The translations under genes were made by a program, and so were the position numbers. Shown in pieces: positions 1-64,000 of a stretch of 64,000 nucleotides of DNA. The stretch lies in NCBI GenBank assembly GCA_036493755.1, contig DASXPG010000106.1, positions 11,241 through 75,240 on the forward strand, in the 5' to 3' direction. How positions within the stretch are numbered: the first letter of the stretch is position 1; every line of letters starts with the position of its first letter. The notes below the pieces were generated by a model. That model did no database searches and was not told the DNA's origin. It worked only from the letters and a program-made list of their open reading frames with translations. Source of the stretch: Gemmatimonadales bacterium (GTDB lineage: Bacteria > Gemmatimonadota > Gemmatimonadetes > Gemmatimonadales > JACORV01).

Positions 1-1000
1 GGCTCTCGGTGAGCAGCTGCCGCACCAGCCGGTAGCGTGAGGCGCCGACCGCGATGCGGACCGCGACCTCGCGCCGCCGCGCCATGGCTCTCGCCAGCAG
101 CAGATTGGCCACGTTAGCGCAGGCAATGAGCAGCACCAGGCCGGTCATCACCAGCAACGCAGCGAAAACCGGACGCAGCGCTGCCGGCGCGTCGACGGCG
201 CCGTGGGAGCGGAGTACGGCACCGAGAGGCTGGGCCAGTCCGGCCGCGCGGCTCGCTCGCATCGCCAGCGGCTCGACCTCGGCCGCCGCCTGCGCCAGGC
301 TCACACCGGGCTTGAGCCGTCCGATCACGTACATCGAACGCCGTTGCCGGTCCTGGAGCAGCTGCGTGCCATCGGACATCAGCAGCGGCATCACTGTCAT
401 GGGCACATAGAGATGAAAGTCCATGCCGACGTAGGTGCCGCCGAAACGCGGCGCCGCCACGCCCACGATGGTGAACGACGAGCCATTGAGGGTGATGGTG
501 CGGCCGATGACGCCGGAATCGGCGGCGAAGCGGCGCTGCCAGTAGGCCTGACCCAGAACGGCCACCGGCACGCGGCGCTGCTCGTCGTCGGGACGGATCA
601 GGCGGCCCAGCAGGGCATGCACGCCTAACAAGTCGAAATAATTGCCCGAAACCGTCACGCCCCAGGCCCGCTCGGTCGAACCCGATCCATCGCGGAGTCC
701 GAGCTGCATCATGTCCCAGCCGGCCAGGTCCGCGCTGCGGGCGCCGTCACGCCAATCATGGAATTCGGGCCAGGAGACGTTCCAGAAACCGCCTTCGGGC
801 GCCCGCGCGTGGACGACGACGAGCCGGTCGTAAGCCGGGACGGCGGGAAGGGGATTCAGCACCGTGTCGTCGAGCCAGGTGAACACCGTCGATGTCGCGC
901 CAATGCCGAAGCCCAGCGACAACACCGCGATGATCGTCAGGCCCGGCTGGCGGGCGAACGACCGCAATGCATAACGAATGTCCTGGACGAAGTCGTTCAT
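1..1000 (-). CDS. ADOP/MacB-like ABC transporter permease, N-terminal ~333 codons (3' end lies beyond the window start)
   Basis: Reverse strand from ATG at 1000-998 reads [35 protein letters not shown]. Bases 1-150 reverse-translate to the FtsX-type motif [44 protein letters not shown]. Absent from the ORF track because it runs off the window. Confidence 0.8.
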
Positions 1001-3429
1001 TCGTAGCGCAGCGCGACCATCGGATCGATTTTCGCCGCGCGCCGCGCCGGGAACCACGCCGCCGCCGCCGCGACCACCACGAGGACCGAGGCGACGCCGA
1101 CGAAGACCAGCGGATCAGCGGGCCCGACGCCATAGAGCAGCGACTTGAGCGCGCGCGCCATCGCGTACGCTCCCGCCGCACCGACCACCACACCGGCGAT
1201 GGTCGCGCGCAGTCCCTGAGCCAGGATCATCCGCGCCACCCGCCGGGTCTCGGCACCGAGCGCCATGCGGATGCCGATCTCCTGCGTCCGCTGGCTCACC
1301 GAGTAAGCGATGACGGCGAAGATGCCGGTCGCGGAAATGATGAGCGCCAGGATGCCGAAGGCCGAGAAGGCCTCGGCGCCGAGGCGCCACGACCGGAGCT
1401 GGGGGGAGATCTGCTGCTCCAGGGTCTGCACACTGGCGAAGGGCAGATTGCCGCGGGCCTGGACTTCGCGCCGGATGGCATCGGCGATGTCGGTTCCCTT
1501 GGTCCGGGCGCGGACCATCAGCGCGCTGATGTGCAGGTTCTTGACCTGCGCGATCGGCTGGTAGAACGAGACCGACGAGTCGGTGACGCTTCCCCGCTTC
1601 TGATCGGCGACGATGCCCACGATCTGCGTACAGGTCGTGACGGTATCGGCGCCGAGGTACAGGCACTTGCCGAGGGCGCTGCGGCCCGGCCAGAAGTGCG
1701 AGGCCATGCTCGCTTCGATCACCGCGACCTGCTGCGCGCCGCTGACGTCGGCGTCGGTGAAATCGCGCCCCGCCGCGAGGCGGGTTCCCATTGTTCCGAA
1801 ATAGCCGGGGGTGACCCCCGTGAAGTAGGCACCACCGCGCCAATGCACCGTGGCGGTGTCCACGTCCTGGGCATGAAAGCCGAACTTGTAGCCCCAGTTG
1901 AACGGCGTCCCCATCGAGGCGGCGGCGTGTTCGACCCCGGGGAGCTGCCGCACCCGGTCGAGCAGCGACAGGTAGGTGCTGTTGACCTCGCTCGGCGAGA
2001 CGCCGGCGGCGTCGAGGTTCACGGACACCTCGAGCACCTTGGGTGCATCGAAGCCGAGGTCGAGCGACTCCACGTTGCGCAGGCTTCGTACGAAGAGTCC
2101 CGCGCCGACGAGGAGCACCAGCGTGAGCGCCACCTGGGCGATCACCAGCGCCGCCCGAACCCGCGCGCCCTTGTAGGTCGTGTGGTTCCCGCTCTTGAGC
2201 GCCTCGGCAAGGTCGGTGGAGCTGGAGCTGATCGCGGGCAGCATCCCGGTCAGCAGCGTCGTTACCAGGACCGCGAGGGCGGTGAAGACCAGCACGCGGC
2301 CGTCGACCAGCGAGGTGCCGGCGGGGAGATCGGGAATGAGCAGGGAGCGAACCAGTGCGCCGCCCCACGCCGCGAGGAGCAATGCCGCGGCGCCGCCTAA
2401 CGATGCGAGCACCAGGCTTTCCGACAGCAGCAGGCTGGCGAGACCGCCGCGTCCGGCGCCCAGGCCGGCCCGTACCGCCAGCTCGCGGCGGCGGCCGGCG
2501 CCCCGCGCCAGCAGCAGGTTGGCGACATTGGCGCAGGCAATCAGCAGGACCAGCAGCGAGACGCCGCCGATCCACATCGACACCCTCGAGGTGTCGGAGA
2601 GCTCCGGGCTGCGTGCCGCCTCGATGGGCCCGAGAACCACCGTCGCGAGGGTGTCCTGCCCTTTCGCGCCGCGCTCACCGCGCTGCAGCGTCAGGGTCGC
2701 CAGCGCCGCGGCCTGGTCGTCGCGCATCCCCGGCTTGAGCCGGGCGATCGCCTCCATCCACCACCAGGAACGGCTGGTCAGCGCTTCCGTGTTGGCGATT
2801 TCCCCGGCCGAGACTTCGATCGGGAGCCAGAGATCCACCGGCGCCAGCTCGATCCCGCTGAAGCTCCTGGGACCGATGCCGATAACGGTATAGGTCCCCT
2901 TGCCGATCTGGAGCGCGCGCCCGAGAACGGCCGTATCACCCGCGAACCTTCTCTGCCAGAAGCCATAGCTGAGCACGGCGACCCGCTCGCCGGCCGGCGT
3001 GTCTTCGGCGGCGGTGAAAAAGCGGCCTCGCGCGGGCGAAACACCCAGGAGGGGGAAGTAGTCGTGGGAAACCGCGCCGACGTGAATCTGCTCGGCCTGC
3101 GCGCCGCGGCCCAGGCTCAGGTCCCGCTGGGTGGCGGCCGCGGTCCGGTCGAAGACGCCCGAGCCCCGAAGATCGACGAAAGCGGGATACTTGCCGATGC
3201 CGCCGGTGTTGATGTCGTTGCCGAACTTGCGGCGCACATAGATCCGCACCACCCGGTCGGGCTGGGCGACGCCGGCCGGCGGCTTGAGGAAGAGCGTATC
3301 GACGACGCCGAACATCGCGGCGTTGACGCCCATCCCCAGCGCCAGCGTGAGAACGATGCCGAAAGTGAAGCCCGGCGTGCGCGCCAGGGTACGCAGGGCG
3401 TACCTGAGGTCGCGGAGCAGCTTTCCCAT
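997..3429 (-). CDS. ADOP/MacB-like ABC transporter permease (duplicated FtsX-type, 810 aa)
   Basis: Starts [34 protein letters not shown]. Has two FtsX-like blocks ([31 protein letters not shown] and [14 protein letters not shown]) and ends ALRYE. Its stop overlaps the next gene's start (ATGA at 997-1000). Confidence 0.9.
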
Positions 3430-3467
3430 CGCTTACTCCTTCACTGCTACCGAGAGACGGGCTGTGG

Positions 3468-4175
<708 letters not shown>

Positions 4176-4203
4176 TGGACTCCCCTTTGAGTTGTCTTGA
4201 AGC

Positions 4204-4255
4204 GTTGGCTGGCAGCTGGCAGTTGGCGGCTGGCGGCAAACTGCCAGCGGCCAAC
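4204..4255 (-). promoter_or_regulatory. Intercistronic stem-loop between the adaptor and ATPase genes
   Basis: gttggc/gccaac (4204-4209 with 4250-4255) and gctggcagtt/aactgccagc (4215-4224 with 4239-4248) are perfect complements around a 14-nt loop. Confidence 0.4.
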
Positions 4256-4268
4256 CGACAGCGGCCAC

Positions 4269-5522
4269 TCACTTGATTCTGACCCGATCCACGTTGTCCC
4301 ACCGCGTCATGTCCGACAGGATGATCTCGTCGCCCACCTTGAGTCCGCCGACCACTTCGATGTCGTTCACCGACGCGCGGCCGAAGCGGACGTTCACCCG
4401 GTTCCCGTATTTCCCGCCGTCCGAGGTCTTGAAGACCCCCGAGCTGCTGTTGGGCTGGCCGTAGGCGGGGCGCGGCACCGACAGCACGTCGGTCAGCCGC
4501 TCGATCTCGATGGTGCCTTCGATCTGGAGATCGGGACGCGCGCCCTGGGGCAGCGGCCCCTCCAATGAGACATCCACGGTGACCGTTCCGTTGGTCGCAC
4601 CGGGATCCATGCGGATCACGTGGCCCGGAACATGGCCCACGCGCGTATCGATGTCGGCGCTCTGGCCCAGCGCGACGTCGCGGGCCTGGGTCTCAGGAAT
4701 CTTCAGCTCGGCCTTGAGCCGGCCCGGCTGGAGTACCTGCGCCATCTCCGTCCCCGACTGCACCCATTGGCCCGGCTGGAGCGTGAGATCCTGCACCACG
4801 CCGTCGACACCGGCGTTGACGTGCAGTGACTGCACCCGCTGCCGGTTGTACTCGGCGACGTCGCGCAGCCGCGCGATCTGATCGCGCTGCAGGCTCAACT
4901 GGCTGTCCACCGTGCTCGTCATCAGATCGAGCCGATCCTGCTCGATATGCAGCCGCTCGGTCAGCTCGGTGACGAGGTCACGCGCCTTGGCCAGATCGTT
5001 CGCGGCAATGAGGTTGCGCTGCGCCAGCGTCTCTCCGGATGACGACTGCCGTTGCGCCTCGCGCAGCTGGTTGCGCATGTCGGCCACCACGCCCTGCTGG
5101 TTGAGGCGTCCGGTGACCAGCTGGGTCCGAAGGCTGACGAGCTGCGCCTGCGCGGCCGAGAGCTGCTGCTGCGCGGTGAGCGCCTGCAGCTCGACGTCGG
5201 GGTTGCTCATCTCGAGGAGAATGGTGTTGGCGTGAACCGTCGCACCGGGCCGGACCATCACCTGGTCGACACGTCCGCCGGTGACGGCGGAGATGTAACG
5301 GATCTGTTCGGGCCGCAGCTGGCCGGGGCCGTGTACTTCGCGCAGCATCGGGCCGCGCTTCACGACGCCGAACCAGAGTCCGGCACGTTCCACCGTCGGC
5401 GCCGCGGGCTTGAGACCACTCAGTAGAATGGTGACCGCTACCAGGGTCAGCACGCCGGCACCGATGGCGACGTAACGGCCGGTCTTTTTCTTGGGTGCAC
5501 GCTTGATATCCACGACTTCCAT
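4269..5522 (-). CDS. HlyD/MacA-family periplasmic adaptor (membrane fusion protein)
   Basis: N-terminal single TM (YVAIGAGVLTLVAVTILL), a long coiled-coil segment, then beta-barrel-like C-terminus. Sits upstream of the ABC ATPase and permeases on the same strand. Confidence 0.85.
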   Translation of the reverse strand: MEVVDIKRAPKKKTGRYVAIGAGVLTLVAVTILLSGLKPAAPTVERAGLWFGVVKRGPMLREVHGPGQLRPEQIRYISAVTGGRVDQVMVRPGATVHANTILLEMSNPDVELQALTAQQQLSAAQAQLVSLRTQLVTGRLNQQGVVADMRNQLREAQRQSSSGETLAQRNLIAANDLAKARDLVTELTERLHIEQDRLDLMTSTVDSQLSLQRDQIARLRDVAEYNRQRVQSLHVNAGVDGVVQDLTLQPGQWVQSGTEMAQVLQPGRLKAELKIPETQARDVALGQSADIDTRVGHVPGHVIRMDPGATNGTVTVDVSLEGPLPQGARPDLQIEGTIEIERLTDVLSVPRPAYGQPNSSSGVFKTSDGGKYGNRVNVRFGRASVNDIEVVGGLKVGDEIILSDMTRWDNVDRVRIK

Positions 5523-5597
5523 AGAAGCAAGCCGTGTGCCGATTGGAGAATCGACCTAACCATTTCCGCAGTAAGCGCTTAGAAAGTTGGCCGGGAA

Positions 5598-7370
5598 ATG
5601 TTCCTGACCGGACGCGGGATAACCCGTCCCACAACCGGACGACCAATCTCTGACCCCTTACTTTGTACCGTGCCGGATTTCAACGAGTTGTTCGGAGATC
5701 TCTTCGAGCTGGAAGCCTTGGTCGCCGAGTCGGACGATCGCGCGCTCTACATGGTGAGCGAGCGTCTGCTGAAGCGGCGGGTGGCGCTGCGCGTCCAGAA
5801 AAAGGCTGGACCCGGGCTCGACTGGTTCCTGCGCGAAACCGAAGTCCTCGCCGGTCTCGACCATCCCTCGATCCGCCACGTCTACAGCGCCGGAGTGCGC
5901 GGCGGCTCGGCGTACCGGGTCGGCAACTGGATCGCGGGCGAAAGCCTGGCCGACGCCGTGGTGCGCGGACCGCGCCCGATACCGCTGCTGCTCTCCCTCG
6001 CGCGCGATCTCCTCTACGCCCTCGACTATGCGCATGTGCGGGGCATCGTGATGCGCCGGGTGCGTCCGACGACGTTGATGCTCGATGCCAGCGCGCGCGC
6101 CGTCATCACCGATCTGCGTTTCGCCAGCACCGTGCTCGACGCCGTTCCCGAAGAATTGCGCAGCGACGACGACGTCTTCCTCGCCCCCGAAGTGCGGGAT
6201 GGGTCGCGCGGCACCCCGAGCGCCGACATCTGGGCCATCGGCGCGGTACTCTATTTCACCGCGACCGGCCTGCAGCCGGGAAGCAGCATCCTGCCGATCA
6301 GAGAGCTGCGCGCCGATTTCCCGCCCAACATCGATGCCTGGCTGATGCGCGCCCTCGAAACCAAGCCGCGCGATCGATTCTTCACCGCCGCGGAAATGCT
6401 CGCCGAGCTGGCGAACTTCACCGATCCATGGACCGAGCCGGCCAGTGCCGGGCCGGTTACCATCATGCCCGATTCTCCGGGCTGGGAGCGGCGGCTACGC
6501 CGCGCGCTGGGCGACGATTATGCGCTGGAGTCTGAGGTCGGCCAGGGGAGCTTTGGGCGGGTCTACAGGGTGCGCGACCTGCGCCTGGAGCGCCAGGTGG
6601 CGATGAAGGTCCTCGATCCGCGCCTGACCCAGGATCCGGCCATCGCCGAAGGCTTCGTGCGCGAGGCCCAGCTCGCCGCCAGCCTGGAGCATCCCAACAT
6701 CGTCAGCATCTACGACATCGACGGCCGGCTGGGCCTGCTCTGGTACACGATGGAGCTGATCCGCGGCGAGAATGTGGCGCAGATGGTGGACAAGCGTGGC
6801 CGGATGTCGCCGGCCGCGGCGGTGGCCATCGTGGACGACACCTTGAGCGCGCTCGAATACGCGCACCAGCGCCGCGTCGTCCACCGGGACATCAAGCCGG
6901 AAAACCTTCTGGTGGACAAGGAAGGCCGCATCCATGTCACCGACTTCGGCCTCGCCCTGGCGCTGCCCCGGGGCCGCATCTTCGGCGGCGCCACCAGCCG
7001 CAGCGGCACGCCGCAGTTTGCCGCCCCCGAGCAGCTCGCCGGCGGCCAGGTGGACCAGCGCACCGACCTCTTCTCGTTAGGCGCCGTCGGCTACTACCTG
7101 CTGCTGGGCCGGCCTCCCTTCCCCGAACGCGGGCCCGAAAACGCCTGGCGCGGCGACGTCGGCTTCAGCCTGCCCAACATCGCGGCCGAACGCGACGACG
7201 TTTCCCCTCCCCTGGAGCTGGCGCTGCGCAAGGCTTGCAGCTTCCAGCCCGGCGATCGCTTCCCCAGCGGCGCGACCTTCCGAGAGGCCCTGGAGATGGC
7301 GGGATACGTCACCGGCGAACGACGACTTCCGGAACCCACGCTGCTGGAGCGATTCAGAAAGCTTTTCTGA
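5598..7370 (+). CDS. Ser/Thr protein kinase with an N-terminal degenerate (pseudo)kinase domain and a C-terminal canonical kinase domain
   Basis: Second half has GQGSFGRVY, VAMK, HRDIKPENLL, DFGLA and APE. First half has the same fold-length spacing but VALRV, MRRVRPTTLML and DLRFA at those positions. The start codon is uncertain (ATG 5598 or GTG near 5669). Confidence 0.85.
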   Translation: MFLTGRGITRPTTGRPISDPLLCTVPDFNELFGDLFELEALVAESDDRALYMVSERLLKRRVALRVQKKAGPGLDWFLRETEVLAGLDHPSIRHVYSAGVRGGSAYRVGNWIAGESLADAVVRGPRPIPLLLSLARDLLYALDYAHVRGIVMRRVRPTTLMLDASARAVITDLRFASTVLDAVPEELRSDDDVFLAPEVRDGSRGTPSADIWAIGAVLYFTATGLQPGSSILPIRELRADFPPNIDAWLMRALETKPRDRFFTAAEMLAELANFTDPWTEPASAGPVTIMPDSPGWERRLRRALGDDYALESEVGQGSFGRVYRVRDLRLERQVAMKVLDPRLTQDPAIAEGFVREAQLAASLEHPNIVSIYDIDGRLGLLWYTMELIRGENVAQMVDKRGRMSPAAAVAIVDDTLSALEYAHQRRVVHRDIKPENLLVDKEGRIHVTDFGLALALPRGRIFGGATSRSGTPQFAAPEQLAGGQVDQRTDLFSLGAVGYYLLLGRPPFPERGPENAWRGDVGFSLPNIAAERDDVSPPLELALRKACSFQPGDRFPSGATFREALEMAGYVTGERRLPEPTLLERFRKLF

Positions 7371-7381
7371 AGCAGCTAAAA

Positions 7382-7425
7382 ACAGATTGAGACAGATTGA
7401 GACAGATTGAGACAGATTGAGACAG
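7382..7425 (+). repeat. Perfect 10-bp tandem repeat (acagattgag) x4.4
   Basis: Read directly: acagattgag acagattgag acagattgag acagattgag acag. Confidence 0.95.
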
Positions 7426-7432
7426 TAAACAA

Positions 7433-7457
7433 AACCCCACGGAGTCGTCGTGGGGTT
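7433..7457. terminator. Candidate bidirectional terminator hairpin between convergent genes
   Basis: aaccccacg (7433-7441) pairs with cgtggggtt (7449-7457) around a 7-nt loop. On the minus strand it is followed by TTTTGTTTACTG. It lies between the kinase stop (7370) and the minus-strand ORF stop (7502). Confidence 0.5.
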
Positions 7458-7501
7458 TGCTGTCTGCTGCCTCAATCTGTCCCAATCTGTCCTTTGACTG
7501 C

Positions 7502-7732
7502 CTATCGAAGCGACCGCCCTCCGGAGCGCCGATCGTTCACCTGCCGGCGCTCGCCGCCGGAGCGCCGCTCATCGATACCGCGTCGATCGAGCCCGGACCG
7601 GCGATCGGTGGAGACCCACATATTCTGCTCCCGCCGCTCATCGGCGCGCCGATCTGCCTCCCGGCGCTCGGACTCTCTGCGACCCGAGTAGAACCTGCGA
7701 TCGGAGTCCTGCGAACCTGTTTCAACTACCAC
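7502..7732 (-). CDS. Small arginine-rich repeat protein (76 aa) with about nine [DE]RR motifs; no family recognised
   Basis: GTG at 7732 is preceded by GGGAGG 8 nt upstream. Product: VVVETGSQDSDRRFYSGRRESERREADRRADERREQNMWVSTDRRSGLDRRGIDERRSGGERRQVNDRRSGGRSLR. The repeats are also visible at DNA level (cgccgctcatcg x2). Confidence 0.45.
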   Translation of the reverse strand: MVVETGSQDSDRRFYSGRRESERREADRRADERREQNMWVSTDRRSGLDRRGIDERRSGGERRQVNDRRSGGRSLR

Positions 7733-7771
7733 GATTCTGACCTCCCGGGTGGTTCGCGATAAAACGACCGG

Positions 7772-7827
7772 AAAAAAGGCGGCGGTATGATTGCGAGTCT
7801 GACCCCAACCCGCAAGAGCAGTGCCGC
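7772..7827 (-). terminator. Candidate intrinsic terminator after copD
   Basis: On the minus strand, nested stems (gcggc/gccgc and ttgcg/cgcaa) are followed by CTTTTTTCC (A-run 7772-7777 on the plus strand). The structure begins at the copD stop codon. Confidence 0.4.
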
Positions 7828-8777
7828 TATTCGGACCCCGGCTCGGGTGTAACGACAAGCACCGCCGTGACTAGCAGCACCATCACCCCCAGAATGACCT
7901 CCAGCCGGATACTTCGGTGAATCGGCGCCGTTTCGCCGCTTTTGACCAGGGCTGGCCCCAGTTTGCGCCAGTTGACCGCTCCGGTCGCTGTCATGACACC
8001 AACCGCTACCAGCTTGACCACCAAGGTCAGGCCGTAGCGGCTCTGCCACAGTGCTGCCAGGCTGCCGAGGTGAAGCCACGACGCCACAATGCCGCTCAGA
8101 AGGACGAGGGAGGCGCTGGTGAGGGCCAAGGGCGAATAGGCCACTACGATCGCCGCGGCCAGAATGCCGGGCGATACCGAGGCCGGAGGATCCGATTCCC
8201 GGCTGAATCCCTTGTGCACCAGCATCAGCGACCGAAGCAACAGGATCATCGACCCCAGCCAGGCGCTCGCGCCGACCACGTGGACGATGTCGCTGGCGAC
8301 CGCCAGGACCGTGAGCCGCTCGCTTCCCAGTGCATGTCCGCTCAGCGAGAGCGTCGCCGCGAGCGGCACCGCGATCAGCGCGGCGAGCAGCCAGCCGCGC
8401 CGGCCCCTCGCCGCGGCGGTATACGCCAGGGCGGCGCTGAACATCAGCAGCACCTGGCATCCCCATACCAGGCCCCACTCGGTGTGCAGGCCAAGCGCGG
8501 TGAGCTGAGGGAAGATCGGCGAGGCATTGTCGTACAGCTCGGAGAACTGGAGCGGCAGTCGGCTGACGGATGCGAGAAGGCCGAGGCAGGCGCCCATCGT
8601 CGCGAGGCGCGCGGTGTGAATCTCCAGCGCGTCTCCGCGCCCGGAAACCGCGGTCGCCTGGCGCACCGACGCGCGGCGGAGAACCAGGAATCGAAACGCC
8701 GCCGCGCCCACGACTACGAGCACAGCGGCGAAAAGCGCCCATCGATCGACCAGGCCCGCCGGCGCGAGCGGGTTCAT
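7827..8777 (-). CDS. copD: CopD-family copper resistance membrane protein
   Basis: Polytopic membrane protein starting MNPLAPAGLVDRWALFAAVLVVVGAAAFRF. It has the SGHA and HVVGASAWLG histidine motifs typical of CopD. Start chosen at 8777, 8 nt after the copC stop. Confidence 0.85.
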   Translation of the reverse strand: MNPLAPAGLVDRWALFAAVLVVVGAAAFRFLVLRRASVRQATAVSGRGDALEIHTARLATMGACLGLLASVSRLPLQFSELYDNASPIFPQLTALGLHTEWGLVWGCQVLLMFSAALAYTAAARGRRGWLLAALIAVPLAATLSLSGHALGSERLTVLAVASDIVHVVGASAWLGSMILLLRSLMLVHKGFSRESDPPASVSPGILAAAIVVAYSPLALTSASLVLLSGIVASWLHLGSLAALWQSRYGLTLVVKLVAVGVMTATGAVNWRKLGPALVKSGETAPIHRSIRLEVILGVMVLLVTAVLVVTPEPGSE

Positions 8778-8784
8778 GCCACGG

Positions 8785-9207
8785 TCAGTGCGACGCGGCC
8801 GGCGCCACCGTGAAGGCGAAGTGGCCGCTGGAGACATGACCGTCCCGCGGCATCGCTCGCCAGGTAACGGTGTAACGTCCCGCGCCAAGGTGGCCTTGAA
8901 CATCGACGGCGACCGGCGAGTTGGCCGCAGCCGCCGCATACGGCTTGCCGGTCGCGACCGCATGGCCGGCGGCATCGCTGAGCCGGACCGTGCTGACGGC
9001 CAGCTGCAGGGGTTCGGTGAACCACAGCCGGATCGCCGTCGGCGCGACCTTCACGGTACTGTCGGCTCCGGGCTCGGAACGCACGAGATGAGTGTGTTTG
9101 AAAGCAAAGGCAGATAGCGACAGGTACAAACAGATCGATACAGCAAACAGGCCGAGGTTTGCTGTCTGAATCTGTCTCAACCTGTTCTTAGCTGTTGTCG
9201 TTTTCAT
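8785..9207 (-). CDS. copC: CopC-family periplasmic copper-binding protein
   Basis: Signal peptide MKTTTAKNRLRQIQTANLGLFAVSICLYLSLSAFAFK, then a mature N-terminus HTHLVRSEPGADSTV. The fold pattern is CopC/YobA-like (RLWFTEP, YTVTWRAMPRDGHVSSG). Followed directly by copD. Confidence 0.8.
   Translation of the reverse strand: MKTTTAKNRLRQIQTANLGLFAVSICLYLSLSAFAFKHTHLVRSEPGADSTVKVAPTAIRLWFTEPLQLAVSTVRLSDAAGHAVATGKPYAAAAANSPVAVDVQGHLGAGRYTVTWRAMPRDGHVSSGHFAFTVAPAASH
9126..9194. repeat. Composite palindromic repeat element, copy B (inside the copC 5' coding region)
   Basis: The reverse complement of 9162-9194 (cagctaagaacaggttgagacagattcagacag) matches 7373-7405 at 30 of 33 positions. The arms acaaacagatcgatacagcaaac and gtttgctgtctgaatctgtctc pair around the loop aggccgag. 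Confidence 0.65.
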
Positions 9208-9211
9208 AAGG

Positions 9212-9283
9212 AGCCACCGGTCGGAATTGAACCGACGACCGCTCGATTACGAATCGAGAGCTCTACCCCTGAGCTACGGTGGC
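9212..9283 (-). tRNA. tRNA-Thr (anticodon CGU)
   Basis: GCCACCG TA GCTC AGGGGTA GAGC T CTCGA TTCGTAA TCGAG CGGTC GTCGG TTCAATT CCGAC CGGTGGC T folds as a full cloverleaf. CCA is not encoded. Confidence 0.9.
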
Positions 9284-9406
9284 GGGTGCCCTGAAGCGCA
9301 CGGCCCAAAGCTAGCGGCCCGGTTTACGATCCGGTACTCCGCCGTCAGATAACGACTGGCTGACCAATTCAGCGTTTTGTGGGTACCACAGTCAGGAGGC
9401 GTTGCT

Positions 9407-9697
9407 ATGCCAAAGATCGGACTCGGTGGGGACGTTCATGCCCGTTTTGCCATTCTCGCCGGACTGGTGCGTCATGAGTACTGGCTGCATGGCGAAACGC
9501 CTGAAGATTTCGATTTCAAGGCGGACCCGGATACCATGACACTCAGCGCACTCAAGCACGACGGCACCCGGTGTGTGTTTACCATCGATGAAGCGCGCCT
9601 TCTGGTCAGTGACCTCCATTCGCTGGCGGTGGACTTCTACAAAGCACACTGCGAGGGAACCAGCCGGTTTTCACGCTCGGCGCGCCGGCCCGCCTAG
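9407..9697 (+). CDS. Hypothetical protein (96 aa)
   Basis: AGGAGG lies 7 nt upstream of ATG 9407. Product starts MPKIGLGGDVHARFAILAGLVRHEYWLHGETPEDFDFKADPD. No recognisable motif. It sits in a visibly less GC-rich stretch between two tRNAs. Confidence 0.45.
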   Translation: MPKIGLGGDVHARFAILAGLVRHEYWLHGETPEDFDFKADPDTMTLSALKHDGTRCVFTIDEARLLVSDLHSLAVDFYKAHCEGTSRFSRSARRPA

Positions 9698-9809
9698 ATG
9701 CTCGACGGCCTCCAGCTTGGCTTTGCCGCGCCGGAGGCCGCCGACATCAGGTGAGGGATCGCACTCTCGTGCCGTTGCTCGAGACATTTGTTCGGGCCTG
9801 ACTGCTGGA

Positions 9810-9891
9810 TGCCCTGGCTCGGATTCGAACCGAGACGCCTTTCGGCACCACCCCCTCAAGATGGCGTGTCTACCAGTTTCACCACCAGGGC
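9810..9891 (-). tRNA. tRNA-Leu (anticodon GAG), long variable arm
   Basis: GCCCTGG TG GTGAAACTGGTAGACAC G CCATC TTGAGGG GGTGG TGCCGAAAGGCGT CTCGG TTCGAAT CCGAG CCAGGGC A. Confidence 0.9.
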
Positions 9892-9906
9892 ATGGGGCCC
9901 GGAAAA

Positions 9907-10518
9907 TTAGGCGGTCTGGAAGTTTTTCTCCACCTCATCCCAGTTCACCACATTCCACCACGCGGCGACATAGTCGGGACGCTTGTTCTGGTACTTGAGG
10001 TAGTAGGCATGCTCCCAGACGTCGAGTCCGAGGATCGCCTTCTTCCCTTCCATCGCCGGATTGTCCTGGTTCGGCGTGTTGGTGATCGCGAGTTTCGCCC
10101 CGTCCTTCACCAGCCAGACCCAGCCCGACCCGAAACGACCCGCGGCCGCGGCGGCCCACTGCTCCTTGAATTTGTCGAAGGAAGTGAACGAGCTGTCGAT
10201 CGCCTGGGCCACGTTCCCCTTGGGGGCGCCGCCCCCGCCTTTCTTCATCAGCGTCCAGAAGGCGCTGTGATTCCAGTGTCCGCCGCCGTTGTTACGGACG
10301 GCGCCGCGGATGGCTTCGGGCACGGCATTGAGATCGGCGAGGATTTCGGTGAGGCCCTTCTTCTGCAGTGCGGGCGCCTTTTCGAGCGCCTCGTTGAGCT
10401 TGGTGACGTAGGTGCCGTGGTGCTTGTCGTGATGAATGGTCATCGTCTGCGCATCGATGTGCGGCTCGAGGGCGGCGGCATCGTACGGCAGCGGTGGGAG
10501 CGTGAAAGGGTACGGCAT
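9907..10518 (-). CDS. sodA: Superoxide dismutase, Fe/Mn family (Mn-type residues)
   Basis: [34 protein letters not shown], then [18 protein letters not shown] and [21 protein letters not shown]. The GGH and Q-in-NQDNP pattern resembles MnSOD rather than FeSOD. Confidence 0.95.
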
Positions 10519-10544
10519 TTCGTGTCCTCGGTTGATGATGTCGA

Positions 10545-10586
10545 ATTGCGGGACAACGGGTGAAGTGTAGAACCGTGCCCCGCAAT
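10545..10586 (-). terminator. Candidate hairpin after the response regulator gene
   Basis: attgcggg (10545-10552) is complementary to cccgcaat (10579-10586). There is no clear U-tract. Confidence 0.3.
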
Positions 10587-10603
10587 CCGCCATCACAACC
10601 GGA

Positions 10604-11242
10604 TCAGCCCGGTTCGCCGGCCTCGAGACTGGCCAGCTGCGGCTCCATGTGGGTTTCGAAGCAGCTCGGGCAGATGCCGTGGCTGAAGGTCACCCCGTAG
10701 CGCGCCACGTATTGATCGAGGCGCTGCCAGTAGTCGTCGTCGTGACGTACGCTGTGGCAATAGGAGCAGATGGGCAGCAAGGCCTCGAGCCGCTCGACAT
10801 TGGCCAGCGCTTCCTGCAGCTCGGCGACCCGCTCGTGGAGCTGGTTCTCGAGCCGCACCACCCGCGCTGCCACGCAGAGCCGCGCCCGCAGCTCGCGGTC
10901 ATCGCAGGGCTTGGTGATGAAGTCGTCGGCGCCGGAATTGAGTCCTTCGGCCACGTTCGCAGCACCGCCGCGCGCGGTCAACAGGATGAGATAGCGCCCC
11001 ATCGACATTGCGCTCGAGCTGATCCGGCGGCACACCTCGGGCCCGTTCATCTCCGGCATCATCCAGTCGAGCAGCGCAATGCTCGGGGCGTTGGGACCTC
11101 GCAACGCTTCGAGCGCGGCGACACCGTCCTCGACGGTAACGACGTCGAAGCCCCAGCTGGCGAGCCGTTCAGCGAGAATGAGTCGCACCGTCGGATCGTC
11201 GTCGGCGACGAGCACCCGGACGGCATCTACGATCGCAGCCAT
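10604..11242 (-). CDS. Response regulator (REC domain) with coiled-coil linker and a C-terminal Cys-rich CxxC...CxxC motif
   Basis: The REC domain shows [21 protein letters not shown] and FITKP. The tail is [47 protein letters not shown] 11242 is preceded by GGAGG. Confidence 0.85.
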
Positions 11243-11356
11243 ACAAAGCCTCCTCTGGTCATGTTCTGCATCACGCGAACAAGGATGCCCAGAAGGCCGC
11301 GACCGGTCGGTAGGCAAGAATGAAGGCCGCCCGTAGGGAGGGCCCTACAGCACGGG

Positions 11357-12229
11357 TCAGCGCCCCAGCTTCTCCCGGAAGAAGGCGATGGTGCGGGGCC
11401 AGGCGGCCTGCGACGCCCGCAGGTTGGCGCCATCGCGATCGGCCTGAGCCCGGAGAAATCCGTGGCCGGCGCCTTCGAACAGAGTCGCATCAAACGGCTT
11501 GTGGAGCCGGGCCATTTCACGCTGCGCCGGCGGCACCGATGCATCCACACGGGCATCATCGCCGCCATAGAAACCGAGCACCGGGGCGCTGATGCGTCCC
11601 AACGAGGCGCTGTCGGGCGTAGGTGCGCCGTAGTACACCACCGCGGCTTTGTTGCCTCCCATCGAATACGCGGCCGCGAAGCTCTGGCCGCCGCCCCAGC
11701 AGAAACCCACCGTGCCGAAGATCGGCCGAGCGGCGGGAAGCCCGGTGCCGTAACGCGCCGCGGACATCAGCCGCCGGTTGATCTGGTCCTGCGAGAGCGT
11801 GCGGATCAACGCGACCGCGCCCTGGCGGTCGACCGATTCGGTGCCGCCACCGTTAGGCCCGTGCCCGGTCAGCAGGTCGGGCGCCACGGCGATATAGCCC
11901 TCGGCAGCGAGCTGGTCGGCAACGCCGCGGATCCAGTCGGAGAGCCCGAAGACCTCGTGGATCACCACCACGACCGGCGCCTTGTCGCGTCGCTCGGGAT
12001 AGGAGACCCACATCCGGACGCTGTCGCCGCCTCCGGCGTCGATCTTCACGTATTCACCGTGGCGGGGTGAGGCGTTGAGGCGGTCGACCGCACCGGCCTC
12101 ATCGGCGGGGAGTTGCTGAGCTGGCGCCGACCGGGCGGTGTGCGCACACCCGACAACGGCGAGGGCCGGCAGTACCCGCAGCAACAGGCTGCGGCAACTG
12201 TGGCGACGGAGGCGACGGTTGGCTGTCAT
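11357..12229 (-). CDS. Dienelactone hydrolase family protein (secreted or lipoprotein)
   Basis: Signal/lipobox-like N-terminus ending ALAVVGC. Motifs: VVVIHEVFGLSDWIRGVADQLAAEGYIAVAPDL, nucleophile region GTVGFCWGGG, and C-terminal GAGHGF. Confidence 0.85.
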   Translation of the reverse strand: MTANRRLRRHSCRSLLLRVLPALAVVGCAHTARSAPAQQLPADEAGAVDRLNASPRHGEYVKIDAGGGDSVRMWVSYPERRDKAPVVVVIHEVFGLSDWIRGVADQLAAEGYIAVAPDLLTGHGPNGGGTESVDRQGAVALIRTLSQDQINRRLMSAARYGTGLPAARPIFGTVGFCWGGGQSFAAAYSMGGNKAAVVYYGAPTPDSASLGRISAPVLGFYGGDDARVDASVPPAQREMARLHKPFDATLFEGAGHGFLRAQADRDGANLRASQAAWPRTIAFFREKLGR

Positions 12230-12307
12230 CAGTGAAACCTGCCTTTCGAGCAGAGCGTACGCCAGTTAGACGCTCTCGCCCTCCTTACGCCGCCAGGAGC
12301 TGTCCCG

Positions 12308-14740
12308 ATGCGCAACTTCGTCACCGACCTCCGCTACGGCCTTCGGATGCTGCTCAAGCATCCCGGACTCGCGACCATCTCGGTCACCGCCCTGGCGCTG
12401 GGCATCGGGCTCACGGCCATGATGTGGAGCATCGTCTACGGCGCGCTCATGCGCGACATGCCTTTCGAGCGCGGCCAGGACCTGGTGTACGTGCGGCGCT
12501 ACCGGCCGGATCGCGGGCCCAACAACAACATGTCCATGCCGGTCCACGACTACGAGGCGTACCGCGCGGGCCAGCACGCTTTCGAGGACATGGCCTCGTG
12601 GTACGAGGGCACGGTCAACGTGAGCGGCATCGAAGGGCGTCCCGAACGATTTACCGGCGGCTTCATCACTCCGTCGGCCTTCCGCCTTCTGCGGCTGCCC
12701 CCGCGGCTCGGCCGCGCCTTCACCGACGACGACAACAAGGCCGGCGCGCCCAATGTGGCGATGATTTCCTGGGACCTGTGGCAGGAACGCTTCGGCGGCG
12801 ACAGCGCGATCATCGGCAAGACGCTGCGCGCCAACGGCATCTCCGAAGAAATCGTGGGCGTCATGCCGCGCGGTTTCCTGTTCCCCAACGCCTCGAAGCT
12901 GTGGCTCCCGCTGCGCATGAACGCGACGACCCAGCAGCCGTGGGCGTCGGGCACGTGGCTGGAATCGATGGGGCGCCTCAAACCCGGCGCCACGATAGCC
13001 CAGGTGCGCGCCGAGCTGGGGATCGTGGCGGCGCGGCTGGCGCAGGAGCATCCCAAAGAGAACACGGGTATCGCGCCGCTGGTCCAGACACCGAACCAGT
13101 ACCTGGTGCCCGAGGGACCGCGGACCATGCTGTGGACCATGCTGGGCGCGGTCTTCGGCGTGCTGCTGCTGGCCTGCTCCAACGTCGCCAATCTGCTGTT
13201 GGCGCGGGCGGCCATGCGCAGCAAGGAAGTCGCCATCCGCACGGCGCTGGGCGCGAGCCGCGCGCGGGTGATCGGGCAACTGCTCACCGAAGCGCTGGTG
13301 ATCTCCCTCATCGGCTCGGTGATCGGCATCGGCATTGCGGCGGTGGGGGTTCGCTGGTTCAACCACGCACTGCTCCAGACCCAGCTTCCTTTCTGGGTGA
13401 AAATCACGGTTGATCCTCCGATCCTGCTCTTCGTGCTCCTGGTCAGCGTGCTGGCCGCGGTGATCAGCGGCGTGGTACCGGCGCTCCAGGCGACCAACGC
13501 AAAAATCCACGACGTCCTCAAGGACGAGGGTCGCGGGAGCTCCAGCCTGCGGCTGGGCCGGTTCAGCAAGGGGCTGGTAGTGCTGGAGCTCGCGCTCGCG
13601 GGCGGATTGCTGGTGGCGGCGGGATTCATGATCCAGAGCGTCATCCAGCGATCGCACTTCGACTACGGTGTGAGAACGTCGAATGTGCTCACCGCCCGCG
13701 CCGGTTTGTTCGAAACGACCTACCCCGACTCGGCCAGCCACGCGAAGTTCTGGCGCGATCTCGAAGTGCGCATGCAGCAGCTGCCGGCCAACAACGGCGC
13801 CGCGCTGATGACCGCTCTTCCGGGACTCTTCGGCGGCAACGGCGGCACCTTTGCCGTCGAAGGCAAGACCTACGCCACCGACCGCGATTACCCCGAGACC
13901 CGTTCGGTCGCGGTCTCACCATCGTACTTCGCGCTGTTCAAGCTTCAATCAGTGGAAGGCCGGCTGCTGACGGAGAACGACAACGGCGCCACCGCGCAGG
14001 TCGCGGTGGTAACGCGCGGTTTCGCGCTCAAACACTTCCCGGGACAGTCGCCCCTCGGCAAGCGGCTGCGTTTCGGGGACGCCGAATCCACGCAGCCCTG
14101 GCTGACGATCGTGGGCGTGATTCCGGACGTCTGGTACGACGGGACCAACGACACGCCGGCCCGGACGGTCGTGCTGACGTCCATTTACCAGGGCGACTAT
14201 CGGTTCCTGTCGATCGCGATCGGCGCGCCGAGCAATCCGACGGGATTCACCGGCCCGCTTCAGATGGCGGTGCTCGGCGTGGATCGCGACCAGCCGGTCT
14301 ACTTCGTCCGCACCCTCGATGAAGCCATCGCCGCCAACGGCTGGTTCTACACGGTATTCGGCGACCTTTTCGCGAGCTTCGGCGCCGCCGCGCTGTTCCT
14401 CGCGATGATCGGGGTCTATGGCGTGATGTCGTTCGCGGTAACGCGCCGGACGCCGGAGATCGGCGTCCGCATGGCGCTGGGCGCCGGCACGAAGGACGTG
14501 CTGCGGCTCTTCCTGCAGCAGGGCACGATCCAGATCGCCATTGGCCTGCTGCTCGGCGCGGCATTGGCCTTCGGCATTTCGCGCGGCCTGACGTCCGTTC
14601 TCTTCCAGGTGGACATCAACAACGGGCTGATGTACGGGGGCGTTTCGGCGGCGCTGGCGCTGAGCGGCTTCGTCGCGATCCTCATTCCGTCATTGCGCGC
14701 GACCCGCGTAGACCCGCTGAGCGCGCTGAGATACGACTAG
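12308..14740 (+). CDS. ADOP/MacB-like ABC transporter permease (810 aa)
   Basis: Starts MRNFVTDLRYGLRMLLKHPGLATISVTALALGIG. Has [33 protein letters not shown] and RRTPEIGVRMALGA, and ends LSALRYD. No adjacent ATPase gene. Confidence 0.9.
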   Translation: MRNFVTDLRYGLRMLLKHPGLATISVTALALGIGLTAMMWSIVYGALMRDMPFERGQDLVYVRRYRPDRGPNNNMSMPVHDYEAYRAGQHAFEDMASWYEGTVNVSGIEGRPERFTGGFITPSAFRLLRLPPRLGRAFTDDDNKAGAPNVAMISWDLWQERFGGDSAIIGKTLRANGISEEIVGVMPRGFLFPNASKLWLPLRMNATTQQPWASGTWLESMGRLKPGATIAQVRAELGIVAARLAQEHPKENTGIAPLVQTPNQYLVPEGPRTMLWTMLGAVFGVLLLACSNVANLLLARAAMRSKEVAIRTALGASRARVIGQLLTEALVISLIGSVIGIGIAAVGVRWFNHALLQTQLPFWVKITVDPPILLFVLLVSVLAAVISGVVPALQATNAKIHDVLKDEGRGSSSLRLGRFSKGLVVLELALAGGLLVAAGFMIQSVIQRSHFDYGVRTSNVLTARAGLFETTYPDSASHAKFWRDLEVRMQQLPANNGAALMTALPGLFGGNGGTFAVEGKTYATDRDYPETRSVAVSPSYFALFKLQSVEGRLLTENDNGATAQVAVVTRGFALKHFPGQSPLGKRLRFGDAESTQPWLTIVGVIPDVWYDGTNDTPARTVVLTSIYQGDYRFLSIAIGAPSNPTGFTGPLQMAVLGVDRDQPVYFVRTLDEAIAANGWFYTVFGDLFASFGAAALFLAMIGVYGVMSFAVTRRTPEIGVRMALGAGTKDVLRLFLQQGTIQIAIGLLLGAALAFGISRGLTSVLFQVDINNGLMYGGVSAALALSGFVAILIPSLRATRVDPLSALRYD

Positions 14741-14804
14741 AGGAGAGAGGAGCGGGAAGAGCGCTGACTGCGCGCATCGCTCCTCTTTCCCCTCTCCTCT
14801 CTCC
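14741..14804. terminator. Purine-rich/pyrimidine-rich imperfect hairpin between convergent genes
   Basis: aggagagaggagcgggaagagcg (14741-14763) pairs imperfectly with cgctcctctttcccctctcctctctc (14779-14804). It fills the whole gap between two stop codons. Confidence 0.4.
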
Positions 14805-15191
14805 CTACCCAGTCAGTCTCACCCACTGTTCCGGCGTCGCGGGAATCACCGATAGCCGCGGCTGCCTGACGAGGGGCGAGTCCCCGAACTCGTCCATGCC
14901 GCGAATCTCGGCCAGCGTCACCGGCGCGAGTTTCCGGCCGGCTTTCAGATCCACCACGGTGAGCTTGCTGTCCTTGGGATCGGCGTACGGCGCCGAGACA
15001 ACGGTCGCGGTGCCGACAACAGCCTTCTCGGCGCCGGTGTGGTAGATGGCGACCTGGTCGTCCTTCGTCATCGCCTTGATGTTGCGCAGCGCCACCGGAT
15101 TGGTGACGCCGTCCCAGCGCGCCGTGCCCGCGCGCACCAAATCGTCAAACGAGTAGGTCGACGGCTCGGTCTTCAGCACCCAGTGCGCCAT
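14805..15191 (-). CDS. EVE domain-containing protein
   Basis: Starts MAHWVLKTEPSTYSFDDLVRAGTARWDGVTNPVALRNIKAMTKDDQVAIYHTG, typical of the EVE/PUA-like family. ATG 15191 is preceded by GGAGGGAGGG. Confidence 0.8.
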   Translation of the reverse strand: MAHWVLKTEPSTYSFDDLVRAGTARWDGVTNPVALRNIKAMTKDDQVAIYHTGAEKAVVGTATVVSAPYADPKDSKLTVVDLKAGRKLAPVTLAEIRGMDEFGDSPLVRQPRLSVIPATPEQWVRLTG

Positions 15192-15243
15192 ATCCGCCCT
15201 CCCTCCGATATCATTCACGCACGATACCGAGGAAAGCGAAACG

Positions 15244-15954
15244 ATGAAAGTGCGGGCCGGGACCAGTGGATACGCCTACAAGGAGTGGAAGGGGAGTTTC
15301 TACCCCGCCGATCTCAAGTCTGACGCCTTTCTGCCTTACTATGCCGAGCATTTCGACACCGTCGAGATCAACAATACGTTCTATCGCATGCCCACCACCA
15401 CACTTCTCGAGCAGTGGGCGGCGCAGGTTCCCGCGAGCTTCTGCTTCGTGCTCAAGGCGCCGATGCGGCTCACGCACCGCAAACGCCTGAAGGAGTGCGG
15501 CGAGGACCTGAAGTTCTTCGTCGACACGGCGCGCAGCCTCGGCGGGCAGCTCGGCCCCACGCTGATTCAGCTGCCGCCCAACATGAAGAAGGATCTGCCG
15601 AGGCTCCAGGACTTCCTCACGCTGTTGCCGCAGGGATGGCGCGCCGCGTTCGAGTTCCGGCACCAGTCCTGGTTCGACGACGACATCTACAGCCTGCTGC
15701 GCCAGCACGATGCCGCGCTGGTGGCGGCCGAAACCGATCCGGAGGAGACGCCGCTCGACGTGCCGTTCGTCCCGACGGCGAGTTGGGGGTATATGAGACT
15801 CCGGCGCAAAGCCTACGAGCCGGGCGCGCTGCTCGAGTGGGCGAAGCGGATCACGAGCACCGCGTGGGATGATGCGTTCGTATTCTTCAAGCACGAGGAC
15901 GAGGGCACCGGGCCGCGCCTCGCCGCTGAATTCCTGAGGATTCTGAAATCGTGA
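15244..15954 (+). CDS. DUF72 (YecE-like) family protein
   Basis: GTSGYAYKEWKGSFYPADL, FDTVEINNTFYRMP and LIQLPPN match the DUF72 pattern as I remember it. Confidence 0.8.
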   Translation: MKVRAGTSGYAYKEWKGSFYPADLKSDAFLPYYAEHFDTVEINNTFYRMPTTTLLEQWAAQVPASFCFVLKAPMRLTHRKRLKECGEDLKFFVDTARSLGGQLGPTLIQLPPNMKKDLPRLQDFLTLLPQGWRAAFEFRHQSWFDDDIYSLLRQHDAALVAAETDPEETPLDVPFVPTASWGYMRLRRKAYEPGALLEWAKRITSTAWDDAFVFFKHEDEGTGPRLAAEFLRILKS

Positions 15955-17030
15955 TGCAGGCTCATGCGCTGGTGATGCCGGACTTCAACACCTGGTGGCC
16001 ACCCGCCGCGGCGGCGATCGGCGGCCTCGTGGTCGGAGTCCTGGTCCGCCGGACGGTGCTGACCTGGCTCGCCAGGTTGGCGGCGAAGTCGGCCTGGAGG
16101 TTCGACGATGTCCTGATCGCGTCGATCAACGGCCCGGTCGTCATCTGGTTCGTGCTGCTGGGACTGCGGCTCGCGGTGCGGATGATGCCGCTGACCGACG
16201 CCGCCGATCATACCATCGGCACCATCATCCTGATCGTCGGCATCCTGTCGGTCACCTGGGCCCTGGCGCGGTTCACGGCGCGGATGCTCAAGATCGTCGC
16301 GTCGCACCGCCTGCCGAACGTCAGCCTGCTGGCCAACCTCTCGCAGGTCATCGTCTTCTCCATCGGCGTGCTCATCATCTTCGACACGATGGGCCTCCAC
16401 ATCGGCGCCGTCCTCGGCGCCCTCGGCATCGGCGGCCTCGCCGTCGGCCTCGCCCTCCAGGATACCCTGGCAAATTTCTTTGCCGGCCTGCGCATCATCG
16501 CGGCGCACACGATCCGCAGCGGCGATCACGTGAAACTCGAGACCGGCCAGGAAGGGGTGATCGAGGACATCAGCTGGGGCTTGACGACGGTGCGCGAAGG
16601 CGCGGGGAACATGATCATCGTTCCCAACTCCCGGCTCGGCACCATGATCGTGATCAACTACGCGCTGCCGGCGGCGGCCCAGAACGTCACCGTCGACCTG
16701 GGCGTCGGCTACGATGCCGACCTGGACCAGGTCGAGAAGGTGGTGCTCGACGTGGCCCGGGAGACGCTGCGATCGGTACCCGAGGGGATGCCGGACTTCA
16801 TTCCGGCGCTGCGCTTCAAGGAATTTGGTGAGTACTCGATCAAGTTCTTCGTGGTACTGCAGGCCAAGAGCCAGGGCGACCGGTGGGCCGTGGTCTCGGA
16901 CTTCATCAAGCGGCTGCATCGCCGCTTCGAGAAGGAGGGAATCCTGATCCCGCTGCCGCACCGGGTGGTGGTGACGCGGAGCGGGGACCCTAAGCCCGAG
17001 AATCCGCCCGCGTCGCCGGCTTCCCGCTAA
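15951..17030 (+). CDS. Mechanosensitive ion channel (MscS family)
   Basis: Several N-terminal TMs, then the MscS pore/beta-domain pattern GALGIGGLAVGLALQDTLANFFAGLRII...GDHVKL...GVIEDISWGLTTV...IVPNS. Its start overlaps the DUF72 stop. Confidence 0.85.
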   Translation: MMQAHALVMPDFNTWWPPAAAAIGGLVVGVLVRRTVLTWLARLAAKSAWRFDDVLIASINGPVVIWFVLLGLRLAVRMMPLTDAADHTIGTIILIVGILSVTWALARFTARMLKIVASHRLPNVSLLANLSQVIVFSIGVLIIFDTMGLHIGAVLGALGIGGLAVGLALQDTLANFFAGLRIIAAHTIRSGDHVKLETGQEGVIEDISWGLTTVREGAGNMIIVPNSRLGTMIVINYALPAAAQNVTVDLGVGYDADLDQVEKVVLDVARETLRSVPEGMPDFIPALRFKEFGEYSIKFFVVLQAKSQGDRWAVVSDFIKRLHRRFEKEGILIPLPHRVVVTRSGDPKPENPPASPASR

Positions 17031-17607
17031 GAACCGACCGCATCCAGCTGGCCGTCTCATCGGCAATTTCGTCCATCACCGGCTGGTCGCCGCCGCGGAT
17101 CTTCTTCGGAACCTTGAAGCTGTGATCCCCGCCTTCGACCGGATGCAGCGTCACCTCGGCGCCTAACAACTCGATGATCCCGCCCAGCAGCCCGGGCTGC
17201 GCGAATTCATCGCGCGATCCCTGGATGAAGAGCATCGGCACCTTCACCTTCGCCAGGTGGGCGGCGCGCTCGGTGCCCGGCCGGCCCGGGGCGTGCAGGG
17301 GGAAGCCGAGAAAGACCAGCCCGCGCACGCCGGCCAACGGTTCCTCGGATTGCGCCGTGGAGGTCATGCGGCCACCGAACGATTTCCCTCCGGCGAAGAG
17401 CGGCACGCCCGGCGCGGCTTTCGCCGCTTCGGCCACCGCCTCGCGGACCCGCGCCGCGGCAACCGGCGGCGAGTCGGTCCGGCTCTTCTTCTGCTCCATG
17501 TAGAGAAACTCGTACCGGAACGTCCCGATGCCGCAAGCGGCAAGTGCCGTCGCGCACGACTCCATGAAGGGATGATCCATCCCCGCGCCGGCGCCGTGGG
17601 CGAACAC
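16990..17607 (-). CDS. Alpha/beta hydrolase (COG3571/KANL3-like predicted hydrolase); 5' end unresolved
   Basis: Motifs: VFAHGAGAGMDHPFM, FAGGKSFGGRM (nucleophile elbow), MLFIQGSRDEF and GGDHSF. The frame stays open up to the GH15 stop at 17649, with no ATG or GTG until GTG 17607. The true start may be non-canonical, further upstream (CTG 17652). Confidence 0.7.
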   Translation of the reverse strand: MFAHGAGAGMDHPFMESCATALAACGIGTFRYEFLYMEQKKSRTDSPPVAAARVREAVAEAAKAAPGVPLFAGGKSFGGRMTSTAQSEEPLAGVRGLVFLGFPLHAPGRPGTERAAHLAKVKVPMLFIQGSRDEFAQPGLLGGIIELLGAEVTLHPVEGGDHSFKVPKKIRGGDQPVMDEIADETASWMRSVLSGKPATRADSRA

Positions 17608-17648
17608 GTAGACGGCGGCAGCGTCATCCGGGAGAACGAGGCAGTGAT

Positions 17649-19505
17649 TCAGATGAGCCCCGTGGGACCGACTTCGGCGGCGGGCGAGACGCCCCCGCGC
17701 AGTTTCTCGAGGATCGTCGCGGTGTTGATCAAGGCCGCATGGGACAGTCCCTGCGGAAAGTTGCCCATCTGCGCTCCCGTCAGCGGGTCGATTTCCTCGG
17801 CGAGCAGCCCCATCGCATTGGAGCGGCGCAGCAGATTCTTGAAGAGCCGCTCGGCTTCCGCGAGCTCGCCGATCATCGCGAGGTTCTGGATCACCCAGAA
17901 ACTGCAGAAGATGAACGCCCCTTCGTCGCCGGTGAGGCCATCCTCGGAACGATAACGGTAGATCAGCTCCTCGACCGGCGTGGCCAGCTCCTTGCGCACG
18001 GCGTCGAGCGTCCCGCGCACCCGCGGGTCGCCGTGGGGAAGGAAACGGACCTTGGGAACGACCAGCAGCGCCGCGTCGAGCGCCGGATGATCGTACGACT
18101 GGATGAAGGTGTTGCGCGCGGTATCGAAACCTCTCTCGAGGATTTCGGCACGCAGCTTCTCGGCTTCCCGCCGCCAGGCGCCGGTGTCGCCCGGGAGCGA
18201 GTGGCGCTCGGCGAGCGCGGCGCCGTGGTCGAGGGTGACCCACGCCATGATCTTGCTGAAGACGTGATGCCGCGGCGCGACGCGCGGCTCCCAGATCGAG
18301 AAATCGGGCTCGCTCCAGTGCCGGCTGGTCCAATCGATCAGCCCATGCAGGGAAATCCAGGTGCCTTCGCTGACCGTGCGGCTCGTGCCCCACTCGGCGA
18401 CGGTCGCGAGCAGCTCGCCGTAGACGTCCATCTGGAATTGATCGACGGCCCCGTTGCCGATGCGCACCGGGCCCAGACCCCGCCAGCCGCGAAGGTGCTC
18501 GAGGATCTTCTCCTCCGGCGGACGACGCGCGTCGGTGGCGTACATGATCTGGATGTAACGTCCATCCTCGCGGCGGCAGACCCGCTTGAGAAAACCCATG
18601 AACGCTTCGGTCTCCTCGGTATAGCCGAGTCCTTCGAAGGCCTGGAGCACGAAAGCGGCGTCCCGCAGCCAGACGTAGCGGTAGTCCCAGGTGCGGCCAC
18701 CCTGGGTCGATTCGGGAAGCGAGGTCGTCGGCGCGGCGACGATCGCGCCGGTCGGCTCGCAGCAGAGCAGCTTGAGGGCCAGCACGCTGCGCTCGACCTC
18801 GGCACGATAGGGTCCGTTGTACTGCATCTTCGCCGACCAGGCGTCCCAGTAGCGCACGGTATCGTCCAGCGTCGCGTCGCAATCGTGCGACGCAAGCGGA
18901 CGTACTTCGTCGTCGTCGAAGGTCATCACGAACCAGGCCTGCGCGCCCTCTTCGAGGGTCAGCGTGCCGCTCGCGCCGGATTCACTCAGCGACCAATCGA
19001 TGCCGTCCGATGCGCAGAGGGTGACGACGTCGTCGAAACGGTCCGAGGCCATGAACCCGGCACGACGACCGGTGACGCGCGTGGGCGTCGCGGCGTATTC
19101 GAGTCGTGGCTCCCAGATGACCTGCGCCGGAACCGATCCGCGGACCGCGCGCAGCCGGCGCATGATCCGTCCGAAGCGGCCGCGTCGCGGCCCGACCGGC
19201 ATGAAATCGAGCAGCTCGAGGGCACCGACGCCTTCCTGCGGACGAAACGTGGTGGAAAGCACGTTGGTGCCGGGGAGGTAGCGTTGCTCGGAGATCGACG
19301 CGACACTCGGCCCGATCAACCAGCGCCCGCCGCGCTCTTCGTCGAGCAATGCGGCGAAGGTGGTGGGGGAATCAAAACGCGGCAGACAACAGAAATCGAT
19401 GGTGCCGTCGCACGCGACCAGCGCCGCCGTGTTGAGATCACCAATGACGCCGTGCTCGTGAATCGCGCGATAGCTCACGGCGTACCGCGGCCAGCGGGAC
19501 CGCAC
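17649..19505 (-). CDS. Glycoside hydrolase family 15 (glucoamylase-like; probable trehalase given context)
   Basis: HGVIGDLNTAALVACDGTIDFCCLPRFDSPTTFAALLD, WDYRYVWLRDAAF and FWVIQNL are GH15 hallmarks. It lies downstream of otsA-otsB on the same strand. Confidence 0.9.
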   Translation of the reverse strand: MRSRWPRYAVSYRAIHEHGVIGDLNTAALVACDGTIDFCCLPRFDSPTTFAALLDEERGGRWLIGPSVASISEQRYLPGTNVLSTTFRPQEGVGALELLDFMPVGPRRGRFGRIMRRLRAVRGSVPAQVIWEPRLEYAATPTRVTGRRAGFMASDRFDDVVTLCASDGIDWSLSESGASGTLTLEEGAQAWFVMTFDDDEVRPLASHDCDATLDDTVRYWDAWSAKMQYNGPYRAEVERSVLALKLLCCEPTGAIVAAPTTSLPESTQGGRTWDYRYVWLRDAAFVLQAFEGLGYTEETEAFMGFLKRVCRREDGRYIQIMYATDARRPPEEKILEHLRGWRGLGPVRIGNGAVDQFQMDVYGELLATVAEWGTSRTVSEGTWISLHGLIDWTSRHWSEPDFSIWEPRVAPRHHVFSKIMAWVTLDHGAALAERHSLPGDTGAWRREAEKLRAEILERGFDTARNTFIQSYDHPALDAALLVVPKVRFLPHGDPRVRGTLDAVRKELATPVEELIYRYRSEDGLTGDEGAFIFCSFWVIQNLAMIGELAEAERLFKNLLRRSNAMGLLAEEIDPLTGAQMGNFPQGLSHAALINTATILEKLRGGVSPAAEVGPTGLI

Positions 19506-19560
19506 CTCGTTACGTCCATGTCCTTGTCTACCCAGATGAACGGCGGGAGAGCCCGGGGCC

Positions 19561-20307
19561 TCACCGGCGCTGCTCGCGGCCGGCGCCGGCCAGCCAGCGC
19601 CGCACCGCCGTGACGTCGGGCAGCCGCCACCGTGCTGCGCTCGCGCCCGCGCCGACCCTGATCGTATGGCCGCCCAGCTCGTTCACCACCGCGAAGGCGT
19701 CTTCGTCGGTGCGGTCGTCACCGAGATACACGGGAAGCCGGCCGCGAAATGGCGATTCCCGCAGGAAGGCCCGTACCGCCGATCCCTTGTTGGCGCCCGC
19801 GGGCCGAAGCTCCGCCACGCGGTGACCGCGCTGCAGCCGATGGCTGTGGCCCAGCCGCGCGAGCTCGGCCCGGAGCAGGCGGTGCACGTAACCCGCAAGC
19901 CGTGGCACGCGGCGATAGTGCAGCGCGAGCGATTGACCCTTGTCCTCGAGCAGCAGGCGGGGATGGTTCTCGACGCGGGTCCGCAGACGTCCCCGGGCAT
20001 CATCGAGGAGTGCAGCGTCCGATGCGCACACCGTGTTGCCACCGGGCGCCAGGCGTCGCTCGGCGCCATGCTGGCCCGCCATCGGCAGGCGCAGCGCCGG
20101 GAAGAGGCGGTCGAGGTCGGCAAGCGAACGGCCGCTCACCAGCGCGACCGCGCCGCCGGTCGCGCGCATCAGTACGTCGAGCACGTGGAGCAATGCCCGG
20201 TCGGCCTTCACGCCATGCGGCACGGGTTTCAGCCGCAGCAGCGTGCCATCGACATCGATCATGTACGCCCAGGCCGGGCTCGCCGCGGGAGGCTGACCTC
20301 GTGTCAC
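19561..20307 (-). CDS. otsB: Trehalose-6-phosphate phosphatase
   Basis: HAD motifs IDVDGTL, VSGRS, KG and GDDRTDEDAF. Start assigned to GTG 20307, which overlaps the otsA TGA (GTGA). Confidence 0.85.
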   Translation of the reverse strand: MTRGQPPAASPAWAYMIDVDGTLLRLKPVPHGVKADRALLHVLDVLMRATGGAVALVSGRSLADLDRLFPALRLPMAGQHGAERRLAPGGNTVCASDAALLDDARGRLRTRVENHPRLLLEDKGQSLALHYRRVPRLAGYVHRLLRAELARLGHSHRLQRGHRVAELRPAGANKGSAVRAFLRESPFRGRLPVYLGDDRTDEDAFAVVNELGGHTIRVGAGASAARWRLPDVTAVRRWLAGAGREQRR

Positions 20308-22565
20308 GCGCGGCCGCCGCTGCGCGCCGCGCCGGAGCCCGACAGCCGCTCGGATACGACGCTGCGACCGAACAGGCGTCGGCGGCTTCGCATCTCCGCG
20401 GCATCGATGAGCATGCGTCCCGCCCAGCGGTAGACGTTGAATTCCTGGATCAGCGCCCGCATCAGGCGCATGCGGGCCCGCTGTTCGCCCTCCGGCATGG
20501 TCAGGGCCATGTACAGGCCGGTCGCGCACTGGTCGGTATCGTACGGGTTGACGATGATCGCCTCCGGAAGCTCCCGCGCCGCGCCGGTGAACTGGCTGAG
20601 CACCAGCACGCCGCGTTCGTCGTCCCGGGCGGCCACGAACTCCTTCGCCACCAGGTTCATGCCGTCGTGCAGACTACTGACGAAGCACAGGTCCGCTGCC
20701 CGGTAGTACTCGTACACATTTTCCGGCTCGTGGTGGGCGGCGGTGAACATGATCGGAGGATGTGCGGCCGAGGCGAATCGCCCGTTGATCCGCTCCACCA
20801 GCGCACGCACCCGGGCTTCGTAGTGTTGGTACTCCTCGATCCGGCTGCGGGTCGGTGCGCCAATCTGAATGAAAGTGAAACGGCCGACCAGCTCGGGATG
20901 AAGCTCCAGCAGCCGCTCGACCGCGCGCAGCCGTTCCTCGATTCCCTTGGTATAGTCGAGACGATCGATGCCGGCGCCGATCGCATGAGTCGACGGCAAT
21001 CCATGACGGGCCCGCACCCGCAGGCGGCAGGCCTCCACGGGCTCGGCGATCAGCGCCGGCGGAAGCGGCCAGCCGATGGAAATCGGGTAGCGCTTGACCG
21101 CGGTCGGCGATCCTCGGTACGAGACGGTGAACGTCTCCCGGTCCACCCGCGCCTCCAGCGACCGATCGACCGTGTCCACGAAGTTGTTGCGGTGGAATTG
21201 GGTATGAAACCCGAGGATGCTGCTGCCCAGCAGGCCATCGAGCAGCTCCTCGCGCCAAGGGCAGATACCGAAGGCCTCGGGGTTTGGCCAGGGAATGTGC
21301 CAGAAGGTCACGATGGTGGCGTCGGGCAGCGCCTCGCGGATCATTCGGGGCGCCAGCGCCAGATGATAGTCCTGGACCAGGACGATGGGGTCGGACGAGG
21401 AGCTCTCCTCCACTACCGCGTCCGCAAAGCGCTGGTTGACGCGGCGATACTGCTCCCAGTCGGCGCCGCGAAAAATCGGTCGCACATGGGCGATGTGGCA
21501 CAGCGGCCAGAGCCCCTCGTTCGCAAAACCGAAGTAGTAGCCCGACTCCTCCTCGCTGGTCAGCCAGATCCGCCGAATGCGATAGGCCGGCTGCTCCGGC
21601 GGAATTCCGACCCGGTCGTTCGCGTCGACGACCTCACGGTCGGCGGACCCGCTGCCGTGGGCGATCCAGGTTCCCGAGCAGGCGCGCATGATCGGTTCCA
21701 GCGCCGTCACCAGGCCGCTGGCGGGACGCTGGATCACGATCTCGGTGCCGCGTCGGACGTGGATGTAGGGCTCGCGATTCGACAGTACGATGATTTCCTG
21801 GCCACGCAGCTCACGATGCAGCAGGTCCCGCAGCGTGTCCGGGCCCCACGTGATGTAGTCGTGGTGTCGCTCGCGATGCTCCGCGTCGAGGTCGCGAATC
21901 AGCGCCCGCAGATCGTCGGCGATGGGACGGAACTCGGGCAGCTCCGGTGCCGCGACCGGCCGCAGTAATCCTTCTCCTCGCAGCAGCGCGCGCACCCCCT
22001 GCTCCCAGCCACGCCAGCTCAGCTGCGCGATGACGACGGTGATGAGCGAGACCGTGACCGCGAGCCCGACAAAGAAATAAAACAGGTATCGCCGGGTGTC
22101 CCGGCTCCGCCGGACCACGAAGCTCATGTCGTGGACCAGCACCAGCCGGCCGGCCGGCGCGCTATCGGTCGCCAGGGGTTTTACCGATACCAGCAGCGGG
22201 CCGTCGGGGCTTGCGAGCACGTGACCATCGGGGCCGGGATAGCGATCCAGCGAATCACACGCCAGCGCCGCGGGCATGGTGGCGGTCGCGACCGGCGCGG
22301 CCGCGGGCGAGGAGCAGTACCCCACGGCGTACAACCGTTCGTCCTGGATGAGCCGCGCGAAGTACTGCAGCATGCGGCCGCGATTGGCGCCGCGGGTCAG
22401 GTCTTGAAGCGGTTCCTCCGCCGAAACGGCGATGAGGTTTGCCCGGATATCGAGGTCGCGGGTGAACCATTGAACGGTCAGGCGATTGACCAGGGGCTGC
22501 ACCGCATATGCCAGTGCGCCAAGCGCCAGGAGCAACGGAATGATGAATCGCAGTGATAGCCGCAT
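20304..22565 (-). CDS. otsA: Trehalose-6-phosphate synthase (GT20) with ~260-aa N-terminal two-TM sensor-like extension
   Basis: The C-terminal ~480 aa is GT20 ([33 protein letters not shown]). The N-terminus has TM1 ([16 protein letters not shown]), a ~135-aa loop and TM2 ([21 protein letters not shown]). Confidence 0.9.
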
Positions 22566-22677
22566 CCAGCCTCAAGAGTATCGCGGACGAGGGTGCACAT
22601 GTTGCCGGGACCGATATACGTTGATGAATGGGCAATACACTGCATGACGAGTTCCGTGCCGTGACGGTCGTGCGCGA

Positions 22678-23073
22678 ATGAGCCAGCCCGATCTTCCCGA
22701 TGACGTCCGGCGGCTGATCCAGACCAGCATCCCGACGCTCGAGGCCCTGGAGATCGTGCTGCTGCTCGCCCGCGATCCCGGCCGGGAGTGGCACGCGCAG
22801 GCGATTCCGCAACTGCTGGTCCCGACGCCGGTCAGCGAAGCGGCGGTGTCCCAGTACCTCGCCGTTCTGGCGGAACAGGGCATCGTCTCCGTCCGTGACG
22901 ATCAGCGGTTCGTGTATGAGCCGCGCACTCCGGAAATCACCCGTGCCATCGAGGGCCTGATCGTCGCCTACCACCAGCGCCCCGTAACCCTCATCCGCAC
23001 GGTCTACGCCAGCGCCGAGATGCGAACCATCCAATCGTTCGCCAGCGCCTTCCGGCTCAGGAGGGACGTCTAG
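22678..23073 (+). CDS. Hypothetical protein, possible winged-helix (MarR-like) fold
   Basis: 131 aa. The segment LEALEIVLLLARDPGREWHAQAIPQLL...VSQYLAVLAEQGIVSV resembles a wHTH. Its stop overlaps the next start (TAGTG). Confidence 0.6.
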   Translation: MSQPDLPDDVRRLIQTSIPTLEALEIVLLLARDPGREWHAQAIPQLLVPTPVSEAAVSQYLAVLAEQGIVSVRDDQRFVYEPRTPEITRAIEGLIVAYHQRPVTLIRTVYASAEMRTIQSFASAFRLRRDV

Positions 23074-23342
23074 TGGAAACGGTGAAGGTTGCCCTCTACG
23101 TCCTGGCGACGATCACCTGCCTCGCCTGCACGGCGCTGCTGATCCGCCAGTACCTCGACACCCGGGCGCGCCTGTTGCTCTGGAGCGCGCTCTGCTTCGT
23201 GGGATTGTCGCTGAACAACCTGCTGCTCGTCGCCGATCTGGTGGTGTTTCCGGCGGTGGACCTGCGGCTCTACCGGCACCTGGCGTCGCTGGCGGGCATG
23301 CTCTGTCTCCTCTACGGTTTCATCTGGGAGGCCGAGCGATGA
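23073..23342 (+). CDS. Small 3-TM membrane protein (89 aa), paralog of the next gene
   Basis: Three hydrophobic segments. Shares the pattern R-x4-R-x2-L...F-x2-L-x-L-N-x2-L with the 23339 product. Possibly the small paired membrane-protein family annotated as a DUF; needs an HMM search. Confidence 0.6.
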   Translation: METVKVALYVLATITCLACTALLIRQYLDTRARLLLWSALCFVGLSLNNLLLVADLVVFPAVDLRLYRHLASLAGMLCLLYGFIWEAER

Positions 23343-23617
23343 GGCTCTGGTTCATCGATTTTCTGGGTGGCGCCGTGACCGTGACGTACCTCGTCGCCGG
23401 GCTCTTCTTCCTGCGTTTCTGGCGCCGCTCGCGGGATTCCCTCTTCCTCGGCTTCGGCTGCGCCTTTCTCCTCATGACGTTGAACCAGGTCCTTGCCTCC
23501 TGGCTCGGCTCGGACAACGAGCGTACCGGCTACACCTACGTCCTGCGGATCCTCGGTTTTCTGTGGATCCTCTACGCCATCGTTCGCAAGAACGTGGGGG
23601 CGCGGCCGCGGGCCTGA
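23339..23617 (+). CDS. Small 3-TM membrane protein (92 aa), paralog of the previous gene
   Basis: Three hydrophobic segments. ATGA overlap with the previous gene. Confidence 0.6.
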   Translation: MRLWFIDFLGGAVTVTYLVAGLFFLRFWRRSRDSLFLGFGCAFLLMTLNQVLASWLGSDNERTGYTYVLRILGFLWILYAIVRKNVGARPRA

Positions 23618-23632
23618 TTCATCCGCGGGCGC

Positions 23633-25321
23633 TCACCACGGGGCGACGTCGAGCATCACCCGTTCCAGCGCCGCCGCCGTGGTCAGCAGGATCAGCTTGT
23701 CGCCCGCCTGCATCCGCACGTCGGGCCGCGGCGCTATCATCCGTTCATCCCGCATTATCGCCAGGATCTCGATCTCGTCGTCGATCTTGCCGCGCTCCGG
23801 ACCGAAGCCACGCCCGACCCAGGCGCTCGTTTCGCGCAACGACCCGACCAGCAACTGCCGATCGTTGGACAACTCGGTCGGGACCCCGGCGCGCAGCCGT
23901 TCGAGCAACGCTTCCCCGGCGGGCTCGAGCGGCCGGACCTGGCGCTGCTGCTCGAGAATGCGCAGCGCGATCTCGAGATGCTCGGTGTGGTGCGCGGGAG
24001 AATCAGCCCGCCGCGGCACCTGCTCCTGGTAGAGGCTCTTGTAACGCAGATGCTGCGAGAGGCGGACCTGCACGATGTAGCTGATCGTCACCGCCAGCGC
24101 GGCGGCGACCAGGAGGGTATACCCCCCGGTCATTTCCGTGACCATCATCAGCGTGGCCATCGGGACCCGCGCGGCACCGGCGAATACCGCGGCCATGCCC
24201 ACGATCGCAAAGGGCGCTGCCGTCTTGTGGATCACCTGGGCGAAAAACGCCCCGAGCATGGTGCCGATGTACAGACTGGGAGCGAACACGCCCCCGGAGC
24301 CCCCCGAAGAAATCGTCAGGCTCATCGCGATGGTCTTGGCGAATACCAGCAACAACAGCGTCAGCGTGAGAAGCTGCCCGTCGATGGCGCGCTGCATCCA
24401 GCCGTATCCACCGCCGATCACCGGCGGCAGTGCCAGCGCGATGACACCGGTCAGCAGGGCACCGATCGCCGGCTTGACGGCCGGCGGAATCCGGAGCTTG
24501 TGGAAGAGATCGCGGGTGTAGTAGAAGGCCAGCGGCAGCAGCACCGCGACCAGTCCGGAGGCCAGGCCGAGGGCCGTGAACCAGACGTAGTCGATGCTCT
24601 CGGGATTGTTGATCGCCGGAATGACGAACAGCGGCCGGAAGCCGGTGAAGACGCCGTTGACAGCATAGGCGACCACCGAAGCCAGCATGGTGTACAGCAG
24701 CGCGCCGCTCTCGAACTCCATGTCGGCGTAGAGAACCTCGATCGAAAACAGCGCCGTCCCGATGGGCGAGCGGAAAATCGCCGCGAGGCCGGCCGACATG
24801 CCGATGAGCAGCAGCAGCCGCCGATCCTCTGGACTGCGGTGCGTGATGCCCGCGTACCACGAGCCGATACCGGCGGCAACCAGCGCCGTCGGACCCTCGC
24901 GGCCCGCCGAGCCACCGGAGCCGATGGTGAGTCCCGACGCCAGCATCTTGAGCGGCGGCACGCGCGCCCGCAGCGCGCCGTCCGCCCGGTGGAAGGCCCG
25001 CACCGCCGTATCGGTACCGTGGCCCTCCGCCTCGGGCGCCAGCCAGGTGATGAGGAGACCGCAGAAGAGGCCACCGACCGCGGCGACCACCGGCACGAGC
25101 CACAGCCCGAACCGGCCGATGACCTCCTGCGGCGAGCCTCCCTCGTTGACGAGGCCCGGCGGCTGGTAGCCCGCCAGCCTGCCCAGGAAAAGCGACTGAG
25201 CCACATTCAGAACCAGCGTGAAGAGCTGGGCCGACGCCGCGCCGCCGATACCGAGGAGGAGGGAATCCAGCAGCAGGCGCCGCTGCCGCCGGGCCACCGA
25301 TTCAACGGGGGCCGCGGTCAC
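23633..25321 (-). CDS. ClC-family chloride channel/antiporter with C-terminal TrkA-C (RCK_C)-like domain
   Basis: GREGPTALVAAGIGSW, GGSGGVFAPSLYIG and GYTLLV selectivity-filter-like motifs. The C-terminal tail reads ILAIMRDERMIAPRPDVRMQAGDKLILL. Its GTG start overlaps the ligD stop. Confidence 0.9.
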   Translation of the reverse strand: MTAAPVESVARRQRRLLLDSLLLGIGGAASAQLFTLVLNVAQSLFLGRLAGYQPPGLVNEGGSPQEVIGRFGLWLVPVVAAVGGLFCGLLITWLAPEAEGHGTDTAVRAFHRADGALRARVPPLKMLASGLTIGSGGSAGREGPTALVAAGIGSWYAGITHRSPEDRRLLLLIGMSAGLAAIFRSPIGTALFSIEVLYADMEFESGALLYTMLASVVAYAVNGVFTGFRPLFVIPAINNPESIDYVWFTALGLASGLVAVLLPLAFYYTRDLFHKLRIPPAVKPAIGALLTGVIALALPPVIGGGYGWMQRAIDGQLLTLTLLLLVFAKTIAMSLTISSGGSGGVFAPSLYIGTMLGAFFAQVIHKTAAPFAIVGMAAVFAGAARVPMATLMMVTEMTGGYTLLVAAALAVTISYIVQVRLSQHLRYKSLYQEQVPRRADSPAHHTEHLEIALRILEQQRQVRPLEPAGEALLERLRAGVPTELSNDRQLLVGSLRETSAWVGRGFGPERGKIDDEIEILAIMRDERMIAPRPDVRMQAGDKLILLTTAAALERVMLDVAPW

Positions 25322-27960
25322 GATGCGCCCCCGCTGCGCGCGTGTTTGCGTCGGCCGAAACGCGCCGCGAGCGCCTCGAGCGCGCCGGGCAAGTCGGGCT
25401 TCAAGTCGAGGACCGGCACCAGTGGATCGGTCTTCAGCTTCTTCATGCGCGCCGGCACGCTTCGGATGGTGAAATCAAGCATATCGAGTTTCGCATTGAC
25501 TTCCTTCCACAGGAGTGGCGTCGAGACCATCGCACCCTTCACCGGACGTACGCTGAAGGGAGCGGCGAGCAGCTGACCCTGCCCGTTCTGCATGTAGTCT
25601 ACGTAGACCTTTCCTTCGCGTTTGCGAATCTGCCGGATCACGGTGGTGATCTTCGGCAGATCGGCGACGATCGCGCGGGCCAGCAACCCGCCCAGATCGC
25701 GGGTCTGCTCGTAGGTGCAGAGTCGCCCCATCGGTATCAGCACGTGAAGACCGGAGGATCCGCTGGTCTTCACGAAGGCGGGAAGGCCGAGCTCGTCGCA
25801 GAGCTCCTTGCAGGCCAGCGCCGTGGTGACGACGTCGGTGAAGGGCGCACCCTTGGGATCGAGATCGAGGATGCACCAGTCCGGCGTCTCCAGGGTCGCC
25901 ACCCGGCTGCCCCAGATATGGAGCGGGATGGCGGCCATATTGGCGATGTAGAGCAGCGCCGCCTCGTCGCCGACGACGAAATAGTTGAGATCGCGCTGCG
26001 AATCATCGCTCCAGACGCTCACCGTCTTCACGAACTCACGGGCGTACCCGGGCGCGTCCTTCTGATAGAATGACTTCCCCTCGATCCCGTCCGGATACCG
26101 GGTGAGGACAAGACACCGATCGCGCAGATAGGGGAGAATGAAAGGCGAGATCGCGCGATAGTAGTCGATCAGATCGCCCTTGGTGTAGCCCTCTTCCTTC
26201 CAGAAAATCTTCTTGAGGTTGGAAAAGTTGAATGCCGGCTTTGCCTTTGGAGCGGCAATTCGGGATGCCGGAGCGCGGGACGCGGCCTGCGGGATGGGGA
26301 GCCCGGAGCCGGTCGATTGGTTGTCTTGCGCTACTAAATCAGCGTCCGATGATCCGGGCTCCTCGTCCTGCAGGCCGCGTCCCGCGTACACGCATTCCTC
26401 AGGCTTCTTGTCATCACGAAACCGGAGAAATACCGGCTGCCTGAGCAGGCCATCGTTGGTACGCTCCTTGAACCGCACCTCGGCCACCATCGTCGGATCG
26501 ACCCACATCTCGTCGGCGCCTTTGGGAATCGGGCCGCTGCAAGGCGGCGTTTTCCGCCGATGCTTCTCCAGCTCCCCCGACACCTGGTCGAGCTGCTTGC
26601 CGCTGAAGCCGCTGCCGGCCCGTCCCATGTAGACCAGCGTGCCATCCACGTACTGTCCCAGGTGCAGCGCGCCGAATCCCGCGCGCGATCCCCTGGGCTG
26701 TGACGCGCCGACGACGACAAAATCGTCGGCCTTGTCGGCGCGGATCTTGATCCAGTCCCCCGAACGGCGCATGCGATAGACCGAGTCCTGCTTCTTCGCC
26801 ATGATCCCTTCGAGTCCCAGCCGCTCGACCTGCGCGAAGAGCGCCTCGCCCTCTTTCTCGAAGTGATCCACGAAGCGGAAGGGACCGGCCGGCGGCAGAA
26901 TCGTCTGAAGAATCATCTTGCGGGCGAGCAGCGGCACGTCGCGCAGATCGTAGCCCTGCGCGGCGATCAGATCGAAGCAATAGAAGGTGGCGGGATTCTC
27001 GACCGCGGCCTTGGCGATGTCGCGGGGGCGCGAATTGCGGGCCCGCTGCTGAAGTCTCTGGAAGCTGGGCATGCCGGCGGCATCGTGGCAGGTCACCTCG
27101 CCGTCGATGATCAATCCCTCGTAAGGCATCGCCGCCAGCGCCCTGGCCAGCTCGGGAAAACTCGCCGTCAGATCGAGGCCGTTGCGGCTCCAGAGCCTGG
27201 GCGTGTTGTTCTCGTTCGATGCGATGATCCGCCAGCCATCGATCTTCAGCTCGAAGATCCAGCCGGCGCGCGAGAACGCCTCGTCCCGGGTCTCGGCGAG
27301 CATCGGCTTCACGCTCGCGGCGCTCAGCTGCGCCGGCTTGGCGCGCACTTCCTGGAGCAGTTTGACGAGCTTCGCCGGCCGGTCGGTGCCCTTCTCGAGG
27401 TCGTCGACCGTCAGCCCCGAGAGCACCGACGAGTCGGGAAAGTCGTCGCCGTCCTCGGAAACCTGGCCATCGCGCTCCTTGATGAGGAGCCATTCCTTCT
27501 CGGCGCGCTTGATCTTCACCAGCGTCCAGCGGCCCTTGAGCTTGTAGCCCCGGAGATCGAAAAGAAGTTTTCCCTCGGCCAGTCCTTCGCGCCAATCGCC
27601 AATCGGCACCCATTCGCCGCGATCCCAGACGATGACCTGCCCCGCCCCGTAATTGCCCTCGGGGATGACCCCCTCGAAGTCGCCGTACTCCAGAGGATGG
27701 TCCTCGACCGAGACCGCGAGACGCTTGTCGGCGGGATTCTTCGACGGACCCTTGGGAACGGCCCAGGATCGGAGCGTCCCACCCATCTGGAGGCGGAGGT
27801 CCCAGTGCAGGCGGGTGGCCGCGTGCTTGTGGACGACGAACAGCCGCCCCTCTGCCGGGGTAGGAGCCAGCACACCCGAGGGCTCGGGCGTCCGCTCGGC
27901 GGTTCGCTTGGCCCGGTACGCGCTCAGGCCGTCGTTGTCAGGCTTTCGAGTTGCGGCCAT
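25318..27960 (-). CDS. ligD: Multidomain DNA ligase D (phosphoesterase - ATP-dependent ligase - polymerase/primase)
   Basis: N-terminal PE domain (FVVHKHAATRLHWDLRLQMGGTLRSWAVPKGPS), ligase adenylation motif ELKIDGWR, and C-terminal Pol domain (LVLTRYPDGIEGKSFYQKDAP, SGSSGLHVLIP). Confidence 0.95.
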   Translation of the reverse strand: MAATRKPDNDGLSAYRAKRTAERTPEPSGVLAPTPAEGRLFVVHKHAATRLHWDLRLQMGGTLRSWAVPKGPSKNPADKRLAVSVEDHPLEYGDFEGVIPEGNYGAGQVIVWDRGEWVPIGDWREGLAEGKLLFDLRGYKLKGRWTLVKIKRAEKEWLLIKERDGQVSEDGDDFPDSSVLSGLTVDDLEKGTDRPAKLVKLLQEVRAKPAQLSAASVKPMLAETRDEAFSRAGWIFELKIDGWRIIASNENNTPRLWSRNGLDLTASFPELARALAAMPYEGLIIDGEVTCHDAAGMPSFQRLQQRARNSRPRDIAKAAVENPATFYCFDLIAAQGYDLRDVPLLARKMILQTILPPAGPFRFVDHFEKEGEALFAQVERLGLEGIMAKKQDSVYRMRRSGDWIKIRADKADDFVVVGASQPRGSRAGFGALHLGQYVDGTLVYMGRAGSGFSGKQLDQVSGELEKHRRKTPPCSGPIPKGADEMWVDPTMVAEVRFKERTNDGLLRQPVFLRFRDDKKPEECVYAGRGLQDEEPGSSDADLVAQDNQSTGSGLPIPQAASRAPASRIAAPKAKPAFNFSNLKKIFWKEEGYTKGDLIDYYRAISPFILPYLRDRCLVLTRYPDGIEGKSFYQKDAPGYAREFVKTVSVWSDDSQRDLNYFVVGDEAALLYIANMAAIPLHIWGSRVATLETPDWCILDLDPKGAPFTDVVTTALACKELCDELGLPAFVKTSGSSGLHVLIPMGRLCTYEQTRDLGGLLARAIVADLPKITTVIRQIRKREGKVYVDYMQNGQGQLLAAPFSVRPVKGAMVSTPLLWKEVNAKLDMLDFTIRSVPARMKKLKTDPLVPVLDLKPDLPGALEALAARFGRRKHARSGGAS

Positions 27961-27989
27961 AGCTGTAAGACCTTATCATAGCGGACCTT

Positions 27990-28868
27990 ATGAGCCCTCG
28001 TCCAATCTCCGGCGCGACCCTTTCCTTCGGCCTCGTCTCGGTCCCGGTCGAGATGTACCCGACCTACGAGTCGAGCGCTACGGTCGCATTCCACCAGATC
28101 AATCCGAAAACCGGCGCACGGGTGAAGCAGGAGCTGGTCGATTCCAAGACCGGCGAGAAGATCGAGCGCGCCGACATCGTTAAAGGCTACGAATTCTCGA
28201 AGGGCCAGTACGTCACGTTCACCAAGGACGAGATGAAGGCCCTCGAGGCAAAGAAAACCGAATCGATCGACATCATCGAGTTCGTCCCCGCCGACAAGGT
28301 CGATCGCCTCTTCTTCGATCGCGCCTATTTTCTGGGCGTCGGCAAAGGCGGCGACCGCGCCTACATCCTCCTCGCCGAGGCCCTCAAGAAGACCAAGCTC
28401 GTGGGCATCGGGCAGTACAACGCCCGCGGAAAATCCTACCTCGTGATGCTCCGCCCGATGGAAAACGGCCTCGTTCTGGAGCAGCTCCACTATGCCGACG
28501 AAGTCCGGGATATTGCCGACATTCCGAAGCCCGAAGGCCATGCCAGTCCGCGTGAGCTGGAGTTGGCGATTCAGCTCATCGACCAGCGGAAAGCGGCAGA
28601 GTTCAAGCCCAAGCAGTTCAAGGACGAAGTCCAGGAGCGGGTCCGCGAGCAAATCGAAAAGAAAGTGGCGGGAGAGGAAATCACCGCCGAGCCCGCGGCC
28701 GAGCCGGAGACGCAGGTGCTCGATCTGATGGAGGCACTCAAGCGGTCGATCGGCGGAAAGAGTCCCGCCGGCAAGAAAGCCGCGGCGGAAAAGCCGGCGC
28801 TGAAGGCGGAGCGCGGCAAGGCCGCCCCGAAGCACACGACGAAGGTCAAACGGCGCGCCAGCGCCTGA
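27990..28868 (+). CDS. ku: Ku protein (non-homologous end joining)
   Basis: ATLSFGLVSVPVEMYP, IVKGYEFSKGQYVTFTKDE and a basic Lys/Ala-rich C-terminal tail. Divergent from ligD. Confidence 0.95.
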   Translation: MSPRPISGATLSFGLVSVPVEMYPTYESSATVAFHQINPKTGARVKQELVDSKTGEKIERADIVKGYEFSKGQYVTFTKDEMKALEAKKTESIDIIEFVPADKVDRLFFDRAYFLGVGKGGDRAYILLAEALKKTKLVGIGQYNARGKSYLVMLRPMENGLVLEQLHYADEVRDIADIPKPEGHASPRELELAIQLIDQRKAAEFKPKQFKDEVQERVREQIEKKVAGEEITAEPAAEPETQVLDLMEALKRSIGGKSPAGKKAAAEKPALKAERGKAAPKHTTKVKRRASA

Positions 28869-28968
28869 GGCCCGAGACGGTTTCTCGCCCGGTTTCGGAG
28901 GCGCGGCTCTTGCCAAGAACGCCGCGGCTCCCATCATCTAGTATGCGGAACCGACGGAAATCGCCCTC

Positions 28969-29538
28969 ATGGCGATGAATCAGGAAGCTTTGCGCAGCCG
29001 GCTCCTCATCGAGCTGGATTGCGTTTCTCTCGATGCCGTCGCCGTCGCCAAGGAACTCGATTCGTCGCAGCTCGGCTGGCGCCCGCCGGGCGGCGGCTGG
29101 GGAATCGGCCAGCTCCTCGAGCATCTCATCCTCGCCAACGACTGTTACCTCGGCATGCTCCGGCCCCGGATCTATGCCCGCAATGCTCCCCACTCCGAGC
29201 AGGGCACGGCCTTCTGGGAGCCGTCGATCGCGGGGTGGCTGCTGGTGGCGGGGCTGCGCTCCAAGCGGCGACTGCCGGCGCCCAAGCCCTTTGCGGTCGG
29301 CCCGACGGCCCGGGAGAAAGTGCTCGACGAGTTTCTCGTCAGACAGCAGCAGACCATGACCTTCCTGCGCGCCACCGCCGCGCTCGACTGGACGCGCCTC
29401 AGGATGACCTCGCCGGTCAACAAGCTGGTGCGGATCAATCTCGGCGACGCTTTTTCGATCATGACGGTACACGCCCAGCGGCACATCAAGCAGATGGAGA
29501 AAATCAGGGACCTCGAGGGGTTCCCCGGAAAGAGCTGA
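28969..29538 (+). CDS. DinB-family (DinB_2-like) protein
   Basis: WGIGQLLEHLILAN near the N-terminus and TVHAQRHIKQMEKI near the C-terminus, giving the His triad spacing typical of DinB-fold proteins. Confidence 0.75.
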   Translation: MAMNQEALRSRLLIELDCVSLDAVAVAKELDSSQLGWRPPGGGWGIGQLLEHLILANDCYLGMLRPRIYARNAPHSEQGTAFWEPSIAGWLLVAGLRSKRRLPAPKPFAVGPTAREKVLDEFLVRQQQTMTFLRATAALDWTRLRMTSPVNKLVRINLGDAFSIMTVHAQRHIKQMEKIRDLEGFPGKS

Positions 29539-29541
29539 CCG

Positions 29542-30522
29542 CTACTCCTTCATCATCCGGTCCAGGTCCCGCTTCAAACCATCGGTCGATCGCACGAAAT
29601 CATCCACGCTCGTCGCCGGAATCAGCGTCGCGGGCAGCGCCTTGAGCGACACGGCGATTCTCACGTCCGACTCCGAGTCCAGCTGATTCTTGGCCGCCTT
29701 GCTGGTCAGCGCGACCAGCGCGACCATCACGCCGGTGACGATCACGCCGATGACGATCCGGCGGCGGCGGCGCATCGCGCTCACCAGGCCCAGCTGGGCG
29801 GCGATCAGGGCGACGAAGAGCGCGCCGGTCAGAACGGCGCCGGCCAGCCCCAGCACATCCGACCTCGGAAAGAGGAAGGCGACGTACGAATCGAAGGCGC
29901 CCAGCAACGCGAGGCCGAGCACCGCGAGCCAGGTCAGCGCGGTGTGCTCCCAATAGCGAAAGTGCTGCACGCTCAGCCGTCCGATCAGTGACCAGACTCC
30001 CGCCCATGCACCCGCCAACGCGGCGAAGGCCACCGCCTGTCCGGTTACGCTCGCGATCGCCTTCGACTGGGGCTCATAGCTGTCGAGCCAGGCGCTCAGT
30101 GTGATGATGCCCATGCCGGCCAGCACCATCACCGCGATGGCCGCCGGCGTCTCGAGCAGCCAGGCGAGGCGGCCGCTGGGCGCCAGCTCAGGAAGGGCGG
30201 GCGACACCGGGGTATCGAGCGCGCCGATGCGCAGCATGGTGCGGCCCACCCGGACCATCGCCATCCCGTCGAGCGGAACGCGGCGGACCATCTCGCGGGA
30301 GGAGCCCGCGTGCAGCCCGTTGACGCTGCCGAGGTCCTCGATGAAAAGCGCCCCCTGCTCGTCCGCGGCAATGCGCGCGTGATGCGCATCCACGGTGGGG
30401 TCGGCCAGCACCACGTCGTTGGTCCAGGCGCGTCCGATCCCGGCGGGGAATTGCTCGAGGCGGGTGCGCTGGACCACGTCCCCGCGGCGGTTGAGCACCT
30501 CGGCGACGATCACTCGGTCCAT
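29542..30522 (-). CDS. FHA domain protein with C-terminal polytopic membrane region
   Basis: N-terminal FHA pattern (GIGRAWTNDVVLADPTVDAHHARIAADEQGALFIEDLGSVNGL) followed by about five hydrophobic helices. Confidence 0.8.
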   Translation of the reverse strand: MDRVIVAEVLNRRGDVVQRTRLEQFPAGIGRAWTNDVVLADPTVDAHHARIAADEQGALFIEDLGSVNGLHAGSSREMVRRVPLDGMAMVRVGRTMLRIGALDTPVSPALPELAPSGRLAWLLETPAAIAVMVLAGMGIITLSAWLDSYEPQSKAIASVTGQAVAFAALAGAWAGVWSLIGRLSVQHFRYWEHTALTWLAVLGLALLGAFDSYVAFLFPRSDVLGLAGAVLTGALFVALIAAQLGLVSAMRRRRRIVIGVIVTGVMVALVALTSKAAKNQLDSESDVRIAVSLKALPATLIPATSVDDFVRSTDGLKRDLDRMMKE

Positions 30523-31865
30523 CGGAAGGCTCCGAGGTAGCGGCGCACCATCGACTGCGCGTTGCTGAAGGTCACTCCCGACATCGTCAGCGTGGACATC
30601 AGCCCCAGCTTCCGGTGGCCCAGCAGCGCGACGCGGAAGACCACGTCGTAGAGCCCCGGCAGCTGCCGGTAGGCGCGGGCGCAGAAGACGGTCTTGAGCA
30701 CCACGCGCCCGGCCGCCTGGCCCCGCACGTTGCCGGTGCGGCAGCGGTAGCCGGTCAGGTCCTCAGCGCCCTCGGAGTCCAGCTCCCAGTCCGCGCCTAA
30801 CGAGCGGAACTGGTGGGTATAGAGCGAATGGAAGCGGAAGGTGTTGAGCACCTCCGAGGTCAGCAGGTCGTGCTGGAAATCGATGATGCCGGTGCTCTCG
30901 TCGCCGGACAGGAACACGTCGTCGTCGGTCGAGCAGTAGTGGTGCACCACCTCATAGGCCTGGTCCTGGTCCTCGGGATCGGAATCGCCCCAGCAGTTGA
31001 AGTACGCCGCCGGCCGCGTCGGCACCTTCACGCCGCCCAGATCCACCGTCGGAACGTCGCCGGTGAAGAGCTTCGCGAGATAGGTGTCCTGGTAGCGCAG
31101 CAGCTGGTGATCGACGTCGGCGATCAGGCTGTCCGCCGGCCGTGGCGGGGCCGCCAGTGCGCTGCGCAGCAAAGCCGCCGCATCATCCACCGGCACCAGG
31201 AAACTCTGCTGGTTGCCGCTGGTCGCCACGTTCACGCCGATCACCTTCCCCGCCAGCGTGATGGTCGGTCCGCCGCTCATCCCCGGATTGATCGACCCGG
31301 TGAAATGGATGCGGGGATACAGCGTGTGCGGCAGCCGGCCGTTGTAGGTCCCTTCGACGATCGCGATGCCGAGGTCGGCGGGATGGCCGAGCGAGTAGAG
31401 CCGGAGTCCCTGGGCGATCTGGGTCGGCTCGAGGGAAAAGAAGTTCGCGGCCGGGGATCCGCTGGCGAGCACCGCCAGATCGTGGACCACGTCCACCGCG
31501 ACCACCGTGACCGGCCTGGTCGCGCCGATACTGTCGATCAGCTCGGCATGATAGCGGGCGGGCTTCCGTACCAGGTCGCTGACCACGTGGTAATTGGTGA
31601 TGACGTGGCCCTGCGCCGTCACGAAGAACCCCGAGCCGGTGACGGTCTTGGCGCCGGAGCGGCCTTCGACCACCTGGACCTTCACCACCTGGCCGGCAAA
31701 GCGGCGGAAGACGGCGGGCGTCTCGCCTCCCTCGGACTCGGCCGTTGCGGCAGCCTCCGGAGCAGCATTGCGATGGACCCGCTGGGCCACGGCTTCGGCC
31801 GGTAGACCGATCACGAGGAGTACGCCGAGCAGGAGTTGAGGGGCGAGAGCTTCGAGTCGAGGCAC
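30510..31865 (-). CDS. Secreted trypsin-like (S1/S1C) serine protease with ~200-aa unknown C-terminal domain
   Basis: Signal peptide, His region GSGFFVTAQGHVITNYHVV, Asp region DLAVL, and Ser region NPGMSGGPT. Its stop overlaps the FHA gene start by 13 nt. Confidence 0.8.
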   Translation of the reverse strand: MPRLEALAPQLLLGVLLVIGLPAEAVAQRVHRNAAPEAAATAESEGGETPAVFRRFAGQVVKVQVVEGRSGAKTVTGSGFFVTAQGHVITNYHVVSDLVRKPARYHAELIDSIGATRPVTVVAVDVVHDLAVLASGSPAANFFSLEPTQIAQGLRLYSLGHPADLGIAIVEGTYNGRLPHTLYPRIHFTGSINPGMSGGPTITLAGKVIGVNVATSGNQQSFLVPVDDAAALLRSALAAPPRPADSLIADVDHQLLRYQDTYLAKLFTGDVPTVDLGGVKVPTRPAAYFNCWGDSDPEDQDQAYEVVHHYCSTDDDVFLSGDESTGIIDFQHDLLTSEVLNTFRFHSLYTHQFRSLGADWELDSEGAEDLTGYRCRTGNVRGQAAGRVVLKTVFCARAYRQLPGLYDVVFRVALLGHRKLGLMSTLTMSGVTFSNAQSMVRRYLGAFRWTE

Positions 31866-31990
31866 GCAGAATGGTCGCTACGTGCCTCCCGTCACGGTAG
31901 GGCTGCAACCTGCAGCGTCCCGGTTCCTGTGATCGCCTCCGCTCCACGGTTTGATTCTTGCTTCAACGCAGCGCCGTGGACGTTCGGTTG

Positions 31991-32458
31991 ATGAACTGGC
32001 TCCCAACGGGGTGCATCAGCAGCGTATTGCTGTTCGCCCTGGGTTGCGGCTCGGTGGAAACGACCGAGACCCCTCCCTCGGCACCAAGGCCGCCCCACTC
32101 ACTTGCCTTCGTAAGCGAGCCAACCCTGACGGCCGCCGGCTGCTACATCGCCGCCGGCATCGAGGTTGACGTGGTGGACAGCACCGGCACCTGGGTACCG
32201 AGCGCCACCGATCAGATTTCGATTCTGCTAACGGACAGTCGCAGCGACGATACGCTCGCGACCATCCAGGCTGTGAATGGCATCGTCAGGCTGGATAGCA
32301 TCGCACCGAAGCGCTGGGGATCCGGATTCAGGGTGGTCGCCACTGCACCAGGGCTTCAGCCGGCGGTCAGCGACACCTTCAGCATCCTGCCGCCTCCCGG
32401 CTGCTTGCGTCAGGCCAGAGCGCGGCGCATGGTGGCGACGAGGTCCGAGGGCCGATAG
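31991..32458 (+). CDS. Small lipoprotein-like protein with one Ig-like module related to the N-terminal repeats of the 40477 RCC1 protein
   Basis: MNWLPTGCISSVLLFALGCGS, then SLAFVSEPTLTAAG...IEVDVVDSTG...SILLT. Compare TRLAFAAQPHGTTAG...FQVAVLDSAG...SLTL in the RCC1 protein. Its 3' end overlaps the convergent kinase gene by 49 nt. Confidence 0.5.
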   Translation: MNWLPTGCISSVLLFALGCGSVETTETPPSAPRPPHSLAFVSEPTLTAAGCYIAAGIEVDVVDSTGTWVPSATDQISILLTDSRSDDTLATIQAVNGIVRLDSIAPKRWGSGFRVVATAPGLQPAVSDTFSILPPPGCLRQARARRMVATRSEGR

Positions 32459-34470
32459 GGCTTCTGGATGAAGGCGGATGCCGCGGCCGTGACATCGCTA
32501 TCGGGTAACGCATCTTCCTGCGAATAACCGCTGGACAACACCACCCGTAGATCGGGACGGATGCGCAGCAGCTCCTGCATCGTCACCGCCCCGCTCATGT
32601 CCGGCATGGTCAGATCGAGCAGGACGACGTCGACCAGGTCGGGATTCTCGCGCAGCATGTGGATCGCCTGGATGCCCCCCAATGCCACCTTCACGGTAAA
32701 GCCTTTTGCGGAGAGAATCCGCTGTGCCACCGTGCGCACCGTCTCCTCGTCGTCGACGATGAGCACCGATCCCGTGCGCTCGGGTGTGAATCGCGGCTCC
32801 GGCGCTTCCTCCGGCTCAACCGCCATCGCCGCCGCCCCGGCGCCGGGGAGCAGCACGCGGATCGTCGTGCCCCGCCCCGGCGCGCTCTGGACGCGGATCG
32901 CGCCGCGATGCGAACGGACGATGCCGAGCACGGCGGCGAGTCCCAGTCCGCGGCCGGTGAACTTGGTGGTGAAGAAAGGATCGAAGATCCGCGCCTGGGT
33001 CGCGGGATGCATGCCGTGACCGTCGTCCTGCACGTCCACGTAGCAGTAGCGACCGGCCGGAAGTCCGGCGCCGAGCTGCGCGTCGGCCAGGTAGGCGCGA
33101 TCCACATCGGTGACGCCGGTGCGCACCCGGATCGTCCCGCTCGCCGACCCGATCGCCTCCGAGGCATTGGTAATCAGGTTCATCACCACCTGCCGCAGCT
33201 GGGTGGCGTCGGCTTCGATGGTCGGCAGCTCGGGTGAGAACTGGAAATCCAGACGCGCGTTCTTCGCCACCGCGGTGTGGAGCAGGTTCCCCATTTCCTC
33301 GACCAGCGACGAGATGTTGATCGGGCCGACGGAGAACTGCCCCTTCCCCGCGTAGGCCAGCAGCTGCCGGGTCAGCTCGGCGGCGCGCAGCGCGGCGGTC
33401 TCGATCTCCTTGAGCGTCTCGCGGACGGGCGAGTCGGGCGGCAGGTCCTGGATGGCGAGGCCCGCGTTCCCGAGAATCCCGACCAGCAGGTTGTTGAAGT
33501 CATGGGCGATGCCGCCGGAAAGGACGCCGAGGCTCTCGAGCTTCTGTGCGTGGAGCAGCTTCACCTGCACCTTGCGGCGTTCTTCCTCGGCCAGCTCGCG
33601 CTCGATGATCTCGGCCTGGAGCGCCTTGTTCGCGGTCTCGATCTCGGCGGTGCGCTCGGCGACGCGGCGCTCGAGCTGCTCGTTGGCGGCCCGGAGCGCG
33701 TCTTCCATGCGCTTGCGCTGGAAGTATTCCGGCACTTCAACCGGCGCGGCGTCCCGGCCGCGGCGCGCCAGCCCTACCATCTGGTGGCTCTCGACGTACC
33801 GGGCGAGATGACTCTCGATCCTGTCGGGGGGCGCCATGATGAAGCGGCAATGGGCGTCGCCCTTTGCCTGACACTCAACCTCGGCGGCGACCAGCGGAAT
33901 CCCGAAACTCTCCTCGCACCACCCCGACGAGTAGCCGGCGTTCATGACGCAGACCGGGAAATCGGGGCTGCGGCCGGCGCGCTTCCAGGCGTCGGCCTCG
34001 AAGCTGAAAGGATGGTCGTAGATGAGGTAGTACTCGCGGTCGGGCGTCGGCTTCGACTCGGGGAAGATCTCGACGAAGGCCCAGCCGGCGAACGAAAAGT
34101 GGATCGGCCCCGCGGAGAGCCGCTCGAGGGGCTCGGTGACACCCATCTTGGCGGCAAAGGCGTGGGCGTCGGCCTTGCCTAACGAGTGGGCCAGGTCGTA
34201 GAGCAGATTCTTGGCGACCGCCGACGCCTCCTCGGGACCCTGGTCGGCGTAGAGGGAGCGGACCAGGTCGAAGAACTCCACCGACATCGAGGCGGCGCGG
34301 ACCAGGATGTAGCGCTCGCCGGATATGACGATCGAGGAGCGCTCGGGATCTTCGGTGCGATCGGAGAAGTAGCGGCGCACGTACTCTTCCGCCTTCTGGA
34401 AGAGCGGCGCGATGGTCGCGGGGACGCTGACCGTCCGCAGCTGCGGACGCTGCTGCGTGATCTCGGGCAT
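32410..34470 (-). CDS. Hybrid sensor histidine kinase: XylR-N/V4R-like sensor - coiled coil - HisKA - HATPase_c - REC
   Basis: The N-terminus resembles the XylR/DmpR A-domain plus V4R (GERYILVRA, GYSSGWCEESFG, CQAKGDAHCRF). H-box GGIAHDFNNLL; G-boxes DDGHGM and GRGLGL; C-terminal REC VLIVDDEETVR...DLTMPDMSG. Confidence 0.9.
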   Translation of the reverse strand: MPEITQQRPQLRTVSVPATIAPLFQKAEEYVRRYFSDRTEDPERSSIVISGERYILVRAASMSVEFFDLVRSLYADQGPEEASAVAKNLLYDLAHSLGKADAHAFAAKMGVTEPLERLSAGPIHFSFAGWAFVEIFPESKPTPDREYYLIYDHPFSFEADAWKRAGRSPDFPVCVMNAGYSSGWCEESFGIPLVAAEVECQAKGDAHCRFIMAPPDRIESHLARYVESHQMVGLARRGRDAAPVEVPEYFQRKRMEDALRAANEQLERRVAERTAEIETANKALQAEIIERELAEEERRKVQVKLLHAQKLESLGVLSGGIAHDFNNLLVGILGNAGLAIQDLPPDSPVRETLKEIETAALRAAELTRQLLAYAGKGQFSVGPINISSLVEEMGNLLHTAVAKNARLDFQFSPELPTIEADATQLRQVVMNLITNASEAIGSASGTIRVRTGVTDVDRAYLADAQLGAGLPAGRYCYVDVQDDGHGMHPATQARIFDPFFTTKFTGRGLGLAAVLGIVRSHRGAIRVQSAPGRGTTIRVLLPGAGAAAMAVEPEEAPEPRFTPERTGSVLIVDDEETVRTVAQRILSAKGFTVKVALGGIQAIHMLRENPDLVDVVLLDLTMPDMSGAVTMQELLRIRPDLRVVLSSGYSQEDALPDSDVTAAASAFIQKPYRPSDLVATMRRALA

Positions 34471-34599
34471 GGGCCTGTGGTGAAGGCTGGCAGACCGGAC
34501 CGGATATCGCTAGGTGGGAGTCGAATCCCGGCCCGCGCCGGCGCCGGCCGCGATGGACGGCGAAGCCTGTTGGGGCCCCGCCGTCACCGCCGGCGCGCG

Positions 34600-35187
34600 C
34601 TAAAAGGCCAGCGCGGCCAGGATAAGGAACGAACGCGTCTTGTAGCTCGACGAGCTGGTCGTGGTGCTCAGCTTGAGATCGGTGAGGCCATACATATAAC
34701 GCCCTTCGACCGACAAACCGCCGCCGTGCGTCCCGCCGAAACTGAGACCCGCGCCGATGACGCCGGCGTAGCTGGTCTTGGGACGGCCGCTGGGACAGCT
34801 GCCGCTGCCGGCGCTGCAGTTCAGCTCGAAGGAGACCTGCGGACCGGCATACGCGTACGGCGCCACGCCGGCGGTCGGAATCATCAGCCGCAGGTAGCCC
34901 GGGACGTCGATGTAGTCGAGCCGCCGGCTGTCGGTGAAGGACGGCGCCGAAATACCGCGGCGGGCGTAGAGACCTTCGATGCCGAGTCCGATCGGACCCT
35001 TCTCGGTGCTCAAGGTCAAACCGCCGGTCCAGCCGGTATTCTGGCCCAGGCTTCCCGGCAGAGCGCCGCTATCGCGCACGTTGTTCCAGACAAGGCCGCC
35101 CTTGATTCCCACGCCCTGCGCCTGCGCTGTGGCCAGCGCGGCAAAGCAGAGCGGAACGGCGGCGAGCATTGCGAATGATCGTTTCAT
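34600..35187 (-). CDS. Outer-membrane beta-barrel protein (OmpW/PorT-like small porin)
   Basis: Signal peptide ending ATAQAQG, alternating aromatic/Gly beta-strand pattern, C-terminal ...LAALAF with a terminal Phe. Confidence 0.75.
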   Translation of the reverse strand: MKRSFAMLAAVPLCFAALATAQAQGVGIKGGLVWNNVRDSGALPGSLGQNTGWTGGLTLSTEKGPIGLGIEGLYARRGISAPSFTDSRRLDYIDVPGYLRLMIPTAGVAPYAYAGPQVSFELNCSAGSGSCPSGRPKTSYAGVIGAGLSFGGTHGGGLSVEGRYMYGLTDLKLSTTTSSSSYKTRSFLILAALAF

Positions 35188-35307
35188 GATCTCGGTTCCT
35201 CCAGGTTATCTCTGCATACACCGGCACGCCGTACGCCGGTTCCTGAACCACTCGTAAGGCGCCACAAAGCTGGGCGGCGACTGTCACAATGTCCGAATAG
35301 GGTGCAT

Positions 35308-35682
35308 TCAGATCTTGTGATCGCCGTCCGCGCCGTACGCATGGGTGGTCAGCAACTCACGCGCGACGTTGATCCGGGAGATGTACGAGATGGTGTTTTC
35401 GCCGCGCTTGCGCTGCGGCAGCACGAAATGCGGATCCTCCGGGAGGGGGCTCGCCAGCCCGTTCACCATCAGATCGCCGCCATGCGACACGACCTCGGCC
35501 TCGAATCGCTCGATGGCGCTGAGCAGATCGGCCAGCTCATCCGGGCGCTCGCGCCTGGTCACTTTCACGCCGCGGCGGCGCAGCCGGTCGGCGGTTTCGA
35601 TCATCGCCGCGCGGATCTGCTCCTCGCGATGCGGGTTGAGCTCGTGCTGCAGGCGTTCGAAATCGCTTCCCCGATATTCCAT
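35308..35682 (-). CDS. Hypothetical protein (124 aa)
   Basis: Clean ORF with GC-rich third positions. No motif recognised. Confidence 0.5.
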   Translation of the reverse strand: MEYRGSDFERLQHELNPHREEQIRAAMIETADRLRRRGVKVTRRERPDELADLLSAIERFEAEVVSHGGDLMVNGLASPLPEDPHFVLPQRKRGENTISYISRINVARELLTTHAYGADGDHKI

Positions 35683-35768
35683 GTTGCGCTCCTCATTCTG
35701 TCTCCTTGACTAGAGCGCCGCTCACACGGGAATGTTCCGGAATCCTTCAGCGACGGATACACAGGGAA

Positions 35769-36200
35769 ATGAATCTGCGTCAGGCAAAAACCGATGACCT
35801 GCCGGCTGTGAGCGCGCTCCTCGAAGCGCAGCGGCTGCCGCTCGACGGCGTCGCGGACTCGATTCGTGACTACATCATCGCCGAAGAAAAAGGCGCGGTC
35901 GCCGGCACCATCGGCCTCGAGCGCTACGAGCGCTACGGCCTGCTGCGCTCCGCGGCGGTCGCGACCGGCTGGCAGGGAAAGGGCGTGGGCCAACTGCTGG
36001 TGGAGCGGTTGCTGGAGACGGCGAAGGCCTGCGGCCTCACCGACGTCTACCTGTTCACGACCACCGCCGAGCGGTACTTCCCGCGCTACGGCTTCAAGGT
36101 CATTCCGCGGGAGGCGGTGCCCGAGCCGGTGCAGCGGTCGGTCGAGTTCACGTCGGCCTGTCCATCGAGCGCCACGGTGATGGTGCGGGAAATCGCCTAG
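35769..36200 (+). CDS. GNAT-family N-acetyltransferase (ArsN2/amino-acid acetyltransferase-like)
   Basis: MNLRQAKTDDLPAVSALL, the acetyl-CoA motif WQGKGVGQLLVERLL, and C-terminal YFPRYGF. Confidence 0.8.
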   Translation: MNLRQAKTDDLPAVSALLEAQRLPLDGVADSIRDYIIAEEKGAVAGTIGLERYERYGLLRSAAVATGWQGKGVGQLLVERLLETAKACGLTDVYLFTTTAERYFPRYGFKVIPREAVPEPVQRSVEFTSACPSSATVMVREIA

Positions 36201-36269
36201 CGAGGTGAAAAAACCGCGGCGCGACCTCGAGGAAACTCGAAGCCGCGCCGGGGGTTACAGAATGATGAA

Positions 36270-36342
<73 letters not shown>

Positions 36343-36373
36343 GCGGGGCAAAAGTTCGCCAGCGCCGCCGGGT

Positions 36374-37369
36374 TTGGCAAGCACCGGAGTTCACCCGCCT
36401 TTGCCGAATTTCCTTCGCGAGCTGGTCGTGACCACTACGCAGTTCTTCACCTTGCTGCGCAAAGCCGCCAGCGCGTGGAACGACGACGACGCGTCCAGCA
36501 TGGGCGCGGCGCTGTCGTACTACACGCTCTTTTCCATCGCGCCGCTGCTGGTGATCGTGATCGCCGTCGGCGGACTCATCTTCGGCCGCGACGCGACGCA
36601 GGGCCAGATCCTCATCCAGCTGCGCGGGCTGATCGGCGACGCGGGCGCCCGAGCCGCGCAGGATCTCCTCCAGAGCGCCAACAGCCCGGCGAAGAGCGCG
36701 ATGGCCGCCATCGTCGGCAGCATCACGCTGCTGCTCGGCGCCTCGAGCGTCTTTACCGAGCTTTACGGCGACCTCAACAAGATCTGGCGCATTCCCAGCG
36801 CCCCCAAGACGAGCGGCATCGTGCAGCTGATCCGCACCCGCATCCTCTCGTTCGGGATGATCATCGGCGTCGGTTTCCTGCTCGTCGTCTCGCTGGTGAT
36901 CTCGGCCGCGCTCGCCGCCGCCGGCGCCTGGTGGGGCGCGCGCGTCACCGACTGGCCCAGCGTGGTCCAGGCCATCAACGCGATCGTCAGTCTCGCCATC
37001 ATCACCCTCGCCTTCGCCATGATCTACAAGGTGCTGCCCCGTGCCGACATCGCCTGGCGCGACGTCTGGATCGGCGCGCTGGTCACGGCGCTGCTCTTCG
37101 AAATCGGCAAACTGCTCATCGGCATCTACCTCGGCACGACGCGCATCGCCTCGGCCTTCGGCGCCACCGGCTCATTGGTGGTGTTCCTCGTCTGGGTCTA
37201 TTACTCGGCCCAGATTTTCCTGCTGGGCGCCGAGTTCACGTGGGTTTATGCCTATCGCCAAGGCTCGCGCGCCAGCGAGGAGCCGCCCGCACCGGCACCC
37301 CGCCGCGCCGGCCGACCGATCAAGCGCGTCGCGCGGCACACCCGAACCAGGGTTGCCCCCAGGGCTTGA
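36374..37369 (+). CDS. YihY/BrkB (virulence factor BrkB / RNase BN-like) family membrane protein
   Basis: AWNDDDASSMGAALSYYTLFSIAPLLV, six hydrophobic segments, and YYSAQIFLLGAEFT. Start uncertain (TTG 36374 or GTG near 36428). Confidence 0.8.
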   Translation: MASTGVHPPLPNFLRELVVTTTQFFTLLRKAASAWNDDDASSMGAALSYYTLFSIAPLLVIVIAVGGLIFGRDATQGQILIQLRGLIGDAGARAAQDLLQSANSPAKSAMAAIVGSITLLLGASSVFTELYGDLNKIWRIPSAPKTSGIVQLIRTRILSFGMIIGVGFLLVVSLVISAALAAAGAWWGARVTDWPSVVQAINAIVSLAIITLAFAMIYKVLPRADIAWRDVWIGALVTALLFEIGKLLIGIYLGTTRIASAFGATGSLVVFLVWVYYSAQIFLLGAEFTWVYAYRQGSRASEEPPAPAPRRAGRPIKRVARHTRTRVAPRA

Positions 37370-37453
37370 GATGGCGTCCCCACTGGGGTTTCCCCGCGTT
37401 GCCGCGACGCCTCTTACGGGCTCATGACAGCGCTCCTAAGTTAGGCCTCCCAT

Positions 37454-39652
37454 ATGGTGAGCCCGCCCCAGCCCGAGTCGTCGGCCACTGAGCCGGTCCA
37501 CCCGCAGATCGCGGGGCGGATCGGGGGCGCCTCGCCCCCCGCCCGGCTGCGGAGTCTCACCGATGCCGAGACCCTGAAGGCCCTGGTCGGCAACCTCCGC
37601 GAAGGCGTGTACGTCACCAATCTCCAGGGCGAGATTCTCGACGCCAACACCGCCTTCCTCGACATGCTCGGCGTCACCTCGCTCGCTGAGCTGAGCCGGA
37701 TCAACGCCTTCGACATCTTCGTCGACCCCGAGCAGCGGGTCCGCGAGCTGGAGCTGCTGCGCCAGGACGGCGCGGTCCGCGAATTCGAAATCGAGATTCG
37801 CCGCCCCGACGGCGGCCGCCGCACCGTGCTCGATTCCTGCACCTCGGTGCGCGACATCGATTCCGAGGAGCTGCTCTTCCACGGTGTCCTGGTCGACATC
37901 ACCGAGCGCAAGCTCTCCGAGCGGGCGCGCGAAGAATCGCAGGCCAGCCTGGAGCGCTCCACCGCCGAGCTTCAGCGGGCGCTGTCGCTGCTGTCGACCA
38001 CGCTCGAATCCACCGCCGACGGGATCCTGGTGATCGACGCGTCGGGCCGGGTGGAGACCTGCAACCGGAAGTTCCTGGAGATGTGGCGGCTGCCCGAGGA
38101 GCTGGTCGGCACCACCGACCAGGACGGGCTGGTGGGCGTGATGGCCGAGCAGCTCAAGGACGGCGACGCGACGCAGCGCCGGGTGAAGGAGCTGGAGACC
38201 AACCCCGAGCTGGAGACCTACGACGAGATCGAGCTGAAGGACGGGCGGGTCTTCGAGCGGTACTCGATTCCGCAACGCCAGGGCGGCACCATCATGGGCC
38301 GCGTCTGGAGCTACCGCGACGTCACCGCGCGCAAGAGCGCGGAGATGCGGCTGGTGCACGACGCCTTCCACGACGCACTGACCAACCTCCCCAACCGCGC
38401 GCTGTTCACCGACCTGCTGGCGCGATCGATCGGCCGGGCCAAGCGCCGCGACGATTACGCTTTCGCGCTGCTGTTCCTGGACATCGACCGCTTCAAGGTC
38501 GTCAACGACTCGTTAGGCCACCTGATCGGCGACCACCTCCTGGTCGCGATCGCGCGGCGGCTGGAACGGTGCCTGCGCCCCGGCGACACCGTGGCGCGGC
38601 TGGGCGGCGACGAATTCACCGTCCTGCTCGACGACATCATCGACGTCAGCGATGCCACCCGCATCGCCGACCGCATCCAGCGCGAGCTGAACCTCCCCTT
38701 CAACCTGAGCGGGCAGGAAGTCTTCACCAGCGCCAGCATCGGCATCGCCCTCTCGACCTCCAACTACGAGCGCCCCGACGACCTGTTGCGCGACGCCGAC
38801 ATCGCCATGTACCGCGCCAAGGCCCTCGGCAAGCAGCGGTACGAGGTCTTCGATTCGGCGATGCACGCCAAGGCGGTCTCACAGCTCCAGCTCGAGACCG
38901 ACCTGCGCCGGGCGCTGGACCGCGAGGAATTCCGGATCCACTATCAGCCGATCTTCTCGCTGATCAGCGGCAAGGTCCTCGGCTTCGAAGCGCTGGTACG
39001 CTGGCAGCATCCGCAGCGCGGCACCATCCTCCCCGACGAGTTCGTCCAGGTCGCCGAGGAAACGGGGCTGATCGTGCTGATCGGCCGGGTGGTCCTGCGT
39101 GAAGCCTGCCGCCAGCTGCGCGAGTGGCAGGTCCAGTTCCCGCACCAGACGCTGACGATCAGCGTCAACATCTCGGCCAAGCAGTTCCGGCAACCCGACC
39201 TGGTGGATCATATCTCGCGGGTGCTCACCGCCTGGGACCTCGATCCGCGCTCGCTGCGGCTCGAGATCACCGAGAGCGCCATCATCGAGAACGCGCCGGC
39301 CGCCATCGAGGCCCTGGCGCGGCTGCGCGCCCTGGGCATCCTGGTGGACCTCGACGATTTCGGCACCGGTTACTCGTCGCTGGGCTACCTGCACCGCTTC
39401 GATATCGACGCGCTGAAAATCGACCGCAGCTTCGTCAGCAACATCGGCGAGGGAGGCGAGAACAGCGAGATCGTGCGCACCATCGTGAACCTGGCCCGCG
39501 GCCTCGACATGGACGTCATCGCCGAGGGGGTCGAGCGGCCCGAGCAGCTGGCGATCCTGCGCTCGCTGGGGTGCGAGAAGGTCCAGGGATTCCTCTTCTC
39601 GCCGCCGCTGGCTACCGAGTCGGTGCGCGCCCTGCTGAAAGCCCGCGTCTGA
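37454..39652 (+). CDS. PAS-PAS-GGDEF-EAL signalling protein (c-di-GMP turnover)
   Basis: Two PAS-like modules. The GGDEF domain has RLGGDEF. The EAL domain has EALVRW, EITES and DDFGTGYSSL, so both catalytic motifs look intact. Confidence 0.9.
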   Translation: MVSPPQPESSATEPVHPQIAGRIGGASPPARLRSLTDAETLKALVGNLREGVYVTNLQGEILDANTAFLDMLGVTSLAELSRINAFDIFVDPEQRVRELELLRQDGAVREFEIEIRRPDGGRRTVLDSCTSVRDIDSEELLFHGVLVDITERKLSERAREESQASLERSTAELQRALSLLSTTLESTADGILVIDASGRVETCNRKFLEMWRLPEELVGTTDQDGLVGVMAEQLKDGDATQRRVKELETNPELETYDEIELKDGRVFERYSIPQRQGGTIMGRVWSYRDVTARKSAEMRLVHDAFHDALTNLPNRALFTDLLARSIGRAKRRDDYAFALLFLDIDRFKVVNDSLGHLIGDHLLVAIARRLERCLRPGDTVARLGGDEFTVLLDDIIDVSDATRIADRIQRELNLPFNLSGQEVFTSASIGIALSTSNYERPDDLLRDADIAMYRAKALGKQRYEVFDSAMHAKAVSQLQLETDLRRALDREEFRIHYQPIFSLISGKVLGFEALVRWQHPQRGTILPDEFVQVAEETGLIVLIGRVVLREACRQLREWQVQFPHQTLTISVNISAKQFRQPDLVDHISRVLTAWDLDPRSLRLEITESAIIENAPAAIEALARLRALGILVDLDDFGTGYSSLGYLHRFDIDALKIDRSFVSNIGEGGENSEIVRTIVNLARGLDMDVIAEGVERPEQLAILRSLGCEKVQGFLFSPPLATESVRALLKARV

Positions 39653-39655
39653 CCC

Positions 39656-40321
39656 GTGCCTACCAGCGCGCCTCAAAACATCACGACGGTCATCAGCATT
39701 CTCACCCAGCTCGCGCCGCGTCGCGTGCTGGACATCGGCTGCGGTTTCGGGAAGTACGGCGTGCTGGCACGGGAGTATCTGGACGTATGGCACGGCCGGC
39801 TGGACAAGCGGGACTGGACCACCGAGCTGATCGGCATCGAGGCCCACGCGCCGTACCGAAATCCGATCCACGATTTCGTGTACGACAAGGTCCACTACAC
39901 CGAGGCGCAGGCCGCGCTGCCGTCGTTAGGCAGCTTCGACGCGGCGTTGATGCTGGACGTGATCGAGCACTTCGAGAAGCCCGCCGCGCGGGAGCTGGTG
40001 CGCGACTGCCTGGCCCGGAGCCGGGCGTTGATCATCTCCACTCCGTCGGCCTTCTATCCCCAGGCGGCGCATTTCGACAACCGCCACGAAGAGCACCATA
40101 GCCTCTGGACCCGGGATGATTTCGATCCCGGCGTCCAGGTGCGGACCATCCGGGTCGTGGCCTGCGACATTTTCGTGGCATCGCGGGAAGCGCTCCCCGA
40201 CTCGGTCTTCGCGCTGGCCGATCCGGCCGACGTCGTGTACCTGCGTTCCAGACAGAAGCTGGGCCCGGCCGGCTTTCCCTTGTCGCTCCTGCTGAAAGGC
40301 CTGAACCGGCTCCTCTCGTAA
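39656..40321 (+). CDS. Class I SAM-dependent methyltransferase
   Basis: Motif I VLDIGCGFGKYG and post-I/II acidic residues (GIE, LDVIEHF). Starts 3 nt after the GGDEF-EAL stop. Confidence 0.75.
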   Translation: MPTSAPQNITTVISILTQLAPRRVLDIGCGFGKYGVLAREYLDVWHGRLDKRDWTTELIGIEAHAPYRNPIHDFVYDKVHYTEAQAALPSLGSFDAALMLDVIEHFEKPAARELVRDCLARSRALIISTPSAFYPQAAHFDNRHEEHHSLWTRDDFDPGVQVRTIRVVACDIFVASREALPDSVFALADPADVVYLRSRQKLGPAGFPLSLLLKGLNRLLS

Positions 40322-40476
40322 GGCGGTTTGCGCGTCGCGGCCAGGCGACAGGTGGGAACCGGCGGCGACGCGCACTAATTGGTAGCGAACAGGCTCGACG
40401 CCGCCCGGATTTGTCGCGATTTTCGCGCTCACCGCCTCCGGCGATGGGGTTCGCTTCTTGCCAATCCATCGTCGGC

Positions 40477-43400
40477 ATGAATCGCTGGCGCTTGGCGGCG
40501 CTCCTCGCCTCGCTCGTGGCCCTGAGCTGTGAACCAGCATTGGCGCCCACAGCGCCTCCCCAACCCGGCTCGCCGCCTCCGGCGCCGCCGCCCCCGCCTC
40601 CCGGCCAACCCCACACCACAGCGACAAGACTCGCATTTGCCGCCCAGCCGCATGGCACGACAGCCGGGACGCGCCTTCCGGTATTCCAGGTGGCCGTTCT
40701 CGACAGCGCCGGCAACGTGGTCAGCAGTGCACAGATGGGAATTTCCCTGACGCTGGGCGCCAATAAGCCCAACGGTTCCCTATCCGGCCGCGTGACCGCG
40801 ACGCCGGTCCTTGGCATCGCCACCTTCGACAGCGTCGTGATCGCGCACGCCGGCAGCGGGTACTCCCTCGCCGCCAATGGCGGCCTGCTGAAGCCCGTAC
40901 TAAGCGACTCGCTGGCGATCCAGCCCGCGGCTCCAGCGAAACTTGTGTTCCAGGCCCAGCCCGCCACGACGGCCGCCGGCGCGGCTCTCGCTCCGGTCCA
41001 GGTCGCCGTGTCCGACGCATTCGACAATCCGACGCCAGCCGCGACCGGCGTTGTCACGCTCGCGATCGGTCGCGGCGCGACGTTGCGCGGCACCGTCAGC
41101 GTGGCGGCATCGGCCGGCATTGCCACTTTCGCAGATCTCCGGATCAACCGGGCCGACAGCGGCTACGTCATCACGGCGACCAGCGGCGCATTGACCGCCG
41201 CGATCAGCGCGCTCTTCGCCGTGACCCCGTTGAGCGGGACCAGGCTCGTCTTCCAATCGTCTCCCACCGGCGGTGCCGCGGGCTATGCCTTCGATTCGCC
41301 CGTCTCCGTCGCGGTGGTCGACAGCTTCAACAATGTTTCGGCCTCCACCGCGCCCATCACCGTCGCCCTCGGCGCCAATCCGTCGGGGGGTACTCTGGGC
41401 GGCACGAAAACCGTGAATGCTCAGCGCGGGGTCGCGAGCTTCACCGACCTTGCCATCGACCGGGCCGGAACCGGATACACCCTGACCGCCGGCGGGAACG
41501 CGCTGGCCAGCGGAACGAGCCCGGCGATTGCCGTGGCGAATCCGGTCACGGTGCGGCAAGGCATTATGGCGGCGGGCCTGTTCACGACCTGCGGCGTCAG
41601 CACCGGCGGACAGACGAGATGCTGGGGAAACGGCACCCATGGCGAGCTCGGCAATGGACGCCTGCTCCGGAGTGCGACCCCGGTGGCGATATCAGGCGGC
41701 CTCAGCTTCGACAGCATCAGCGTCGGTGCGGCCGACGGCTCCTTCGTATGCGGCATTCGCCACGGCGGCGGCGTCTACTGTTGGGGAAATGATGCCTATG
41801 GATTGCTCGCCGACGGCGGCTCGATCAGCCGAGCAACTCCGGCGCCGATCGCCGGCAGCTCGAACTTCGTCGCGGTCAGCGCGGGCGGCGACCATGCGTG
41901 TGCCTTGGGAACCGATGGTCACATGTCGTGCTGGGGCATCATGGGCGACACCCACGACGCTCCCGGACCGGATCCTTCGTCCGCCACGCCGGTCCTGGTC
42001 AGCCCATCGCTCACCTTCCGGGCCCTCAGTGCGGGCGATGAGCACACCTGTGGAATAGAGATTGACGGATCGGTCTTCTGCTTCGATTTCCACTACGGGG
42101 ATTTCAACACCTCGTTCAGCGGCAACTATCGCGCGATCAGCGCCGGGCTGCTCCATACCTGCGCAATAGCCGCCGACAGCACCGCGTGGTGCTGGGGTCC
42201 GACGGCCGCGAATCGGAATGCGCCTGCCGCCGTACCCGGTGGCTACAAGTTCACCGCCATCAGCGCGGGATTTGACTACACCTGCGGCATCACCACGACG
42301 CAGGATGGCGTCTGCTGGGGAACCAACGACTACGGCGAGCTGGGCAACGGCTCAACCGGGGCATCGACGAGTCCCGTGATGGTGAGTGGTGGCCTGAAGT
42401 TCGCCTCGATCACCGCCGGCAAGAGCGGCGACTGCCTGGTCAGCAACAAGTACGTCGCCTGCAACAACACCTGCGCCGTGACGACCGCGGGCCAAGCCTG
42501 GTGCTGGGGTTATAACGGCGAGGGAGAAGTAGGGGACGGCACCAGCCAGATTCGCCTGACGCCCCAGCCGGTAAGCGGCGGCGGCAGTTACTCCCGAATC
42601 GCGACGAATGGACGAACCAGCTGCGCCATTTCTAACAGCGGAGCCGTGTCCTGCTGGGGCGCCAACTGGAATGGCGCGCTCGGCGACGGCGCGGCGCCGT
42701 CGACCACGGTGCCAATAGCGGTGAGCGGCGGCTTTGCGGCGACGCAAGTGAGCGGACTCGGGCCGGTGCAGTGCGCATTGACGAGCGGCGGCACTACGTC
42801 GTGCTGGGGAAGCGGTCCCGCGGGGTTGCTGGGCAATCCTTCGACCGACACGACCAGCTCACCAACGCAGGTCGCAGGCGGCCACAGCTTCGTCACGCTC
42901 AGCGTCGGGGATTACCACGCCTGCGGCATTGCCGCCGACGGATCCGCCTGGTGCTGGGGCCAGAATGAGAGCGGCGAGCTCGGCGACGGCTCGACGACCA
43001 GCAGTGCAACACCGGTGGCGGTCGGCGGCCCCAAATTCTCCGCGATCGCCGTCTCGAGCAGCGGCCCGTTCAGAAACACCTGCGGCCTTGCCGTCAGCGG
43101 CGAAGCGTACTGCTGGGGCGCGAACAACTGGGGCCAGCTCGGCGATGGCACGTTCACGCAGCAATCGCTGCCGGTTCCGGTGCGCGGCGGGCTCCACTTC
43201 GCTTCGCTGAGCGCGGGCAGCAGCACCGCGTGCGCGTTGACCGCGCAGGGCAAGGCGTACTGCTGGGGCATCGGCAATACCACGCCGACGCTGGTCACCG
43301 GCAATCACACCTTCGCGGCGATCAGCGTGTCCGCGACCACCTGCGCGCTGACGCCGACGGGCGCCGCCTGGTGCTGGGGACTCAATGGTCACGGCCAGAT

Positions 43401-43647
43401 TGGCAACGGTACCTCCGATCCGAACGCGACCTACTTCGATCCGACCGCGGTCAGCGGAGGTCTGAAGTTCGAGGCCATCAGCGGTTCAGGGACCCAGACC
43501 TGCGCCGTCACCACGGGCGGCTCGGCATACTGCTGGGGTCTGAACGCATCGGGGCAACTCGGCAACGGCACGACCAACGACGCGCTGGTGCCGACGCCCG
43601 TCAGCAGTGGCAGCTTTGGCGCCCCCGCTCGCGTAATGCGTCGCTGA
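40477..43647 (+). CDS. Large lipoprotein: three ~95-aa Ig-like modules followed by ~13 RCC1/BLIP-II-type beta-propeller repeats
   Basis: MNRWRLAALLASLVALSC. Three repeats of the form LxFxxQPxxTxAG...VAVxDxxxN...ATFxDLxIxxAGxGY. Then recurring CWGxNxxGxLGNG/DG blades (CWGNGTHGELGNG, CWGTNDYGELGNG, CWGANNWGQLGDG, CWGLNASGQLGNG). Confidence 0.85.
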   Translation: MNRWRLAALLASLVALSCEPALAPTAPPQPGSPPPAPPPPPPGQPHTTATRLAFAAQPHGTTAGTRLPVFQVAVLDSAGNVVSSAQMGISLTLGANKPNGSLSGRVTATPVLGIATFDSVVIAHAGSGYSLAANGGLLKPVLSDSLAIQPAAPAKLVFQAQPATTAAGAALAPVQVAVSDAFDNPTPAATGVVTLAIGRGATLRGTVSVAASAGIATFADLRINRADSGYVITATSGALTAAISALFAVTPLSGTRLVFQSSPTGGAAGYAFDSPVSVAVVDSFNNVSASTAPITVALGANPSGGTLGGTKTVNAQRGVASFTDLAIDRAGTGYTLTAGGNALASGTSPAIAVANPVTVRQGIMAAGLFTTCGVSTGGQTRCWGNGTHGELGNGRLLRSATPVAISGGLSFDSISVGAADGSFVCGIRHGGGVYCWGNDAYGLLADGGSISRATPAPIAGSSNFVAVSAGGDHACALGTDGHMSCWGIMGDTHDAPGPDPSSATPVLVSPSLTFRALSAGDEHTCGIEIDGSVFCFDFHYGDFNTSFSGNYRAISAGLLHTCAIAADSTAWCWGPTAANRNAPAAVPGGYKFTAISAGFDYTCGITTTQDGVCWGTNDYGELGNGSTGASTSPVMVSGGLKFASITAGKSGDCLVSNKYVACNNTCAVTTAGQAWCWGYNGEGEVGDGTSQIRLTPQPVSGGGSYSRIATNGRTSCAISNSGAVSCWGANWNGALGDGAAPSTTVPIAVSGGFAATQVSGLGPVQCALTSGGTTSCWGSGPAGLLGNPSTDTTSSPTQVAGGHSFVTLSVGDYHACGIAADGSAWCWGQNESGELGDGSTTSSATPVAVGGPKFSAIAVSSSGPFRNTCGLAVSGEAYCWGANNWGQLGDGTFTQQSLPVPVRGGLHFASLSAGSSTACALTAQGKAYCWGIGNTTPTLVTGNHTFAAISVSATTCALTPTGAAWCWGLNGHGQIGNGTSDPNATYFDPTAVSGGLKFEAISGSGTQTCAVTTGGSAYCWGLNASGQLGNGTTNDALVPTPVSSGSFGAPARVMRR

Positions 43648-43695
43648 TCGGGCACGCGGATGTCGGTGCGGGTGAATCGGATCGATCGGAGAGCA

Positions 43696-43767
43696 TAGCC
43701 CCAACGGGAATCGAACCCGTGTCCCCACCTTGAAAGGGTGGTGTCCTAGCCGCTGGACGATGGGGCC
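43696..43767 (-). tRNA. tRNA-Glu (anticodon UUC)
   Basis: GGCCCCA TC GTCC AGCGGCTA GGAC A CCACC CTTTCAA GGTGG GGAC ACGGG TTCGATT CCCGT TGGGGCT A. Confidence 0.9.
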
Positions 43768-43774
43768 GATTCAG

Positions 43775-43847
43775 TAGCGGTAACGGGATTCGAACCCGTG
43801 TTTCGGCCTTGAGAGGGCCACGTCCTAGGCCTCTAGACGATACCGCC
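43775..43847 (-). tRNA. tRNA-Glu (anticodon CUC)
   Basis: GGCGGTA TC GTCT AGAGGCCTA GGAC G TGGCC CTCTCAA GGCCG AAAC ACGGG TTCGAAT CCCGT TACCGCT A. Confidence 0.9.
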
Positions 43848-43856
43848 ATAAACGGA

Positions 43857-43929
43857 CAGGCCCGGCAGGAATCGAACCTGCAACCCCCGGTTTTGGAGAC
43901 CGGTGCTCTACCAATTGAGCTACGGACCT
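43857..43929 (-). tRNA. tRNA-Trp (anticodon CCA)
   Basis: AGGTCCG TA GCTC AATTGGTA GAGC A CCGGT CTCCAAA ACCGG GGGTT GCAGG TTCGATT CCTGC CGGGCCT G. Confidence 0.9.
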
Positions 43930-43934
43930 CCGAG

Positions 43935-44009
43935 GGTGGCTAACGGGAATTGAACCCGCAACCTCTGGAGCCACAGTCCAGCGCTCTAACCAATTGAGCT
44001 ATAGCCACC
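43935..44009 (-). tRNA. tRNA-His (anticodon GUG) with encoded G-1
   Basis: G GTGGCTA TA GCTC AATTGGTTA GAGC G CTGGA CTGTGGC TCCAG AGGTT GCGGG TTCAATT CCCGT TAGCCAC C. Confidence 0.9.
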
Positions 44010-44067
44010 AGGGCTCCGGGCCCGGCCCTCGCGAGCCCCAAAAGTTAATCCTGCCTGGCCCCCACTC

Positions 44068-44727
44068 TCAACCCCAGAAGCGCTGAGTCAGAAAGCTGGT
44101 CCGGTCGTCCTTGACCGCCCGCCAGTCGCCGTGCACCGCCGTTTCCAGCACGCCGCGCACCGCGTTGGCCAGAAACACCGGCAATCCCTCGATGTCGGGC
44201 CGGGTGAAACGGCCCTCGCGGACCTCGATCTTGTTCTCCTGGGCCAGCTCGATGACCCGCGCCCGCCCGATCCCCGGGAGGATGCCGATGTCGAGCGCCG
44301 GCGTGCAGAGCACCGGTCCCAGCCAGAAAAAAATACTGGTCACGCATCCTTCGGCGAGGACACCGCCCTGCGCCATCAGCAGCGCCTCATCGGCGCGGAA
44401 CGGGACCACGCGCGCCCGCGCGCGATCGAACATCTGGCGATCGGTGACCTTGTGCGGATATGGCTCGTGCCTGGTCCCCGAGAAGACGATCCGCATCGGC
44501 TCGACCGGCGGGGCCGGGCGCGATTCGATGCGCTCGCCCAGCTCATCGAGCATTACGCGCACAATCAAATCGGCGCCATGGGCATGGGCGCGCACCCGCT
44601 CCTCGAGACCCGGCTCGGGCAGCGCCCGCGCCAGCGCCTCACAGGAGCGTCTGAGCCGTGCGATGTGCTGGGAGAGGAACAGCGCCTTCCCCTCGCGGAA
44701 GCGGATCGTCTCGAAAAGTCCACTCAT
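44068..44727 (-). CDS. Aminotransferase class IV fold protein (aminodeoxychorismate lyase-like)
   Basis: MSGLFETIRFREGKALFLSQHIARL, then KVTDR, then EGCVTSIFF...LCTPALDIGILPGIGR...VREGRFT. The pattern resembles PabC/class IV enzymes but the protein is short (219 aa). Confidence 0.65.
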   Translation of the reverse strand: MSGLFETIRFREGKALFLSQHIARLRRSCEALARALPEPGLEERVRAHAHGADLIVRVMLDELGERIESRPAPPVEPMRIVFSGTRHEPYPHKVTDRQMFDRARARVVPFRADEALLMAQGGVLAEGCVTSIFFWLGPVLCTPALDIGILPGIGRARVIELAQENKIEVREGRFTRPDIEGLPVFLANAVRGVLETAVHGDWRAVKDDRTSFLTQRFWG

Positions 44728-44826
44728 CAGAGGTTAGCCTACGCTGAGGCGGCCAAACGCTCAAGCGCCGGGGAGTTGCAGGTCGGCCGTTCAAGGTGAC
44801 ATTTACCGTTCACCTGGGAGGTATCA

Positions 44827-45555
44827 GTGCCGCTCGTTCGTTGTCCGAAGCACGGCCGGGTCTACGATGATGCCAAGGCCGCAGGCTGCTCGGTCTGCAT
44901 GGAAGAGCTGGCCATGCCGCGCGCGCCCGGCGGCCGCGCAAAAGAGCCGGTGGCCGAGGCTCCGCGATCGATGGGTGGCATGATCATCCTGGCGGCGCTG
45001 ATCATCGTCGGCGTTCTGGGCGGCGCGATCTACTGGTACTCATCGACCCACAACGCCGAGACCCGGGCGAGCGCCGCGCGCGACTCGCTGCGCGCCGAGG
45101 CCGCAGGACCGCCGCAGGCCGACACCACCCACCTCGCCCTTCCCGGCGATCTGTCGCCGGTGCGCCGGGCGCGCGCGCTGCGCGGCGAGCTGGAGTCGCT
45201 GCTCCACCACGATCGCGGCGCGATCCTCGGCTTTGCAGCCGGATCGGCCGACACCACCTCGGCCGATCGCACCGCGCAGAAAAAAGCCAAGCAGTACGTG
45301 GCCTTCGCCCATCGCTGGCAGGGCGCGATCGACCGGCTGACCCGCGGCGGCACCGACTTCCGCTATCAGCCCGGCGTGCGCCTCGAGCGGCAGATGGACA
45401 ACGTCACCAACCAGCTTCAGGCCGCGGCCAGCGTGATGCGCGACATGGTGCGGATCACCGAGGTGAAGCCGCGCGCCGAGCGCAGCACCGACGTGCGCGA
45501 TGCCACTGGATACCTGAATTCGGCAGGCTCGGTGTTGTCGGGGCTTCCGAGGTGA
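44827..45555 (+). CDS. Hypothetical membrane-anchored protein with N-terminal CxxH...CxxC zinc-ribbon-like motif
   Basis: GGGAGG precedes GTG 44827. Product starts VRCPKHGRVYDDAKAAGCSVCMEE, then a single TM (MIILAALIIVGVLGGAIYWY), then a ~170-aa helical region. Confidence 0.55.
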   Translation: MPLVRCPKHGRVYDDAKAAGCSVCMEELAMPRAPGGRAKEPVAEAPRSMGGMIILAALIIVGVLGGAIYWYSSTHNAETRASAARDSLRAEAAGPPQADTTHLALPGDLSPVRRARALRGELESLLHHDRGAILGFAAGSADTTSADRTAQKKAKQYVAFAHRWQGAIDRLTRGGTDFRYQPGVRLERQMDNVTNQLQAAASVMRDMVRITEVKPRAERSTDVRDATGYLNSAGSVLSGLPR

Positions 45556-45598
45556 GGCATGCAGACGCGCGGCCGCGCAGCCGCGCGGCGGCGCGGTC

Positions 45599-46081
45599 GT
45601 GACCAATTCCTCGCCCGGCGCGCGGCTGCGCGCCTCGTGGGACCGGCTCTCCCGGCTTCCCGGCGGGCGCTGGCTCTTCAGCAGACTGCTCCGTTTCGTG
45701 AATCCCTACTCGGGCGCCGTTGGCGCACGGGTCGAGGAGCTGCAACCGGGCCATGCGCGGCTCACTCTCACGGACCGGCGCGCGGTCCGCAATCATCTGA
45801 ACTCGGTCCACGCCATCGCGCTGGCGAACATCGCCGAGCTGGCGAGCGGGCTGGCGATGCTCTCGGCACTCCCCGATACCGTGCGCGGCATTCCGACCGG
45901 CATTTCCATCCAGTACCTGAAGAAGGCGCGCGGCGTGCTCACGGCCGAAGCGCGGGTCGTCATCCCCACGGTCACCGGCGACATGAATTTCGAGGTGACC
46001 TCCACGGTGAAGAACGCCGCCGGCGAGGAGGTCGCCCACGCCACGGTCAGCTGGAAGCTGGGGCTGATCCCCGGGCGATGA
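45599..46081 (+). CDS. Hotdog-fold protein (DUF4442/PaaI-like thioesterase)
   Basis: NPYSGAVGARVEELQPGHARLTLTDRRAVRNHLNSVHAIALANIAELASG resembles the DUF4442/PaaI pattern. Its stop overlaps the next start (ATGA). Confidence 0.6.
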   Translation: MTNSSPGARLRASWDRLSRLPGGRWLFSRLLRFVNPYSGAVGARVEELQPGHARLTLTDRRAVRNHLNSVHAIALANIAELASGLAMLSALPDTVRGIPTGISIQYLKKARGVLTAEARVVIPTVTGDMNFEVTSTVKNAAGEEVAHATVSWKLGLIPGR

Positions 46082-47097
46082 CCGATTCGGCGCACGACGC
46101 ACGACGGACGACGCACGATGCACCGCTTCAAACGCCGCTGACCCGCGACGCCGGTTGCGACATCCCCATCATCGGCGGCGCGATGTACCCCTGCAGCAAT
46201 CCCGAGCTGGTCGCCGCGGTTTCGGCCGCGGGCGCCATCGGCGTCGTCCAACCGGTCTCGCTGACCTACGTCCACGGCCACGACTACCGGGAAGGACTGC
46301 GGCTCATCCGCCGGCTCGCTCCCGGCAAGCCGATCGGCATGAACGCGCTGATCGAGAAGTCTTCGAAGCTCTACCTGGAGCGGATGACGACGTGGATCGA
46401 CGTCGCGCTCGAGGAAGGGGTACGCTTCTTCATCACCTCGTTAGGCAACCCGCGCTGGGTGGTGGACCGGGTGGCGGCGGCCGGCGGCAAGGTCTACCAC
46501 GACGTCACCGAACGGAAATGGGCGCTCAAGGCGAGGGACGGCGGCGTACACGGCCTGATCTGCGTGAACAGCCGTGCCGGCGGACACGCCGGCGCGCTGA
46601 CACCCGAGGCCTTGATCGCCGAATGCGGCGACCTGGGATTGCCCCTGGTCTGCGCCGGCGGCGTCGGCGACGAGAGCGATTTCGTCCGCGCCATGCGGCT
46701 CGGCTATGCCGGGGTGCAGATCGGCACCCGCTTCATCGCCACCACCGAGTGCAACTCGCGGGCCGACTACAAGCAGGCGATCCTGAACGCCGGCGAGGAC
46801 GACATCGTCCTCACCGAGCGGGTGACCGGGGTGCCGATCGCGGTGATCCGGACGCCGTACATCGAGCGCATCGGTACCAGCATCGGGCCCATCGCGCGCC
46901 GCCTCTTTCGCGGCCGCCGCACCCGCCACTGGATGCGAACCTTCTACGCGCTCCGCTCGTTGCGAAAGATGAAGACCGATTCGGTGACCGGCTCCGGCAC
47001 CGGCGAGTACTGGCAGGCGGGAAAAAGCGTCCACGGCATCACATCGATCGAGCCCGCGGGGGATATCATTCGCCGATTTGCTGCCGCCGCGTCCTGA
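46078..47097 (+). CDS. Nitronate monooxygenase (NMO / FabK-like FMN oxidoreductase) family protein
   Basis: IPIIGGAMYPCSNPELVAAVSAAGAIGV, VNSRAGGHAG and LVCAGGVGD...GYAGVQIGTRF. Confidence 0.85.
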   Translation: MTDSAHDARRTTHDAPLQTPLTRDAGCDIPIIGGAMYPCSNPELVAAVSAAGAIGVVQPVSLTYVHGHDYREGLRLIRRLAPGKPIGMNALIEKSSKLYLERMTTWIDVALEEGVRFFITSLGNPRWVVDRVAAAGGKVYHDVTERKWALKARDGGVHGLICVNSRAGGHAGALTPEALIAECGDLGLPLVCAGGVGDESDFVRAMRLGYAGVQIGTRFIATTECNSRADYKQAILNAGEDDIVLTERVTGVPIAVIRTPYIERIGTSIGPIARRLFRGRRTRHWMRTFYALRSLRKMKTDSVTGSGTGEYWQAGKSVHGITSIEPAGDIIRRFAAAAS

Positions 47098-47120
47098 AGG
47101 ACGCTACATTCAGCCCCGAC

Positions 47121-48314
47121 ATGACGGGACTTCGGCAGACCCCATTCCACCCCCGCACATCGGCCCTGATGGAAGGCGCAAACTGGCGCCGCTGGGCCGG
47201 ATACACCGTGGCGAGCTCCTACGAGCTGCTGCACGACCGCGAGTATCACGCGATCCGCAGCTCGGCCGCGCTGCTCGACGTGACGCCCCTCTACAAGTAC
47301 CTGGTGACCGGCAAGGACGCCGCGCGGCTGGTCGATCGCGTTATCGTCCGCGACGCGCTGCACGCCAGGGTCGGCCAGGTGATGTACACCTGCTGGTGCG
47401 ACAGCGCCGGCAAAGTCATCGACGACGGCACCGTGTCGCGGCTCGGCGACGAGACGTTCCGAATCACCTCGGCGGATCCCTCGTTGCGCTGGTTCGCCCT
47501 CAACGCGGCCGGCCTCCATGCGAAGATCGAAGACGTCACGGAATCCACCGCCGCGCTGGCGCTGCAGGGGCCCAATGCCCGCGCCATTCTCCAGCAGCTC
47601 ACCGGCGCCGACCTCGCGCACCTCAAGTACTTCCGCGTCGTCTCGACGACGCTGCGCGACATGCCGGTCCAGATATCGCGCACCGGCTACACCGGTGACC
47701 TCGGCTACGAGATCTGGCTGCACGCCCACGACGCCCTCGCGATCTGGGACGCGCTGATCGAGGCGGGAACGCCGTACGGCATCGTCCCCTGCGGAATGCT
47801 GGGCCTCGACATGGCCCGCATCGAGGCGGGGCTCATGCTGCTCGAAGTCGACTACGTCTCGGCGCACCGCGCCCTGATCGAGGGCCAGAAGTCGTCGCCC
47901 TACGAGCTGAACCTCGGCTGGGCGGTGGACCTCAAGAAGGAATGGTTCGTCGGCAAGGATGCCCTGGCCCTCGAGGCGGCGCGCGGACCGGCCTGGCGTT
48001 TCATCGGCATCGAGGTCGATTGGGAAAACCTCGAGCGGTTGTACGCCGAGGTGAAGCTTCCGCCGAGACTGCCGGCGCAGGCGTGGCGGGTCAGCGTGCC
48101 GTTGTACGTCGAGGGACGGCAGGTCGGCTACGCGACCAGCGGCTGCTGGTCGCCGCTGCTCAAGAAGTACATCGCGCTGGGGCACGTCGAAGCGGCCTAC
48201 GGCAATCCCGGCTCTCGGCTGGCGATGGAAGTCACCGTCGAGCACCGCCGCAAGCAGGCCGCCGCGACGGTGGTGCCCACACCCTTCTTCAATCCCGACC
48301 GGAAGCGCGCCTGA
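47121..48314 (+). CDS. GcvT-family aminomethyltransferase-like (folate-binding) protein
   Basis: TPFHPRT, EYHAIRSSAALLDVTPLYKYLVTG, ALALQGPNA, ISRTGYTGDLGYEIW and GLDMARIEAGL. Confidence 0.85.
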   Translation: MTGLRQTPFHPRTSALMEGANWRRWAGYTVASSYELLHDREYHAIRSSAALLDVTPLYKYLVTGKDAARLVDRVIVRDALHARVGQVMYTCWCDSAGKVIDDGTVSRLGDETFRITSADPSLRWFALNAAGLHAKIEDVTESTAALALQGPNARAILQQLTGADLAHLKYFRVVSTTLRDMPVQISRTGYTGDLGYEIWLHAHDALAIWDALIEAGTPYGIVPCGMLGLDMARIEAGLMLLEVDYVSAHRALIEGQKSSPYELNLGWAVDLKKEWFVGKDALALEAARGPAWRFIGIEVDWENLERLYAEVKLPPRLPAQAWRVSVPLYVEGRQVGYATSGCWSPLLKKYIALGHVEAAYGNPGSRLAMEVTVEHRRKQAAATVVPTPFFNPDRKRA

Positions 48315-49897
48315 TGGCCGCCAATCGCTACGACGCGATCGTCATCGGCGGCGGCCACAACGGACTGATCGCCGCCGCCTACCTGGCGCGCGCCGGCCGG
48401 AAGGTCGTCGTCCTCGAGCGGCGCGAGCGGGTGGGCGGCGCGGCGGTGACCGAGGAAATCTTCCCCGGCTTCAAGTTTTCGATGTTCTCGTACGTGGTCA
48501 GCCTGCTGCGCCCCGAGATCATCCGCGACCTGCGGCTTCCCGAGCACGGCCTCCAGATTCTCCCGCTCGAGAGCACGCTGACGCCCATGGAAAACGGCGA
48601 CTACTTCGCCGCCTGGGCCGATCACGACCAGACCCGCCGCGAGCTGCTGCGGCATTCGGCGCTCGACGCCGAAGCGTACGACGAGTACGGCCGGCTGATG
48701 TACCACATGGCCCACGCGGTGAAGCCGATCCTCGGCATGGTGCCTCCCGACCCGGCGTCGCTGCGGCCCCGCGACCTCAAGGGGATGCTCGCCGTCGGCA
48801 ATCACTTCCGCTCGTTAGGCGCCGAGCAGTTCCACGCCATGTTCAAGCTGATGACCATGAGCTCGGCGGATTTCCTCGACGAGTGGTTCGAGACCGACGT
48901 CCTCAAGGCCACCAAGTCGGCGAGCGGGATCATCGGCACCTTCCTGGGCCCGCGCTCGCCGGGAACGGCCTACGTCCTCCTCCATCATTACATGGGCGAG
49001 CTGGACGGCGTGTTCCGCGCCTGGGGCTTCCAGAAGGGCGGCACCGGCGGAATCTCGGAAGCGATCGCCGCCTCGGCTCGATCGCTCGGCGTTGCAATCA
49101 GGTGCGGCCAGACGGTGCAGAAGGTGCGCGAGAAGGATGGCCGGGTCCGCGGCGTGGTCCTCGAGAATGGCGACGAGATCGACGCGAACATCGTGCTGAC
49201 GAGTCTCGATCCCCGGCGCAGCTTCCTCGAGCTGGTGGACCGGAAGGCGCTCCCCGACGAGTTCGTGGCGGACATCAGCCGCTTCAAGTTCCGCGGCTCC
49301 TCGGGAAAGGTGAACCTCGCGTTAGGCGCCCTCCCCGATTTCACCTGCATGCCCGGCTTCGGCCCGCACCTGCGCGGCGCCATGTCGATATCGCCCAGCA
49401 TGGACTACGTCGAGCGGGCCTACGACGACGCCAAGTACGGCGAGTTCTCGAAGCGCCCGTACATGGACATCGTGATCCCCTCGCTCATCGATCCCGGGAT
49501 GGCGCCTCCCGGCAAACACGTCATGTCGGTCTTCGTGCAGTACGCGCCGTACAACCTGAACGGCGGCTGGACCGACGCGAAGCGCGAGGCATTCGGCGAC
49601 GCCGTGATCGGCGCCATCGAGCGCTTCGCGCCCAACATCCGCTCCTGCATCGAGCACCGGCAGGTGCTGACGCCGCTCGACATCGAGCGCATCACCGGGC
49701 TGTCCGAAGGCAACATCTTCCAGGGCGAGCTGGCGCTCCACCAGCTCTTCTTTCTCCGGCCCGCTCCGGGCTGGGCGCGCTTCCGCACGCCGATCAGGAA
49801 TTACTACCAGTGCGGTTCGGGGACGCACCCCGGCGGCGGCATCATGGGCGCTTCCGGACGGCTCGGCGCGATGGCGGTGCTGGAGGACCACGCGTGA
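48314..49897 (+). CDS. Phytoene-desaturase-family NAD(P)/FAD-dependent oxidoreductase (CrtI-like), copy 1
   Basis: YDAIVIGGGHNGLIAAAYLARAGRKVVVLERRERVGGAA (dinucleotide fold) and C-terminal CGSGTHPGGGIMGASG. Confidence 0.85.
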   Translation: MAANRYDAIVIGGGHNGLIAAAYLARAGRKVVVLERRERVGGAAVTEEIFPGFKFSMFSYVVSLLRPEIIRDLRLPEHGLQILPLESTLTPMENGDYFAAWADHDQTRRELLRHSALDAEAYDEYGRLMYHMAHAVKPILGMVPPDPASLRPRDLKGMLAVGNHFRSLGAEQFHAMFKLMTMSSADFLDEWFETDVLKATKSASGIIGTFLGPRSPGTAYVLLHHYMGELDGVFRAWGFQKGGTGGISEAIAASARSLGVAIRCGQTVQKVREKDGRVRGVVLENGDEIDANIVLTSLDPRRSFLELVDRKALPDEFVADISRFKFRGSSGKVNLALGALPDFTCMPGFGPHLRGAMSISPSMDYVERAYDDAKYGEFSKRPYMDIVIPSLIDPGMAPPGKHVMSVFVQYAPYNLNGGWTDAKREAFGDAVIGAIERFAPNIRSCIEHRQVLTPLDIERITGLSEGNIFQGELALHQLFFLRPAPGWARFRTPIRNYYQCGSGTHPGGGIMGASGRLGAMAVLEDHA

Positions 49898-51318
49898 GCC
49901 GCTCCGTGGTGGTGATCGGCGCCGGGACCAACGGTCTGACCGCGGCGCAGATACTCGCGACATCGGGGCGGCAGGTCATCGTGCTCGACCAGAAGCAGCC
50001 CGCCGACGTCGACTTCGACGCCGGTTGGGTGCCACCGAGCGTCCGCGCCGCGCTCAACATTCAGCCGGAGGCCGAGGAGCAGGGTTCCTGGCTGGTGATG
50101 CCGATGGAGGGCGGGCGCTTCGAGCTCTTTGCCGACATCGCCCGCTCGGCCGAATCGATCCGGAGGCTCAGCCCGCGCGATGCGTCGCGCTGGCCGGAAT
50201 TCTGCACCCGCATGCGGCGCCTGGCTGGAGTGCTCGAGACGCTCTATCAGCAGAACGCCCCCGACGTCGAGACCACCGATCCCGGAGAGCTGATGCACCT
50301 CGCCCTCCTCGGACTCAGGGTCCGCGGGCTGGGCCGGCAGACCGTGATCGACCTGCTGCGCATTCTGCCGATGCCGGTCGCCGAGCTGCTCGACGAGTGG
50401 TTCGAGAGCGAGCTGCTCAAGGCGGCGGTCGGCTCGACCGGCGTCATGGATCTGTGCCAGGGGCCGCGTTCGGCGGGAACGGCGTTCGTGATGCTGCACC
50501 ATCACGTGGGCCGGCCGGCCGGTGTCTTTCGGCCGCTTCGCACCAGCCTGCGCTCGACATTGTCGAAGCGGACCAACGTCGAGATCCGCCACGACGCCGC
50601 GATGCACCTCGAGGTCGCCGGCGAGCGTATCCGCGCCGTGACCCTCGAGAGCGGCGACACCATCGAGACCGACTGCCTCGTCTCCAGCGCTGACCCGCGC
50701 CGCACCATGCTCGACCTCCTCGATCCGGGCTGGCTCGACCCCGAATTCATGCGCGCGGTGCACAACATCAAAATGAAGGGTGTCGCCGGGACGGTGACCC
50801 TCGCCCTGAGCTGCGAGGCGCCGTTCAGGCAGATGAGCCTGGCGCCGTCGCTGACCCACATCGAGCGCGCCTACGACGATGTGAAATACGGACGACCATC
50901 AGCGCAGCCGTGGCTGGAATTGAGGAACAGCGGGCAAAAGATCGAGGTGCAGGTCCAATACCTGCCGCAGGTCCCGCGCGAGGGCGCGTGGGACGAGGCC
51001 GGGAAGCGCTCGTTAGGCAACGACGTCGCCCGGCGGGTGGTCGACGCGGCGCCCGAGCTGAAGGATGCCATCACCGGCATCCGCGTCATGACCCCGCTCG
51101 ATCTGGACGCCCACGGCGGTCTCACCGGCGGTCACCGGTACCAGGGCGACCTGACCCTCGACCAGATCCTCTTCATGCGCCCGGTGGCGGGCTGGAGCCG
51201 GTATCGCACTCCGATCGGCGGGCTCTGGCTCTGCGGCTCGGGAACCCATCCCGGCGGCGGCGTCGCCGGCGCGTCAGGACTGCTCGCGGCGCGCGAGATT
51301 CTGCGGGACGCCCGGTGA
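49894..51318 (+). CDS. Phytoene-desaturase-family FAD-dependent oxidoreductase (CrtI-like), copy 2
   Basis: VVVIGAGTNGLTAAQILATSGRQVIVLD and C-terminal CGSGTHPGGGVAGASG. GTGA overlap with copy 1. Confidence 0.8.
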   Translation: MSRSVVVIGAGTNGLTAAQILATSGRQVIVLDQKQPADVDFDAGWVPPSVRAALNIQPEAEEQGSWLVMPMEGGRFELFADIARSAESIRRLSPRDASRWPEFCTRMRRLAGVLETLYQQNAPDVETTDPGELMHLALLGLRVRGLGRQTVIDLLRILPMPVAELLDEWFESELLKAAVGSTGVMDLCQGPRSAGTAFVMLHHHVGRPAGVFRPLRTSLRSTLSKRTNVEIRHDAAMHLEVAGERIRAVTLESGDTIETDCLVSSADPRRTMLDLLDPGWLDPEFMRAVHNIKMKGVAGTVTLALSCEAPFRQMSLAPSLTHIERAYDDVKYGRPSAQPWLELRNSGQKIEVQVQYLPQVPREGAWDEAGKRSLGNDVARRVVDAAPELKDAITGIRVMTPLDLDAHGGLTGGHRYQGDLTLDQILFMRPVAGWSRYRTPIGGLWLCGSGTHPGGGVAGASGLLAAREILRDAR

Positions 51319-52418
51319 CAGCGTTCCAGAAAACGGCCGAGAGTTACCGGCCGGGCGCGCGAACGATGGAAGGGCGCTACTACACGTCGCCCGACATCTT
51401 CGCCCAGGAGCGGGAGAAGATCTTCGCCCGCCGCTGGATCTGTGTCGGGCGCGAATCGCAGGTCGCCGTGACGGGCGCCTACATCGTGGCAGAGATTGCG
51501 GGCGAGAGCATCATCGTGGTGCGGGACAAGCCGGGCATCCTGCACGCGTTCTACAATGTCTGCCGGCATCGCGGTACCAGGCTCTGCGAAGCGGCGCAGG
51601 GAAGCTTCGGCGGCTCGATCCAGTGTCCCTATCACGCCTGGACCTACGGCCTCGACGGGCGCCTGATCGGCGCCCCGCACATGAACGAAGTCGAATCCTT
51701 CGACAAGGCCGACTATCCGCTGCACGCCGTCGCCGTTGCGATGTGGGAAGGGTTCGTCTTCATCAACCTCGCGGCCCGGCCCGAGCCGTTCGACCTGGCA
51801 TTCGCGCCCGTCACCGGCCTATTCGAGCGCTATGGGTTGGCTCGGCTGCGCGTAGTGCGGCGGATCGAATACGAGGTGAAAGCCAACTGGAAACTGATCC
51901 TTCAGAACTACAACGAGTGCCTGCACTGCCCGACGATCCATCCCGAGCTCTCCACCACGTTGCCCTATACCAGCGGCGCCAACGATCTCACCGACGGCCC
52001 CTTCCTCGGCGGCTACATGGAAATCAAGGCGCCTAACGAAAGCGCAACCATGAGCGGCAGGATGTGCGCGATACCGCTCAGTGGAGCGAGTGGAGCGAGA
52101 GCGTACTACTACGCGCTGTTCCCGACCATGATGCTGAGCCTGCATCCAGACTACGCAGTGTATTACACGGTCTGGCCGAAGTTGCCCGACGCGAGCCGCG
52201 TGGTCTGCGAGTGGATGGTGCATCCGGACGCCCCATCGGCCCCGGGGTACAACATCGCCGATGCCGAAGAGTTCTGGGACGTCACCAATCGGCAGGACTG
52301 GCACATCTGTGAGCAGAGCCATGCGGGCATCAGCTCCCGCGCCTACACTCCCGGACCCTACTCTCCTCGCGAGAGCATCCCCGCCGCCTGGGACCGGGAG
52401 TACCTCAAGAGCCTCTAA
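51315..52418 (+). CDS. Rieske [2Fe-2S] non-heme-iron oxygenase alpha subunit
   Basis: Rieske ligands CRHRG...CPYHAW. Mononuclear iron motif NYNECLHCPTIHP (H-x4-H). GTGA overlap with the previous gene. Confidence 0.85.
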   Translation: MTAFQKTAESYRPGARTMEGRYYTSPDIFAQEREKIFARRWICVGRESQVAVTGAYIVAEIAGESIIVVRDKPGILHAFYNVCRHRGTRLCEAAQGSFGGSIQCPYHAWTYGLDGRLIGAPHMNEVESFDKADYPLHAVAVAMWEGFVFINLAARPEPFDLAFAPVTGLFERYGLARLRVVRRIEYEVKANWKLILQNYNECLHCPTIHPELSTTLPYTSGANDLTDGPFLGGYMEIKAPNESATMSGRMCAIPLSGASGARAYYYALFPTMMLSLHPDYAVYYTVWPKLPDASRVVCEWMVHPDAPSAPGYNIADAEEFWDVTNRQDWHICEQSHAGISSRAYTPGPYSPRESIPAAWDREYLKSL

Positions 52419-52494
52419 CTGACGGGCCCTTCAGGACGTGCATAGCCGAGCGCGTCCTTCAGGACGCATCTCGCAGCGACCTATCGCATCTTCT

Positions 52495-52523
52495 TTGACC
52501 TCTCCTGCATCCCGCAATATGTT
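52495..52523 (+). promoter_or_regulatory. Candidate sigma70-type promoter for the formate dehydrogenase operon
   Basis: TTGACC (52495-52500), a 17-nt spacer, TATGTT (52518-52523), about 38 nt upstream of the ATG. The RBS gagggag is at 52549-52555. Confidence 0.4.
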
Positions 52524-52561
52524 CTGAAGTGTAGTAATGGCATCCACTTGAGGGAGCGCAC

Positions 52562-54493
52562 ATGCGCGGCAAGAACGAACGCGGCTACGTCCGGCTCGAA
52601 ACGCCGCTCGTCCGGGAGAAGGGCGTTCTGCGCCCCGCTTCCTGGGAGAGCGCACTCGACCGGGCGGCGGAGGGCTTTGCCCATATCCGCGAGACCCGGG
52701 GCGGCGACGCCATCGGGATCTTCAGCTGCTCGAAGTCGACGAACGAGATGAACTTCCTCGCGGGGAAACTGGCTCGCCAGGCGTTCGGCTCGCATAACGT
52801 CGACAGCTGCAACCGGACCTGACACGCTCCTAGCGTCGTCGGTCTGGCGACAGCGTTTGGCGCGGGCGGGGGCACCACCTCGTACCGCGAGATGGAAGAG
52901 ACGGATGTGATTTTCCTCTGGGGCGCGAACCCCAGGGAGAATCATCCGATCATCTACCATCACATCCTGAAGGGGATTCACCACGGCGCGAAACTCTACG
53001 CGGTGGATCCTCGGCGGACGCCTTCGGCCCAGTGGGCCGATGTGTGGATGGGTCTCAACGTCGGCAGCGACATCGCGCTCTCGAATGCGATGGCGCGGGT
53101 CATGATCCATGAAGGCCTGGTGCACGAACATTTCGTCGCCCACGCGACGACCGGTTTTGACGCGTATCGGACGTCGGTGGAACCCTGGACCCTCGACAAG
53201 GCCGAGCAGGTCACGGGCGTCCCGGCCGACGTGATCCGTGAAGCGGCGATCACGTATGCGAAGGCGAAGAAGGCGATCATCTGCTGGACCCTCGGAATCA
53301 CGGAGCACCACAACGCCGTCGACAATGTTCTGGCACTCATCAACCTCTCCCTCCTCACCGGCCACGTCGGACACTATGGCTCGGGGCTCAGCCCGCTGCG
53401 CGGACAGAACAACGTCCAGGGCGGCGGCGACATGGGCGCGATTCCCAACAAGCTCGTCGGCTTCCAGGACCCGCTCGATCCCGCCATCAAATCGCGCTTC
53501 GAGAAGGCGTGGGGCGTGCAACTTCCGAACAAGCTCGGCTGGACGATCACCGACATGTTCCACGCCATGGAGCGCGGCGACATGACCGGACTCTTCGTGA
53601 TCGGCGAAAATCCGGCGCAGTCGGAAGCGGACCAGCACCACACCCAGGCGATGCTCGAAGGCCTGGAGCACATGGTGGTACAGGACATTTTCCTGACCCG
53701 GACCGCGCAACTCGCCCACGTCGTTCTCCCTTCGACGGCGAGCTGGTGCGAGAGCGACGGCACGGTGACCAACAGCGAGCGCCGGGTCCAGCGGGTGCGC
53801 GCCGCGCTCCAGCCACCGGGCGACGCGCGCGACGAGCTGTGGATTCTGTCGGAAATGGCGAAGCGCCTCGGCATCGACTGGGGCAAACCCACGGCCGAGA
53901 GCGTCTGGAACGAAGTGCGCACCATGGCGCCGGAAATGTTCGGCGGGATGAGCTATCCGCGCCTCGAGAAACTCGGCGGCATCCAGTGGCCCTGCCCGGA
54001 CGAATCGCATCCCGGCTCGCTGCTGCTCCACGACCGGCTCTGGGCCGAGCCGCGGGGCGGCCCGCCGGCACCGTTCAGCGTCGTGGTCTACGAGCCGCCG
54101 GTCGAGATGCCCGACGCCGAGTATCCCTTCCAGCTCACCACCGGGCGCCGCCTCGATTCGTACAACACCGGGGTGCAGACGGCGGGCTACGCCTCGCCAC
54201 TTCGGCGCGCGGAAACGGTCGACATGTCGCCCGAAGATGTCGATCGACTCGGCCTCGAGGAGGGCGACAGCGTGGAGATCGCGTCCCGGCGCGGCTGCGT
54301 CGTCGCCCCGGTGCACGTGGAACCCAATCTCAGGCCCGGCCTCGTCTTCATGACGCTGCACAACCAGGACGACGTGCGCGTCAACCTGCTCACCATCGAC
54401 GTCACCGATCCCAAGTCGGGCACCGCGGAGTTCAAGGCCTGCGCCGTGCGCATCGAGCCGGTGCGCAAGCCCGCCGCGGCCGCCGGCGACTGA
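52562..54493 (+). CDS. fdhA: Formate dehydrogenase catalytic (molybdopterin) subunit lacking the N-terminal Fe-S domains; in-frame UGA (52820-52822) read as selenocysteine
   Basis: ORFs 52562-52822 and 52892-54493 share one frame, interrupted only by TGA. Across it the translation is NVDSCNRT-U-HAPSVVGLATAFGAGGGTTS, the FdhF active-site motif (VDCCARV-U-HGPSVAGL). The downstream molybdopterin and dinucleotide-binding domains are intact. Confidence 0.85.
52823..52855 (+). promoter_or_regulatory. SECIS-like recoding hairpin
   Basis: gtcgtc (52835-52840) pairs with ggcgac (52846-52851) around the loop GGTCT. The GGTCTG starts 18 nt after the UGA, the same spacing as in E. coli fdhF (UGA-N18-GGUCUG). 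Confidence 0.6.
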
Positions 54494-54506
54494 AGCAAGG
54501 GAGCTC

Positions 54507-56377
<1,871 letters not shown>

Positions 56378-56381
<4 letters not shown>

Positions 56382-57322
56382 GCGAAGGACCGCGCAACGA
56401 GCGCGTCGAAATCAGCGTGGACGGCGAGAACGTCACGGTACCGAAGGGCGGCACCATTCTCGACGCCTGCCGGCAGCTGGGGCGCGAGATCCCGACCCTC
56501 TGCTACCTCGAGACGCTGCACCCGGTCAACGCCTGCCGGGTTTGCGTCGTCGAGCTGGAAGGCTCGCGGGTGCTGGTCCCCTCCTGCTCGCGCATCGCGA
56601 CACCCGGCATGAAGGTGAAAACCGACTCGCCGCGGGTGAAGCTCAGCCGCAAGATGGTGCTGGAATTCCTGGATTCGTCGGTTGACCTGTCCACCGCGCC
56701 TAACGTCGAGGGCTGGCTGGCCGAGTACGGTTGCGACAGCGAGCGCTACGGCCCCGAAGCCCAGCCGGCCACGGCCGGCGAGCGTGACGAGGCGCCGGCC
56801 GGCCACCATCACAAGCCGGATCCCGCCGTCGCCGCGACCGTGCACCAGCCGGTCAAGGTCGACAACGACCTCTACGTGCGCGACTACTCCAAGTGCATTC
56901 TCTGCTACAAGTGCGTCGAGGCCTGCGGGACCGACTACCAGAACACCTTCGCCATCGCCGTCGCGGGTCGCGGATTCGACGCGCGAATCTCGACCGAAAT
57001 GGCCGTCCCCCTCCCCGATTCGGCGTGCGTCTACTGCGGCAACTGCATCGCCGTCTGTCCCACCGGCGCGCTGATGTTCAAGACCGAGCACGATCGTCGC
57101 GCCGAGGAGACCTGGGACGAAGCGAAGCAGCACGTCACCGACACCATCTGCCCCTACTGCGGCGTGGGCTGCACGCTCCAGCTCCGGGTGCAGGAAAACC
57201 AGGTCGTCCGGGTCACCTCGCCGCTCGACCACTCCATCACCCGTGGAAACCTCTGCATCAAGGGACGATTCGGCTGGCGCTTCGTCGAGAATCGGAGCCG
57301 GCAGCGCGATGTCGACGACTGA
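56378..57322 (+). CDS. NuoG-like Fe-S subunit: 2Fe-2S, two 4Fe-4S ferredoxin motifs, and the Fe4S4 cap normally fused to the molybdopterin domain
   Basis: TLCYLE...NACRVCVVE...PSC (2Fe-2S), CILCYKCVEAC and CVYCGNCIAVCP (ferredoxin-type). It ends ICPYCGVGCTLQLRV...GNLCIKGRFGWRFV, then stops. ATGA overlap with the NuoEF gene. Confidence 0.85.
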
Positions 57323-58166
57323 CGAGCCGCCACCGGAGCTGCAGCCCGATCATCCGCTGAGGGGACTCGGCTACCGCGATCCGGTACGCGGCAGGCCGGT
57401 GACGCTGCTCGACGGGAACGCGCGCCATATCAACGAAGCGGCCGTCGTCGAAGAAGTGCCGGTCGCGATGATCTACAATTCCCAGCCCCATGCCGTGATG
57501 ATGGCGACGCCGGCCGACTTCGAGGATTTCGCGGTCGGGTTTTCGCTGTCGGAAGGAATCGTCGCGTCGGCGAAGGAAATCTCGAAGCTCGAGGTGCTGC
57601 GCTACGCCCAGGGCGTCGAAGTGCAGCTCACGATTCCCGATGCGGCGCTGGCGCGGCTCAAGGATCGCGGGCGCGCGCTGATCGGCCGGGTGGGATGCGG
57701 ACTCTGCGGCGTGCAGACCATCGAAGAGGCGCTGCGGCAGCCCAGGCCGGTCGCGCCGGGCGCGAAGATCCGGGTCGATGCCCTCTGGCGCGCGGAGCGG
57801 GAATTGCCCGCACTCCAGAAGCTCAACCAGGATACGGCATCGCTGCACGCGGCGGCATGGGCCAACGATGACGGCCTTCCCGAGATCGTGCGCGAGGACG
57901 TAGGACGTCACAACGCGCTGGACAAAGTGATCGGTGCGCTGGCCCGCACCGGGAGAAATCCCGCCGATGGCTTCGTGGTGATAACCAGCCGGGCGAGTTA
58001 CGAGCTCGTACAGAAAGCCGCGGCGGTCGGAATCAGGCTGCTGGCCGCGGTGTCACGGCCCACCGGGCTGGCCATCGGTCTCGCCGAAACCAGCGGCCTG
58101 ACCCTGGTGGCCCTGCTCCGCGGAAAGACCGCGAGCATTTACGCCCATGGCGAGAGGTTGCAATGA
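57309..58166 (+). CDS. fdhD: Formate dehydrogenase accessory sulfurtransferase FdhD
   Basis: EVPVAMIYNSQPHAVMMATPADFEDFAVGFSLSEGI, GCGLCG, GRHNALDK and SRASYELVQKAA. Confidence 0.9.
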   Translation: MSTTDEPPPELQPDHPLRGLGYRDPVRGRPVTLLDGNARHINEAAVVEEVPVAMIYNSQPHAVMMATPADFEDFAVGFSLSEGIVASAKEISKLEVLRYAQGVEVQLTIPDAALARLKDRGRALIGRVGCGLCGVQTIEEALRQPRPVAPGAKIRVDALWRAERELPALQKLNQDTASLHAAAWANDDGLPEIVREDVGRHNALDKVIGALARTGRNPADGFVVITSRASYELVQKAAAVGIRLLAAVSRPTGLAIGLAETSGLTLVALLRGKTASIYAHGERLQ

Positions 58167-58768
58167 GTCCTCCTTCCGGCCACGCCGCGCTCGACCAGCT
58201 GCGGCACGGCAATGCGCGCTTCACCGCCAACCTGAAATCCGCGCGGTCACGGCCGCTGGAGCTGCCCATCGGCCAGGAGCCTCTGGCCATCGTCCTCGGC
58301 TGCTCCGACGCGCGCGTCCCCGCCGAGATCATTTTCGACCAGGGGCTGGGCGATCTCTTCGTGATCCGTGTGGCCGGCAACATCGTCGCGCCCTCGCAAG
58401 TCGCCAGCGTGGAGTTCGCGGCCGAGCTGTTCGGCACCCGGCTGGTGGTGGTGCTGGGACATTCGGAATGCGGCGCCATCACCGCCACACTGGCCGAGCT
58501 CCGAGGCACGGCGCCGCGCAAGGCCAACCTCGCTTCGATCATCGACCGTGTCCGGCCCTCGGTCTCGCCGCTGATGGTCACCAACCTGCGTAACGACCCC
58601 GAGGCCCTGCTGCGCGCCGCGGTCCGTGCCAACATCGTCGCTTCTGCCGCGCACCTGCGTCACGGCTCGGCGATCATCGAGGAACTTGTTGCCACGGAAG
58701 GCCTGCTGGTCGTCGGCGCGGAATACTCGCTCGAGACTGGCGTCGTGGATTTCTTTGATGGGGCGTAG
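58163..58768 (+). CDS. Beta-class carbonic anhydrase
   Basis: Zinc ligand motifs CSDARV and HSECGA, plus FVIRVAGN. ATGA overlap with fdhD. Confidence 0.9.
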   Translation: MSPPSGHAALDQLRHGNARFTANLKSARSRPLELPIGQEPLAIVLGCSDARVPAEIIFDQGLGDLFVIRVAGNIVAPSQVASVEFAAELFGTRLVVVLGHSECGAITATLAELRGTAPRKANLASIIDRVRPSVSPLMVTNLRNDPEALLRAAVRANIVASAAHLRHGSAIIEELVATEGLLVVGAEYSLETGVVDFFDGA

Positions 58769-58840
58769 GAACGGGGAACGAGGAACGGGGAACGAGGAAG
58801 CCAAACCCTTCCCCCTTCCCCGTTCCCCGTTCCCCGTTCT
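58768..58840. terminator. Long hairpin built from GGGGAAC-type heptamer repeats between convergent genes
   Basis: gaacggggaacgaggaacggggaacgagg pairs with cccccttccccgttccccgttccccgttc (26 of 29 positions) around an ~11-nt loop. It fills the entire gap between two stop codons. Confidence 0.6.
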
Positions 58841-61539
58841 CAGTCCGCTCTTAAGGTCTCCGCTGGATCCAGCGACGCGGCGCGCCACGCCGGGATCGCA
58901 CCGGCGGCCAGTGCCACCAACCCAAGCACCACGGCCGACAGGGCCAGGGTCAGCGGATCGTTGCGCTGCACTCCGTAGAGGAACGACGCCACCAGTTTCG
59001 TCGCCGCCAAGGCGCCGGCGAGTCCGAAGATCGCGCCCAGGCCGATCAGCGTTCCCGCTTCGCCCAGCACCATCTTCAGGACGCGCGAGCGCGCCGCGCC
59101 TAACGCGAGCCTGATGCCGATCTCGTTGCGCCGCTGCGCCACCCCATACGCCATCGTACCGTAGAGCCCGATGATCGCCAGCAGCAAGGCCAGGCCGCCG
59201 AAGAAGCCCGACACCGTCGCCAGCAGCCGCGGGCGCCGGATCGATTCCGACACTTGCCGGGTCAGGGTCACAAAATCCAGCTGGGCCGCGTGGTTCTCCG
59301 CCAGCGCCGCCGCGGTCACTTGTGCCGAGAGCGCCAACGGATCGCCGGCTGCGACCCGCAGCTCATACGACGCCTCGCTCCCGAACCAGTCGGTCTGGCT
59401 GTTGGGGACGTAGGCGATCGGCTGGAGCTCTTCGTTGAGTTTGCCGTACTTCGCATTCTCAACCACGCCCACGATCTGGAATGGGTGGCCCGGCTTGCCG
59501 TCCACCCCGGAGATCCGGAAGCTGCGGCCCAGCGGCGAGCCACCGGGGAAGTACGCGTGCGCCATGGCCTCATTGATGACGGCCACGAAAGGCGCGCCGA
59601 TCCGGTCACCCTCGGCGATGTCGCGACCGCCCCGCAGCTCGGTGCCGAGGGTCTGGAACCACCCGGGGCTCACCATGTTGAAGTCGACCGACGTCTTCCG
59701 GTCGCGTACCACCGAGTCGCCGTCGGCGATCACCTGCTCGTTCCACCCGCTGCCGCTGATCGGCGACGTGAACGAGAGCGCAGCCGAGCGTACACCCGGG
59801 AGGGCGCGCAGCTTCTCGAGCAGGTCATCGCGCATCAGTCGCTGACGCGCGCTGTCGAGCCCCGAGTTCCCGAAGTCGACCGTCGCGACGAGCACCCCCT
59901 CGCGCCGGAAGCCCGGATTCATGGTGGTCAGCCGCCGGAAGGTCCCGACCAGCAGCCCCGCCGCGACCACCAGCACCAGCGACAAGGCGATCTGGCCGAT
60001 GACCAGCGCCCGCGCGACGGGCAGCCGGGCGGCCGTGGTGCCCCGGCTCTGGGCCTTCATCGCCGCCTGCGGATCGACCCGCGTCGCCCGCCAGGCCGGC
60101 GCCAGGCCGAAGAGCACACCGGTGGCCACCGCGACCGCGACCGCGAAGCCGAGGACCCGCAGGTCCGGGTGCAGATCGAGCCAGACGCTGCCGTTGCGGG
60201 TGGCCAGGTACCGGACCAGCAGCGCGCTGGCCCAGCGCGCGAAGACGATGCCTAACGATGCGCCGAGTCCGGCGAGCAACAGGCTCTCGGTCAGCAGTTG
60301 CCGGACCAGCCGGCCCCGCCCCGCGCCCATGGCCAGCCGCACCGCCATCTCCCGCTGCCGCGCCGTCGCGCGGGCCAGCAGCAGATTGGCCACGTTGGCG
60401 CAGGCGATCAGCAGCACCACGCCGACCACCACCAGCAGCACCGTCAGTGCCTTGCTGTACTGGTGGCGCACATCGGAGGTGCCGCCGGCCCCCGCTTCGG
60501 CCCACAGCGTCCGCTTCAGGTAGTCGTGCTGGTACTCGCGTCCCCAGTTGCCCGGCAGCGTGGCCTGGTACACGCTCGGTGCCATCGCGGCGAGCCGCGA
60601 GCGTGTGACTTCGATCGACTGGCCCGGCGGCAGCCGGCCCATGATCCGCAGAAACCAGTTCCCGCGATGATCCAGCGCCTGCGGATCGCCACTGATGATG
60701 GGACGGGCGCAGAGCGGCACGTAGATCGCCGGTGCGTTCCCGATCTCCATTCCGGTGAACGCGGGGTCGGTCACCCCGACGATCGTGACCGGATGGCCAT
60801 CGAGCGGCAGCGAGGCGCCCACCGCGGCGCCGGCGGCGCCGAATTGCCGCTGGGCGAACCCGGAGCTGAGAACCGCCACCGGCGTGCAGCCGCGCACATC
60901 GTCGCCGGCGGTGAGGAGACGGCCGGCGGCCGCGCCAACGCCCAGCACCTGGAAGGCGCCGCCGCTCACCCAGTACGCGGGAATCCGCCGAACCACACCG
61001 CCGGTCGAGAGATCGAAGCGGGTGTCGCCGTACGCGAAGAATGAGCCGACACCGCTGCTGCGGTCCCGGACCGCTTCCCAGATGGGATTGGTGAGCACGG
61101 CGCTGCCGCTGACCGGACCCTGCGAGGGCCGTTCGTCCGTCACGGCGATGAGCGACGCGGGATCGTTCACCGGCAGCGACCGGAGCATCACCGCATTGAC
61201 GAGGGTGAAGATCGCCGCGTTGGCGCCGATGCCGAGAGCGAGCGAGAGAATGGCGATCGCCGCAAAGCCGGGATTGCCCCGCAGCCCCCGAAGCGCGTAC
61301 CGGAGGTCGTCCGCGACGGACGCCAGCCAGCCCAGGAGATCGGCGTCGCGGGTCTGTTCCTTCATCACCGTTCGGTTGCCGAAACGCCGCCGCGCTTCAG
61401 CCTCCGCATCGGGGCGGCTCATGCCCGCGCGCATCAGGTCGTCCACCCGCTCGTCCAGGTGGAACGACATTTCCCGTTCGGCACCGGCCGAGAGGGCGTC
61501 GTCGCGGAAGAGATTCCCGAGCCGCCGGAAAAAGCTCAC
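58840..61539 (-). CDS. ADOP/MacB-like ABC transporter permease with N-terminal prefix domain (899 aa)
   Basis: The prefix MSFFRRLGNLFRDDALSAGAEREMSFHLDERVDDLM precedes DDLRYALRGLRGNPGFAAIAILSLALGIGA. Also has [31 protein letters not shown] and QRRNEIGIRLALGA. Its GTG start overlaps the padR stop. Confidence 0.9.
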   Translation of the reverse strand: MSFFRRLGNLFRDDALSAGAEREMSFHLDERVDDLMRAGMSRPDAEAEARRRFGNRTVMKEQTRDADLLGWLASVADDLRYALRGLRGNPGFAAIAILSLALGIGANAAIFTLVNAVMLRSLPVNDPASLIAVTDERPSQGPVSGSAVLTNPIWEAVRDRSSGVGSFFAYGDTRFDLSTGGVVRRIPAYWVSGGAFQVLGVGAAAGRLLTAGDDVRGCTPVAVLSSGFAQRQFGAAGAAVGASLPLDGHPVTIVGVTDPAFTGMEIGNAPAIYVPLCARPIISGDPQALDHRGNWFLRIMGRLPPGQSIEVTRSRLAAMAPSVYQATLPGNWGREYQHDYLKRTLWAEAGAGGTSDVRHQYSKALTVLLVVVGVVLLIACANVANLLLARATARQREMAVRLAMGAGRGRLVRQLLTESLLLAGLGASLGIVFARWASALLVRYLATRNGSVWLDLHPDLRVLGFAVAVAVATGVLFGLAPAWRATRVDPQAAMKAQSRGTTAARLPVARALVIGQIALSLVLVVAAGLLVGTFRRLTTMNPGFRREGVLVATVDFGNSGLDSARQRLMRDDLLEKLRALPGVRSAALSFTSPISGSGWNEQVIADGDSVVRDRKTSVDFNMVSPGWFQTLGTELRGGRDIAEGDRIGAPFVAVINEAMAHAYFPGGSPLGRSFRISGVDGKPGHPFQIVGVVENAKYGKLNEELQPIAYVPNSQTDWFGSEASYELRVAAGDPLALSAQVTAAALAENHAAQLDFVTLTRQVSESIRRPRLLATVSGFFGGLALLLAIIGLYGTMAYGVAQRRNEIGIRLALGAARSRVLKMVLGEAGTLIGLGAIFGLAGALAATKLVASFLYGVQRNDPLTLALSAVVLGLVALAAGAIPAWRAASLDPAETLRAD

Positions 61540-61868
61540 GCGAACTGCACCACGTGCCGGACGCCTTCGGTCAGCCGCGCCCAGCTCTCCAGCTCCGTTG
61601 CGAGCTGGCGTTTCCCCGCCGCCGTGATGGTATAGAAGCGCGCCTCACGATTCTTCTCCGTCACGCCCCACTCGGCGCGCACCCATCCGTCCTGCTCCAT
61701 GCGATGGAGGGCCGGATAGAGCGAGCCTTCCTCGACCCGCAGCAATTCGCGCGAGGCCGTCTGGATGTGGGCGGTGATCGCATAGCCGTGCATCCGGCCC
61801 TGCGCGGTGAGGGTCTTGAGCACCAGCAGGGCGAGGGTGCCCTGGAGAATGTCGGAGCGTCGAGGCAT
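61536..61868 (-). CDS. PadR-family transcriptional regulator
   Basis: LQGTLALLVLKTLTAQGRMHGYAITAHIQ...EGSLYPALHRMEQDGWV...YTITAAGKRQL. Confidence 0.9.
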   Translation of the reverse strand: MPRRSDILQGTLALLVLKTLTAQGRMHGYAITAHIQTASRELLRVEEGSLYPALHRMEQDGWVRAEWGVTEKNREARFYTITAAGKRQLATELESWARLTEGVRHVVQFA

Positions 61869-61904
61869 AGGTATCTATGTATCGATACCTAGATGACTAT
61901 GCAA
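61869..61904 (-). promoter_or_regulatory. Candidate padR promoter/operator: palindrome abutting the start codon
   Basis: AGGTATC...GATACCT with an internal perfect palindrome GTATCGATAC (61869-61890). On the minus strand: TTGCAT (61904-61899), 17 nt, TACATA (61881-61876), 7 nt, ATG. No RBS, which is compatible with a leaderless transcript. Confidence 0.35.
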
Positions 61905-61929
61905 GAGGCAGGAAGGAACGAGACTCCCT

Positions 61930-63774
61930 CTACAGATTCTGGCTCACCGCCACCCTCGGCGCGTCTTTCTCGGGCTCCGGCGTAAAGTCCTCGCCCGGAT
62001 TGATGAAGCGGTCCAGCTCGACCTTGTACTGGCGGTCGTAGAGCTGCCGATACCGCCCACCCGTGGCCAGCAGCTCGCGGTGGGTGCCGCGCTCGACGAT
62101 CTCGCCATTCTCGAGGACCAGGATCTGGTCGGCGGAGACGATGGTCGACAGCCGGTGCGCGATCACGAAGGCGGTCCGGCCCTTCCGCAAGGCGCGGAGG
62201 CCTTCCTGGATCAGCGCCTCGCTCTCGCTGTCGAGCGAGCTGGTCGCCTCGTCGAGGATCAGGATGCGCGGGTCGGCCAGGATGGCGCGCGCGATGGAGA
62301 TACGCTGCCGCTGGCCGCCGGAGAGCTTGATCCCCCGCTCGCCTACCACGCTGTCGTAACCTTCGGGGAAGCCGCGGATGAATTCGTCGGCGTTGGCGAC
62401 GCGCCCCACTTCCTCGATTTCGGCGCGGGTCGCGTGGGGCCGGGCGAACGCGATGTTTTCGGCGACGGTGCCATCGAAGAGAAAGTTTTCCTGCAACACC
62501 ACGCCGAGGGAGCGGCGATACTCGCGCAGCCGGATCGAGCTCAGGTCGCGGCCGTCGATGAGGATCCGGCCTTCGCGCAGCCGGTTGAAGGCCATCACCA
62601 GGCTGATCAGCGTGCTCTTCCCCGACCCCGAGCTGCCCACCAGCGCGGTCGTGGTGCCGGCTGGAGAATGGAAGGAGATGTGCTTCAGGACGTCGAGGCC
62701 GGGATTGTAGGCGAAGGAGACATTCTCGAAGACCACGTCGCCATTGATGTTGCCGGCGGGGGCGAGGATGGCGTCGTCCTTGTCCTCGGTCTCGACGGTC
62801 CGGATTTCACGGATCCGGTCGAGCCCGGCAAAGGCCTCGGAGACCTGCGTGCCGATGTTGGCGATCTGGATCAACGGCAGCGCCATGTAACCCGTAAAGA
62901 TTGCATAGGTCAGGAGTTCGCCGGCTGACATGCGCCCGGCCAGCACCGTCCGGCCGCCCCACCAGATCATCAGCACGCCGATGGCGCCCACGACCAGCGA
63001 GGCAAAGGCGCCGGTGCCGGAAACGGCGGTGATGGACTTGGCGACATTGCGGAAAAGCCGGTGCGCGCCGGTGGCAAAGACGTAACGTTCGCGGCGCTCC
63101 GCCGTATAGGCCTTGACCACGCGAATGCCGCCCAGAGTTTCATTGAGGCGGCCCGTCACGTCGGCGTTGATCTTCCCCCGCTCGCGGAAAAGCGGGCGCA
63201 GCCGGTTGAAGGCGGTGGCCATCCCGGTGCCGAAGACGATGAGAATTGTCAGCGTCACCGTCGTGATGCGCCAGTTCAAATGAAAGAGGTAACCGAGGGC
63301 CAGGATCGCGGTGACAAAGCCGCCGATGAGCTGGACCAGGCCCGAACCCACCAGGTTCCGGATACCTTCGGCGTCGGTCATGATGCGGGAAATCAGGATG
63401 CCGGTCTTGCTGGAGTCGAAATAGCTGACCGGCAGCCGGGCGACATGCTCCTGGACCTGTTTGCGCATCTCGGTGATAGCGCGCTGCGCCGCTACGCCGA
63501 GAAGCTGGGAGAGGGCGAAGGACGTCACCGCCTGCACCAGCGTCGCGGCGGCCACGGCAATGACGATCACCGGCAGCAAGTCGGCGCGGTGCTTGCCGAT
63601 GACGTCGTCGATGAGGTATTTCGGCGTGGCGGGAAGTACCAGTCCGGCGATCCGGCTGATCAGCATGAGCACCATGCCGACGGCCAGGCGCCAGCGGTAC
63701 ACCCAGATGATTGCCTTGGCCTCGGCCCAGGCATTGCGATAGTCGGTTTTCTTCTTTCCCTGGGAAGCCGTCAT
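61930..63774 (-). CDS. ABC exporter, fused transmembrane + ATP-binding (MsbA/ABCB-type)
   Basis: Six-TM N-terminal half. Walker A GSSGSGKST, signature LSGGQRQR, Walker B ILILDEATS. ATG 63774 (MTASQGKKK) is preferred over GTG 63792. Confidence 0.85.
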   Translation of the reverse strand: MTASQGKKKTDYRNAWAEAKAIIWVYRWRLAVGMVLMLISRIAGLVLPATPKYLIDDVIGKHRADLLPVIVIAVAAATLVQAVTSFALSQLLGVAAQRAITEMRKQVQEHVARLPVSYFDSSKTGILISRIMTDAEGIRNLVGSGLVQLIGGFVTAILALGYLFHLNWRITTVTLTILIVFGTGMATAFNRLRPLFRERGKINADVTGRLNETLGGIRVVKAYTAERRERYVFATGAHRLFRNVAKSITAVSGTGAFASLVVGAIGVLMIWWGGRTVLAGRMSAGELLTYAIFTGYMALPLIQIANIGTQVSEAFAGLDRIREIRTVETEDKDDAILAPAGNINGDVVFENVSFAYNPGLDVLKHISFHSPAGTTTALVGSSGSGKSTLISLVMAFNRLREGRILIDGRDLSSIRLREYRRSLGVVLQENFLFDGTVAENIAFARPHATRAEIEEVGRVANADEFIRGFPEGYDSVVGERGIKLSGGQRQRISIARAILADPRILILDEATSSLDSESEALIQEGLRALRKGRTAFVIAHRLSTIVSADQILVLENGEIVERGTHRELLATGGRYRQLYDRQYKVELDRFINPGEDFTPEPEKDAPRVAVSQNL

Positions 63775-63816
63775 ATCTTTAAAGTAGCACACGAGACCAG
63801 TCGGTCGGGACTACGC

Positions 63817-64000
63817 ATGCCTCAGTCGGTTTTTTACTCGATTCGCCCCCTCGCCCCCGCCTTTCTGGCGGCCTGTTTCCTTGTCACGGGCTGCGGGAAG
63901 GACGCGGCGCCGCCGGCACCCCCCTCGCCGGTGAGCGTGACCAAGGTCCAGAGCCAGGCGGTGCCCTTCGAGCTCGCCGCTACCGGCCAGGTCGAGCCGC
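63817..64000 (+). CDS. RND/efflux periplasmic adaptor lipoprotein, N-terminal fragment (continues beyond the window)
   Basis: MPQSVFYSIRPLAPAFLAACFLVTGCGK (lipobox), then VSVTKVQSQAVPFELAATGQVEP, typical of the AcrA/MFP N-terminus. Confidence 0.7.
   Translation, partial: MPQSVFYSIRPLAPAFLAACFLVTGCGKDAAPPAPPSPVSVTKVQSQAVPFELAATGQVEP

What the first reader, a model, noticed from the sequence alone, without database searches (positions are those of the whole stretch)
7373..9194. Two copies of a composite palindromic repeat (10-bp tandem units plus central hairpin) bracket a 1.8-kb copC-copD cassette next to tRNA-Thr
Copy A (7373-7492) is cagctaaaaa, (acagattgag) x4.4, gacagtaaac, a GC hairpin, gtttgctgtc, then reverse-complement units. 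The reverse complement of 9162-9194 (cagctaagaacaggttgagacagattcagacag) matches 7373-7405 at 30 of 33 positions. Copy B (9126-9194) has the same arm / cagcaaac-loop-gtttgctg / arm design. The copies are in inverted orientation. They enclose the Arg-rich ORF, copD and copC, and the outer edge of copy B is 18 nt from tRNA-Thr, a classic integration hotspot. This could be a genome-wide REP/MITE-like family, the termini of a small mobilised metal-resistance cassette, or regulator binding arrays. No transposase or integrase is present.
Basis: seen in the sequence. Interest (0 to 1): 0.55.

Follow-up and report, generated by a model that had tools for sequence, protein, structure and literature searches.

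The report
Hairpin repeats flanking copCD, one coding
The two look-alike palindromes around the copper genes are real, but they are not the ends of a mobile cassette: one is a lineage-specific, stem-extended terminator between convergent genes, and the other is an old hairpin repeat that encodes the start and signal peptide of CopC directly behind a tRNA gene.

Summary
Copy A (7373-7492) and copy B (9099-9206) are long hairpin-forming palindromes built from 10-nt GACAG-N5 units. They are homologous over their full length in inverted orientation (30/33 in the outer arm, blastn E 1.7e-6).

The 'mobilised cassette' reading fails. The order SOD, tRNA-Leu/Thr, copC, copD, Arg-rich ORF, convergent kinase is conserved where sequence is available in eight Gemmatimonadales loci. 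Copy A is missing from the closest relative that has sequence there, and there is no target-site duplication.

Copy B is not intergenic. It forms codons 1-35 of copC (start codon 3 nt after tRNA-Thr). Its purine-rich arm encodes the polar n-region of the signal peptide and the complementary arm encodes the hydrophobic core. The same design occurs in L001 and L122, with paired changes that keep the stem and anomalously low GC3.

Copy A is a canonical terminator hairpin with copy-B-type arms added around it. The same unit type follows an unrelated gene in another contig (L144). Orthologous sites in other lineages carry palindromes built from different 7-9-nt units.

Conclusion: these are members of an apparently undescribed, fast-evolving class of tandem-unit hairpin elements at gene boundaries. 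Their function (termination or attenuation) is inferred, not shown.

The parts
7373..7492 (.). Copy A: composite palindrome that fills almost the whole gap between the stop codons of the convergent kinase gene (stop 7368-7370) and the Arg-rich ORF (stop 7502-7504)
   Evidence: (z -8.9)
7382..7425 (+). Copy A left arm: (ACAGATTGAG) x4.4, perfect tandem array
   Evidence: (100% matches)
7432..7458 (-). Copy A core: canonical intrinsic-terminator hairpin (10-bp stem, 6 GC pairs, then TTTTGTTT on the minus strand), terminating the Arg-rich ORF; the A-tract on the other side gives a weaker U-tract for the kinase transcript
   Evidence: terminator-like site 7458..7432; similar plain terminator at the same site in L123
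7461..7491 (+). Copy A right arm: reverse-complement units (CTGCCTCAAT CTGTCCCAAT CTGTC)
9099..9206 (-). Copy B: imperfect palindrome of GACAG-N5 units lying inside copC codons 1-36; on the minus strand the 5' arm is 9206-9157, the loop 9156-9149 and the 3' arm 9148-9099
   Evidence: (z -4.8)
8785..9207 (-). copC (140 aa). Residues 1-35 (nt 9207-9103) are the signal peptide MKTTTAKNRLRQIQTANLGLFAVSICLYLSLSAFA; the CopC domain covers residues 38-134. The public annotation starts at V42 and lacks a signal peptide
   Evidence: (PF04234, E 8e-23)
9210..9283 (-). tRNA-Thr(CGT); its 3' end is 3 nt from the copC ATG
   Evidence: same junction in L001, L122, L123
7827..8783 (-). copD
   Evidence: PF05425; P0003, 100% identity, 316 aa
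7502..7732 (-). Small Arg-rich ORF (about 76 aa from the GTG at 7732, preceded by GGGAGG); conserved motif SDRRFYSGRRE..RRAQNMWV.TDRRSGLDRR
   Evidence: no Pfam family
5598..7370 (+). Ser/Thr protein kinase gene, convergent with the Arg-rich ORF
   Evidence: syntenic in L123-L128
58767..58839 (.). Another member of the architectural class: palindrome of 7-nt units (GGAACGR / CGTTCCC) filling the gap between convergent ORFs 58163-58768(+) and 58840-61539(-)
   Evidence: -71.4 kcal/mol
14742..14804 (.). Another class member: GGAGAGA/CTCCTCT-type palindrome filling the gap between convergent ORFs 12308-14740(+) and 14805-15218(-)
4204..4267 (.). Another class member: palindrome of GGCTGGC-type 7-mers directly 3' of ORF 4269-5522(-)

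Best explanation
The two copies are paralogous members of a small family inside a broader, lineage-variable class of hairpin-forming 'tandem-unit palindromes' that sit at gene boundaries in Gemmatimonadales. They are not the ends of a mobile element.

Copy B is the older copy. It lies directly behind tRNA-Thr, where this genome otherwise places a tRNA terminator, and it has been taken into the copC reading frame. It supplies the start codon and the whole signal peptide: the purine-rich arm (AGA, CAG, ACA, AAG codons) gives the basic, polar n-region, and the complementary arm (CTG, TCT, ATC, TGT, TTT codons) gives the hydrophobic core. The transcript can still fold into an A/U-rich hairpin followed by a U-rich stretch.

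Inferred function of copy B: tRNA-Thr and copCD are made as one transcript, and the hairpin acts as a leaky terminator or attenuator (and possibly a 5' stabiliser or translation throttle) that uncouples strong tRNA transcription from low copCD expression.

Copy A is recent and lineage-specific. It is a full-length copy of the copy-B palindrome in inverted orientation, with two extra units, wrapped around an ordinary GC-rich terminator hairpin between the convergent kinase and Arg-rich genes. This extends the terminator stem from 10 bp to about 45 bp.

Inferred origin: copying by replication template switching or ectopic conversion between nearby inverted repeats, plus unit slippage. This is the kind of process that can create and homogenise hairpins.

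Shown here: anatomy, homology, coding status of B, conservation and absence pattern, and terminator-like core. Inferred: co-transcription, termination or attenuation, and the copying mechanism.
For: - Homology of A and B over the whole length, including both outer ends (CAGCTAARAACAG ... ATCTGYCCTTTG), with a 16-22-nt GC hairpin inserted at the loop of A. A shares the state CAGCTAA with this genome's B, whereas L001 and L122 have CAGAAAA and CAGATAA, so the copying is recent and within this lineage.
- Copy B is coding. The ORF 8785-9207 has a CopC domain at residues 38-134. Residues 1-37 align with the signal peptides of other CopCs, and the N-terminal sequence type recurs in P0002, L122, L123 and P0064, with indels in multiples of three. 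No conserved alternative start exists downstream.
- The same tRNA-Thr / start codon / GACAG-palindrome layout is found in L001 and L122, with hairpin z-scores of -6.7 and -7.3.
- On four orthologs the stem is 92% paired (25-42% when partners are slid), and 6 pairs changed on both sides (0 of 500 shuffles reach this).
- GC3 of the signal-peptide codons is 0.42-0.54 against 0.81-0.85 in the rest of the gene; outgroups show 0.81-0.86 against 0.90-0.92. This indicates a nucleotide-level constraint.
- tRNA-Lys in the same window is followed 14 nt later by a canonical hairpin plus T6 terminator, so copy B occupies a terminator position. A T-rich tract follows the hairpin in all four orthologs.
- The core of copy A is flagged as terminator-like, and L123 and L125 have plain terminators at that site.
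- Copy A is an insertion of about 130 nt relative to L122 and L127.
- Class evidence: window 4204, 14742 and 58767; L013; L127; L164; L167; L144.
- A template-switching origin of hairpins is documented in PMC8794818.
Against: - No transcript data exist: co-transcription, termination and attenuation are inferences from position and sequence.
- The U-tract after copy B is weak (CCUUUGCUUUC) and was not called by the simple terminator scan.
- A strong hairpin after tRNA-Thr is not universal. L125 (z -0.1), L127 (-1.8) and L123 (-1.6) are not significant, so the hairpin is a subclade feature and not a necessity of the locus.
- Covariation rests on only four sequences. Paired changes can be produced by template switching itself rather than by selection (PMC8794818).
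- L001 and L122 would start copC with GTG 1 nt after the tRNA and without a Shine-Dalgarno sequence, so how translation starts is unknown.
- One class member (L127 4303-4432) lies in a divergent promoter region, so the class is not purely terminator-associated.
Confidence: 0.55

Rival explanations
1. One-off local duplication: copy A arose once by an inverted duplication or template switch from the copC 5' palindrome 1.7 kb away. There is no dispersed family, and no function beyond lengthening an existing terminator stem.
For: Only two copies of the motif occur in 64 kb. A shares lineage-specific bases with this genome's B. A is absent in relatives. Template switching between inverted repeats is a known mutational route (PMC8794818, PMC5941160).
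Against: L144 carries the same unit and the same inner junction (GACAGCAAC) after the stop codon of an unrelated, conserved gene. That argues for more than one copying event in this lineage or a close one. This rival overlaps with the best explanation on mechanism and differs mainly on family size.
Confidence: 0.2
2. Protein-binding arrays: the 10-bp-phased GACAG units are binding sites on one face of the DNA helix for a regulator (for example an OmpR/PhoB-type response regulator, or the adjacent Arg-rich protein) that brackets and controls the copCD / Arg-rich region.
For: The 10-bp period equals the DNA helical repeat. The AT-rich GACAG units of copy B are kept in three lineages despite strong GC pressure. 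Both arrays flank the same 1.8-kb region.
Against: The same unit follows an unrelated gene in L144, while that orthologous site carries GACGGCT or GGGGATT palindromes, or nothing, in other lineages. Copy A is absent in relatives with the same genes. Other palindromes in the window have quite different units. No further GACAG arrays occur elsewhere in the window (one 3-mismatch hit outside the two copies, 2.35 hits expected overall). The arrays lie in a coding region and at a terminator, not at promoters.
Confidence: 0.12
3. Terminal inverted repeats of a small mobile or mobilised copCD metal-resistance cassette integrated next to tRNA-Thr.
For: The two copies are in inverted orientation with their matching 'CAGCTAA' ends facing outward. 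They lie next to a tRNA gene.
Against: The SOD, tRNA-Leu, tRNA-Thr, copC, copD, Arg-rich ORF, kinase and efflux gene order is conserved where sequence is available in eight loci from different lineages, down to 43% CopD identity. Copy B is part of the copC coding sequence and is conserved in relatives. Copy A is missing in L122 and L126-L128 with the cassette intact. There are no target-site duplications and no transposase or integrase nearby. GC content of copCD equals that of the genome.
Confidence: 0.03

Closest known systems
REP / BIME elements (repetitive extragenic palindromes) of Proteobacteria
   Same: Imperfect palindromes that fold as hairpins, sit mostly just after stop codons and between convergent genes, and act as 3'-end or terminator-like elements (bioRxiv 10.64898/2026.03.23.713779). 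They vary in presence between related genomes.
   Different: REPs are 20-40 nt, are not built from tandem sub-units, occur as hundreds of near-identical copies, and are tied to RAYT transposases. Here the elements are 60-130 nt, their arms are arrays of 7-10-nt units, each locus mostly has its own unit, only 2-3 copies of the GACAG type are known, and one copy is coding.
Intrinsic (bidirectional) transcription terminators between convergent genes
   Same: The core of copy A is a GC stem flanked by an A-tract and a T-tract. Relatives have plain versions at the same site. Position and fold fit a terminator.
   Different: The stem is extended to about 45 bp by AT-rich 10-nt repeat units that are homologous to a coding-region palindrome 1.7 kb away.
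Rickettsia palindromic elements (RPE), palindromic repeats inserted in-frame in protein-coding genes (reviewed in PMC10969869)
   Same: A palindromic repeat that is part of an open reading frame and is translated, with related copies elsewhere that are non-coding.
   Different: RPEs insert into the body of proteins at many loci. Here a single copy provides the start codon and the whole signal peptide, exploiting the polar/hydrophobic complementarity of its two arms. Insertion (as opposed to in-situ growth) is not demonstrated.
Cyanobacterial STRR (short tandemly repeated repetitive) heptamer arrays (from my own knowledge; mentioned in PMC5088731)
   Same: Intergenic arrays of 7-nt units such as CCCCAAT-like repeats. 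L166/L167 carry GGGGATT / AACCCCC units.
   Different: Different phylum. STRRs are defined as dispersed families of a few fixed heptamers, not as paired inverted arrays whose unit differs from site to site.
tRNA-mRNA co-transcription units such as E. coli thrU-tyrU-glyT-thrT-tufB (from my own knowledge)
   Same: A protein gene lies immediately downstream of a tRNA gene, with no room for its own promoter.
   Different: Here the ORF begins 1-3 nt after the tRNA and starts with a long hairpin. Co-transcription is inferred only.

Membership tests
Composite transposon / mobilised cassette with terminal inverted repeats | The segment between the repeats is present or absent as a unit among related genomes, or sits in different contexts | tested here: not met
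   The same gene order around copCD is seen where sequence is available in eight loci. The repeats vary while the genes stay.
Composite transposon / mobilised cassette with terminal inverted repeats | Target-site duplication flanking the repeats | tested here: not met
   Comparison with the empty sites in L122 and L127 shows no direct repeat at the edges of copy A. The outer edge of copy B is copC coding sequence abutting the tRNA.
Composite transposon / mobilised cassette with terminal inverted repeats | Transposase or integrase within or next to the element | tested here: not met
   ORFs between and beside the copies are copC, copD, the Arg-rich ORF, a kinase and a 106-aa ORF with no Pfam hit. 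The rest of the window was not scanned protein by protein.
REP (repetitive extragenic palindrome) | Short (about 20-40 nt) imperfect palindrome, extragenic | tested here: not met
   The copies are 108-120 nt long with arms made of tandem units. Copy B is intragenic.
REP (repetitive extragenic palindrome) | Tens to hundreds of near-identical copies per genome | tested here: inconclusive
   Two copies in 64 kb, both at this locus, and one more context in a metagenome contig (L144).
REP (repetitive extragenic palindrome) | Association with a RAYT (IS200/IS605-like) transposase | not tested
   No systematic protein scan of the window, and no access to the rest of the genome.
MITE | Terminal inverted repeats plus target-site duplication, with multiple dispersed copies | tested here: not met
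   No TSD. Dispersal is limited to three known contexts.
Intrinsic terminator | GC-rich stem-loop followed by a U-tract at the end of a transcription unit | tested here: met
   Copy A core: 10-bp stem with 6 GC pairs and tail TGTTTACTGT on the minus strand, directly after the Arg-rich ORF. For copy B, a long A/U-rich hairpin plus CCTTTGCTTTC is only suggestive.
Intrinsic terminator | Transcripts actually end there | not testable with these tools
   No RNA data for this uncultured lineage.
RPE-like in-frame palindromic element | The palindrome lies in-frame in an ORF that stays intact and conserved | tested here: met
   The frame is kept in the window, L001, L122, L123 and P0064, with indels of 3 or 6 nt. 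The region aligns with the signal peptides of other CopCs.
RPE-like in-frame palindromic element | Derived by insertion of a dispersed repeat (an empty site exists in relatives) | tested here: inconclusive
   Outgroups L125-L127 have an SD plus an ordinary GC-rich signal peptide instead. This is compatible with replacement by an element, but also with in-situ evolution.
CopC (PF04234) periplasmic copper-binding protein | CopC domain preceded by a signal peptide | tested here: met
   PF04234 at residues 38-134, E 8e-23. The N-terminus has a basic n-region, a hydrophobic core and AFA, aligned to the signal peptides of homologs.

The most novel reading that the evidence does not exclude
Gemmatimonadales carry an undescribed, rapidly turning-over class of palindromes whose arms are tandem arrays of 7-10-nt units. 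They are generated or expanded in place at gene boundaries, with different units at the same orthologous site in different lineages. One ancient member, lodged behind tRNA-Thr, has been exapted to encode the start codon and complete signal peptide of CopC: its polar arm encodes the n-region and its complementary arm the hydrophobic core. It still works as an RNA hairpin that gates read-through from the tRNA gene. That would be a dual-use sequence showing how a palindrome can give birth to a secretion signal.
Probability: 0.35. Interest if true: 0.65.

Novelty: new variant of a known kind. Interest (0 to 1): 0.45.

Why it matters
For annotation:
- The public gene model of this copC is truncated (it has no signal peptide).
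- The 'intergenic repeat' next to the tRNA is actually coding.
- The locus is not a mobile metal-resistance cassette.

For biology:
- It shows a concrete case where one palindrome serves as both an RNA/DNA hairpin and a signal-peptide coding sequence. This illustrates how sense/antisense hydropathy complementarity can yield a basic-then-hydrophobic leader.
- It points to a class of tandem-unit hairpin elements in a poorly studied phylum. Their turnover at orthologous sites could be a tractable system for studying how terminator-like hairpins are born and extended, through template switching plus slippage.

Tried and rejected
- **Genome-collection scan.** I used RACAG-N4-RR repeated four times. 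My chance estimate of about 2 hits was wrong. Its one useful product was L013.
- **Metagenome protein scan.** The scan with the CopC alignment found nothing because its two peptide patterns were too narrow.
- **Second metagenome scan.** ACAGNNNNAGACAGATTNAGACAG gave 34 hits. All but L144 were unrelated low-GC repeats.
- **'Every ortholog has a hairpin after tRNA-Thr'.** Rejected: L125, L127 and L123 do not fold better than shuffles.
- **Rfam.** No family apart from tRNAs; the weak mir-641 and ycf2 hits are far below the gathering scores.
- **Sigma-70 promoter scan.** Nothing found at 6800-10000.
- **Target-site duplication at copy A.** None found.
- **Homolog of the L144 gene in the window.** None, so that copy is at an unlinked locus.
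- **Pho-box or CusR-box resemblance of CTGTC units.** Considered from memory only. The period (10 versus 11 bp) and context do not fit, so I did not pursue it.
- **P0001 look-up.** Failed; the source contig was not retrieved beyond the window.
Full report
**1. The observation**

- Copy A (7373-7492) has a perfect (ACAGATTGAG)x4.4 array at 7382-7425. It is followed by a GC hairpin (AAACCCCACG-gagtcgt-CGTGGGGTTT) and then reverse-complement units at 7461-7491 (31-nt arms, 87% complementary).
- Copy B is an imperfect palindrome with 50-nt arms at 9099-9148 and 9157-9206, 70% complementary, with an 8-nt loop.
- The outer arm of A (7373-7405) and the outer arm of B (9162-9194) are 30/33 complementary. 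blastn-short gives E 1.7e-6 against the window.
- The 14-mer ACAGATTGAGACAG with up to 2 mismatches occurs nine times, all within the two copies, against 0.31 expected.
- As single strands, A folds at -62.4 kcal/mol (z -8.9) and B at -38.3 kcal/mol (z -4.8).
- tRNA-Thr(CGT) is at 9210-9283 on the minus strand.

**2. Copy B is coding sequence**

The ORF 8785-9207 (minus strand) is a CopC protein, with PF04234 at residues 38-134 (E 8e-23). Its first 35 residues, MKTTTAKNRLRQIQTANLGLFAVSICLYLSLSAFA, are encoded by copy B.

- The purine-rich arm gives the basic, polar n-region. The complementary arm gives the hydrophobic core and the AFA motif. This follows directly from A-in-second-position codons being complementary to T-in-second-position codons.
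- The public annotation (P0001, 99 aa) starts at V42 and has no signal peptide.
- Gene callers on relatives give 138-142-aa proteins with the same N-terminal type: P0002/L001 MNTKTEKDRLRQIKTA..ICLYLSQSAFGFFKHTHL, plus L122, L123 and P0064.
- An exhaustive search of 1.84 billion representatives shows that all other CopCs have ordinary signal peptides aligned to our residues ~15-37. The special N-terminus is confined to a small subclade.
- Indels between orthologs are 3 or 6 nt, and no alternative start is conserved downstream.

**3. The tRNA-copC junction and the palindrome are conserved in the closest relatives**

- In L001 and L122, tRNA-Thr(CGT) is followed 1 nt later by GTG and then a palindrome of GACAG-N5 units. 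L122 has 44-nt arms. Fold z-scores are -6.7 and -7.3.
- L123/L124 keep the abutting start, but the palindrome is degenerate (z -1.6).
- L125 and L126 have a 13-14-nt spacer with AAGGAG or AGGAG and a GC-rich signal peptide. L127 has a 72-nt spacer.
- On the four-sequence alignment the stem is 92% paired, against 25-42% when partners are slid. Six pairs changed on both sides (0 of 500 shuffles reach this).
- GC3 of the signal-peptide codons is 0.42-0.54 in the three palindrome-bearing genes, against 0.81-0.85 in the rest of the gene. Outgroups show 0.81-0.86 against 0.90-0.92.

So a nucleotide-level constraint, or a continuing homogenising process, acts on top of the coding constraint. One caveat applies: four sequences are few, and template switching itself can create paired changes (PMC8794818).

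**4. The cassette idea fails**

- CopD homologs led to loci from at least seven lineages. Wherever the contigs reach far enough, the order is the same: SOD, tRNA-Leu(GAG), tRNA-Thr(CGT), copC, copD, a small Arg-rich ORF, a convergent Ser/Thr kinase, then a CusB/MacB-type efflux operon. This is also the order in the window.
- GC content of copCD equals the genomic level.
- At the position of copy A:
  - L122 (CopD 69% identical) has overlapping stop codons of the Arg-rich ORF and the kinase (GGTTCTAGAACAGC).
  - L126-L128 have 8-10-nt gaps.
  - L123 and L125 have plain bidirectional terminators, for example AACAAAAGACCC-ttcac-GGGGTCTTTGTT.
- Copy A is therefore a lineage-specific addition of about 130 nt, without a target-site duplication.

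**5. What copy A is**

- Its core is a terminator-like hairpin, in the same place as the plain terminators of L123 and L125.
- Around it lie arms that align over their full length with copy B, read on the opposite strand, and with the B copies of L122 and L001. Both outer ends match (CAGCTAARAACAG ... ATCTGYCCTTTG). A has two extra units and a 16-22-nt GC insertion at the loop.
- A shares CAGCTAA with this genome's B, where L001 and L122 have CAGAAAA and CAGATAA. So A and B are related by recent copying or conversion within this lineage.

**6. A wider class**

The window has further palindromes made of short tandem units:

- 14742-14804 and 58767-58839 exactly fill gaps between convergent stop codons.
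- 4204-4267 abuts the 3' end of a gene.
- Each of these has its own unit.

Other Gemmatimonadales contigs show the same architecture:

- L013: GACAGTCGAA units between convergent genes.
- L127 4303-4432: 58-nt arms of GGGGACTGA units, in a divergent promoter region.

The most telling case is the site after the stop codon of one conserved 298-aa gene:

| Locus | What follows the stop codon |
|---|---|
| L144 | GACAGATTGA units with the GACAGCAAC junction, i.e. the copy A/B family |
| L164 | GACGGCT palindrome |
| L166 / L167 | GGGGATT / AACCCCC palindrome |
| L165, L168, L169 | nothing |

The architecture is therefore common: at least 10 examples in about 138 kb. It varies between lineages and is not tied to neighbouring gene function. 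The exact GACAG family is known from three contexts only.

**7. Mechanism (inferred)**

- tRNA-Lys in this window is followed 14 nt later by a canonical hairpin plus T6 terminator. Copy B sits at the equivalent place behind tRNA-Thr and is followed by a T-rich stretch in all four orthologs (CCTTTGCTTTC, TTTGGCTTTTTC, CTTTTAG, CCTTTGTCT).
- There is no room for a promoter between the tRNA and copC. A conserved upstream element precedes tRNA-Thr (GGAGTACCG ... GCTAGYTTTG).
- I therefore infer a tRNA-Thr-copCD co-transcript in which the hairpin acts as a leaky terminator or attenuator, and perhaps as a 5' stabiliser or translation throttle after tRNA processing.
- Copy A most likely strengthens bidirectional termination between the kinase and the Arg-rich gene.
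- Origin is probably by template switching or ectopic conversion plus unit slippage (PMC8794818, PMC5941160).
- None of this is shown experimentally.

**8. Comparison with known systems**

- Closest in behaviour are REP/BIME elements and bidirectional intrinsic terminators. For copy B, the closest are Rickettsia palindromic elements, which are in-frame palindromes in genes (PMC10969869).
- Membership of REP, MITE or composite transposon is not supported. Size, tandem sub-unit structure, copy number, TSD and extragenic location all fail or remain open.
- No Rfam family matches.
- No paper on such repeats in Gemmatimonadetes was found.

**9. Verdict**

- The most exciting reading, a mobile copper cassette at a tRNA hotspot, is rejected.
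- What remains is moderately interesting: a dual-use palindrome that encodes a signal peptide behind a tRNA gene, its recent paralog wrapped around a terminator, and a hint of an undescribed class of tandem-unit hairpin elements.
- Interest is 0.45. Novelty: new variant of a known kind.

Noticed in passing
window 7812-7826 (minus strand), directly after the copD stop codon: GGCAC-N5-TTGC (TAGCGGCACTGCTCTTGCGG), a sigma-54 -24/-12-type promoter motif upstream of the Arg-rich ORF. The same motif sits at the same place in L001, L122, L123, L125 and L127 (CGGCACYGCTCTTGCGG and close variants). It is degenerate in L126 and L128. This suggests the Arg-rich ORF is its own sigma-54-dependent unit and not part of a copCD operon.
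   Followed up: partly
window 7502-7732 (minus strand): A small, highly conserved Arg/Asp-rich protein of about 76 aa with repeated (D/E)RR motifs (SDRRFYSGRRE.ERRE.DRRADERR.QNMWV.TDRRSGLDRR). It has no Pfam family and is always found between copD and the kinase in this clade. Its function is unknown.
   Followed up: partly
window 58767-58839, 14742-14804, 4204-4267: Three further palindromes built from short tandem units (GGAACGR, GGAGAGA-type, GGCTGGC). Two of them exactly fill the gap between convergent stop codons.
   Followed up: partly
window 26262-26398: A very stable long inverted repeat (46-nt arms, 83% complementary, 45-nt loop; about -115 kcal/mol with flanks). It is not obviously made of tandem units and lies inside a mechanically listed 880-aa ORF (25318-27960, minus strand). 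Its context and meaning were not resolved.
   Followed up: no
window 9284-9805: tRNA-Leu(GAG) and tRNA-Thr(CGT) are 4-11 nt apart in L125-L127. In the window they are separated by 522 nt of lower-GC DNA (about 0.58) carrying an opposite-strand 106-aa ORF (9377-9697) with no Pfam hit. L124 has a MatE gene there, and L001 and L122 have two other genes. The space 5' of tRNA-Thr is a variable insertion spot.
   Followed up: partly
window 36211-36256 (minus strand): A canonical intrinsic terminator (19-bp GC-rich stem, loop TTTC, then TTTTTT) lies 14 nt downstream of tRNA-Lys(CTT). This shows that this organism uses classical hairpin-plus-U terminators after tRNA genes.
   Followed up: yes
window 8785-9207 versus public protein P0001: The deposited gene model of this copC starts at GTG (V42) and lacks the signal peptide. 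The gene is probably mis-started by 41 codons.
   Followed up: yes
L164 ~3985-4552, L165 ~3918-4988, L167 ~2612-3682 (related loci): The gene downstream of the conserved 298-aa gene is a selD-like (AIRS) gene with an in-frame TGA (GGT TGA GCC TGC AAA), presumably a selenocysteine codon. Gene callers start it after the TGA.
   Followed up: no
L127 4303-4432: A palindrome with 58-nt arms of GGGGACTGA 9-mers (about -97 kcal/mol) between the divergent kinase and efflux-operon starts. This is a class member in a promoter region rather than at gene ends.
   Followed up: no
L166 3955-4035: A long poly-G / poly-C run sits inside the GGGGATT palindrome region and is absent from the otherwise identical L167. 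It is probably an assembly artefact at the repeat.
   Followed up: no

Follow-up and report, generated by a model that had tools for sequence, protein, structure and literature searches.

The locus analysed here raises the question of what kind of device is encoded by three short, overlapping genes, two of which specify small membrane proteins and one a soluble protein. The three genes (hereafter A, B and C) lie between a block of trehalose genes and a ClC gene in the stretch of DNA that was analysed as a whole (hereafter the window, 64 kb from a Gemmatimonadales MAG). The coordinates of the genes, of their translation signals and of their neighbours are collected in Table 1.

Table 1. Features of the A-B-C locus and its surroundings, in positions of the window.
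Feature	Position	Strand	Remarks
GH15 trehalase-like gene	17649-19505		Pfam; trehalose block beyond otsA
otsB	~19561-20529		Pfam; trehalose block beyond otsA
otsA (GT20)	20304-22565	-	Pfam; N-terminal membrane extension of ~250 aa; divergent from A
Divergent intergenic region	22566-22677		otsA start to A start; presumed promoter; 112 bp
Gene A	22678-23073	+	131 aa; from ORF list and sequence
AGGAGG Shine-Dalgarno of gene B	23059-23064	+	8 nt before GTG; within the terminal Arg codons of A (CTC AGG AGG GAC)
Gene B	23073-23342	+	GTG start; 89 aa; DUF5985, first-position subfamily
GGAGG Shine-Dalgarno-like element of gene C	23327-23331	+	7 nt before ATG; inside the conserved C-terminal W-E-A codons of B (TGG GAG GCC)
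Gene C	23339-23617	+	ATG start; 92 aa; DUF5985, second-position subfamily
ClC channel/antiporter with TrkA_C domain	23633-25321	-	Pfam; convergent, 15 nt after the stop codon of C

An earlier note on this DNA had described three ORFs joined by overlaps of 1 nt and 4 nt, and both junctions were found as described. At the A/B junction (TAGTG, 23071-23075), the TAG stop codon of A (23071-23073) shares one nucleotide with the GTG start codon of B (23073-23075). At the B/C junction (ATGA, 23339-23342), the ATG of C (23339-23341) and the TGA stop codon of B (23340-23342) form the 4-nt overlap. The divergent arrangement of the three genes and otsA was likewise seen, across the gap listed in Table 1. 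The GTG start of B is backed by an N-terminal MET conserved in the orthologs as well as by the AGGAGG upstream. A Shine-Dalgarno-like element was present at -18 to -4 of the B start in 65 of 82 loci, and upstream of C in 51 of 82. GC3 of the three genes is 0.86-0.90, the GC content of the window being 67%. Substitutions relative to five relatives decreased in the order of codon positions 3 > 1 > 2 in each of A, B and C, which shows that all three are coding.

The signal for B leaves its trace in the protein encoded by A. Among the last six codons of A, 84% of the Lys/Arg codons are purine-rich, versus 28% in the rest of the gene. Since the codons of the terminal K/R-K/R-D/E residues of A form the Shine-Dalgarno sequence of B in 65 of 82 loci, the conservation of these basic residues reflects a constraint at the RNA level and not a protein surface. 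The idea that the basic C-terminal tail serves as a membrane- or DNA-binding surface was thereby weakened. Across loci, most gaps between the genes measure -4 to +6 nt, so that the tight coupling noticed at this locus is a conserved property. These short junctions, together with the Shine-Dalgarno elements inside the upstream gene, point to coupled, near-equimolar synthesis of A, B and C. A-B-C is one conserved, translationally coupled operon module.

Both membrane proteins belong to a named family. B and C matched Pfam DUF5985 (PF19447) with 98.5 bits (E 2.8e-28) and 78.4 bits (E 5.3e-22), respectively, the gathering threshold being 27.3, and with 89 aa and 92 aa they have the size of the stand-alone proteins of this family (~80-95 aa). 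Their orthologs are auto-annotated by NCBI as 'DUF5985 family protein'. B and C thus resemble the Pfam entry in score, in length (~85-95 aa) and in the annotation of their orthologs. The entry, however, describes one family with no function given, whereas two position-specific subfamilies were recognised here, always paired behind a winged helix-turn-helix (wHTH) gene. The first-position subfamily is marked by the B motifs RLLLWSALCFVGLxxNN and LLYGFIWE, and the second-position subfamily by the C motifs FLRFWRxTRDRLF, LNQ and a C-terminal KN. NCBIfam, PADLOC and PDB sequence searches with B and C gave no matches.

The earlier note had called the two membrane proteins clearly paralogous. In a pairwise BLASTP comparison the relationship was marginal (E 0.013, 28% identity over 39 aa), whereas the alignment of the two family profiles by hhalign gave an E value of 2.2e-5, which confirms common descent of B and C at the profile level. 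The paralogy therefore stands, but it becomes clear only with profiles. First-position proteins share 64-71% identity across phyla, but only 19-25% with second-position ones. These values indicate that the duplication is ancient and that each copy has been fixed by position.

Three transmembrane (TM) helices had been proposed for each membrane protein. Three are predicted for both, and the AF2 monomer model of B consists of three helices (residues 2-30, 33-58 and 65-88; pLDDT 73.5). Moderate confidence of this kind is expected for a subunit modelled alone. A Foldseek search with the B model returned only matches with E > 1, none of them significant. The identities of SemiSWEET, SMR, Fluc (CrcB) and NuoK/Mrp proteins were considered for B/C and rejected, since there was no Pfam, PDB-sequence or significant Foldseek match to any of them. 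The K/R charge bias (about +1.8 for B and +4.3 for C) predicts an N-out/C-in topology for both proteins, strongly so for C, and predicted periplasmic exposure is minimal. Because the bias has the same direction in both subunits, antiparallel (dual-topology) pairing is not supported and parallel pairing is likely. Conservation in B and C peaks in cytoplasmic loop 1, in TM2 and at the cytoplasmic C-terminal ends. Polar NN/NQ residues are conserved in the middle of TM2 of both proteins, as is an Arg in TM3 of C, while no conserved His or Cys was found in the B/C alignments. Judged from these sequence features, B and C would most likely pair in parallel as a 6-TM heterodimer.

The scan for the cassette used one genome per species and gave matches in 339 species, from which 80 loci were fetched for the gene-order test. 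Local HMMs found the order A, B-type gene, C-type gene on one strand in 80/80 of these loci, which represent about 10 phyla, and the DUF5985 pair was also present in 3/3 further contigs reached from the A side. The triad was seen, for example, in Gammaproteobacteria, Chloroflexota and other Gemmatimonadota. The earlier note had reasoned that its cassette would fall if the genes did not co-occur elsewhere or if the membrane ORFs had neither homologs nor a coding signature. The opposite was observed, with hundreds of homologs for the membrane ORFs and the 3 > 1 > 2 substitution pattern given above. DUF5985 forms 856 clusters at 50% identity. Among the best 150 of the 856 cluster representatives, nearly all are stand-alone proteins of ~64-95 aa. 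An exhaustive HMM search for Rosetta-stone fusions of DUF5985 with a kinase or another domain found none, and the longer matches that were inspected (P0163, P0312, P0315 and P0262) proved to be frameshift or read-through artefacts.

The protein encoded by A had been described as containing a MarR-like helix-turn-helix segment. An AF2 model of A built with 91 homologs (pLDDT 90.4, pTM 0.82) showed a winged helix with two extra C-terminal helices, and the secondary-structure order of ArsR/SmtB proteins (alpha1-alpha2-alpha3-alphaR-beta1-beta2-alpha5) is present in the model. The best Foldseek matches were SmtB, SrnR, HlyU, CadC and SqrR (probability ~1.0, target TM 0.54-0.65, E ~1e-2), and the family profile of A found HlyU and NolR in the PDB at E ~1e-3. 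MarR_2, in contrast, scored 13 bits against a cut-off of 27, and MarR structures could be aligned only at an rmsd above 10 Å. The winged helix of the earlier description was thus retained, whereas its assignment to MarR gives way to a closer relationship with ArsR/SmtB. No curated family model in Pfam or NCBIfam reached its threshold with A; the scores were 18.7 bits for HTH_5 (cut-off 22) and 21.9 bits for NF033788 (cut-off 55). The HMM searches that had been suggested for the three proteins therefore placed B and C in a named family and left A below all thresholds. On the basis of the model, we are confident that A is a cytoplasmic protein with an ArsR/SmtB-like winged-helix fold.

A differs in several respects from the ArsR/SmtB repressors (SmtB, CadC, HlyU, SqrR/BigR and NolR), with which it shares the core wHTH fold, the element order, weak similarity over residues 33-100 and the position as first gene of an operon. 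Apart from its scores below the curated thresholds, none of the ArsR sensing sites (the alpha3N Cys motif, the alpha5 His/Asp/Glu metal site and the redox Cys pair) was found in A. The A protein of the window contains no Cys and only two His residues, and the invariant columns of the family are occupied by residues of non-ligand type. The information content peaks at residues 101-131, in an extra, family-specific C-terminal helix (residues 102-127), which is nearly invariant. The putative recognition helix and wing, in contrast, show weak conservation and no net positive charge, and the median net charge of the family is -2. This neutral-to-acidic surface makes DNA binding by A uncertain. More than 2600 proteins belong to the A family, and those encoded upstream of DUF5985 pairs share an invariant RPVTLIR..Y...F-A-x-AF motif. 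One A-like paralog without B/C sits in an otsA / Na+/H+ exchanger operon, which suggests that A-type proteins can regulate osmotic genes without B/C.

Neither a sigma-70 consensus nor a perfect inverted repeat with arms of at least 7 bp was found in the divergent intergenic region of the window, and no operator motif or palindrome was common to the regions upstream of A across 75 non-redundant loci. Strong palindromes occur there in a few loci, for example one of 22 bp in locus L006. The alphaproteobacterial general-stress sigma-EcfG promoter (GGAAC-N15-18-CGTT) was also considered and was found in 0 loci. Frequently, A lies within an operon and no promoter gap precedes it.

The genes around the cassettes were then compared by ORF clustering with Pfam checks. 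In the window, LigD and Ku lie beyond the ClC gene. The commonest neighbours across loci were a REC-PAS-HWE kinase (31 loci) and a giant kinase of ~2000 aa with 11 HAMP repeats, GAF, HisKA and HATPase domains and three REC domains (19 loci), followed by OmpR-type regulators (10), ClC (7), OtsA (7) and ECF sigma factors (6). REC/kinase genes occur at a density of 1.64 per 10 kb within 1 kb of the cassette, versus 0.24-0.44 per 10 kb beyond 2.5 kb (a 4-7-fold difference from the interval of 2.5-10 kb), and 17 poly-HAMP genes lie within 2.5 kb of a cassette, versus one beyond. This decay with distance indicates that the linkage is real. ClC adjoins the cassette in Gemmatimonadota, Nitrospirota, Alphaproteobacteria and Acidobacteriota, and shows a distance decay over four to five phyla. 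OtsA was found within 7.5 kb in six other loci, mostly of Gemmatimonadota. The OtsA link is thus mostly synteny within one phylum, whereas the association is broader and stronger for ClC and for the two-component kinases, including the poly-HAMP kinases that resemble AskA of Myxococcus xanthus. Recurrent neighbours are also Na+/H+ exchangers (with Usp domains) and HSP20, Usp and BON proteins, and DUF2382, a weak S6PP-like match and a fusion of a Na+/H+ exchanger with OtsA were seen nearby as well. Beside many cassettes, neither signalling nor ion-transport genes were found.

We tentatively favour a reading in which the B/C heterodimer is a membrane-state sensor or anchor that acts with the cytoplasmic wHTH partner A in the control of osmotic or ionic stress. 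The three genes would make a small membrane-associated complex, in which B/C would sense an intramembrane or ionic-osmotic state. The signal would pass through the conserved cytoplasmic face of B/C to A, and the availability of A or its DNA binding would change, so that stress genes would be expressed differently. Candidate targets in this genome are the adjacent trehalose genes (otsA-otsB-GH15) and the ClC gene; in other lineages the module may be wired beside stress-signalling kinases. The earlier note, which assigned no function, had suggested a heterodimeric 6-TM module with a dedicated DNA- or ligand-binding partner; the comparative data back this architecture indirectly, through the constant gene order, the tight junctions, the two position-bound subfamilies and the like orientation of both subunits. 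Coupling of A with B/C at the protein level is favoured by the persistence of A across phyla, by the conservation of the C-terminal helix rather than the HTH, and by the lack of sensing residues in A. The osmotic or ionic role is proposed because of the neighbours, namely two-component kinases, ClC, the Na+/H+ exchanger, OtsA and HSP20/Usp/BON proteins, and the A-like paralog in the otsA / Na+/H+ exchanger operon points the same way. The sensor reading is weakened, however, by the lack of a common operator and of a palindrome in the window, by the neutral-to-acidic HTH surface, by the RNA-level constraint on part of the basic tail of A, by the OtsA linkage being mostly that of one phylum, by the generic fold of B, and by the many cassettes with no relevant neighbour.

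The main rival is that A is a conventional autoregulating repressor of the ArsR type that senses a cytoplasmic cue, and that B/C are a regulated channel, transporter or membrane-protective effector, with no need for contact between A and B/C. This is possible, though in our view rather unlikely. The ArsR-like fold and the place of A at the head of the operon, which is the usual layout of efflux genes controlled by ArsR, MarR or PadR proteins, are consistent with it, as are the strong upstream palindromes of a few loci. The NN/NQ residues in TM2 of B and C and the TM3 Arg of C could line a pore or a binding site, the ClC and Na+/H+ exchanger neighbours match ion handling, and the generic fold predicted for B keeps a channel or transporter role alive. 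Across lineages this far apart, however, a local repressor would normally be exchanged or disappear, and yet A was retained in every locus fetched. Moreover, A has neither Cys nor the metal and thiol sites of ArsR proteins, and the conserved positions do not coincide with those that resemble a ligand site. A common operator was not seen, A often lies inside an operon with no promoter gap, and B/C match neither SMR, Fluc, SemiSWEET nor any other transporter in sequence or fold. It is also conceivable, but decidedly unlikely, that A does not bind DNA and that B/C form a membrane anchor with A as its cytoplasmic subunit or assembly factor, in the manner of the 3+3-TM SdhCD/FrdCD pairs, to which a soluble partner is attached. 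The poorly conserved, non-basic HTH surface beside a nearly invariant C-terminal helix would fit such a complex, and so would the strict co-occurrence and coupling of the genes. One locus, in which the cassette lies amid oxidoreductases and a multicopper oxidase, points in the same direction, but this context was found in that single locus only. The lack of conserved His or Cys for cofactors in B/C argues against such an anchor, as does the A-like paralog that exists without B/C.

The kinase neighbours raise a different possibility, that the cassette is the dedicated membrane input (B/C), the wHTH output (A), or both, of soluble poly-HAMP kinases like AskA/AskB, which lack a known sensor domain. 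About 20 of ~90 cassettes lie within 2.5 kb of an AskA-like poly-HAMP hybrid kinase and a REC-PAS-HWE kinase. The pair may be upstream on the same strand, divergent, convergent or downstream on the same strand, and the loci span 6-7 phyla. For the N-termini of the giant kinases, the AskA crystal structures 9TRK/9TRJ were found at E ~1e-110, and the kinase pair and the triad form same-strand clusters of five genes in Novosphingobium aromaticivorans DSM 12444 and Azospirillum lipoferum 4B. The triad corresponds to SARO_RS18350/18355/18360 on pNL2 in the former and to AZOLI_RS22375/22370/22365 in the latter. The kinases beside ~20% of the cassettes are thus homologs of AskA followed by a second REC-containing kinase, just as askB is followed by askC in M. 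xanthus (PMC7643160). In that organism AskA/B/C mediate ambruticin and glycerol responses, and the Ask kinases bind the regulators MrpC, a wHTH protein, and FruA (PMC7643160). Poly-HAMP arrays typically have no input domain, according to a structural paper of 2026 (PMC13446029). The link of the Ask system to osmolyte and glycerol responses is a further likeness. The cassette proteins, however, are not kinases. No poly-HAMP or REC-PAS-HWE homolog was found in the 64-kb window, none lies near ~75-80% of the cassettes, and most Ask-like kinases have no cassette. DUF5985 is present on only 4 of 170 plasmid records with AskA-like kinases, and the kinase pair occurs without the cassette in M. loti, A. 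brasilense and D. deserti. For M. xanthus DK1622, the idea that a cassette follows askC was also considered and rejected, because the gene two places further on, MXAN_6732, encodes a class II aldolase. This one-sided association indicates an accessory module that is sometimes recruited beside poly-HAMP kinases and not a universal partner of them; a dedicated partnership is improbable. We likewise give a rather low chance to a wider view, in which A-B-C would be an unrecognised intramembrane sensing device. Its DUF5985 heterodimer would read the membrane or ionic-osmotic state and signal to a non-canonical ArsR-fold adaptor, and in lineages with adjacent soluble, group III-like poly-HAMP hybrid histidine kinases it would provide the input that these lack, or their transcriptional output. 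The last candidate, a mobile toxin/holin-like or anti-phage element with membrane-disrupting B/C and A as wHTH antitoxin or repressor, has been largely refuted and is highly improbable. C did score 17.3 bits with Phage_holin_2 (cut-off 32), and small 3-TM proteins of N-out/C-in topology resemble class I holins in outline. There were, however, 0 matches in 50,697 phage records and no PADLOC match for B or C. The only plasmid copies of DUF5985 were four, all on non-mobilizable megaplasmids, and the triad is broadly distributed on chromosomes with no mobile-element context.

The favoured sensor or anchor reading of B/C with A can be compared with known systems. The regulator of the Psp system, PspF, belongs to the AAA+ enhancer-binding proteins, and its control runs through PspA. 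The resemblance to PspB/PspC-PspA-PspF is one of functional analogy only, in that genes for small membrane proteins that hardly extend into the periplasm accompany the gene of a regulatory partner in the cytoplasm, in a setting of envelope stress. There is no homology to the cassette. As to the membrane pair, SMR pairs (EbrAB), Fluc/CrcB pairs, SemiSWEET dimers and SdhCD/FrdCD resemble B/C in having two small membrane subunits expected to dimerise and adjacent paralogous genes, and SemiSWEET and SdhC/D also have three TM helices per subunit. SMR and Fluc pairs are antiparallel and have four TM helices, whereas B/C are predicted to be parallel with three. No structure with the PQ-loop triple-helix bundle of SemiSWEET was among the Foldseek matches of B, and SdhCD/FrdCD differ from B/C in that no heme-ligand His is present in B/C.

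No paper mentioning DUF5985 or the tested locus tags was found in the literature. The triad, the two position-specific DUF5985 subfamilies, the partner family A, and the associations with kinases and ClC appear to be undescribed so far. For annotation, gene A merits a family model of its own, and DUF5985 could be divided into two subfamilies. The placement of the cassette beside AskA-like poly-HAMP kinases opens a new experimental route to the question of what these kinases sense, which concerns bacteria and fungi alike. The cultured hosts of the full five-gene cluster, N. aromaticivorans and A. lipoferum, make the kinase link testable. Three genes that have stayed together in about ten phyla very likely make a working machine, and their definition as a triad provides a concrete candidate for a system by which soil bacteria sense envelope or osmotic stress.

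The Shine-Dalgarno sequence for B coincides with the conserved C-terminal residues K/R-K/R-D/E of A, the winged-helix protein, and that for C coincides with the conserved W-E-A/S-E at the C-terminus of B, the first of the two DUF5985 membrane proteins (comparison of 82 loci). The codons of these residues showed a strong purine skew in the same loci. The residues double as the Shine-Dalgarno sequence of the next gene, and selection at the RNA level accounts for part of the amino-acid conservation at the two C-termini. At the B-C junction, a putative 7-bp hairpin spans the ATGA shared by the B stop and the C start, so that the ATG of C would be buried. This hairpin could serve as a gate of translational coupling between B and C. 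The hairpin scan gave a count not above that of shuffled sequence.

In L006, a Chloroflexota locus, a perfect 22-bp palindrome, GAACAATTTTTCAAAATTGTTC, lies about 49 nt 5' of gene A and is a plausible candidate operator in that lineage. No counterpart was found upstream of A in other lineages or in the window (75 non-redundant loci).

A-like sequences were also found in L059 and P0290. The stand-alone paralog in L059 has otsA immediately upstream and a gene for an 819-aa Na+/H+ exchanger-Usp-EIIA protein downstream, with no adjoining DUF5985 gene. In P0290, a metagenomic DUF5985 match of 236 aa, a Crp/Fnr-type HTH segment is followed by an A-like 'FGDAFRLR' and then by read-through into a B-type DUF5985. 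P0290 is an artefact or, failing that, a variant that joins the same C-terminal motif to another kind of HTH.

The AskA-like poly-HAMP kinase and a second, REC-containing kinase following it form a conserved two-gene core (plasmid collection; L095, L096 and L097). This core, usually unaccompanied by the cassette, was found on 170 plasmids or chromids, 111 of them from Rhizobium. A gene for a small glycine-zipper or surface lipoprotein follows the core in M. loti and A. brasilense.

Further gene surroundings of the cassette were noted in two other loci. The 915-aa product in L091 is, by its domain content, a fusion of transporter and trehalose synthase; about 6 kb away lies a cassette flanked by two ClC genes. 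In L001, a Gemmatimonadota-like contig, the cassette is embedded among redox genes with overlapping junctions, and such surroundings were seen at no other locus.

Locations of features in the window and in other loci
Feature	Location	Strand	Remarks
otsA	window 20304-22565	-	GT20 domain at residues 257-720
Cassette surroundings	window 17649-28868		one side: GH15 trehalase-like gene, otsB, otsA; other side: ClC-TrkA_C, LigD, Ku
Shine-Dalgarno for B	window 23059-23064
Shine-Dalgarno for C	window 23327-23331
Putative hairpin	window 23337-23357	+	CGATGAG...TTCATCG
Fusion gene	L091 13883-14384	-	Na_H_Exchanger and Glyco_transf_20 (OtsA) domains
Redox surroundings	L001 1025-7433		one side: GMC oxidoreductase, gluconate 2-dehydrogenase subunit 3, GFO/IDH/MocA; opposite side: multicopper oxidase
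A-like paralog	L059 5123-5500	-	'SFSDAFRIR' kept, 'RPVTLIR' absent

The OtsA of the window carries an extra N-terminal region of about 250 aa with two hydrophobic segments, and looks like a membrane-anchored trehalose-6-phosphate synthase. A long OtsA (738-750 aa) also adjoins the cassette in the Gemmatimonadota loci L002 and L008. The LigD of the window (880 aa) has all three domains. By its gene content, the region around the cassette looks like a dormancy/desiccation-type island.

Follow-up and report, generated by a model that had tools for sequence, protein, structure and literature searches.

The window, a 64,000-nucleotide stretch of a Gemmatimonadales contig, contains six consecutive genes for a hotdog-fold protein, an NMO-type oxidoreductase, a GcvT-like protein, two flavoproteins (A and B) and a Rieske oxygenase, which raises the question whether these genes form one pathway and what reaction they serve. 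The question was addressed entirely in silico, with tool results that cover domain identities, conserved catalytic motifs, homology to PYROXD2, and conserved synteny and gene overlaps. All six predicted open reading frames are present on the plus strand, and Pfam matches for hotdog, NMO, GcvT, two Amino_oxidase/CrtI-type flavoproteins and Rieske agree with the domains originally assigned. The four start/stop overlaps of 1 or 4 nt and the one 23-nt gap that had been proposed were each read in the sequence: ATGA at 46078-46081 (hotdog/NMO), the gap at 47098-47120 (NMO/GcvT), TGATG at 48312-48316 with a 1-nt overlap (GcvT/A), and GTGA at 49894-49897 (A/B) and 51315-51318 (B/Rieske) with overlaps of 4 nt each. 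The JGI gene caller assigned shorter starts on an identical public contig (L006), at 47169 for GcvT, 49906 for flavoprotein B and 51366 for the Rieske gene; these starts would abolish two of the overlaps. The tblastn and phmmer alignments of homologues extend to residues 1-6 of the long forms, and in the gene calls of L001, L003, L005 and L171 GcvT and A likewise overlap by 1 nt, and A/B and B/Rieske by 4 nt each. The homologues thus argue for the long start codons, and the translational coupling is therefore conserved and not due to chance.

The original prediction had regarded the six genes as one translationally coupled operon. A synteny survey of about 150 related loci strongly supported co-conservation for the GcvT-like gene and the two flavoprotein genes, but not for the hotdog and NMO genes, and showed the Rieske gene to be lineage-specific. 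Flavoprotein A adjoins B in 63 of 65 loci, with B directly after A, and GcvT is located upstream of the pair in 55 of 58. Such triads span Gemmatimonadota, Vicinamibacteria, Burkholderiales, Chloroflexota and Gammaproteobacteria. A Rieske gene follows B in 27 of 38 Gemmatimonadota loci versus none of the 26 loci of other phyla, and because it is missing from all of the latter it is not obligatory for the triad. Conversely, a scan anchored on the Rieske protein found all homologues of at least 63% identity with readable upstream flank behind a triad. The conserved unit is the GcvT-like protein with flavoproteins A and B, plus the Rieske oxygenase in Gemmatimonadota, where a group II PLP decarboxylase gene follows the Rieske gene in 12 Gemmatimonadales loci.

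The hotdog protein (45599-46081, 160 aa; PF14539, DUF4442, 136 bits) and the NMO/FabK-like FMN oxidoreductase translationally coupled to it (46078-47097, 339 aa; PF03060, 116 bits; FabK equivalog 122 bits, cut-off 453) occur together with the core in 2 of the 47 loci having enough flank. Apart from the identical contig L006, the hotdog gene accompanies the core solely in L012 and L017, and in L012 an IclR gene (6498-7223) lies between NMO and GcvT. These two observations argue that the six genes are not one conserved functional unit; the hotdog and NMO genes are neighbours and not pathway members. A seventh gene on the same strand (44827-45555) stops 43 nt upstream of the hotdog gene and encodes a 242-residue protein with an N-terminal Cys-rich motif and one predicted TM helix, for which profile searches gave no Pfam or NCBIfam match. 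Its homologues are found 5' of the hotdog and NMO genes in L012 (58%) and L017 (52%), and the three genes probably form a separate lineage-specific unit that abuts the cluster by happenstance.

Overall, three gene orders were found in which a PYROXD2-like gene is paired with a GcvT gene, often near Rieske genes. The order A-B-GcvT is found in Alphaproteobacteria (Fuscovulum, Rhizobium, Shinella, Parasedimentitalea), and in Shinella sumterensis a single PYROXD2-like gene is followed by gcvT. In the alphaproteobacterial clusters, Rieske genes whose products fall in the clade of the Gemmatimonadales protein number one to three, and the neighbours include ABC transporters of the polyamine and polar-amino-acid types as well as class III aminotransferases.

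The GcvT-family protein (47121-48314, 397 aa) matches PF01571 (GCV_T, 210 bits) and PF08669 (GCV_T_C, 52 bits). In NCBIfam it is best matched by the TMAO demethylase model, in the C-terminal half of the latter (NF053776 positions 386-761, 278 bits versus a cut-off of 1100), and its best PDB match is Tdm (9q5a, residues 409-784), whose C-terminal GcvT-like domain is its nearest sequence, although it has half the length of Tdm and lacks the DUF1989-type N-terminal catalytic domain. GcvT and DMGO are next nearest, and it also matches the folate domains of DMGO (1pj5, 112 bits), DMGDH (84-90 bits) and SoxA (81 bits; SoxA NCBIfam model 160 versus a cut-off of 1164). The segment GKVIDDGTV aligns to GGIIDDLVV of the Thermotoga maritima T protein and keeps the catalytic Asp motif, whereas DVSHMG of the T protein is replaced by DVTPLY. 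An assignment as glycine-cleavage T protein was rejected, as the GcvT equivalogs in NCBIfam remained below cut-off and the Tdm model scored best. One-carbon units are captured by folate domains in dimethylglycine dehydrogenase, sarcosine dehydrogenase, heterotetrameric sarcosine oxidase and TMAO demethylase. A disassembled oxidative N-demethylase, as originally proposed, is supported by the retained Asp motif and the relation to Tdm, and we propose the protein as the folate-dependent C1-capturing subunit.

Both flavoproteins had been described as CrtI-like, a designation that does not fit flavoprotein A (48314-49897, 527 aa). This protein is 41% identical to mouse PYROXD2 over the full length (409 bits, E 2e-141) as opposed to 19% identical to CrtI (4dgk, 60 bits), and it is 65-86% identical across phyla. 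It has in common with PYROXD2 an N-terminal YDA(I/V)VIG(G/A)GHNGL...GGAAVTEEI.PGFKFS block and a C-terminal GSG.HPGGG motif; PYROXD2, in contrast, is a single eukaryotic gene for which no B subunit or GcvT partner is described. An AF2 model (pLDDT 85) has CrtD (4rep, TM 0.77-0.83) as its nearest fold, followed by the NicA2/MAO amine oxidases, and the DAO match is restricted to the Rossmann start (residues 7-43). The best curated models are CrtO ketolase (286 bits, cut-off 1000) and crtI_fam (112 bits, cut-off 238). Carotenoid desaturases, the closest solved fold relatives, work on C-C bonds. Flavoprotein A shares their overall fold and the Pfam Amino_oxidase family, but differs in identity, in lacking a carotenoid gene context and in having a folate enzyme as its partner. 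Judged by homology, it is a PYROXD2-family FAD oxidoreductase and not a generic CrtI-like enzyme, and we propose that it is the catalytic amine dehydrogenase/oxidase.

Flavoprotein B (49894-51318, 474 aa) is 36-41% identical to A-type proteins and 27% to PYROXD2, and its orthologues are only 37-57% identical among themselves. It retains GxGxxG at the N terminus and GSGTHPGGG at the C terminus, but lacks RVGGAAVTEEIFPGFKF, AWGFQKGGTG and IPSLIDPGMAP, all found in both A and PYROXD2; two FAD-contacting motifs are lost. These features identify B as a fast-evolving, degenerate paralogue of A that is probably non-catalytic or structural. Because the FAD motifs are missing, the A/B stoichiometry and the role of B are uncertain.

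The Rieske non-heme iron oxygenase alpha subunit (51315-52418, 367 aa) matches PF00355 (Rieske, 72 bits) and PF00848 (Ring_hydroxyl_A, 149 bits) and contains the conserved motifs CRHRG...CPYHAW and NYNECLHCPTIHP. Its PDB matches are Stc2 (3vca, 185 bits; 3n0q, 180 bits) and CntA (154 bits), whereas aromatic-ring oxygenases score at most 107, and it is as near to Stc2 as to any other clade member. With Stc2 (stachydrine), GbcA (glycine betaine) and CntA (carnitine) it shares the Rieske CxH/CxxH ligands, the mononuclear-iron motif N-x2-E-C-x-H-C-x3-H-P and the C-terminal TN..D..I.E segment; it is shorter than these proteins (391-435 aa), about 30 residues being absent between two aligned blocks. 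In agreement with the original prediction, the sequence places it in this quaternary-amine demethylase clade, and we propose that it removes the first methyl group from a quaternary or tertiary amine. The reported absence of a partner was likewise borne out: no GbcB/CntB/Stc3-4-type reductase adjoins the gene, and scans of ORFs across the 64-kb window, cluster included, turned up neither an FNR-type reductase nor a small ferredoxin.

With moderate confidence, we regard the four genes at 47121-52418 as encoding a multi-component oxidative N-demethylase that is coupled to folate and uses a new type of flavoprotein. The A/B complex, reaction chemistry, step order, electron acceptor and substrate are what we infer from the tool results. 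First, the Rieske oxygenase would hydroxylate a quaternary or tertiary amine at one of its N-methyl groups and so liberate formaldehyde, with electrons from a reductase encoded elsewhere. Flavoprotein A, complexed with B, would then act on the N-methyl C-N bond or bonds that remain, oxidising them to an iminium, and the GcvT-like protein would transfer the one-carbon unit to tetrahydrofolate, giving 5,10-methylene-THF. DMGO/DMGDH, sarcosine dehydrogenase (SARDH) and heterotetrameric sarcosine oxidase likewise combine an FAD enzyme that oxidises an N-methyl C-N bond with a GcvT-fold folate domain. However, they use a DAO-family flavoprotein fused to the GcvT domain, or SoxB, whereas here a CrtI/PYROXD2-type protein is encoded by a separate gene and accompanied by a degenerate paralogue.

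The original prediction, which as a whole is partly supported, can be read as a single glycine betaine or classical osmolyte betaine pathway of all six genes, in which the Rieske enzyme converts betaine to dimethylglycine, the flavoproteins and GcvT proceed via sarcosine to glycine, and hotdog and NMO catalyse further steps. GbcA is indeed the best NCBIfam model for the Rieske protein, but at 239 bits it is far below the equivalog cut-off of 670 and Stc2 is equally near. The resemblance to the folate domains of DMGO, DMGDH and SoxA, the single strand with short junctions for all six genes, and a formate-dehydrogenase-like cluster directly 3' of them, which fits C1 disposal, also suit this pathway. 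Against it stand the rarity of the hotdog/NMO pair and the regulator gene in L012. Next to the triad, the loci examined contain no BCCT or OpuA-type betaine transporter; those present are ABC systems of the polyamine or sugar type and of the polar-amino-acid type. Furthermore, PYROXD2 has been associated with methyl-lysines and TMA/DMA but with neither dimethylglycine nor sarcosine. We therefore consider a betaine pathway unlikely.

Oxidation of a non-methyl secondary amine (polyamine, opine or N-alkyl amino acid) by A/B, with GcvT handling an aminomethyl or glycine-derived fragment and the Rieske gene as an unrelated Gemmatimonadota add-on, would suit the alphaproteobacterial transporters and aminotransferases, the fold kinship to putrescine, monoamine and nicotine oxidases, and the survey loci of other phyla that have no Rieske gene. 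To our knowledge, however, all characterised GcvT-domain partners of flavoproteins, including those named in the PDB, capture N-methyl-derived C1 units (DMGO, DMGDH, SARDH, SoxA). The alphaproteobacterial clusters, too, contain Rieske genes of this clade, close homologues with readable upstream flank are all attached to a triad, and the PYROXD2-associated metabolites are N-methyl compounds, which makes this reading quite improbable. Equally doubtful are A and B as CrtI/CrtO-type desaturases, ketolases or isomerases of a carotenoid, other isoprenoid or lipid, with the Rieske enzyme hydroxylating the same hydrophobic substrate and a folate-independent or accessory GcvT role as in YgfZ/Iba57: the top curated models, the CrtD fold, the public annotation "phytoene dehydrogenase-like" and the existence of GcvT-family proteins with non-folate roles (PMC9551070) fit, but the scores are far below cut-off, identity to CrtI/CrtD is 19% versus 41% to PYROXD2, no crtB/crtE/crtY or other isoprenoid gene adjoins the triad in any locus examined, the GcvT-like protein keeps its Asp motif and is nearest to C1-capturing enzymes, the Rieske protein lies outside the sterol and aromatic clades, and the alphaproteobacterial neighbours are amine transporters and aminotransferases.

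For the folate-coupled N-demethylase, the favoured guess, by analogy with human metabolite genetics, is that N6-methylated lysines are the substrate (tri-, di- and mono-methyl-lysine to lysine). PYROXD2 is an orphan mitochondrial flavoprotein whose biochemical activity is not established (PMC8777681). A human PYROXD2 missense SNP accounts for about 50% of the plasma N6-methyllysine variance and 48% of that of N6,N6-dimethyllysine (PMC8109053), and increased PYROXD2 expression accompanies decreased urinary trimethylamine (PMC3169529). Both associations would be expected if the PYROXD2 family removes N-methyl groups. The human mQTL evidence is correlative. Mammalian PYROXD2 is an orphan mitochondrial disease gene, variants of which control blood methyl-lysine levels. 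As the main flavoprotein is akin to PYROXD2, the cluster provides a testable function for the whole family. In many triads, genes for a transporter, a regulator or a downstream catabolic step are lacking in the vicinity, so that genomic context says little on the substrate. Alternatively, the substrate could be another N-methylated amino or polyamine compound, and the alphaproteobacterial neighbours are substrate clues that the original prediction had missed.

Six consecutive plus-strand reading frames were read directly in the sequence between positions 45599 and 52418, where the original prediction had placed a single operon encoding a hotdog protein, an NMO, a GcvT-like protein, two flavoproteins and a Rieske oxygenase. 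The predicted start/stop overlaps ATGA at 46078, TGATG at 48312-48316, GTGA at 49894 and GTGA at 51315 are all present, as is the 23-nt gap between the NMO and GcvT-like genes (47098-47120), and Pfam and NCBIfam searches returned the six domain assignments. The window has a G+C content of about 67%, and it carries genes identical to those of the JGI soil-metagenome contig Ga0376682_0000258; the closest relatives of the locus among the matches listed are Gemmatimonadota MAGs. Shorter starts, which would abolish two of the overlaps, were called by JGI for the genes of the GcvT-like protein, the second flavoprotein (B) and the Rieske oxygenase. The long starts are favoured because homologue alignments extend to the first residues of the long forms and because the 1-nt and 4-nt overlaps recur in independent gene calls of the relative loci L001, L003, L005 and L171. 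Exact-sequence look-ups of the Rieske and GcvT-like proteins gave no match in public protein records, which we attribute to other start codons in the public gene calls. A promoter and terminator scan of 43600-52700 yielded no signal above shuffled sequence.

Conservation of the locus was followed in a genome scan anchored on flavoprotein B, with one genome per species and all window proteins mapped onto the loci, and in a reverse test, a metagenome scan anchored on the Rieske protein. Counts are from the best 80 loci of each scan and represent close and moderately distant relatives only; at least 599 stretches matched in the genome scan, 591 of them confirmed relatives, and each of two protein searches gave at least 8000 candidates. 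In the best 80 genome loci, the first flavoprotein gene (A) lies immediately 5' of B in 63 of 65 cases and a GcvT-like gene is found upstream in 55 of 58. A Rieske gene follows B in 27 of 38 Gemmatimonadota loci and in none of 26 loci from other phyla. Across the best 80 loci identity is 57-79% for the GcvT-like protein, 65-86% for A and 37-57% for B, and the A/B/GcvT block was seen in Gemmatimonadota, Vicinamibacteria, Burkholderiales, Chloroflexota and Gammaproteobacteria. Conversely, all Rieske homologues of at least 63% identity with readable upstream sequence among the best 80 metagenome loci stand directly behind GcvT-A-B. Thus, from both anchored scans, the functional unit is the GcvT-A-B triad (47121-51318), extended in this phylum by the Rieske gene (51315-52418).

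The proposal that all six genes form one functional unit does not hold. In the best 80 loci of the genome scan the NMO gene was found in only 2 of 47 loci and the hotdog gene in L012 and L017 only, and in L012 a gene for an IclR regulator intervenes between NMO and GcvT. On the grounds of this poor co-occurrence with the core, the hotdog and NMO proteins are rejected as pathway members; together with the gene preceding them they form a separate, lineage-specific unit abutting the core. The NMO protein does not qualify as a FabK enoyl-ACP reductase II, as it scores 122 bits against the equivalog model TIGR03151 (cut-off 453) and satisfies only the generic NMO Pfam model (116 versus 28). The preceding gene (44827-45555, plus strand, 242 aa) ends 43 nt 5' of the hotdog gene and gave no Pfam or NCBIfam match. 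Its product has an N-terminal cysteine-rich motif (CPKH...CSVC) and one hydrophobic helix, and in both L012 and L017 the gene occurs together with those for hotdog and NMO. Upstream of it, a class IV aminotransferase gene (109 bits) is divergently oriented at 44068-44727 on the minus strand.

The GcvT-like protein of 397 aa matches PF01571 over profile positions 8-255 of 255 (210 bits) and PF08669 (52 bits), and is a complete GcvT-fold protein. Its GKVIDDGTV segment aligns with GGMVDDGTL of the TMAO demethylase Tdm, GGTVDDLLI of 1yx2 and GGIIDDLVV of 1woo, so that the aspartate of the GG-x-x-DD motif, which we take to be catalytic, is kept. Its nearest relative is the C-terminal, formaldehyde-capturing half of TMAO demethylase (NF053776 positions 386-761, 278 bits; residues 409-784 of PDB 9q5a, 187 bits), followed by T proteins and the folate domains of DMGO, DMGDH and SoxA. 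It is not Tdm itself, which is a two-domain protein of about 760 aa with a cut-off of 1100 bits, whereas the match here covers the C-terminal half only. A role as the T protein proper of glycine cleavage is also rejected: the equivalog cut-offs are missed (TIGR00528, 169 versus 236; PRK00389, 232 versus 300), DVTPLY replaces the DVSHMG of true T proteins, and a Pfam search of the window reading frames found no gcvH or gcvP beside the gene.

Flavoprotein A was compared with a database mouse PYROXD2 entry, and the PYROXD2 query sequence was verified as primate PYROXD2 by its 98% identity to named database entries. The full-length identity to mouse PYROXD2 is 41% (409 bits, E 2e-141), as against 60 bits to CrtI and 19% identity to CrtI/CrtD, so the earlier label "CrtI-like" has to be replaced. 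The A subunit of alphaproteobacterial clusters is 42% identical to PYROXD2, and B subunits 27-28%. Flavoprotein A is therefore assigned as a putative member of the PYROXD2 family, its full-length match there being far stronger than those to other CrtI-type families. The predicted fold is of the CrtI/amine-oxidase type (AF2 model, pLDDT 85), with CrtD as the best match (TM 0.77-0.83) and NicA2 and MAO next. A carotenoid role as phytoene desaturase CrtI or ketolase CrtO is rejected, because the curated cut-offs are missed (crtI_fam, 112 versus 238; CrtO, 286 versus 1000) and no carotenoid gene lies near the triad in any locus examined. Heterotetrameric sarcosine oxidase and DMGDH combine, by fusion or in a complex, a DAO-family flavoprotein with a GcvT-type domain, whereas flavoprotein A has the CrtI/PYROXD2 fold and matches DAO only at residues 7-43 (soxA model, 160 versus 1164). 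A functional analogy of the GcvT-A pair to these N-demethylases nevertheless remains.

Flavoprotein B is a paralogue of A (36-41% identity) and evolves much faster. In Gemmatimonadota it lacks three segments common to A and PYROXD2, two of which, RVGGAAVTEE... and ...KGGTG, we take to be FAD contacts in the CrtI/amine-oxidase fold. From the absence of these segments we infer that B has lost FAD binding and is a non-catalytic partner in a complex with A.

The Rieske protein carries the CxH...CxxH cluster ligands and the mononuclear-iron motif E/D-x3-H-x4-H with the bridging glutamate; the iron motif reads N-x2-E-C-x-H-C-x3-H-P. The ligand segments CRHRG...CPYHAW and NYNECLHCPTIHP align with Stc2, 3n0q and CntA, which are also its best PDB matches (185, 180 and 154 bits, respectively), compared with 107 bits or less for aromatic-ring oxygenases. 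These features place it as a predicted member of the Stc2/GbcA/CntA N-demethylase clade, in line with the original prediction; in length it falls about 30-45 residues short of these relatives. It is not a GbcA orthologue, scoring 239 bits against NF058607 (cut-off 670) and being without an adjacent GbcB-type reductase. The noted absence of an electron-transfer partner was borne out: Pfam found no FNR/2Fe-2S reductase or ferredoxin in the operon or among the scanned window reading frames, where the only Fe-S and flavin proteins found in this search belong to a formate-dehydrogenase-like cluster downstream. The reductase is therefore presumably encoded elsewhere. The proposed N-demethylase function thus stands for the GcvT/A/B core and the Rieske clade, as a putative assignment, and falls for the hotdog and NMO proteins.

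A paralogous Rieske group, 59-62% identical to the window protein and without the triad, was seen at about 29 metagenome loci (L128-L163, e.g. L140:727-3319). In about 24 of the 29 the gene directly follows an MFS (Sugar_tr/MFS_1) transporter gene, and an amidohydrolase and an S9 peptidase are often nearby. Rieske protein and transporter may form a stand-alone uptake-plus-demethylation pair.

Related clusters elsewhere have other gene orders. When plasmids were searched with flavoprotein A, cultured Alphaproteobacteria gave homologues at 50-53% identity, and the only cultured triad carriers found in the plasmid collection were Fuscovulum, Rhizobium sp. SL42, Shinella, Ensifer adhaerens and Parasedimentitalea. 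The order in the alphaproteobacterial clusters is A-B-GcvT, flanked by a TetR regulator, polyamine-type and polar-amino-acid-type ABC transporters and class III aminotransferases; one to three genes for Rieske alpha subunits of the same clade (28-34% identity to the window protein) are included, and some loci have a gene for a 680-aa NADH:flavin oxidoreductase or a BKACE gene. The Shinella sumterensis plasmid NZ_CP132306 (3023-12161) shows a third architecture, in which gcvT comes after a lone PYROXD2-like gene. The genes around this pair encode an ADP-forming acyl-CoA ligase, enoyl-CoA hydratase, 3-hydroxyacyl-CoA dehydrogenase, class II aldolase and BKACE, and the set resembles a CoA pathway of the carnitine or butyrobetaine type that ends in N-demethylation. 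The triad of Burkholderiales is preceded either by genes for an SBP-permease-permease-ATPase transporter or just by glmS. In 12 Gemmatimonadales loci (including L020, L022 and L024) a group II PLP decarboxylase gene directly follows the Rieske gene (for example L024:12509-13762, Pyridoxal_deC, 89 bits); the window lacks this gene and has the formate-dehydrogenase-like cluster in its place. That the PYROXD2-like flavoprotein and the GcvT-like protein act together is supported most strongly by their recurrent pairing, which was seen in three gene orders.

The evidence is computational throughout. By analogy with DMGO, DMGDH, SARDH, SoxABDG and Tdm, flavoprotein A would oxidise an N-methyl C-N bond, using O2, a quinone or an ETF-like carrier as a possible electron acceptor, and the GcvT-like protein would trap the C1 unit on tetrahydrofolate. 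In loci that have it, the Rieske enzyme would take the first methyl group off a quaternary or tertiary amine that the flavoprotein cannot oxidise. Among the bacterial data, the amine and amino-acid transporters, omega-aminotransferases and decarboxylase suggest that the substrate bears an amine and may resemble a basic amino acid. In humans, one missense SNP in PYROXD2 accounts for about 50% of the plasma variance of N6-methyllysine and 48% of that of N6,N6-dimethyllysine (PMC8109053), and further associations link it to trimethyl-lysine, N-methylpipecolate and N2-acetyl derivatives (PMC8109053; PMC13352909). Higher PYROXD2 expression goes with lower urinary TMA (PMC3169529). The activity of PYROXD2 is undefined, and loss of the gene leads to a severe disorder in infants (PMC8777681). 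Epsilon-alkyllysinase, a flavoenzyme purified from rat kidney in 1963-64, demethylates free N6-methyl-lysine to lysine and formaldehyde (cited in PMC3936616). Based on the human genetics and this enzyme, N6-methylated lysines are tentatively favoured as substrate; betaines, dimethylglycine, sarcosine and methylated polyamines are further candidates. A speculative joint reading, which we consider possible but rather doubtful as a whole, is that the GcvT-like protein and PYROXD2-like A/B are the bacterial prototype of an unrecognised class of folate-coupled demethylases acting on free N6-methyl-lysines and kindred N-methyl amines, that mammalian PYROXD2 is the long-unassigned epsilon-alkyllysinase, and that a dedicated Gemmatimonadota Rieske oxygenase extends the pathway to the trimethyl (quaternary) form. 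Were PYROXD2 indeed epsilon-alkyllysinase, its very strong metabolite QTLs for methyl-lysines and TMA/DMA would be accounted for.

The general kind of system is already known, namely an N-demethylating flavoprotein with a folate module of the GcvT type, together with a Rieske enzyme that demethylates quaternary amines. New are the flavoprotein of the CrtI/PYROXD2 instead of the DAO family, its encoding as a separate gene paired with a degenerate paralogue, and the free-standing GcvT subunit. A literature search found no paper joining PYROXD2 with GcvT or an aminomethyltransferase, and nothing relevant on this GcvT/flavoprotein/Rieske gene combination. What emerges is a widespread putative variant of N-demethylase that is unexpectedly linked to an orphan disease gene of humans. 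If correct, it would represent a widespread unrecognised route by which soil bacteria regain carbon, nitrogen and C1 units from methylated amines. The module also gives independent genome-context evidence on the chemistry of PYROXD2, a human mitochondrial gene whose function has reportedly been in question since an mQTL study of 2011, and the hypothesis is directly testable with recombinant proteins and cultured carriers.

Just 3' of the Rieske stop codon, an 11-nt direct repeat, CCTTCAGGACG, occurs in two copies 28 nt apart (52428-52466), with no T-rich terminator tail after it, and a weak promoter-like site lies at 52495-52523, ahead of the formate-dehydrogenase-like cluster (52562-58166, plus strand). 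This cluster comprises a molybdopterin catalytic subunit without the N-terminal Fe4S4 domain (52562-54493), a NuoE/NuoF fusion (54507-56381), a separate reading frame with Fer2_4, 4Fe-4S and Molybdop_Fe4S4 domains (56150-57322) and FdhD (57243-58166), all on the plus strand. This arrangement resembles an unusual FdhA that has been split or permuted. The molybdopterin subunit contains, within SCNRT-[TGA]-HAPSVVGL, a TGA codon in frame at 52820-52822 that probably encodes selenocysteine. The cluster, whose adjacency is known from the window only, could dispose of C1 units from the demethylase. Upstream, a plus-strand gene for an RCC1-repeat protein of 1078 aa (40411-43647; 368 bits to an RCC1-like domain model) and a LigD-Ku non-homologous end-joining pair (25318-27972, minus strand; 27969-28868, plus strand) are unrelated to the putative demethylase cluster.

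Follow-up and report, generated by a model that had tools for sequence, protein, structure and literature searches.

In a 64,000-nucleotide stretch of DNA from a Gemmatimonadales bacterium, which we call the window, one gene reads from its ATG to the stop codon at 54491-54493 as a single frame of 643 sense codons, with a TGA at codon 87 as its sole interruption (Table 1). The gene matches the catalytic subunit of formate dehydrogenase (FDH), hereafter the Mo subunit, and is followed by genes for a fusion of NuoE and NuoF, for an iron-sulfur (FeS) subunit and for FdhD. The TGA sits at the metal-ligand position, which is occupied by selenocysteine (Sec) or Cys: the peptide around residue 87 reads SCNRT-U-HAPSVVGLATAFGAGGGTTSYR, and its motif SCNRT-U-HAPSVVGL compares with CCARV*HGPSVAGL in E. 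coli fdhF. The first-pass annotation of this DNA had claimed one TGA interrupting a 643-codon frame at the Sec/Cys position, and our reading of frame and motif agrees. U87-H88 and R280-G-Q together give the U/C-H ... R-G-Q pattern of class I in the classification of PMC8808070, and alignment puts U87 on the Sec/Cys position of FdhH and of HDCR FdhF. When the window was scanned for other selenoprotein candidates with an in-frame TGA, only two adjacent genes sharing a frame, at 39650, were returned, and this candidate was rejected.

Table 1. Features of the formate dehydrogenase locus, in window coordinates
Feature	Position	Strand	Basis or remark
Probable ribosome-binding site, GAGGGAG	52550-52556	+	5 nt upstream of the ATG; read from the sequence, putative function
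Catalytic Mo/W-bis-PGD subunit of FDH, 643 codons, predicted Sec at 87, without N-terminal 4Fe-4S (FS0)	52562-54493	+	Pfam, TIGR01591, structure-sequence alignments
UGA, predicted to be read as selenocysteine (U87), metal ligand	52820-52822	+	TGA invariant in 81/81 sequences
His88	52823-52825	+	Directly after U87
Possible extended SECIS, lower stem 52825-52830 with 52859-52864 around the upper hairpin	52825-52864	+	Weakly supported; stem imperfect in the window
SECIS upper hairpin, stem 52835-52840 with 52846-52851, apical loop GGUCU 52841-52845	52835-52851	+	RNAalifold, synonymous constraint, minihelix fold
Predicted catalytic Arg280, in RGQ motif	53399-53401	+	U-H...RGQ active-site pattern
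NuoE-NuoF fusion subunit (2Fe-2S, FMN/NAD(H) site, 4Fe-4S)	54507-56381	+	Pfam 2Fe-2S_thioredx, Complex1_51K, SLBB, NADH_4Fe-4S
FeS subunit, equivalent to the N-terminal third of FdsA (2Fe-2S, 4Fe-4S, C-terminal Molybdop_Fe4S4, FS0)	56378-57322	+	Pfam Fer2_4, Fer4, Molybdop_Fe4S4
FdhD sulfurtransferase, FDH maturation factor	57309-58166	+	Pfam FdhD-NarQ; TIGR00129, 197.8 bits against a cutoff of 140.9

Domain make-up and gene order

Pfam recognised only the Molybdopterin (PF00384, 2.2e-67) and Molydop_binding (PF01568, 3.8e-27) domains in the Mo subunit, and found no Molybdop_Fe4S4 domain (PF04879) between 52562 and 54493. That domain, FS0, occupies residues 252-305 of the FeS subunit (328-381 of the long ORF that was scanned). 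The Fdh-alpha model TIGR01591 is divided in the same manner: the Mo subunit matched positions 53-672 with 652.7 bits, falling short of the cutoff of 666.25 because the gene is split, and residues 256-308 of the FeS subunit matched positions 1-53 with 53.6 bits. Residues 11-636 of the Mo subunit aligned to residues 308-936 of Rhodobacter capsulatus FdsA (6tg9_A), and residues 9-308 of the FeS subunit to residues 24-308. On these alignments, we read the gene as encoding the molybdopterin half of an FdsA-type subunit that has been split, not a whole FdhF-like protein. The predicted alpha subunit is cleanly split at about FdsA residue 308 and its genes are permuted, and the proximal 4Fe-4S domain would be supplied in trans, a variant architecture; where enzymes of this superfamily possess that domain, it is normally built into the catalytic polypeptide itself. 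Our literature searches for a split FDH alpha subunit gave nothing relevant.

The NuoE-NuoF fusion matched the NCBIfam models nuoF_fam, NuoE and FDH gamma, and its PDB matches include the FDH beta subunits 6vw7_B, 7e5z_B and 6tg9_B; it is probably the NAD-linked electron exit of the complex. The ATG of the FeS subunit gene overlaps the stop codon of the fusion gene (ATGA), and for FdhD we chose the start at ATG 57309 because homology to relatives begins there. The order of Mo subunit, NuoE-NuoF fusion, FeS subunit and FdhD was kept in every relative long enough to show it.

Several characterised enzymes resemble this one in part. The NAD+-dependent Mo FDH FdsABG(D) of R. capsulatus and Cupriavidus necator (6tg9/6tga, 6vw7) has equal domains and cofactor sites, and its operon likewise encodes NuoF-like FMN/NAD(H) and NuoE-like 2Fe-2S modules and an FdhD/FdsC maturation gene. 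However, FdsA is a single polypeptide with a Cys ligand, whereas here its two parts are encoded by two genes in reversed order with the NuoEF gene between them, the predicted ligand is Sec, and NuoE and NuoF are fused. The tungsten FDH1 of Methylobacterium extorquens (Fdh1AB; 7e5z/7vw6) is also a two-module NAD-linked enzyme with a NuoE-NuoF fusion as its beta subunit (7e5z_B), and its alpha subunit aligned to the Mo subunit with E = 8e-137, but Fdh1A is one polypeptide of about 990 residues. E. coli FdhH (PDB 1aa6/1fdo) is 38% identical over 639 residues and has the same U-H...RGQ active site; unlike the Mo subunit, which lacks FS0 and has NuoEF-type partners, it carries its own FS0 4Fe-4S domain and serves formate hydrogenlyase.

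The hairpin 3' of the UGA

Exactly 18 nt separate the TGA from the sequence GGTCTG at 52841-52846. The first-pass annotation had described this as the spacing of E. coli fdhF, and we read the same 18 nt in that gene (TGA-CACGGCCCATCGGTTGCA-GGTCTG). When nucleotides are numbered from the U of the UGA, the 6-bp stem, gtcgtc/ggcgac, joins nt 16-21 to nt 27-32. The annotation had assigned all of GGTCTG to the loop on this stem; the stem is present, but the last G belongs to it, and the loop is GGUCU. G23 and U24 are exposed in this apical loop (G22-G23-U24-C25-U26). A UGA where homologues have Sec or Cys, followed closely by a stem-loop with G23 and U24 in its loop, is the arrangement of a SECIS element.

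In the E. coli element, the upper hairpin starts about 11 nt past the UGA and is numbered nt 15-31, G23 and U24 are apical-loop positions, and G23 (and U17) are SelB contacts (PMC8659212). The annotation's match to the fdhF loop holds for spacing and for G23/U24 numbering, and in both genes the UGA stands at the homologous metal-ligand codon and is followed by CAC (His). It does not hold for the bulged U17, which SelB of E. coli requires: here U17 pairs with A31 in the conserved stem. The two hairpins also differ in that the pentaloop GGUCU is closed by C-G here and the tetraloop GGUC by A-U in E. coli, and their stem sequences are unrelated. A bulged U17 may be peculiar to E. coli SelB. The SECIS of Moorella thermoacetica fdhA, known from SelB-RNA crystal structures, has a continuous stem, a GGUCU pentaloop, a C-G closing pair and no bulged U, and its loop would be that of the present hairpin; the Moorella FDH alpha subunit is a fused polypeptide.

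In the single sequence, motif count and 51-nt fold energy are within chance. TGA-N18-GGTCTG was found once in the window against 0.48 expected per shuffled window, and the 51-nt fold gave z = -0.27, a measure that is uninformative because GC-rich coding sequence folds equally well anyway. Only the 19-nt minihelix (-8.3 kcal/mol, z = -2.76) stood out among the fold measures. The window's own minimum-energy fold takes a shifted register with GGUCU still in the loop, whereas RNAalifold independently gave the register proposed in the first-pass annotation.

Among Rfam SECIS models, SECIS_3 (RF01989) was the only one matched. The score of 17.3 bits falls below the gathering score of 63, which by Rfam's criterion leaves the element outside the family; the alignment covers 52817-52873 and places the UGA and the GUCU loop in register. 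SECIS_2 (RF01988) gave no match at E <= 10. For calibration, E. coli fdhF scored 87.1 bits on SECIS_2 and only 35.8 on SECIS_3, below its gathering score. Both models are specific to narrow lineages, and since a bona fide E. coli element also fails SECIS_3, we rejected the low score as evidence against function.

Comparative evidence on the decoding of the UGA

That the hairpin is far beyond chance follows from comparative evidence, not from the single sequence, and comparative evidence (the codon, the constraint on the hairpin and the linkage to Sec genes) also decides for selenocysteine. We compared the gene with 80 GTDB species-level relatives, 63-77% identical, from at least eight phyla (Gemmatimonadota, Acidobacteriota, Actinomycetota, Chloroflexota, Planctomycetota, Eisenbacteria, Rokubacteria and WPS-2), giving 81 sequences with the window gene. 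The first-pass annotation had proposed asking whether orthologues carry TGA or TGC at this codon. All 80 relatives have TGA and none has Cys (TGC or TGT); a Cys variant within the clade was likewise absent from the best 120 database proteins. The only full-length database match (P0105) has CGA (Arg) at the codon with the hairpin intact; it comes from a singleton contig of 2.2 kb and probably reflects an error or else a dead allele.

Genes for selenocysteine synthesis and insertion adjoin the operon in some of these relatives. Five of them (L057, L060, L069, L074 and L080) have a tRNA-Sec no more than 10 kb upstream of the orthologue; these five tRNAs all pass the threshold of Rfam RF01852, and they make up 5 of the 13 tRNAs found in all flanks of the relatives. 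In the first four, selA, selB and selD adjoin the tRNA-Sec, and in L080 selD does; in L057, Pfam confirmed SelA, SelB with its SelB-wing_3 domain and an AIRS-type SelD. The window itself, in agreement with the first-pass annotation, contains no tRNA-Sec detectable by ARAGORN or at Rfam gathering thresholds, and no tblastn match to E. coli SelA, SelB or SelD. On the public JGI metagenome contig Ga0376682_0000258 (JGI 3300036806), the 9 kb read upstream of position 1 of the window likewise have no called sel genes or tRNA-Sec, only MacB permease genes. Over the stretches compared, this contig matches the window at 100% identity; it ends inside the NuoEF gene.

These data bear on a reading in which the UGA is passed without selenocysteine and near-cognate decoding or local recoding inserts Cys, Trp or Gly, for example where the Sec machinery was lost or selenium is scarce. 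Termination is weak, and read-through favoured, in the context UGA-C, and the base 3' of the TGA is C in 81/81 sequences. Yet TGA is the stop of 20 of the 27 confident ORFs in the window, including this gene's own terminator, and as the main stop codon it speaks against a genome-wide reassignment of UGA. If an organism had no Sec machinery, TGC should become fixed at this codon; none of the relatives shows this. Given also the conserved SelB-type G23/U24 loop at E. coli spacing and the Sec genes next to the orthologue, we consider such read-through very unlikely.

The frame continues beyond the TGA in the relatives as well. For 79 relatives the sequence extends as far as the stop, and in each of them 547-583 open codons follow the TGA with no further in-frame stop; tblastn alignments cross the TGA in one frame. 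Public gene calls nevertheless cut the gene here: JGI/ENA callers give products of 86 aa and 533 aa for the identical contig, and of 83 aa and 543 aa for relatives. The calls could be taken at face value, as an 86-residue peptide ending at the TGA and a separate protein of about 533 residues from ATG 52892, and the enzyme family does tolerate fission elsewhere, at the FeS/Mo junction. Against this, neither product would retain the metal ligand or the HAPSVVGL segment of the active site, and conservation of the protein in this frame extends over the 23 codons from the TGA to ATG 52892. There is no conserved start or ribosome-binding site after the TGA; 119 of the 120 best database proteins begin just after this codon at varying called starts (495-559 aa, 76-85% of the query covered). 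Two real genes would also leave the constraint on the hairpin without explanation, and we regard this arrangement as highly improbable.

That constraint is visible in both structure and codon choice. RNAalifold formed the six stem pairs in 100% of the 81 sequences, with C-G replaced by G-C in 4, U.G by U-A in 7 and U.G by C-G in 6. The two-sided compensatory change, C-G to G-C, is confined to four related actinobacterial MAGs and may represent one single event. In a 13-pair model (7-bp upper helix plus lower stem), 89.3% of cells were paired, against 31-66% with the partners slid. We do not claim the lower stem: 82.5% of its cells were paired across relatives, with one pair formed in only half of the sequences, and its synonymous sites are unconstrained. 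Over the hairpin codons Val-Val-Gly-Leu-Ala, by comparison, synonymous entropy was 0.29, 0, 0.10, 0 and 0.31 bits, against a gene-wide mean of 1.36 bits (237 conserved codons, four-fold or more degenerate), and the eight lowest 10-codon entropy intervals of the gene all begin at alignment codons 80-87 (the TGA being codon 81). GGT CTG was kept in 79 of the 80 sequences of the codon analysis, although both are minority codons in the gene (GGT for 3 of 59 Gly, CTG for 15 of 52 Leu). Two fused homologues with Cys at the Sec position write Gly-Leu as GGG CTG and GGC CTT, and their hairpin regions gave 0 kcal/mol (no hairpin) in one and -5.2 kcal/mol in the other (a different, weaker 5-bp fold), against -8.3 kcal/mol here.

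A pseudogene, in which a Cys codon (TGC/TGT) mutated to TGA and GGTCTG merely encodes the Gly-Leu of a conserved motif, could draw on the lack of Sec machinery in the window, on the chance expectation of the motif alone and on the Gly-Leu of Cys-type homologues, from which part of the GGTCTG match does follow, but it is already contradicted by the comparative data (TGA throughout at least eight phyla, and rare synonymous codons fixed exactly over the hairpin), by GC3 values of 0.88 before and 0.87 after the TGA, indicative of retained coding constraint, and by intact operon partners and FdhD, and is most improbable. The first-pass annotation had likewise favoured a selenoprotein over a pseudogene, and had named independent frame disruptions in orthologues as a sign of the latter; the 79 relatives that reach the stop have none.

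We thus favour decoding of the UGA as selenocysteine, directed by the downstream hairpin, in an FDH Mo/W subunit, and put its probability at roughly 0.93. By analogy with E. coli, the hairpin, 13-31 nt 3' of the UGA, would offer G23/U24 to the C-terminal winged-helix domain of SelB as the ribosome approaches, and SelB-GTP, competing with release factor 2, would bring Sec-tRNA(Sec) to the A site. As judged from sequence, the product of Sec insertion in this organism would be a 643-residue Mo or W bis-PGD subunit with Sec87 as its metal ligand and an FDH active site completed by His88 and Arg280. Formate electrons would pass to the proximal 4Fe-4S cluster in trans, in the C-terminal domain of the FeS subunit, then along the FeS chain to the FMN of the NuoE-NuoF fusion and on to NAD+, and FdhD would insert the sulfido ligand.

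Distribution and annotation of the gene

The recoding of UGA is itself textbook, and the gene adds to a known selenoprotein family: of the selenoproteins of bacteria, FdhA has the widest distribution, and it is often accompanied by sel genes when it moves (PMC9312934, PMC1794560). Less usual is the catalytic subunit, split in two genes whose order is rearranged. Relatives of the gene occur in at least 596 GTDB species, and we tentatively suggest, with some doubt, that they may form an unrecognised, widespread clade of Sec-dependent, probably NAD-linked FDHs in soil phyla, in which FdsA is split and permuted and the operon has perhaps moved horizontally. Such movement, perhaps together with the Sec trait, is suggested by a SECIS that is nearly identical across phyla. 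A formate dehydrogenase found in abundant soil phyla, Gemmatimonadota among them, would be selenium-dependent, and our search turned up no publication on selenoproteins of that phylum. The consistently split alpha subunit, whose proximal FeS domain lies on another polypeptide, would offer a natural experiment on enzyme assembly, and may interest engineers of CO2-reducing formate dehydrogenases.

The same two features affect how the gene is annotated. Interrupted at the UGA and deprived of its FeS domain by the split, the gene is annotated by pipelines as unrelated fragments: for the identical contig and practically every close relative, public gene calls consist of a piece of 83-86 residues and a piece of about 530-550 residues, labelled 'formate dehydrogenase major subunit' or 'YjgC'. 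These split calls lose the active-site residue, and the enzyme is likely undercounted; if the suggested clade is real, this would extend to metagenomic surveys of formate metabolism.

A conserved in-frame UGA

The catalytic gene of the formate dehydrogenase (FDH) operon, the Mo/Sec subunit, starts at an ATG that is preceded by GAGGGAG, as read from the sequence, and ends at TGA 54491-54493. The sole in-frame TGA within it is codon 87, between SCNRT and HAPSVVGL. The first-pass annotation had described a single TGA in an otherwise open frame, followed by a hairpin at the E. coli fdhF spacing, UGA-N18-GGUCUG. Reading the window confirmed the former, and the fetched E. coli K-12 fdhF sequence (TGA-CACGGCCCATCGGTTGCA-GGTCTG, where the TGA separates CCARV from HGPSVAGL) confirmed the latter. 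The proposed 6-bp stem, gtcgtc/ggcgac, is also present, but the apical loop is GGUCU rather than GGUCUG, because the ggcgac strand takes in the last G of the motif.

Scanning one genome per GTDB species yielded at least 596 relatives, and we compared the best 80 (63-77% identity). The closest of these were Gemmatimonadales and Gemmatimonadaceae MAGs; after them came Vicinamibacterales, Gaiellales, Thermoleophilia, Chloroflexota, Planctomycetota, Eisenbacteria, Rokubacteria, and WPS-2. The proposed check of whether orthologs carry TGC or TGA gave a uniform answer: all 80 have TGA at the equivalent codon, always followed by C and never replaced by Cys, and the 79 complete copies continue for 547-583 uninterrupted codons, with no further damage. 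Among the 120 best protein-database matches, 119 are 495-559 residues long with an N-terminus just past the TGA codon, the signature of gene callers halting at TGA. The lone full-length match (ENA JX_farmland_Scaff04675514, gene 170-2107) has CGA (Arg) at codon 82, where all others have TGA, with its GTCGTCGGTCTGACGAC hairpin intact; because this 2.2-kb contig is a singleton, the CGA reflects a sequencing error or, alternatively, an inactive allele. Among representatives clustered at 50% identity, every member of the clade itself (51-58% identical) is truncated at the TGA. The next relatives, at no more than 45% identity, have Cys at the site; some are fused proteins of ~900 residues, others FdhF-like and ~700 residues long.

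Constraint on the hairpin

Motif and fold tests on the window sequence alone are weak. TGA-N18-GGTCTG is expected 0.48 times per shuffled window, the 51-nt fold that the first-pass annotation had suggested as a check is no more stable than shuffled sequences (z = -0.27), and the 46-nt minimum-energy fold is shifted in register. The only unusual fold value is that of the 19-nt minihelix (-8.3 kcal/mol, z = -2.76). The Rfam SECIS_3 match has the correct register and scores 17.3 bits, below the threshold of 63; the shortfall carries little weight, because the authentic E. coli fdhF element, used as calibration, scores 87 bits on SECIS_2 and only 35.8 on SECIS_3. The extended SECIS is less regular in the window than in most relatives (52852-52857, 52828): ACA in place of ACG costs the upper stem its seventh pair, the lower stem contains a U/C mismatch, and the Thr-Ala codons ACAGCG allow an alternative pairing that RNAfold favors.

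The comparative evidence settles the question: UGA 52820-52822 is very probably a Sec codon. When 80 of the 81 sequences were aligned by codon (one was too short), synonymous entropy at the hairpin codons Val-Val-Gly-Leu-Ala was 0.29, 0, 0.10, 0, and 0.31 bits, against a mean of 1.36 bits for 237 conserved degenerate codons, and the eight lowest-entropy 10-codon windows of the gene all overlap the hairpin site. The fixed codons are non-preferred in the gene (GGT in 3/59 Gly, CTG in 15/52 Leu). With the alignment as its sole input, RNAalifold recovered the register proposed earlier, the same 6-bp stem and GGUCU loop, paired in every sequence. Four actinobacterial MAGs show a compensatory C-G to G-C exchange through two synonymous changes, and a U.G pair of the stem becomes U-A in 7 sequences and C-G in 6. 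A 13-pair model, comprising a 7-bp upper helix and the lower stem, leaves 89.3% of cells paired, versus 31-66% with slid partners; the lower stem, whose synonymous sites are free, is itself only weakly suggested. In two Cys-type control homologs, Gly-Leu is encoded by GGG CTG and GGC CTT, and over the same nucleotides one has no hairpin and the other a weaker, different one (-5.2 kcal/mol).

Together, the TGA shared by all 80 relatives and the constrained, covarying hairpin support the original proposal of a selenoprotein over a pseudogene. Inactivation by the TGA is very improbable, and we give equally little credence to two independent genes meeting at this codon or to read-through with a non-Sec residue. 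All three leave unexplained the TGA that is invariant in 80 species without a Cys reversal, the absence of further damage, and the selection that keeps uncommon synonymous codons precisely where the hairpin forms.

The conserved UGA is followed by a conserved, covarying hairpin whose loop carries G23 and U24 (numbered from the U of UGA) at the E. coli distance. Whereas the E. coli fdhF SECIS has a bulged U17 and a tetraloop, the window element has no bulged U17 and a pentaloop that probably resembles the loop of the Moorella thermoacetica fdhA element. The near-identity of the SECIS across phyla is among the less ordinary features. No bacterial selenoprotein is more common than Sec-containing FdhA with its downstream SECIS (PMC9312934), and the window gene adds a further member of this known kind.

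Decoding machinery and predicted function

TGA ends 20 of the 27 confident ORFs in the window, including the Mo/Sec gene itself, so the standard code applies. In agreement with the first-pass annotation, the window holds no sel genes or tRNA-Sec: ARAGORN and an Rfam gathering-threshold scan returned ordinary tRNAs only, and tblastn with E. coli queries gave no match to SelA, SelB, or SelD. A tRNA-Sec lies within 10 kb upstream of the ortholog in five relatives, from Thermoleophilaceae (L057), Chloroflexia (L060, L069, L080), and Chloroflexi (L074). These five, out of 13 tRNAs in all flanks, all pass Rfam RF01852. They are accompanied by selA, selB, and selD in four loci, and in L080 only selD was detected. 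The L057 region, whose selB includes a SelB-wing_3 domain, directly abuts the ortholog. This linkage fits the published pattern, in which the sel genes lie together and move along with fdhA (PMC1794560).

The complete set of FDH cofactor-binding modules is present. SelB-GTP-Sec-tRNA(Sec) would bind the hairpin and insert Sec87 as a ligand of Mo or W, with the sulfido ligand probably supplied by FdhD. Electrons would then pass to a proximal 4Fe-4S cluster provided in trans; from there the FeS subunit would relay them to the FMN carried by the NuoEF fusion, with NAD+ as final acceptor.

Split subunit architecture and genomic surroundings

The Mo/Sec subunit contains only the Pfam domains Molybdopterin and Molydop_binding. 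It has the active site U-H ... R-G-Q, the class I FDH pattern (PMC8808070), and is 38% identical to E. coli FdhH. It matches positions 53-672 of TIGR01591 (Fdh-alpha) at 652.7 bits, slightly short of the cutoff of 666.25; positions 1-53 fall on the C-terminus of the FeS subunit, two genes downstream. Likewise, residues 11-636 align to residues 308-936 of R. capsulatus FdsA, for which structures are solved, and residues 9-308 of the 314-residue FeS protein to FdsA residues 24-308. These alignments indicate an FdsA-type alpha subunit split right after the proximal 4Fe-4S domain, with the genes for its halves in reversed order; in R. capsulatus, by contrast, the same regions form one polypeptide. 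The NuoEF and FeS reading frames overlap at ATGA, where the first stops and the second starts. Mo, NuoEF, FeS is the gene order in all relatives whose sequence extends far enough and in megabase ENA contigs, with inserts of 1.2-3.4 kb between the Mo and NuoEF genes in four Chloroflexi-group relatives. The L074 insert encodes a glyoxalase-family ORF and a 503-residue ORF without a Pfam match. In the part of the literature covered, we found no paper describing a split FDH alpha subunit; this architecture, also among the less ordinary features, is possibly novel.

Coordinates of the FDH operon, its recoding element, and neighboring features (window positions unless another locus is named)
Feature	Position	Content or placement
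FDH operon	52562-58166	Mo/Sec subunit, NuoE-NuoF, FeS subunit with terminal proximal 4Fe-4S domain, FdhD
Mo/Sec subunit	52562-54493 (+)	
In-frame TGA	52820-52822	codon 87
GGTCTG	52841-52846	18 nt past the TGA
Hairpin stem	52835-52840 with 52846-52851	gtcgtc/ggcgac
Lower stem	52825-52830 with 52859-52864	
NuoE-NuoF fusion	54507-56381	between Mo/Sec and FeS genes
FeS subunit	56378-57322	
Mo-NuoEF insert	L060 11914-13107	
Mo-NuoEF insert	L069 11893-14907	
Mo-NuoEF insert	L074 7423-10167	
Mo-NuoEF insert	L075 2604-6004	
sel region	L057 5345-9757	upstream of ortholog; selA, selB, tRNA-Sec, selD, fdhD
sel region	L080 3001-7872	upstream of ortholog; tRNA-Sec, selD
tRNA cluster	43696-44008 (-)	tight group of four genes: Glu-UUC, Glu-CUC, Trp-CCA, His-GUG
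Upstream cluster	46068-52418 (+)	GcvT-like folate-binding aminomethyltransferase, two amine-oxidase/DAO-type flavoproteins, Rieske ring-hydroxylase alpha subunit
Tandem MacB/FtsX-type ABC permeases	997-3429; L086 12430-22433	~800-817 residues
Further MacB/FtsX-type permease	58840-61644	downstream of FDH operon

Window positions 1-13429 and 42892-55356 are 100% identical to the 66.6-kb contig Ga0376682_0000258 (JGI 3300036806), and the window runs ~8.6 kb past the end of that contig, which falls within the NuoEF gene; the window therefore represents a longer assembly of that population. The JGI annotation divides the selenoprotein into pieces of 86 aa and 533 aa. The genes directly upstream of the FDH operon resemble a demethylation cluster for N-methyl compounds, from which the FDH could receive C1 units. 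At least six MacB/FtsX-type paralogs follow one another on the JGI contig, in an array that extends beyond the start of the window, and the 9 kb of that contig read upstream of the window hold MacB-type permeases only.
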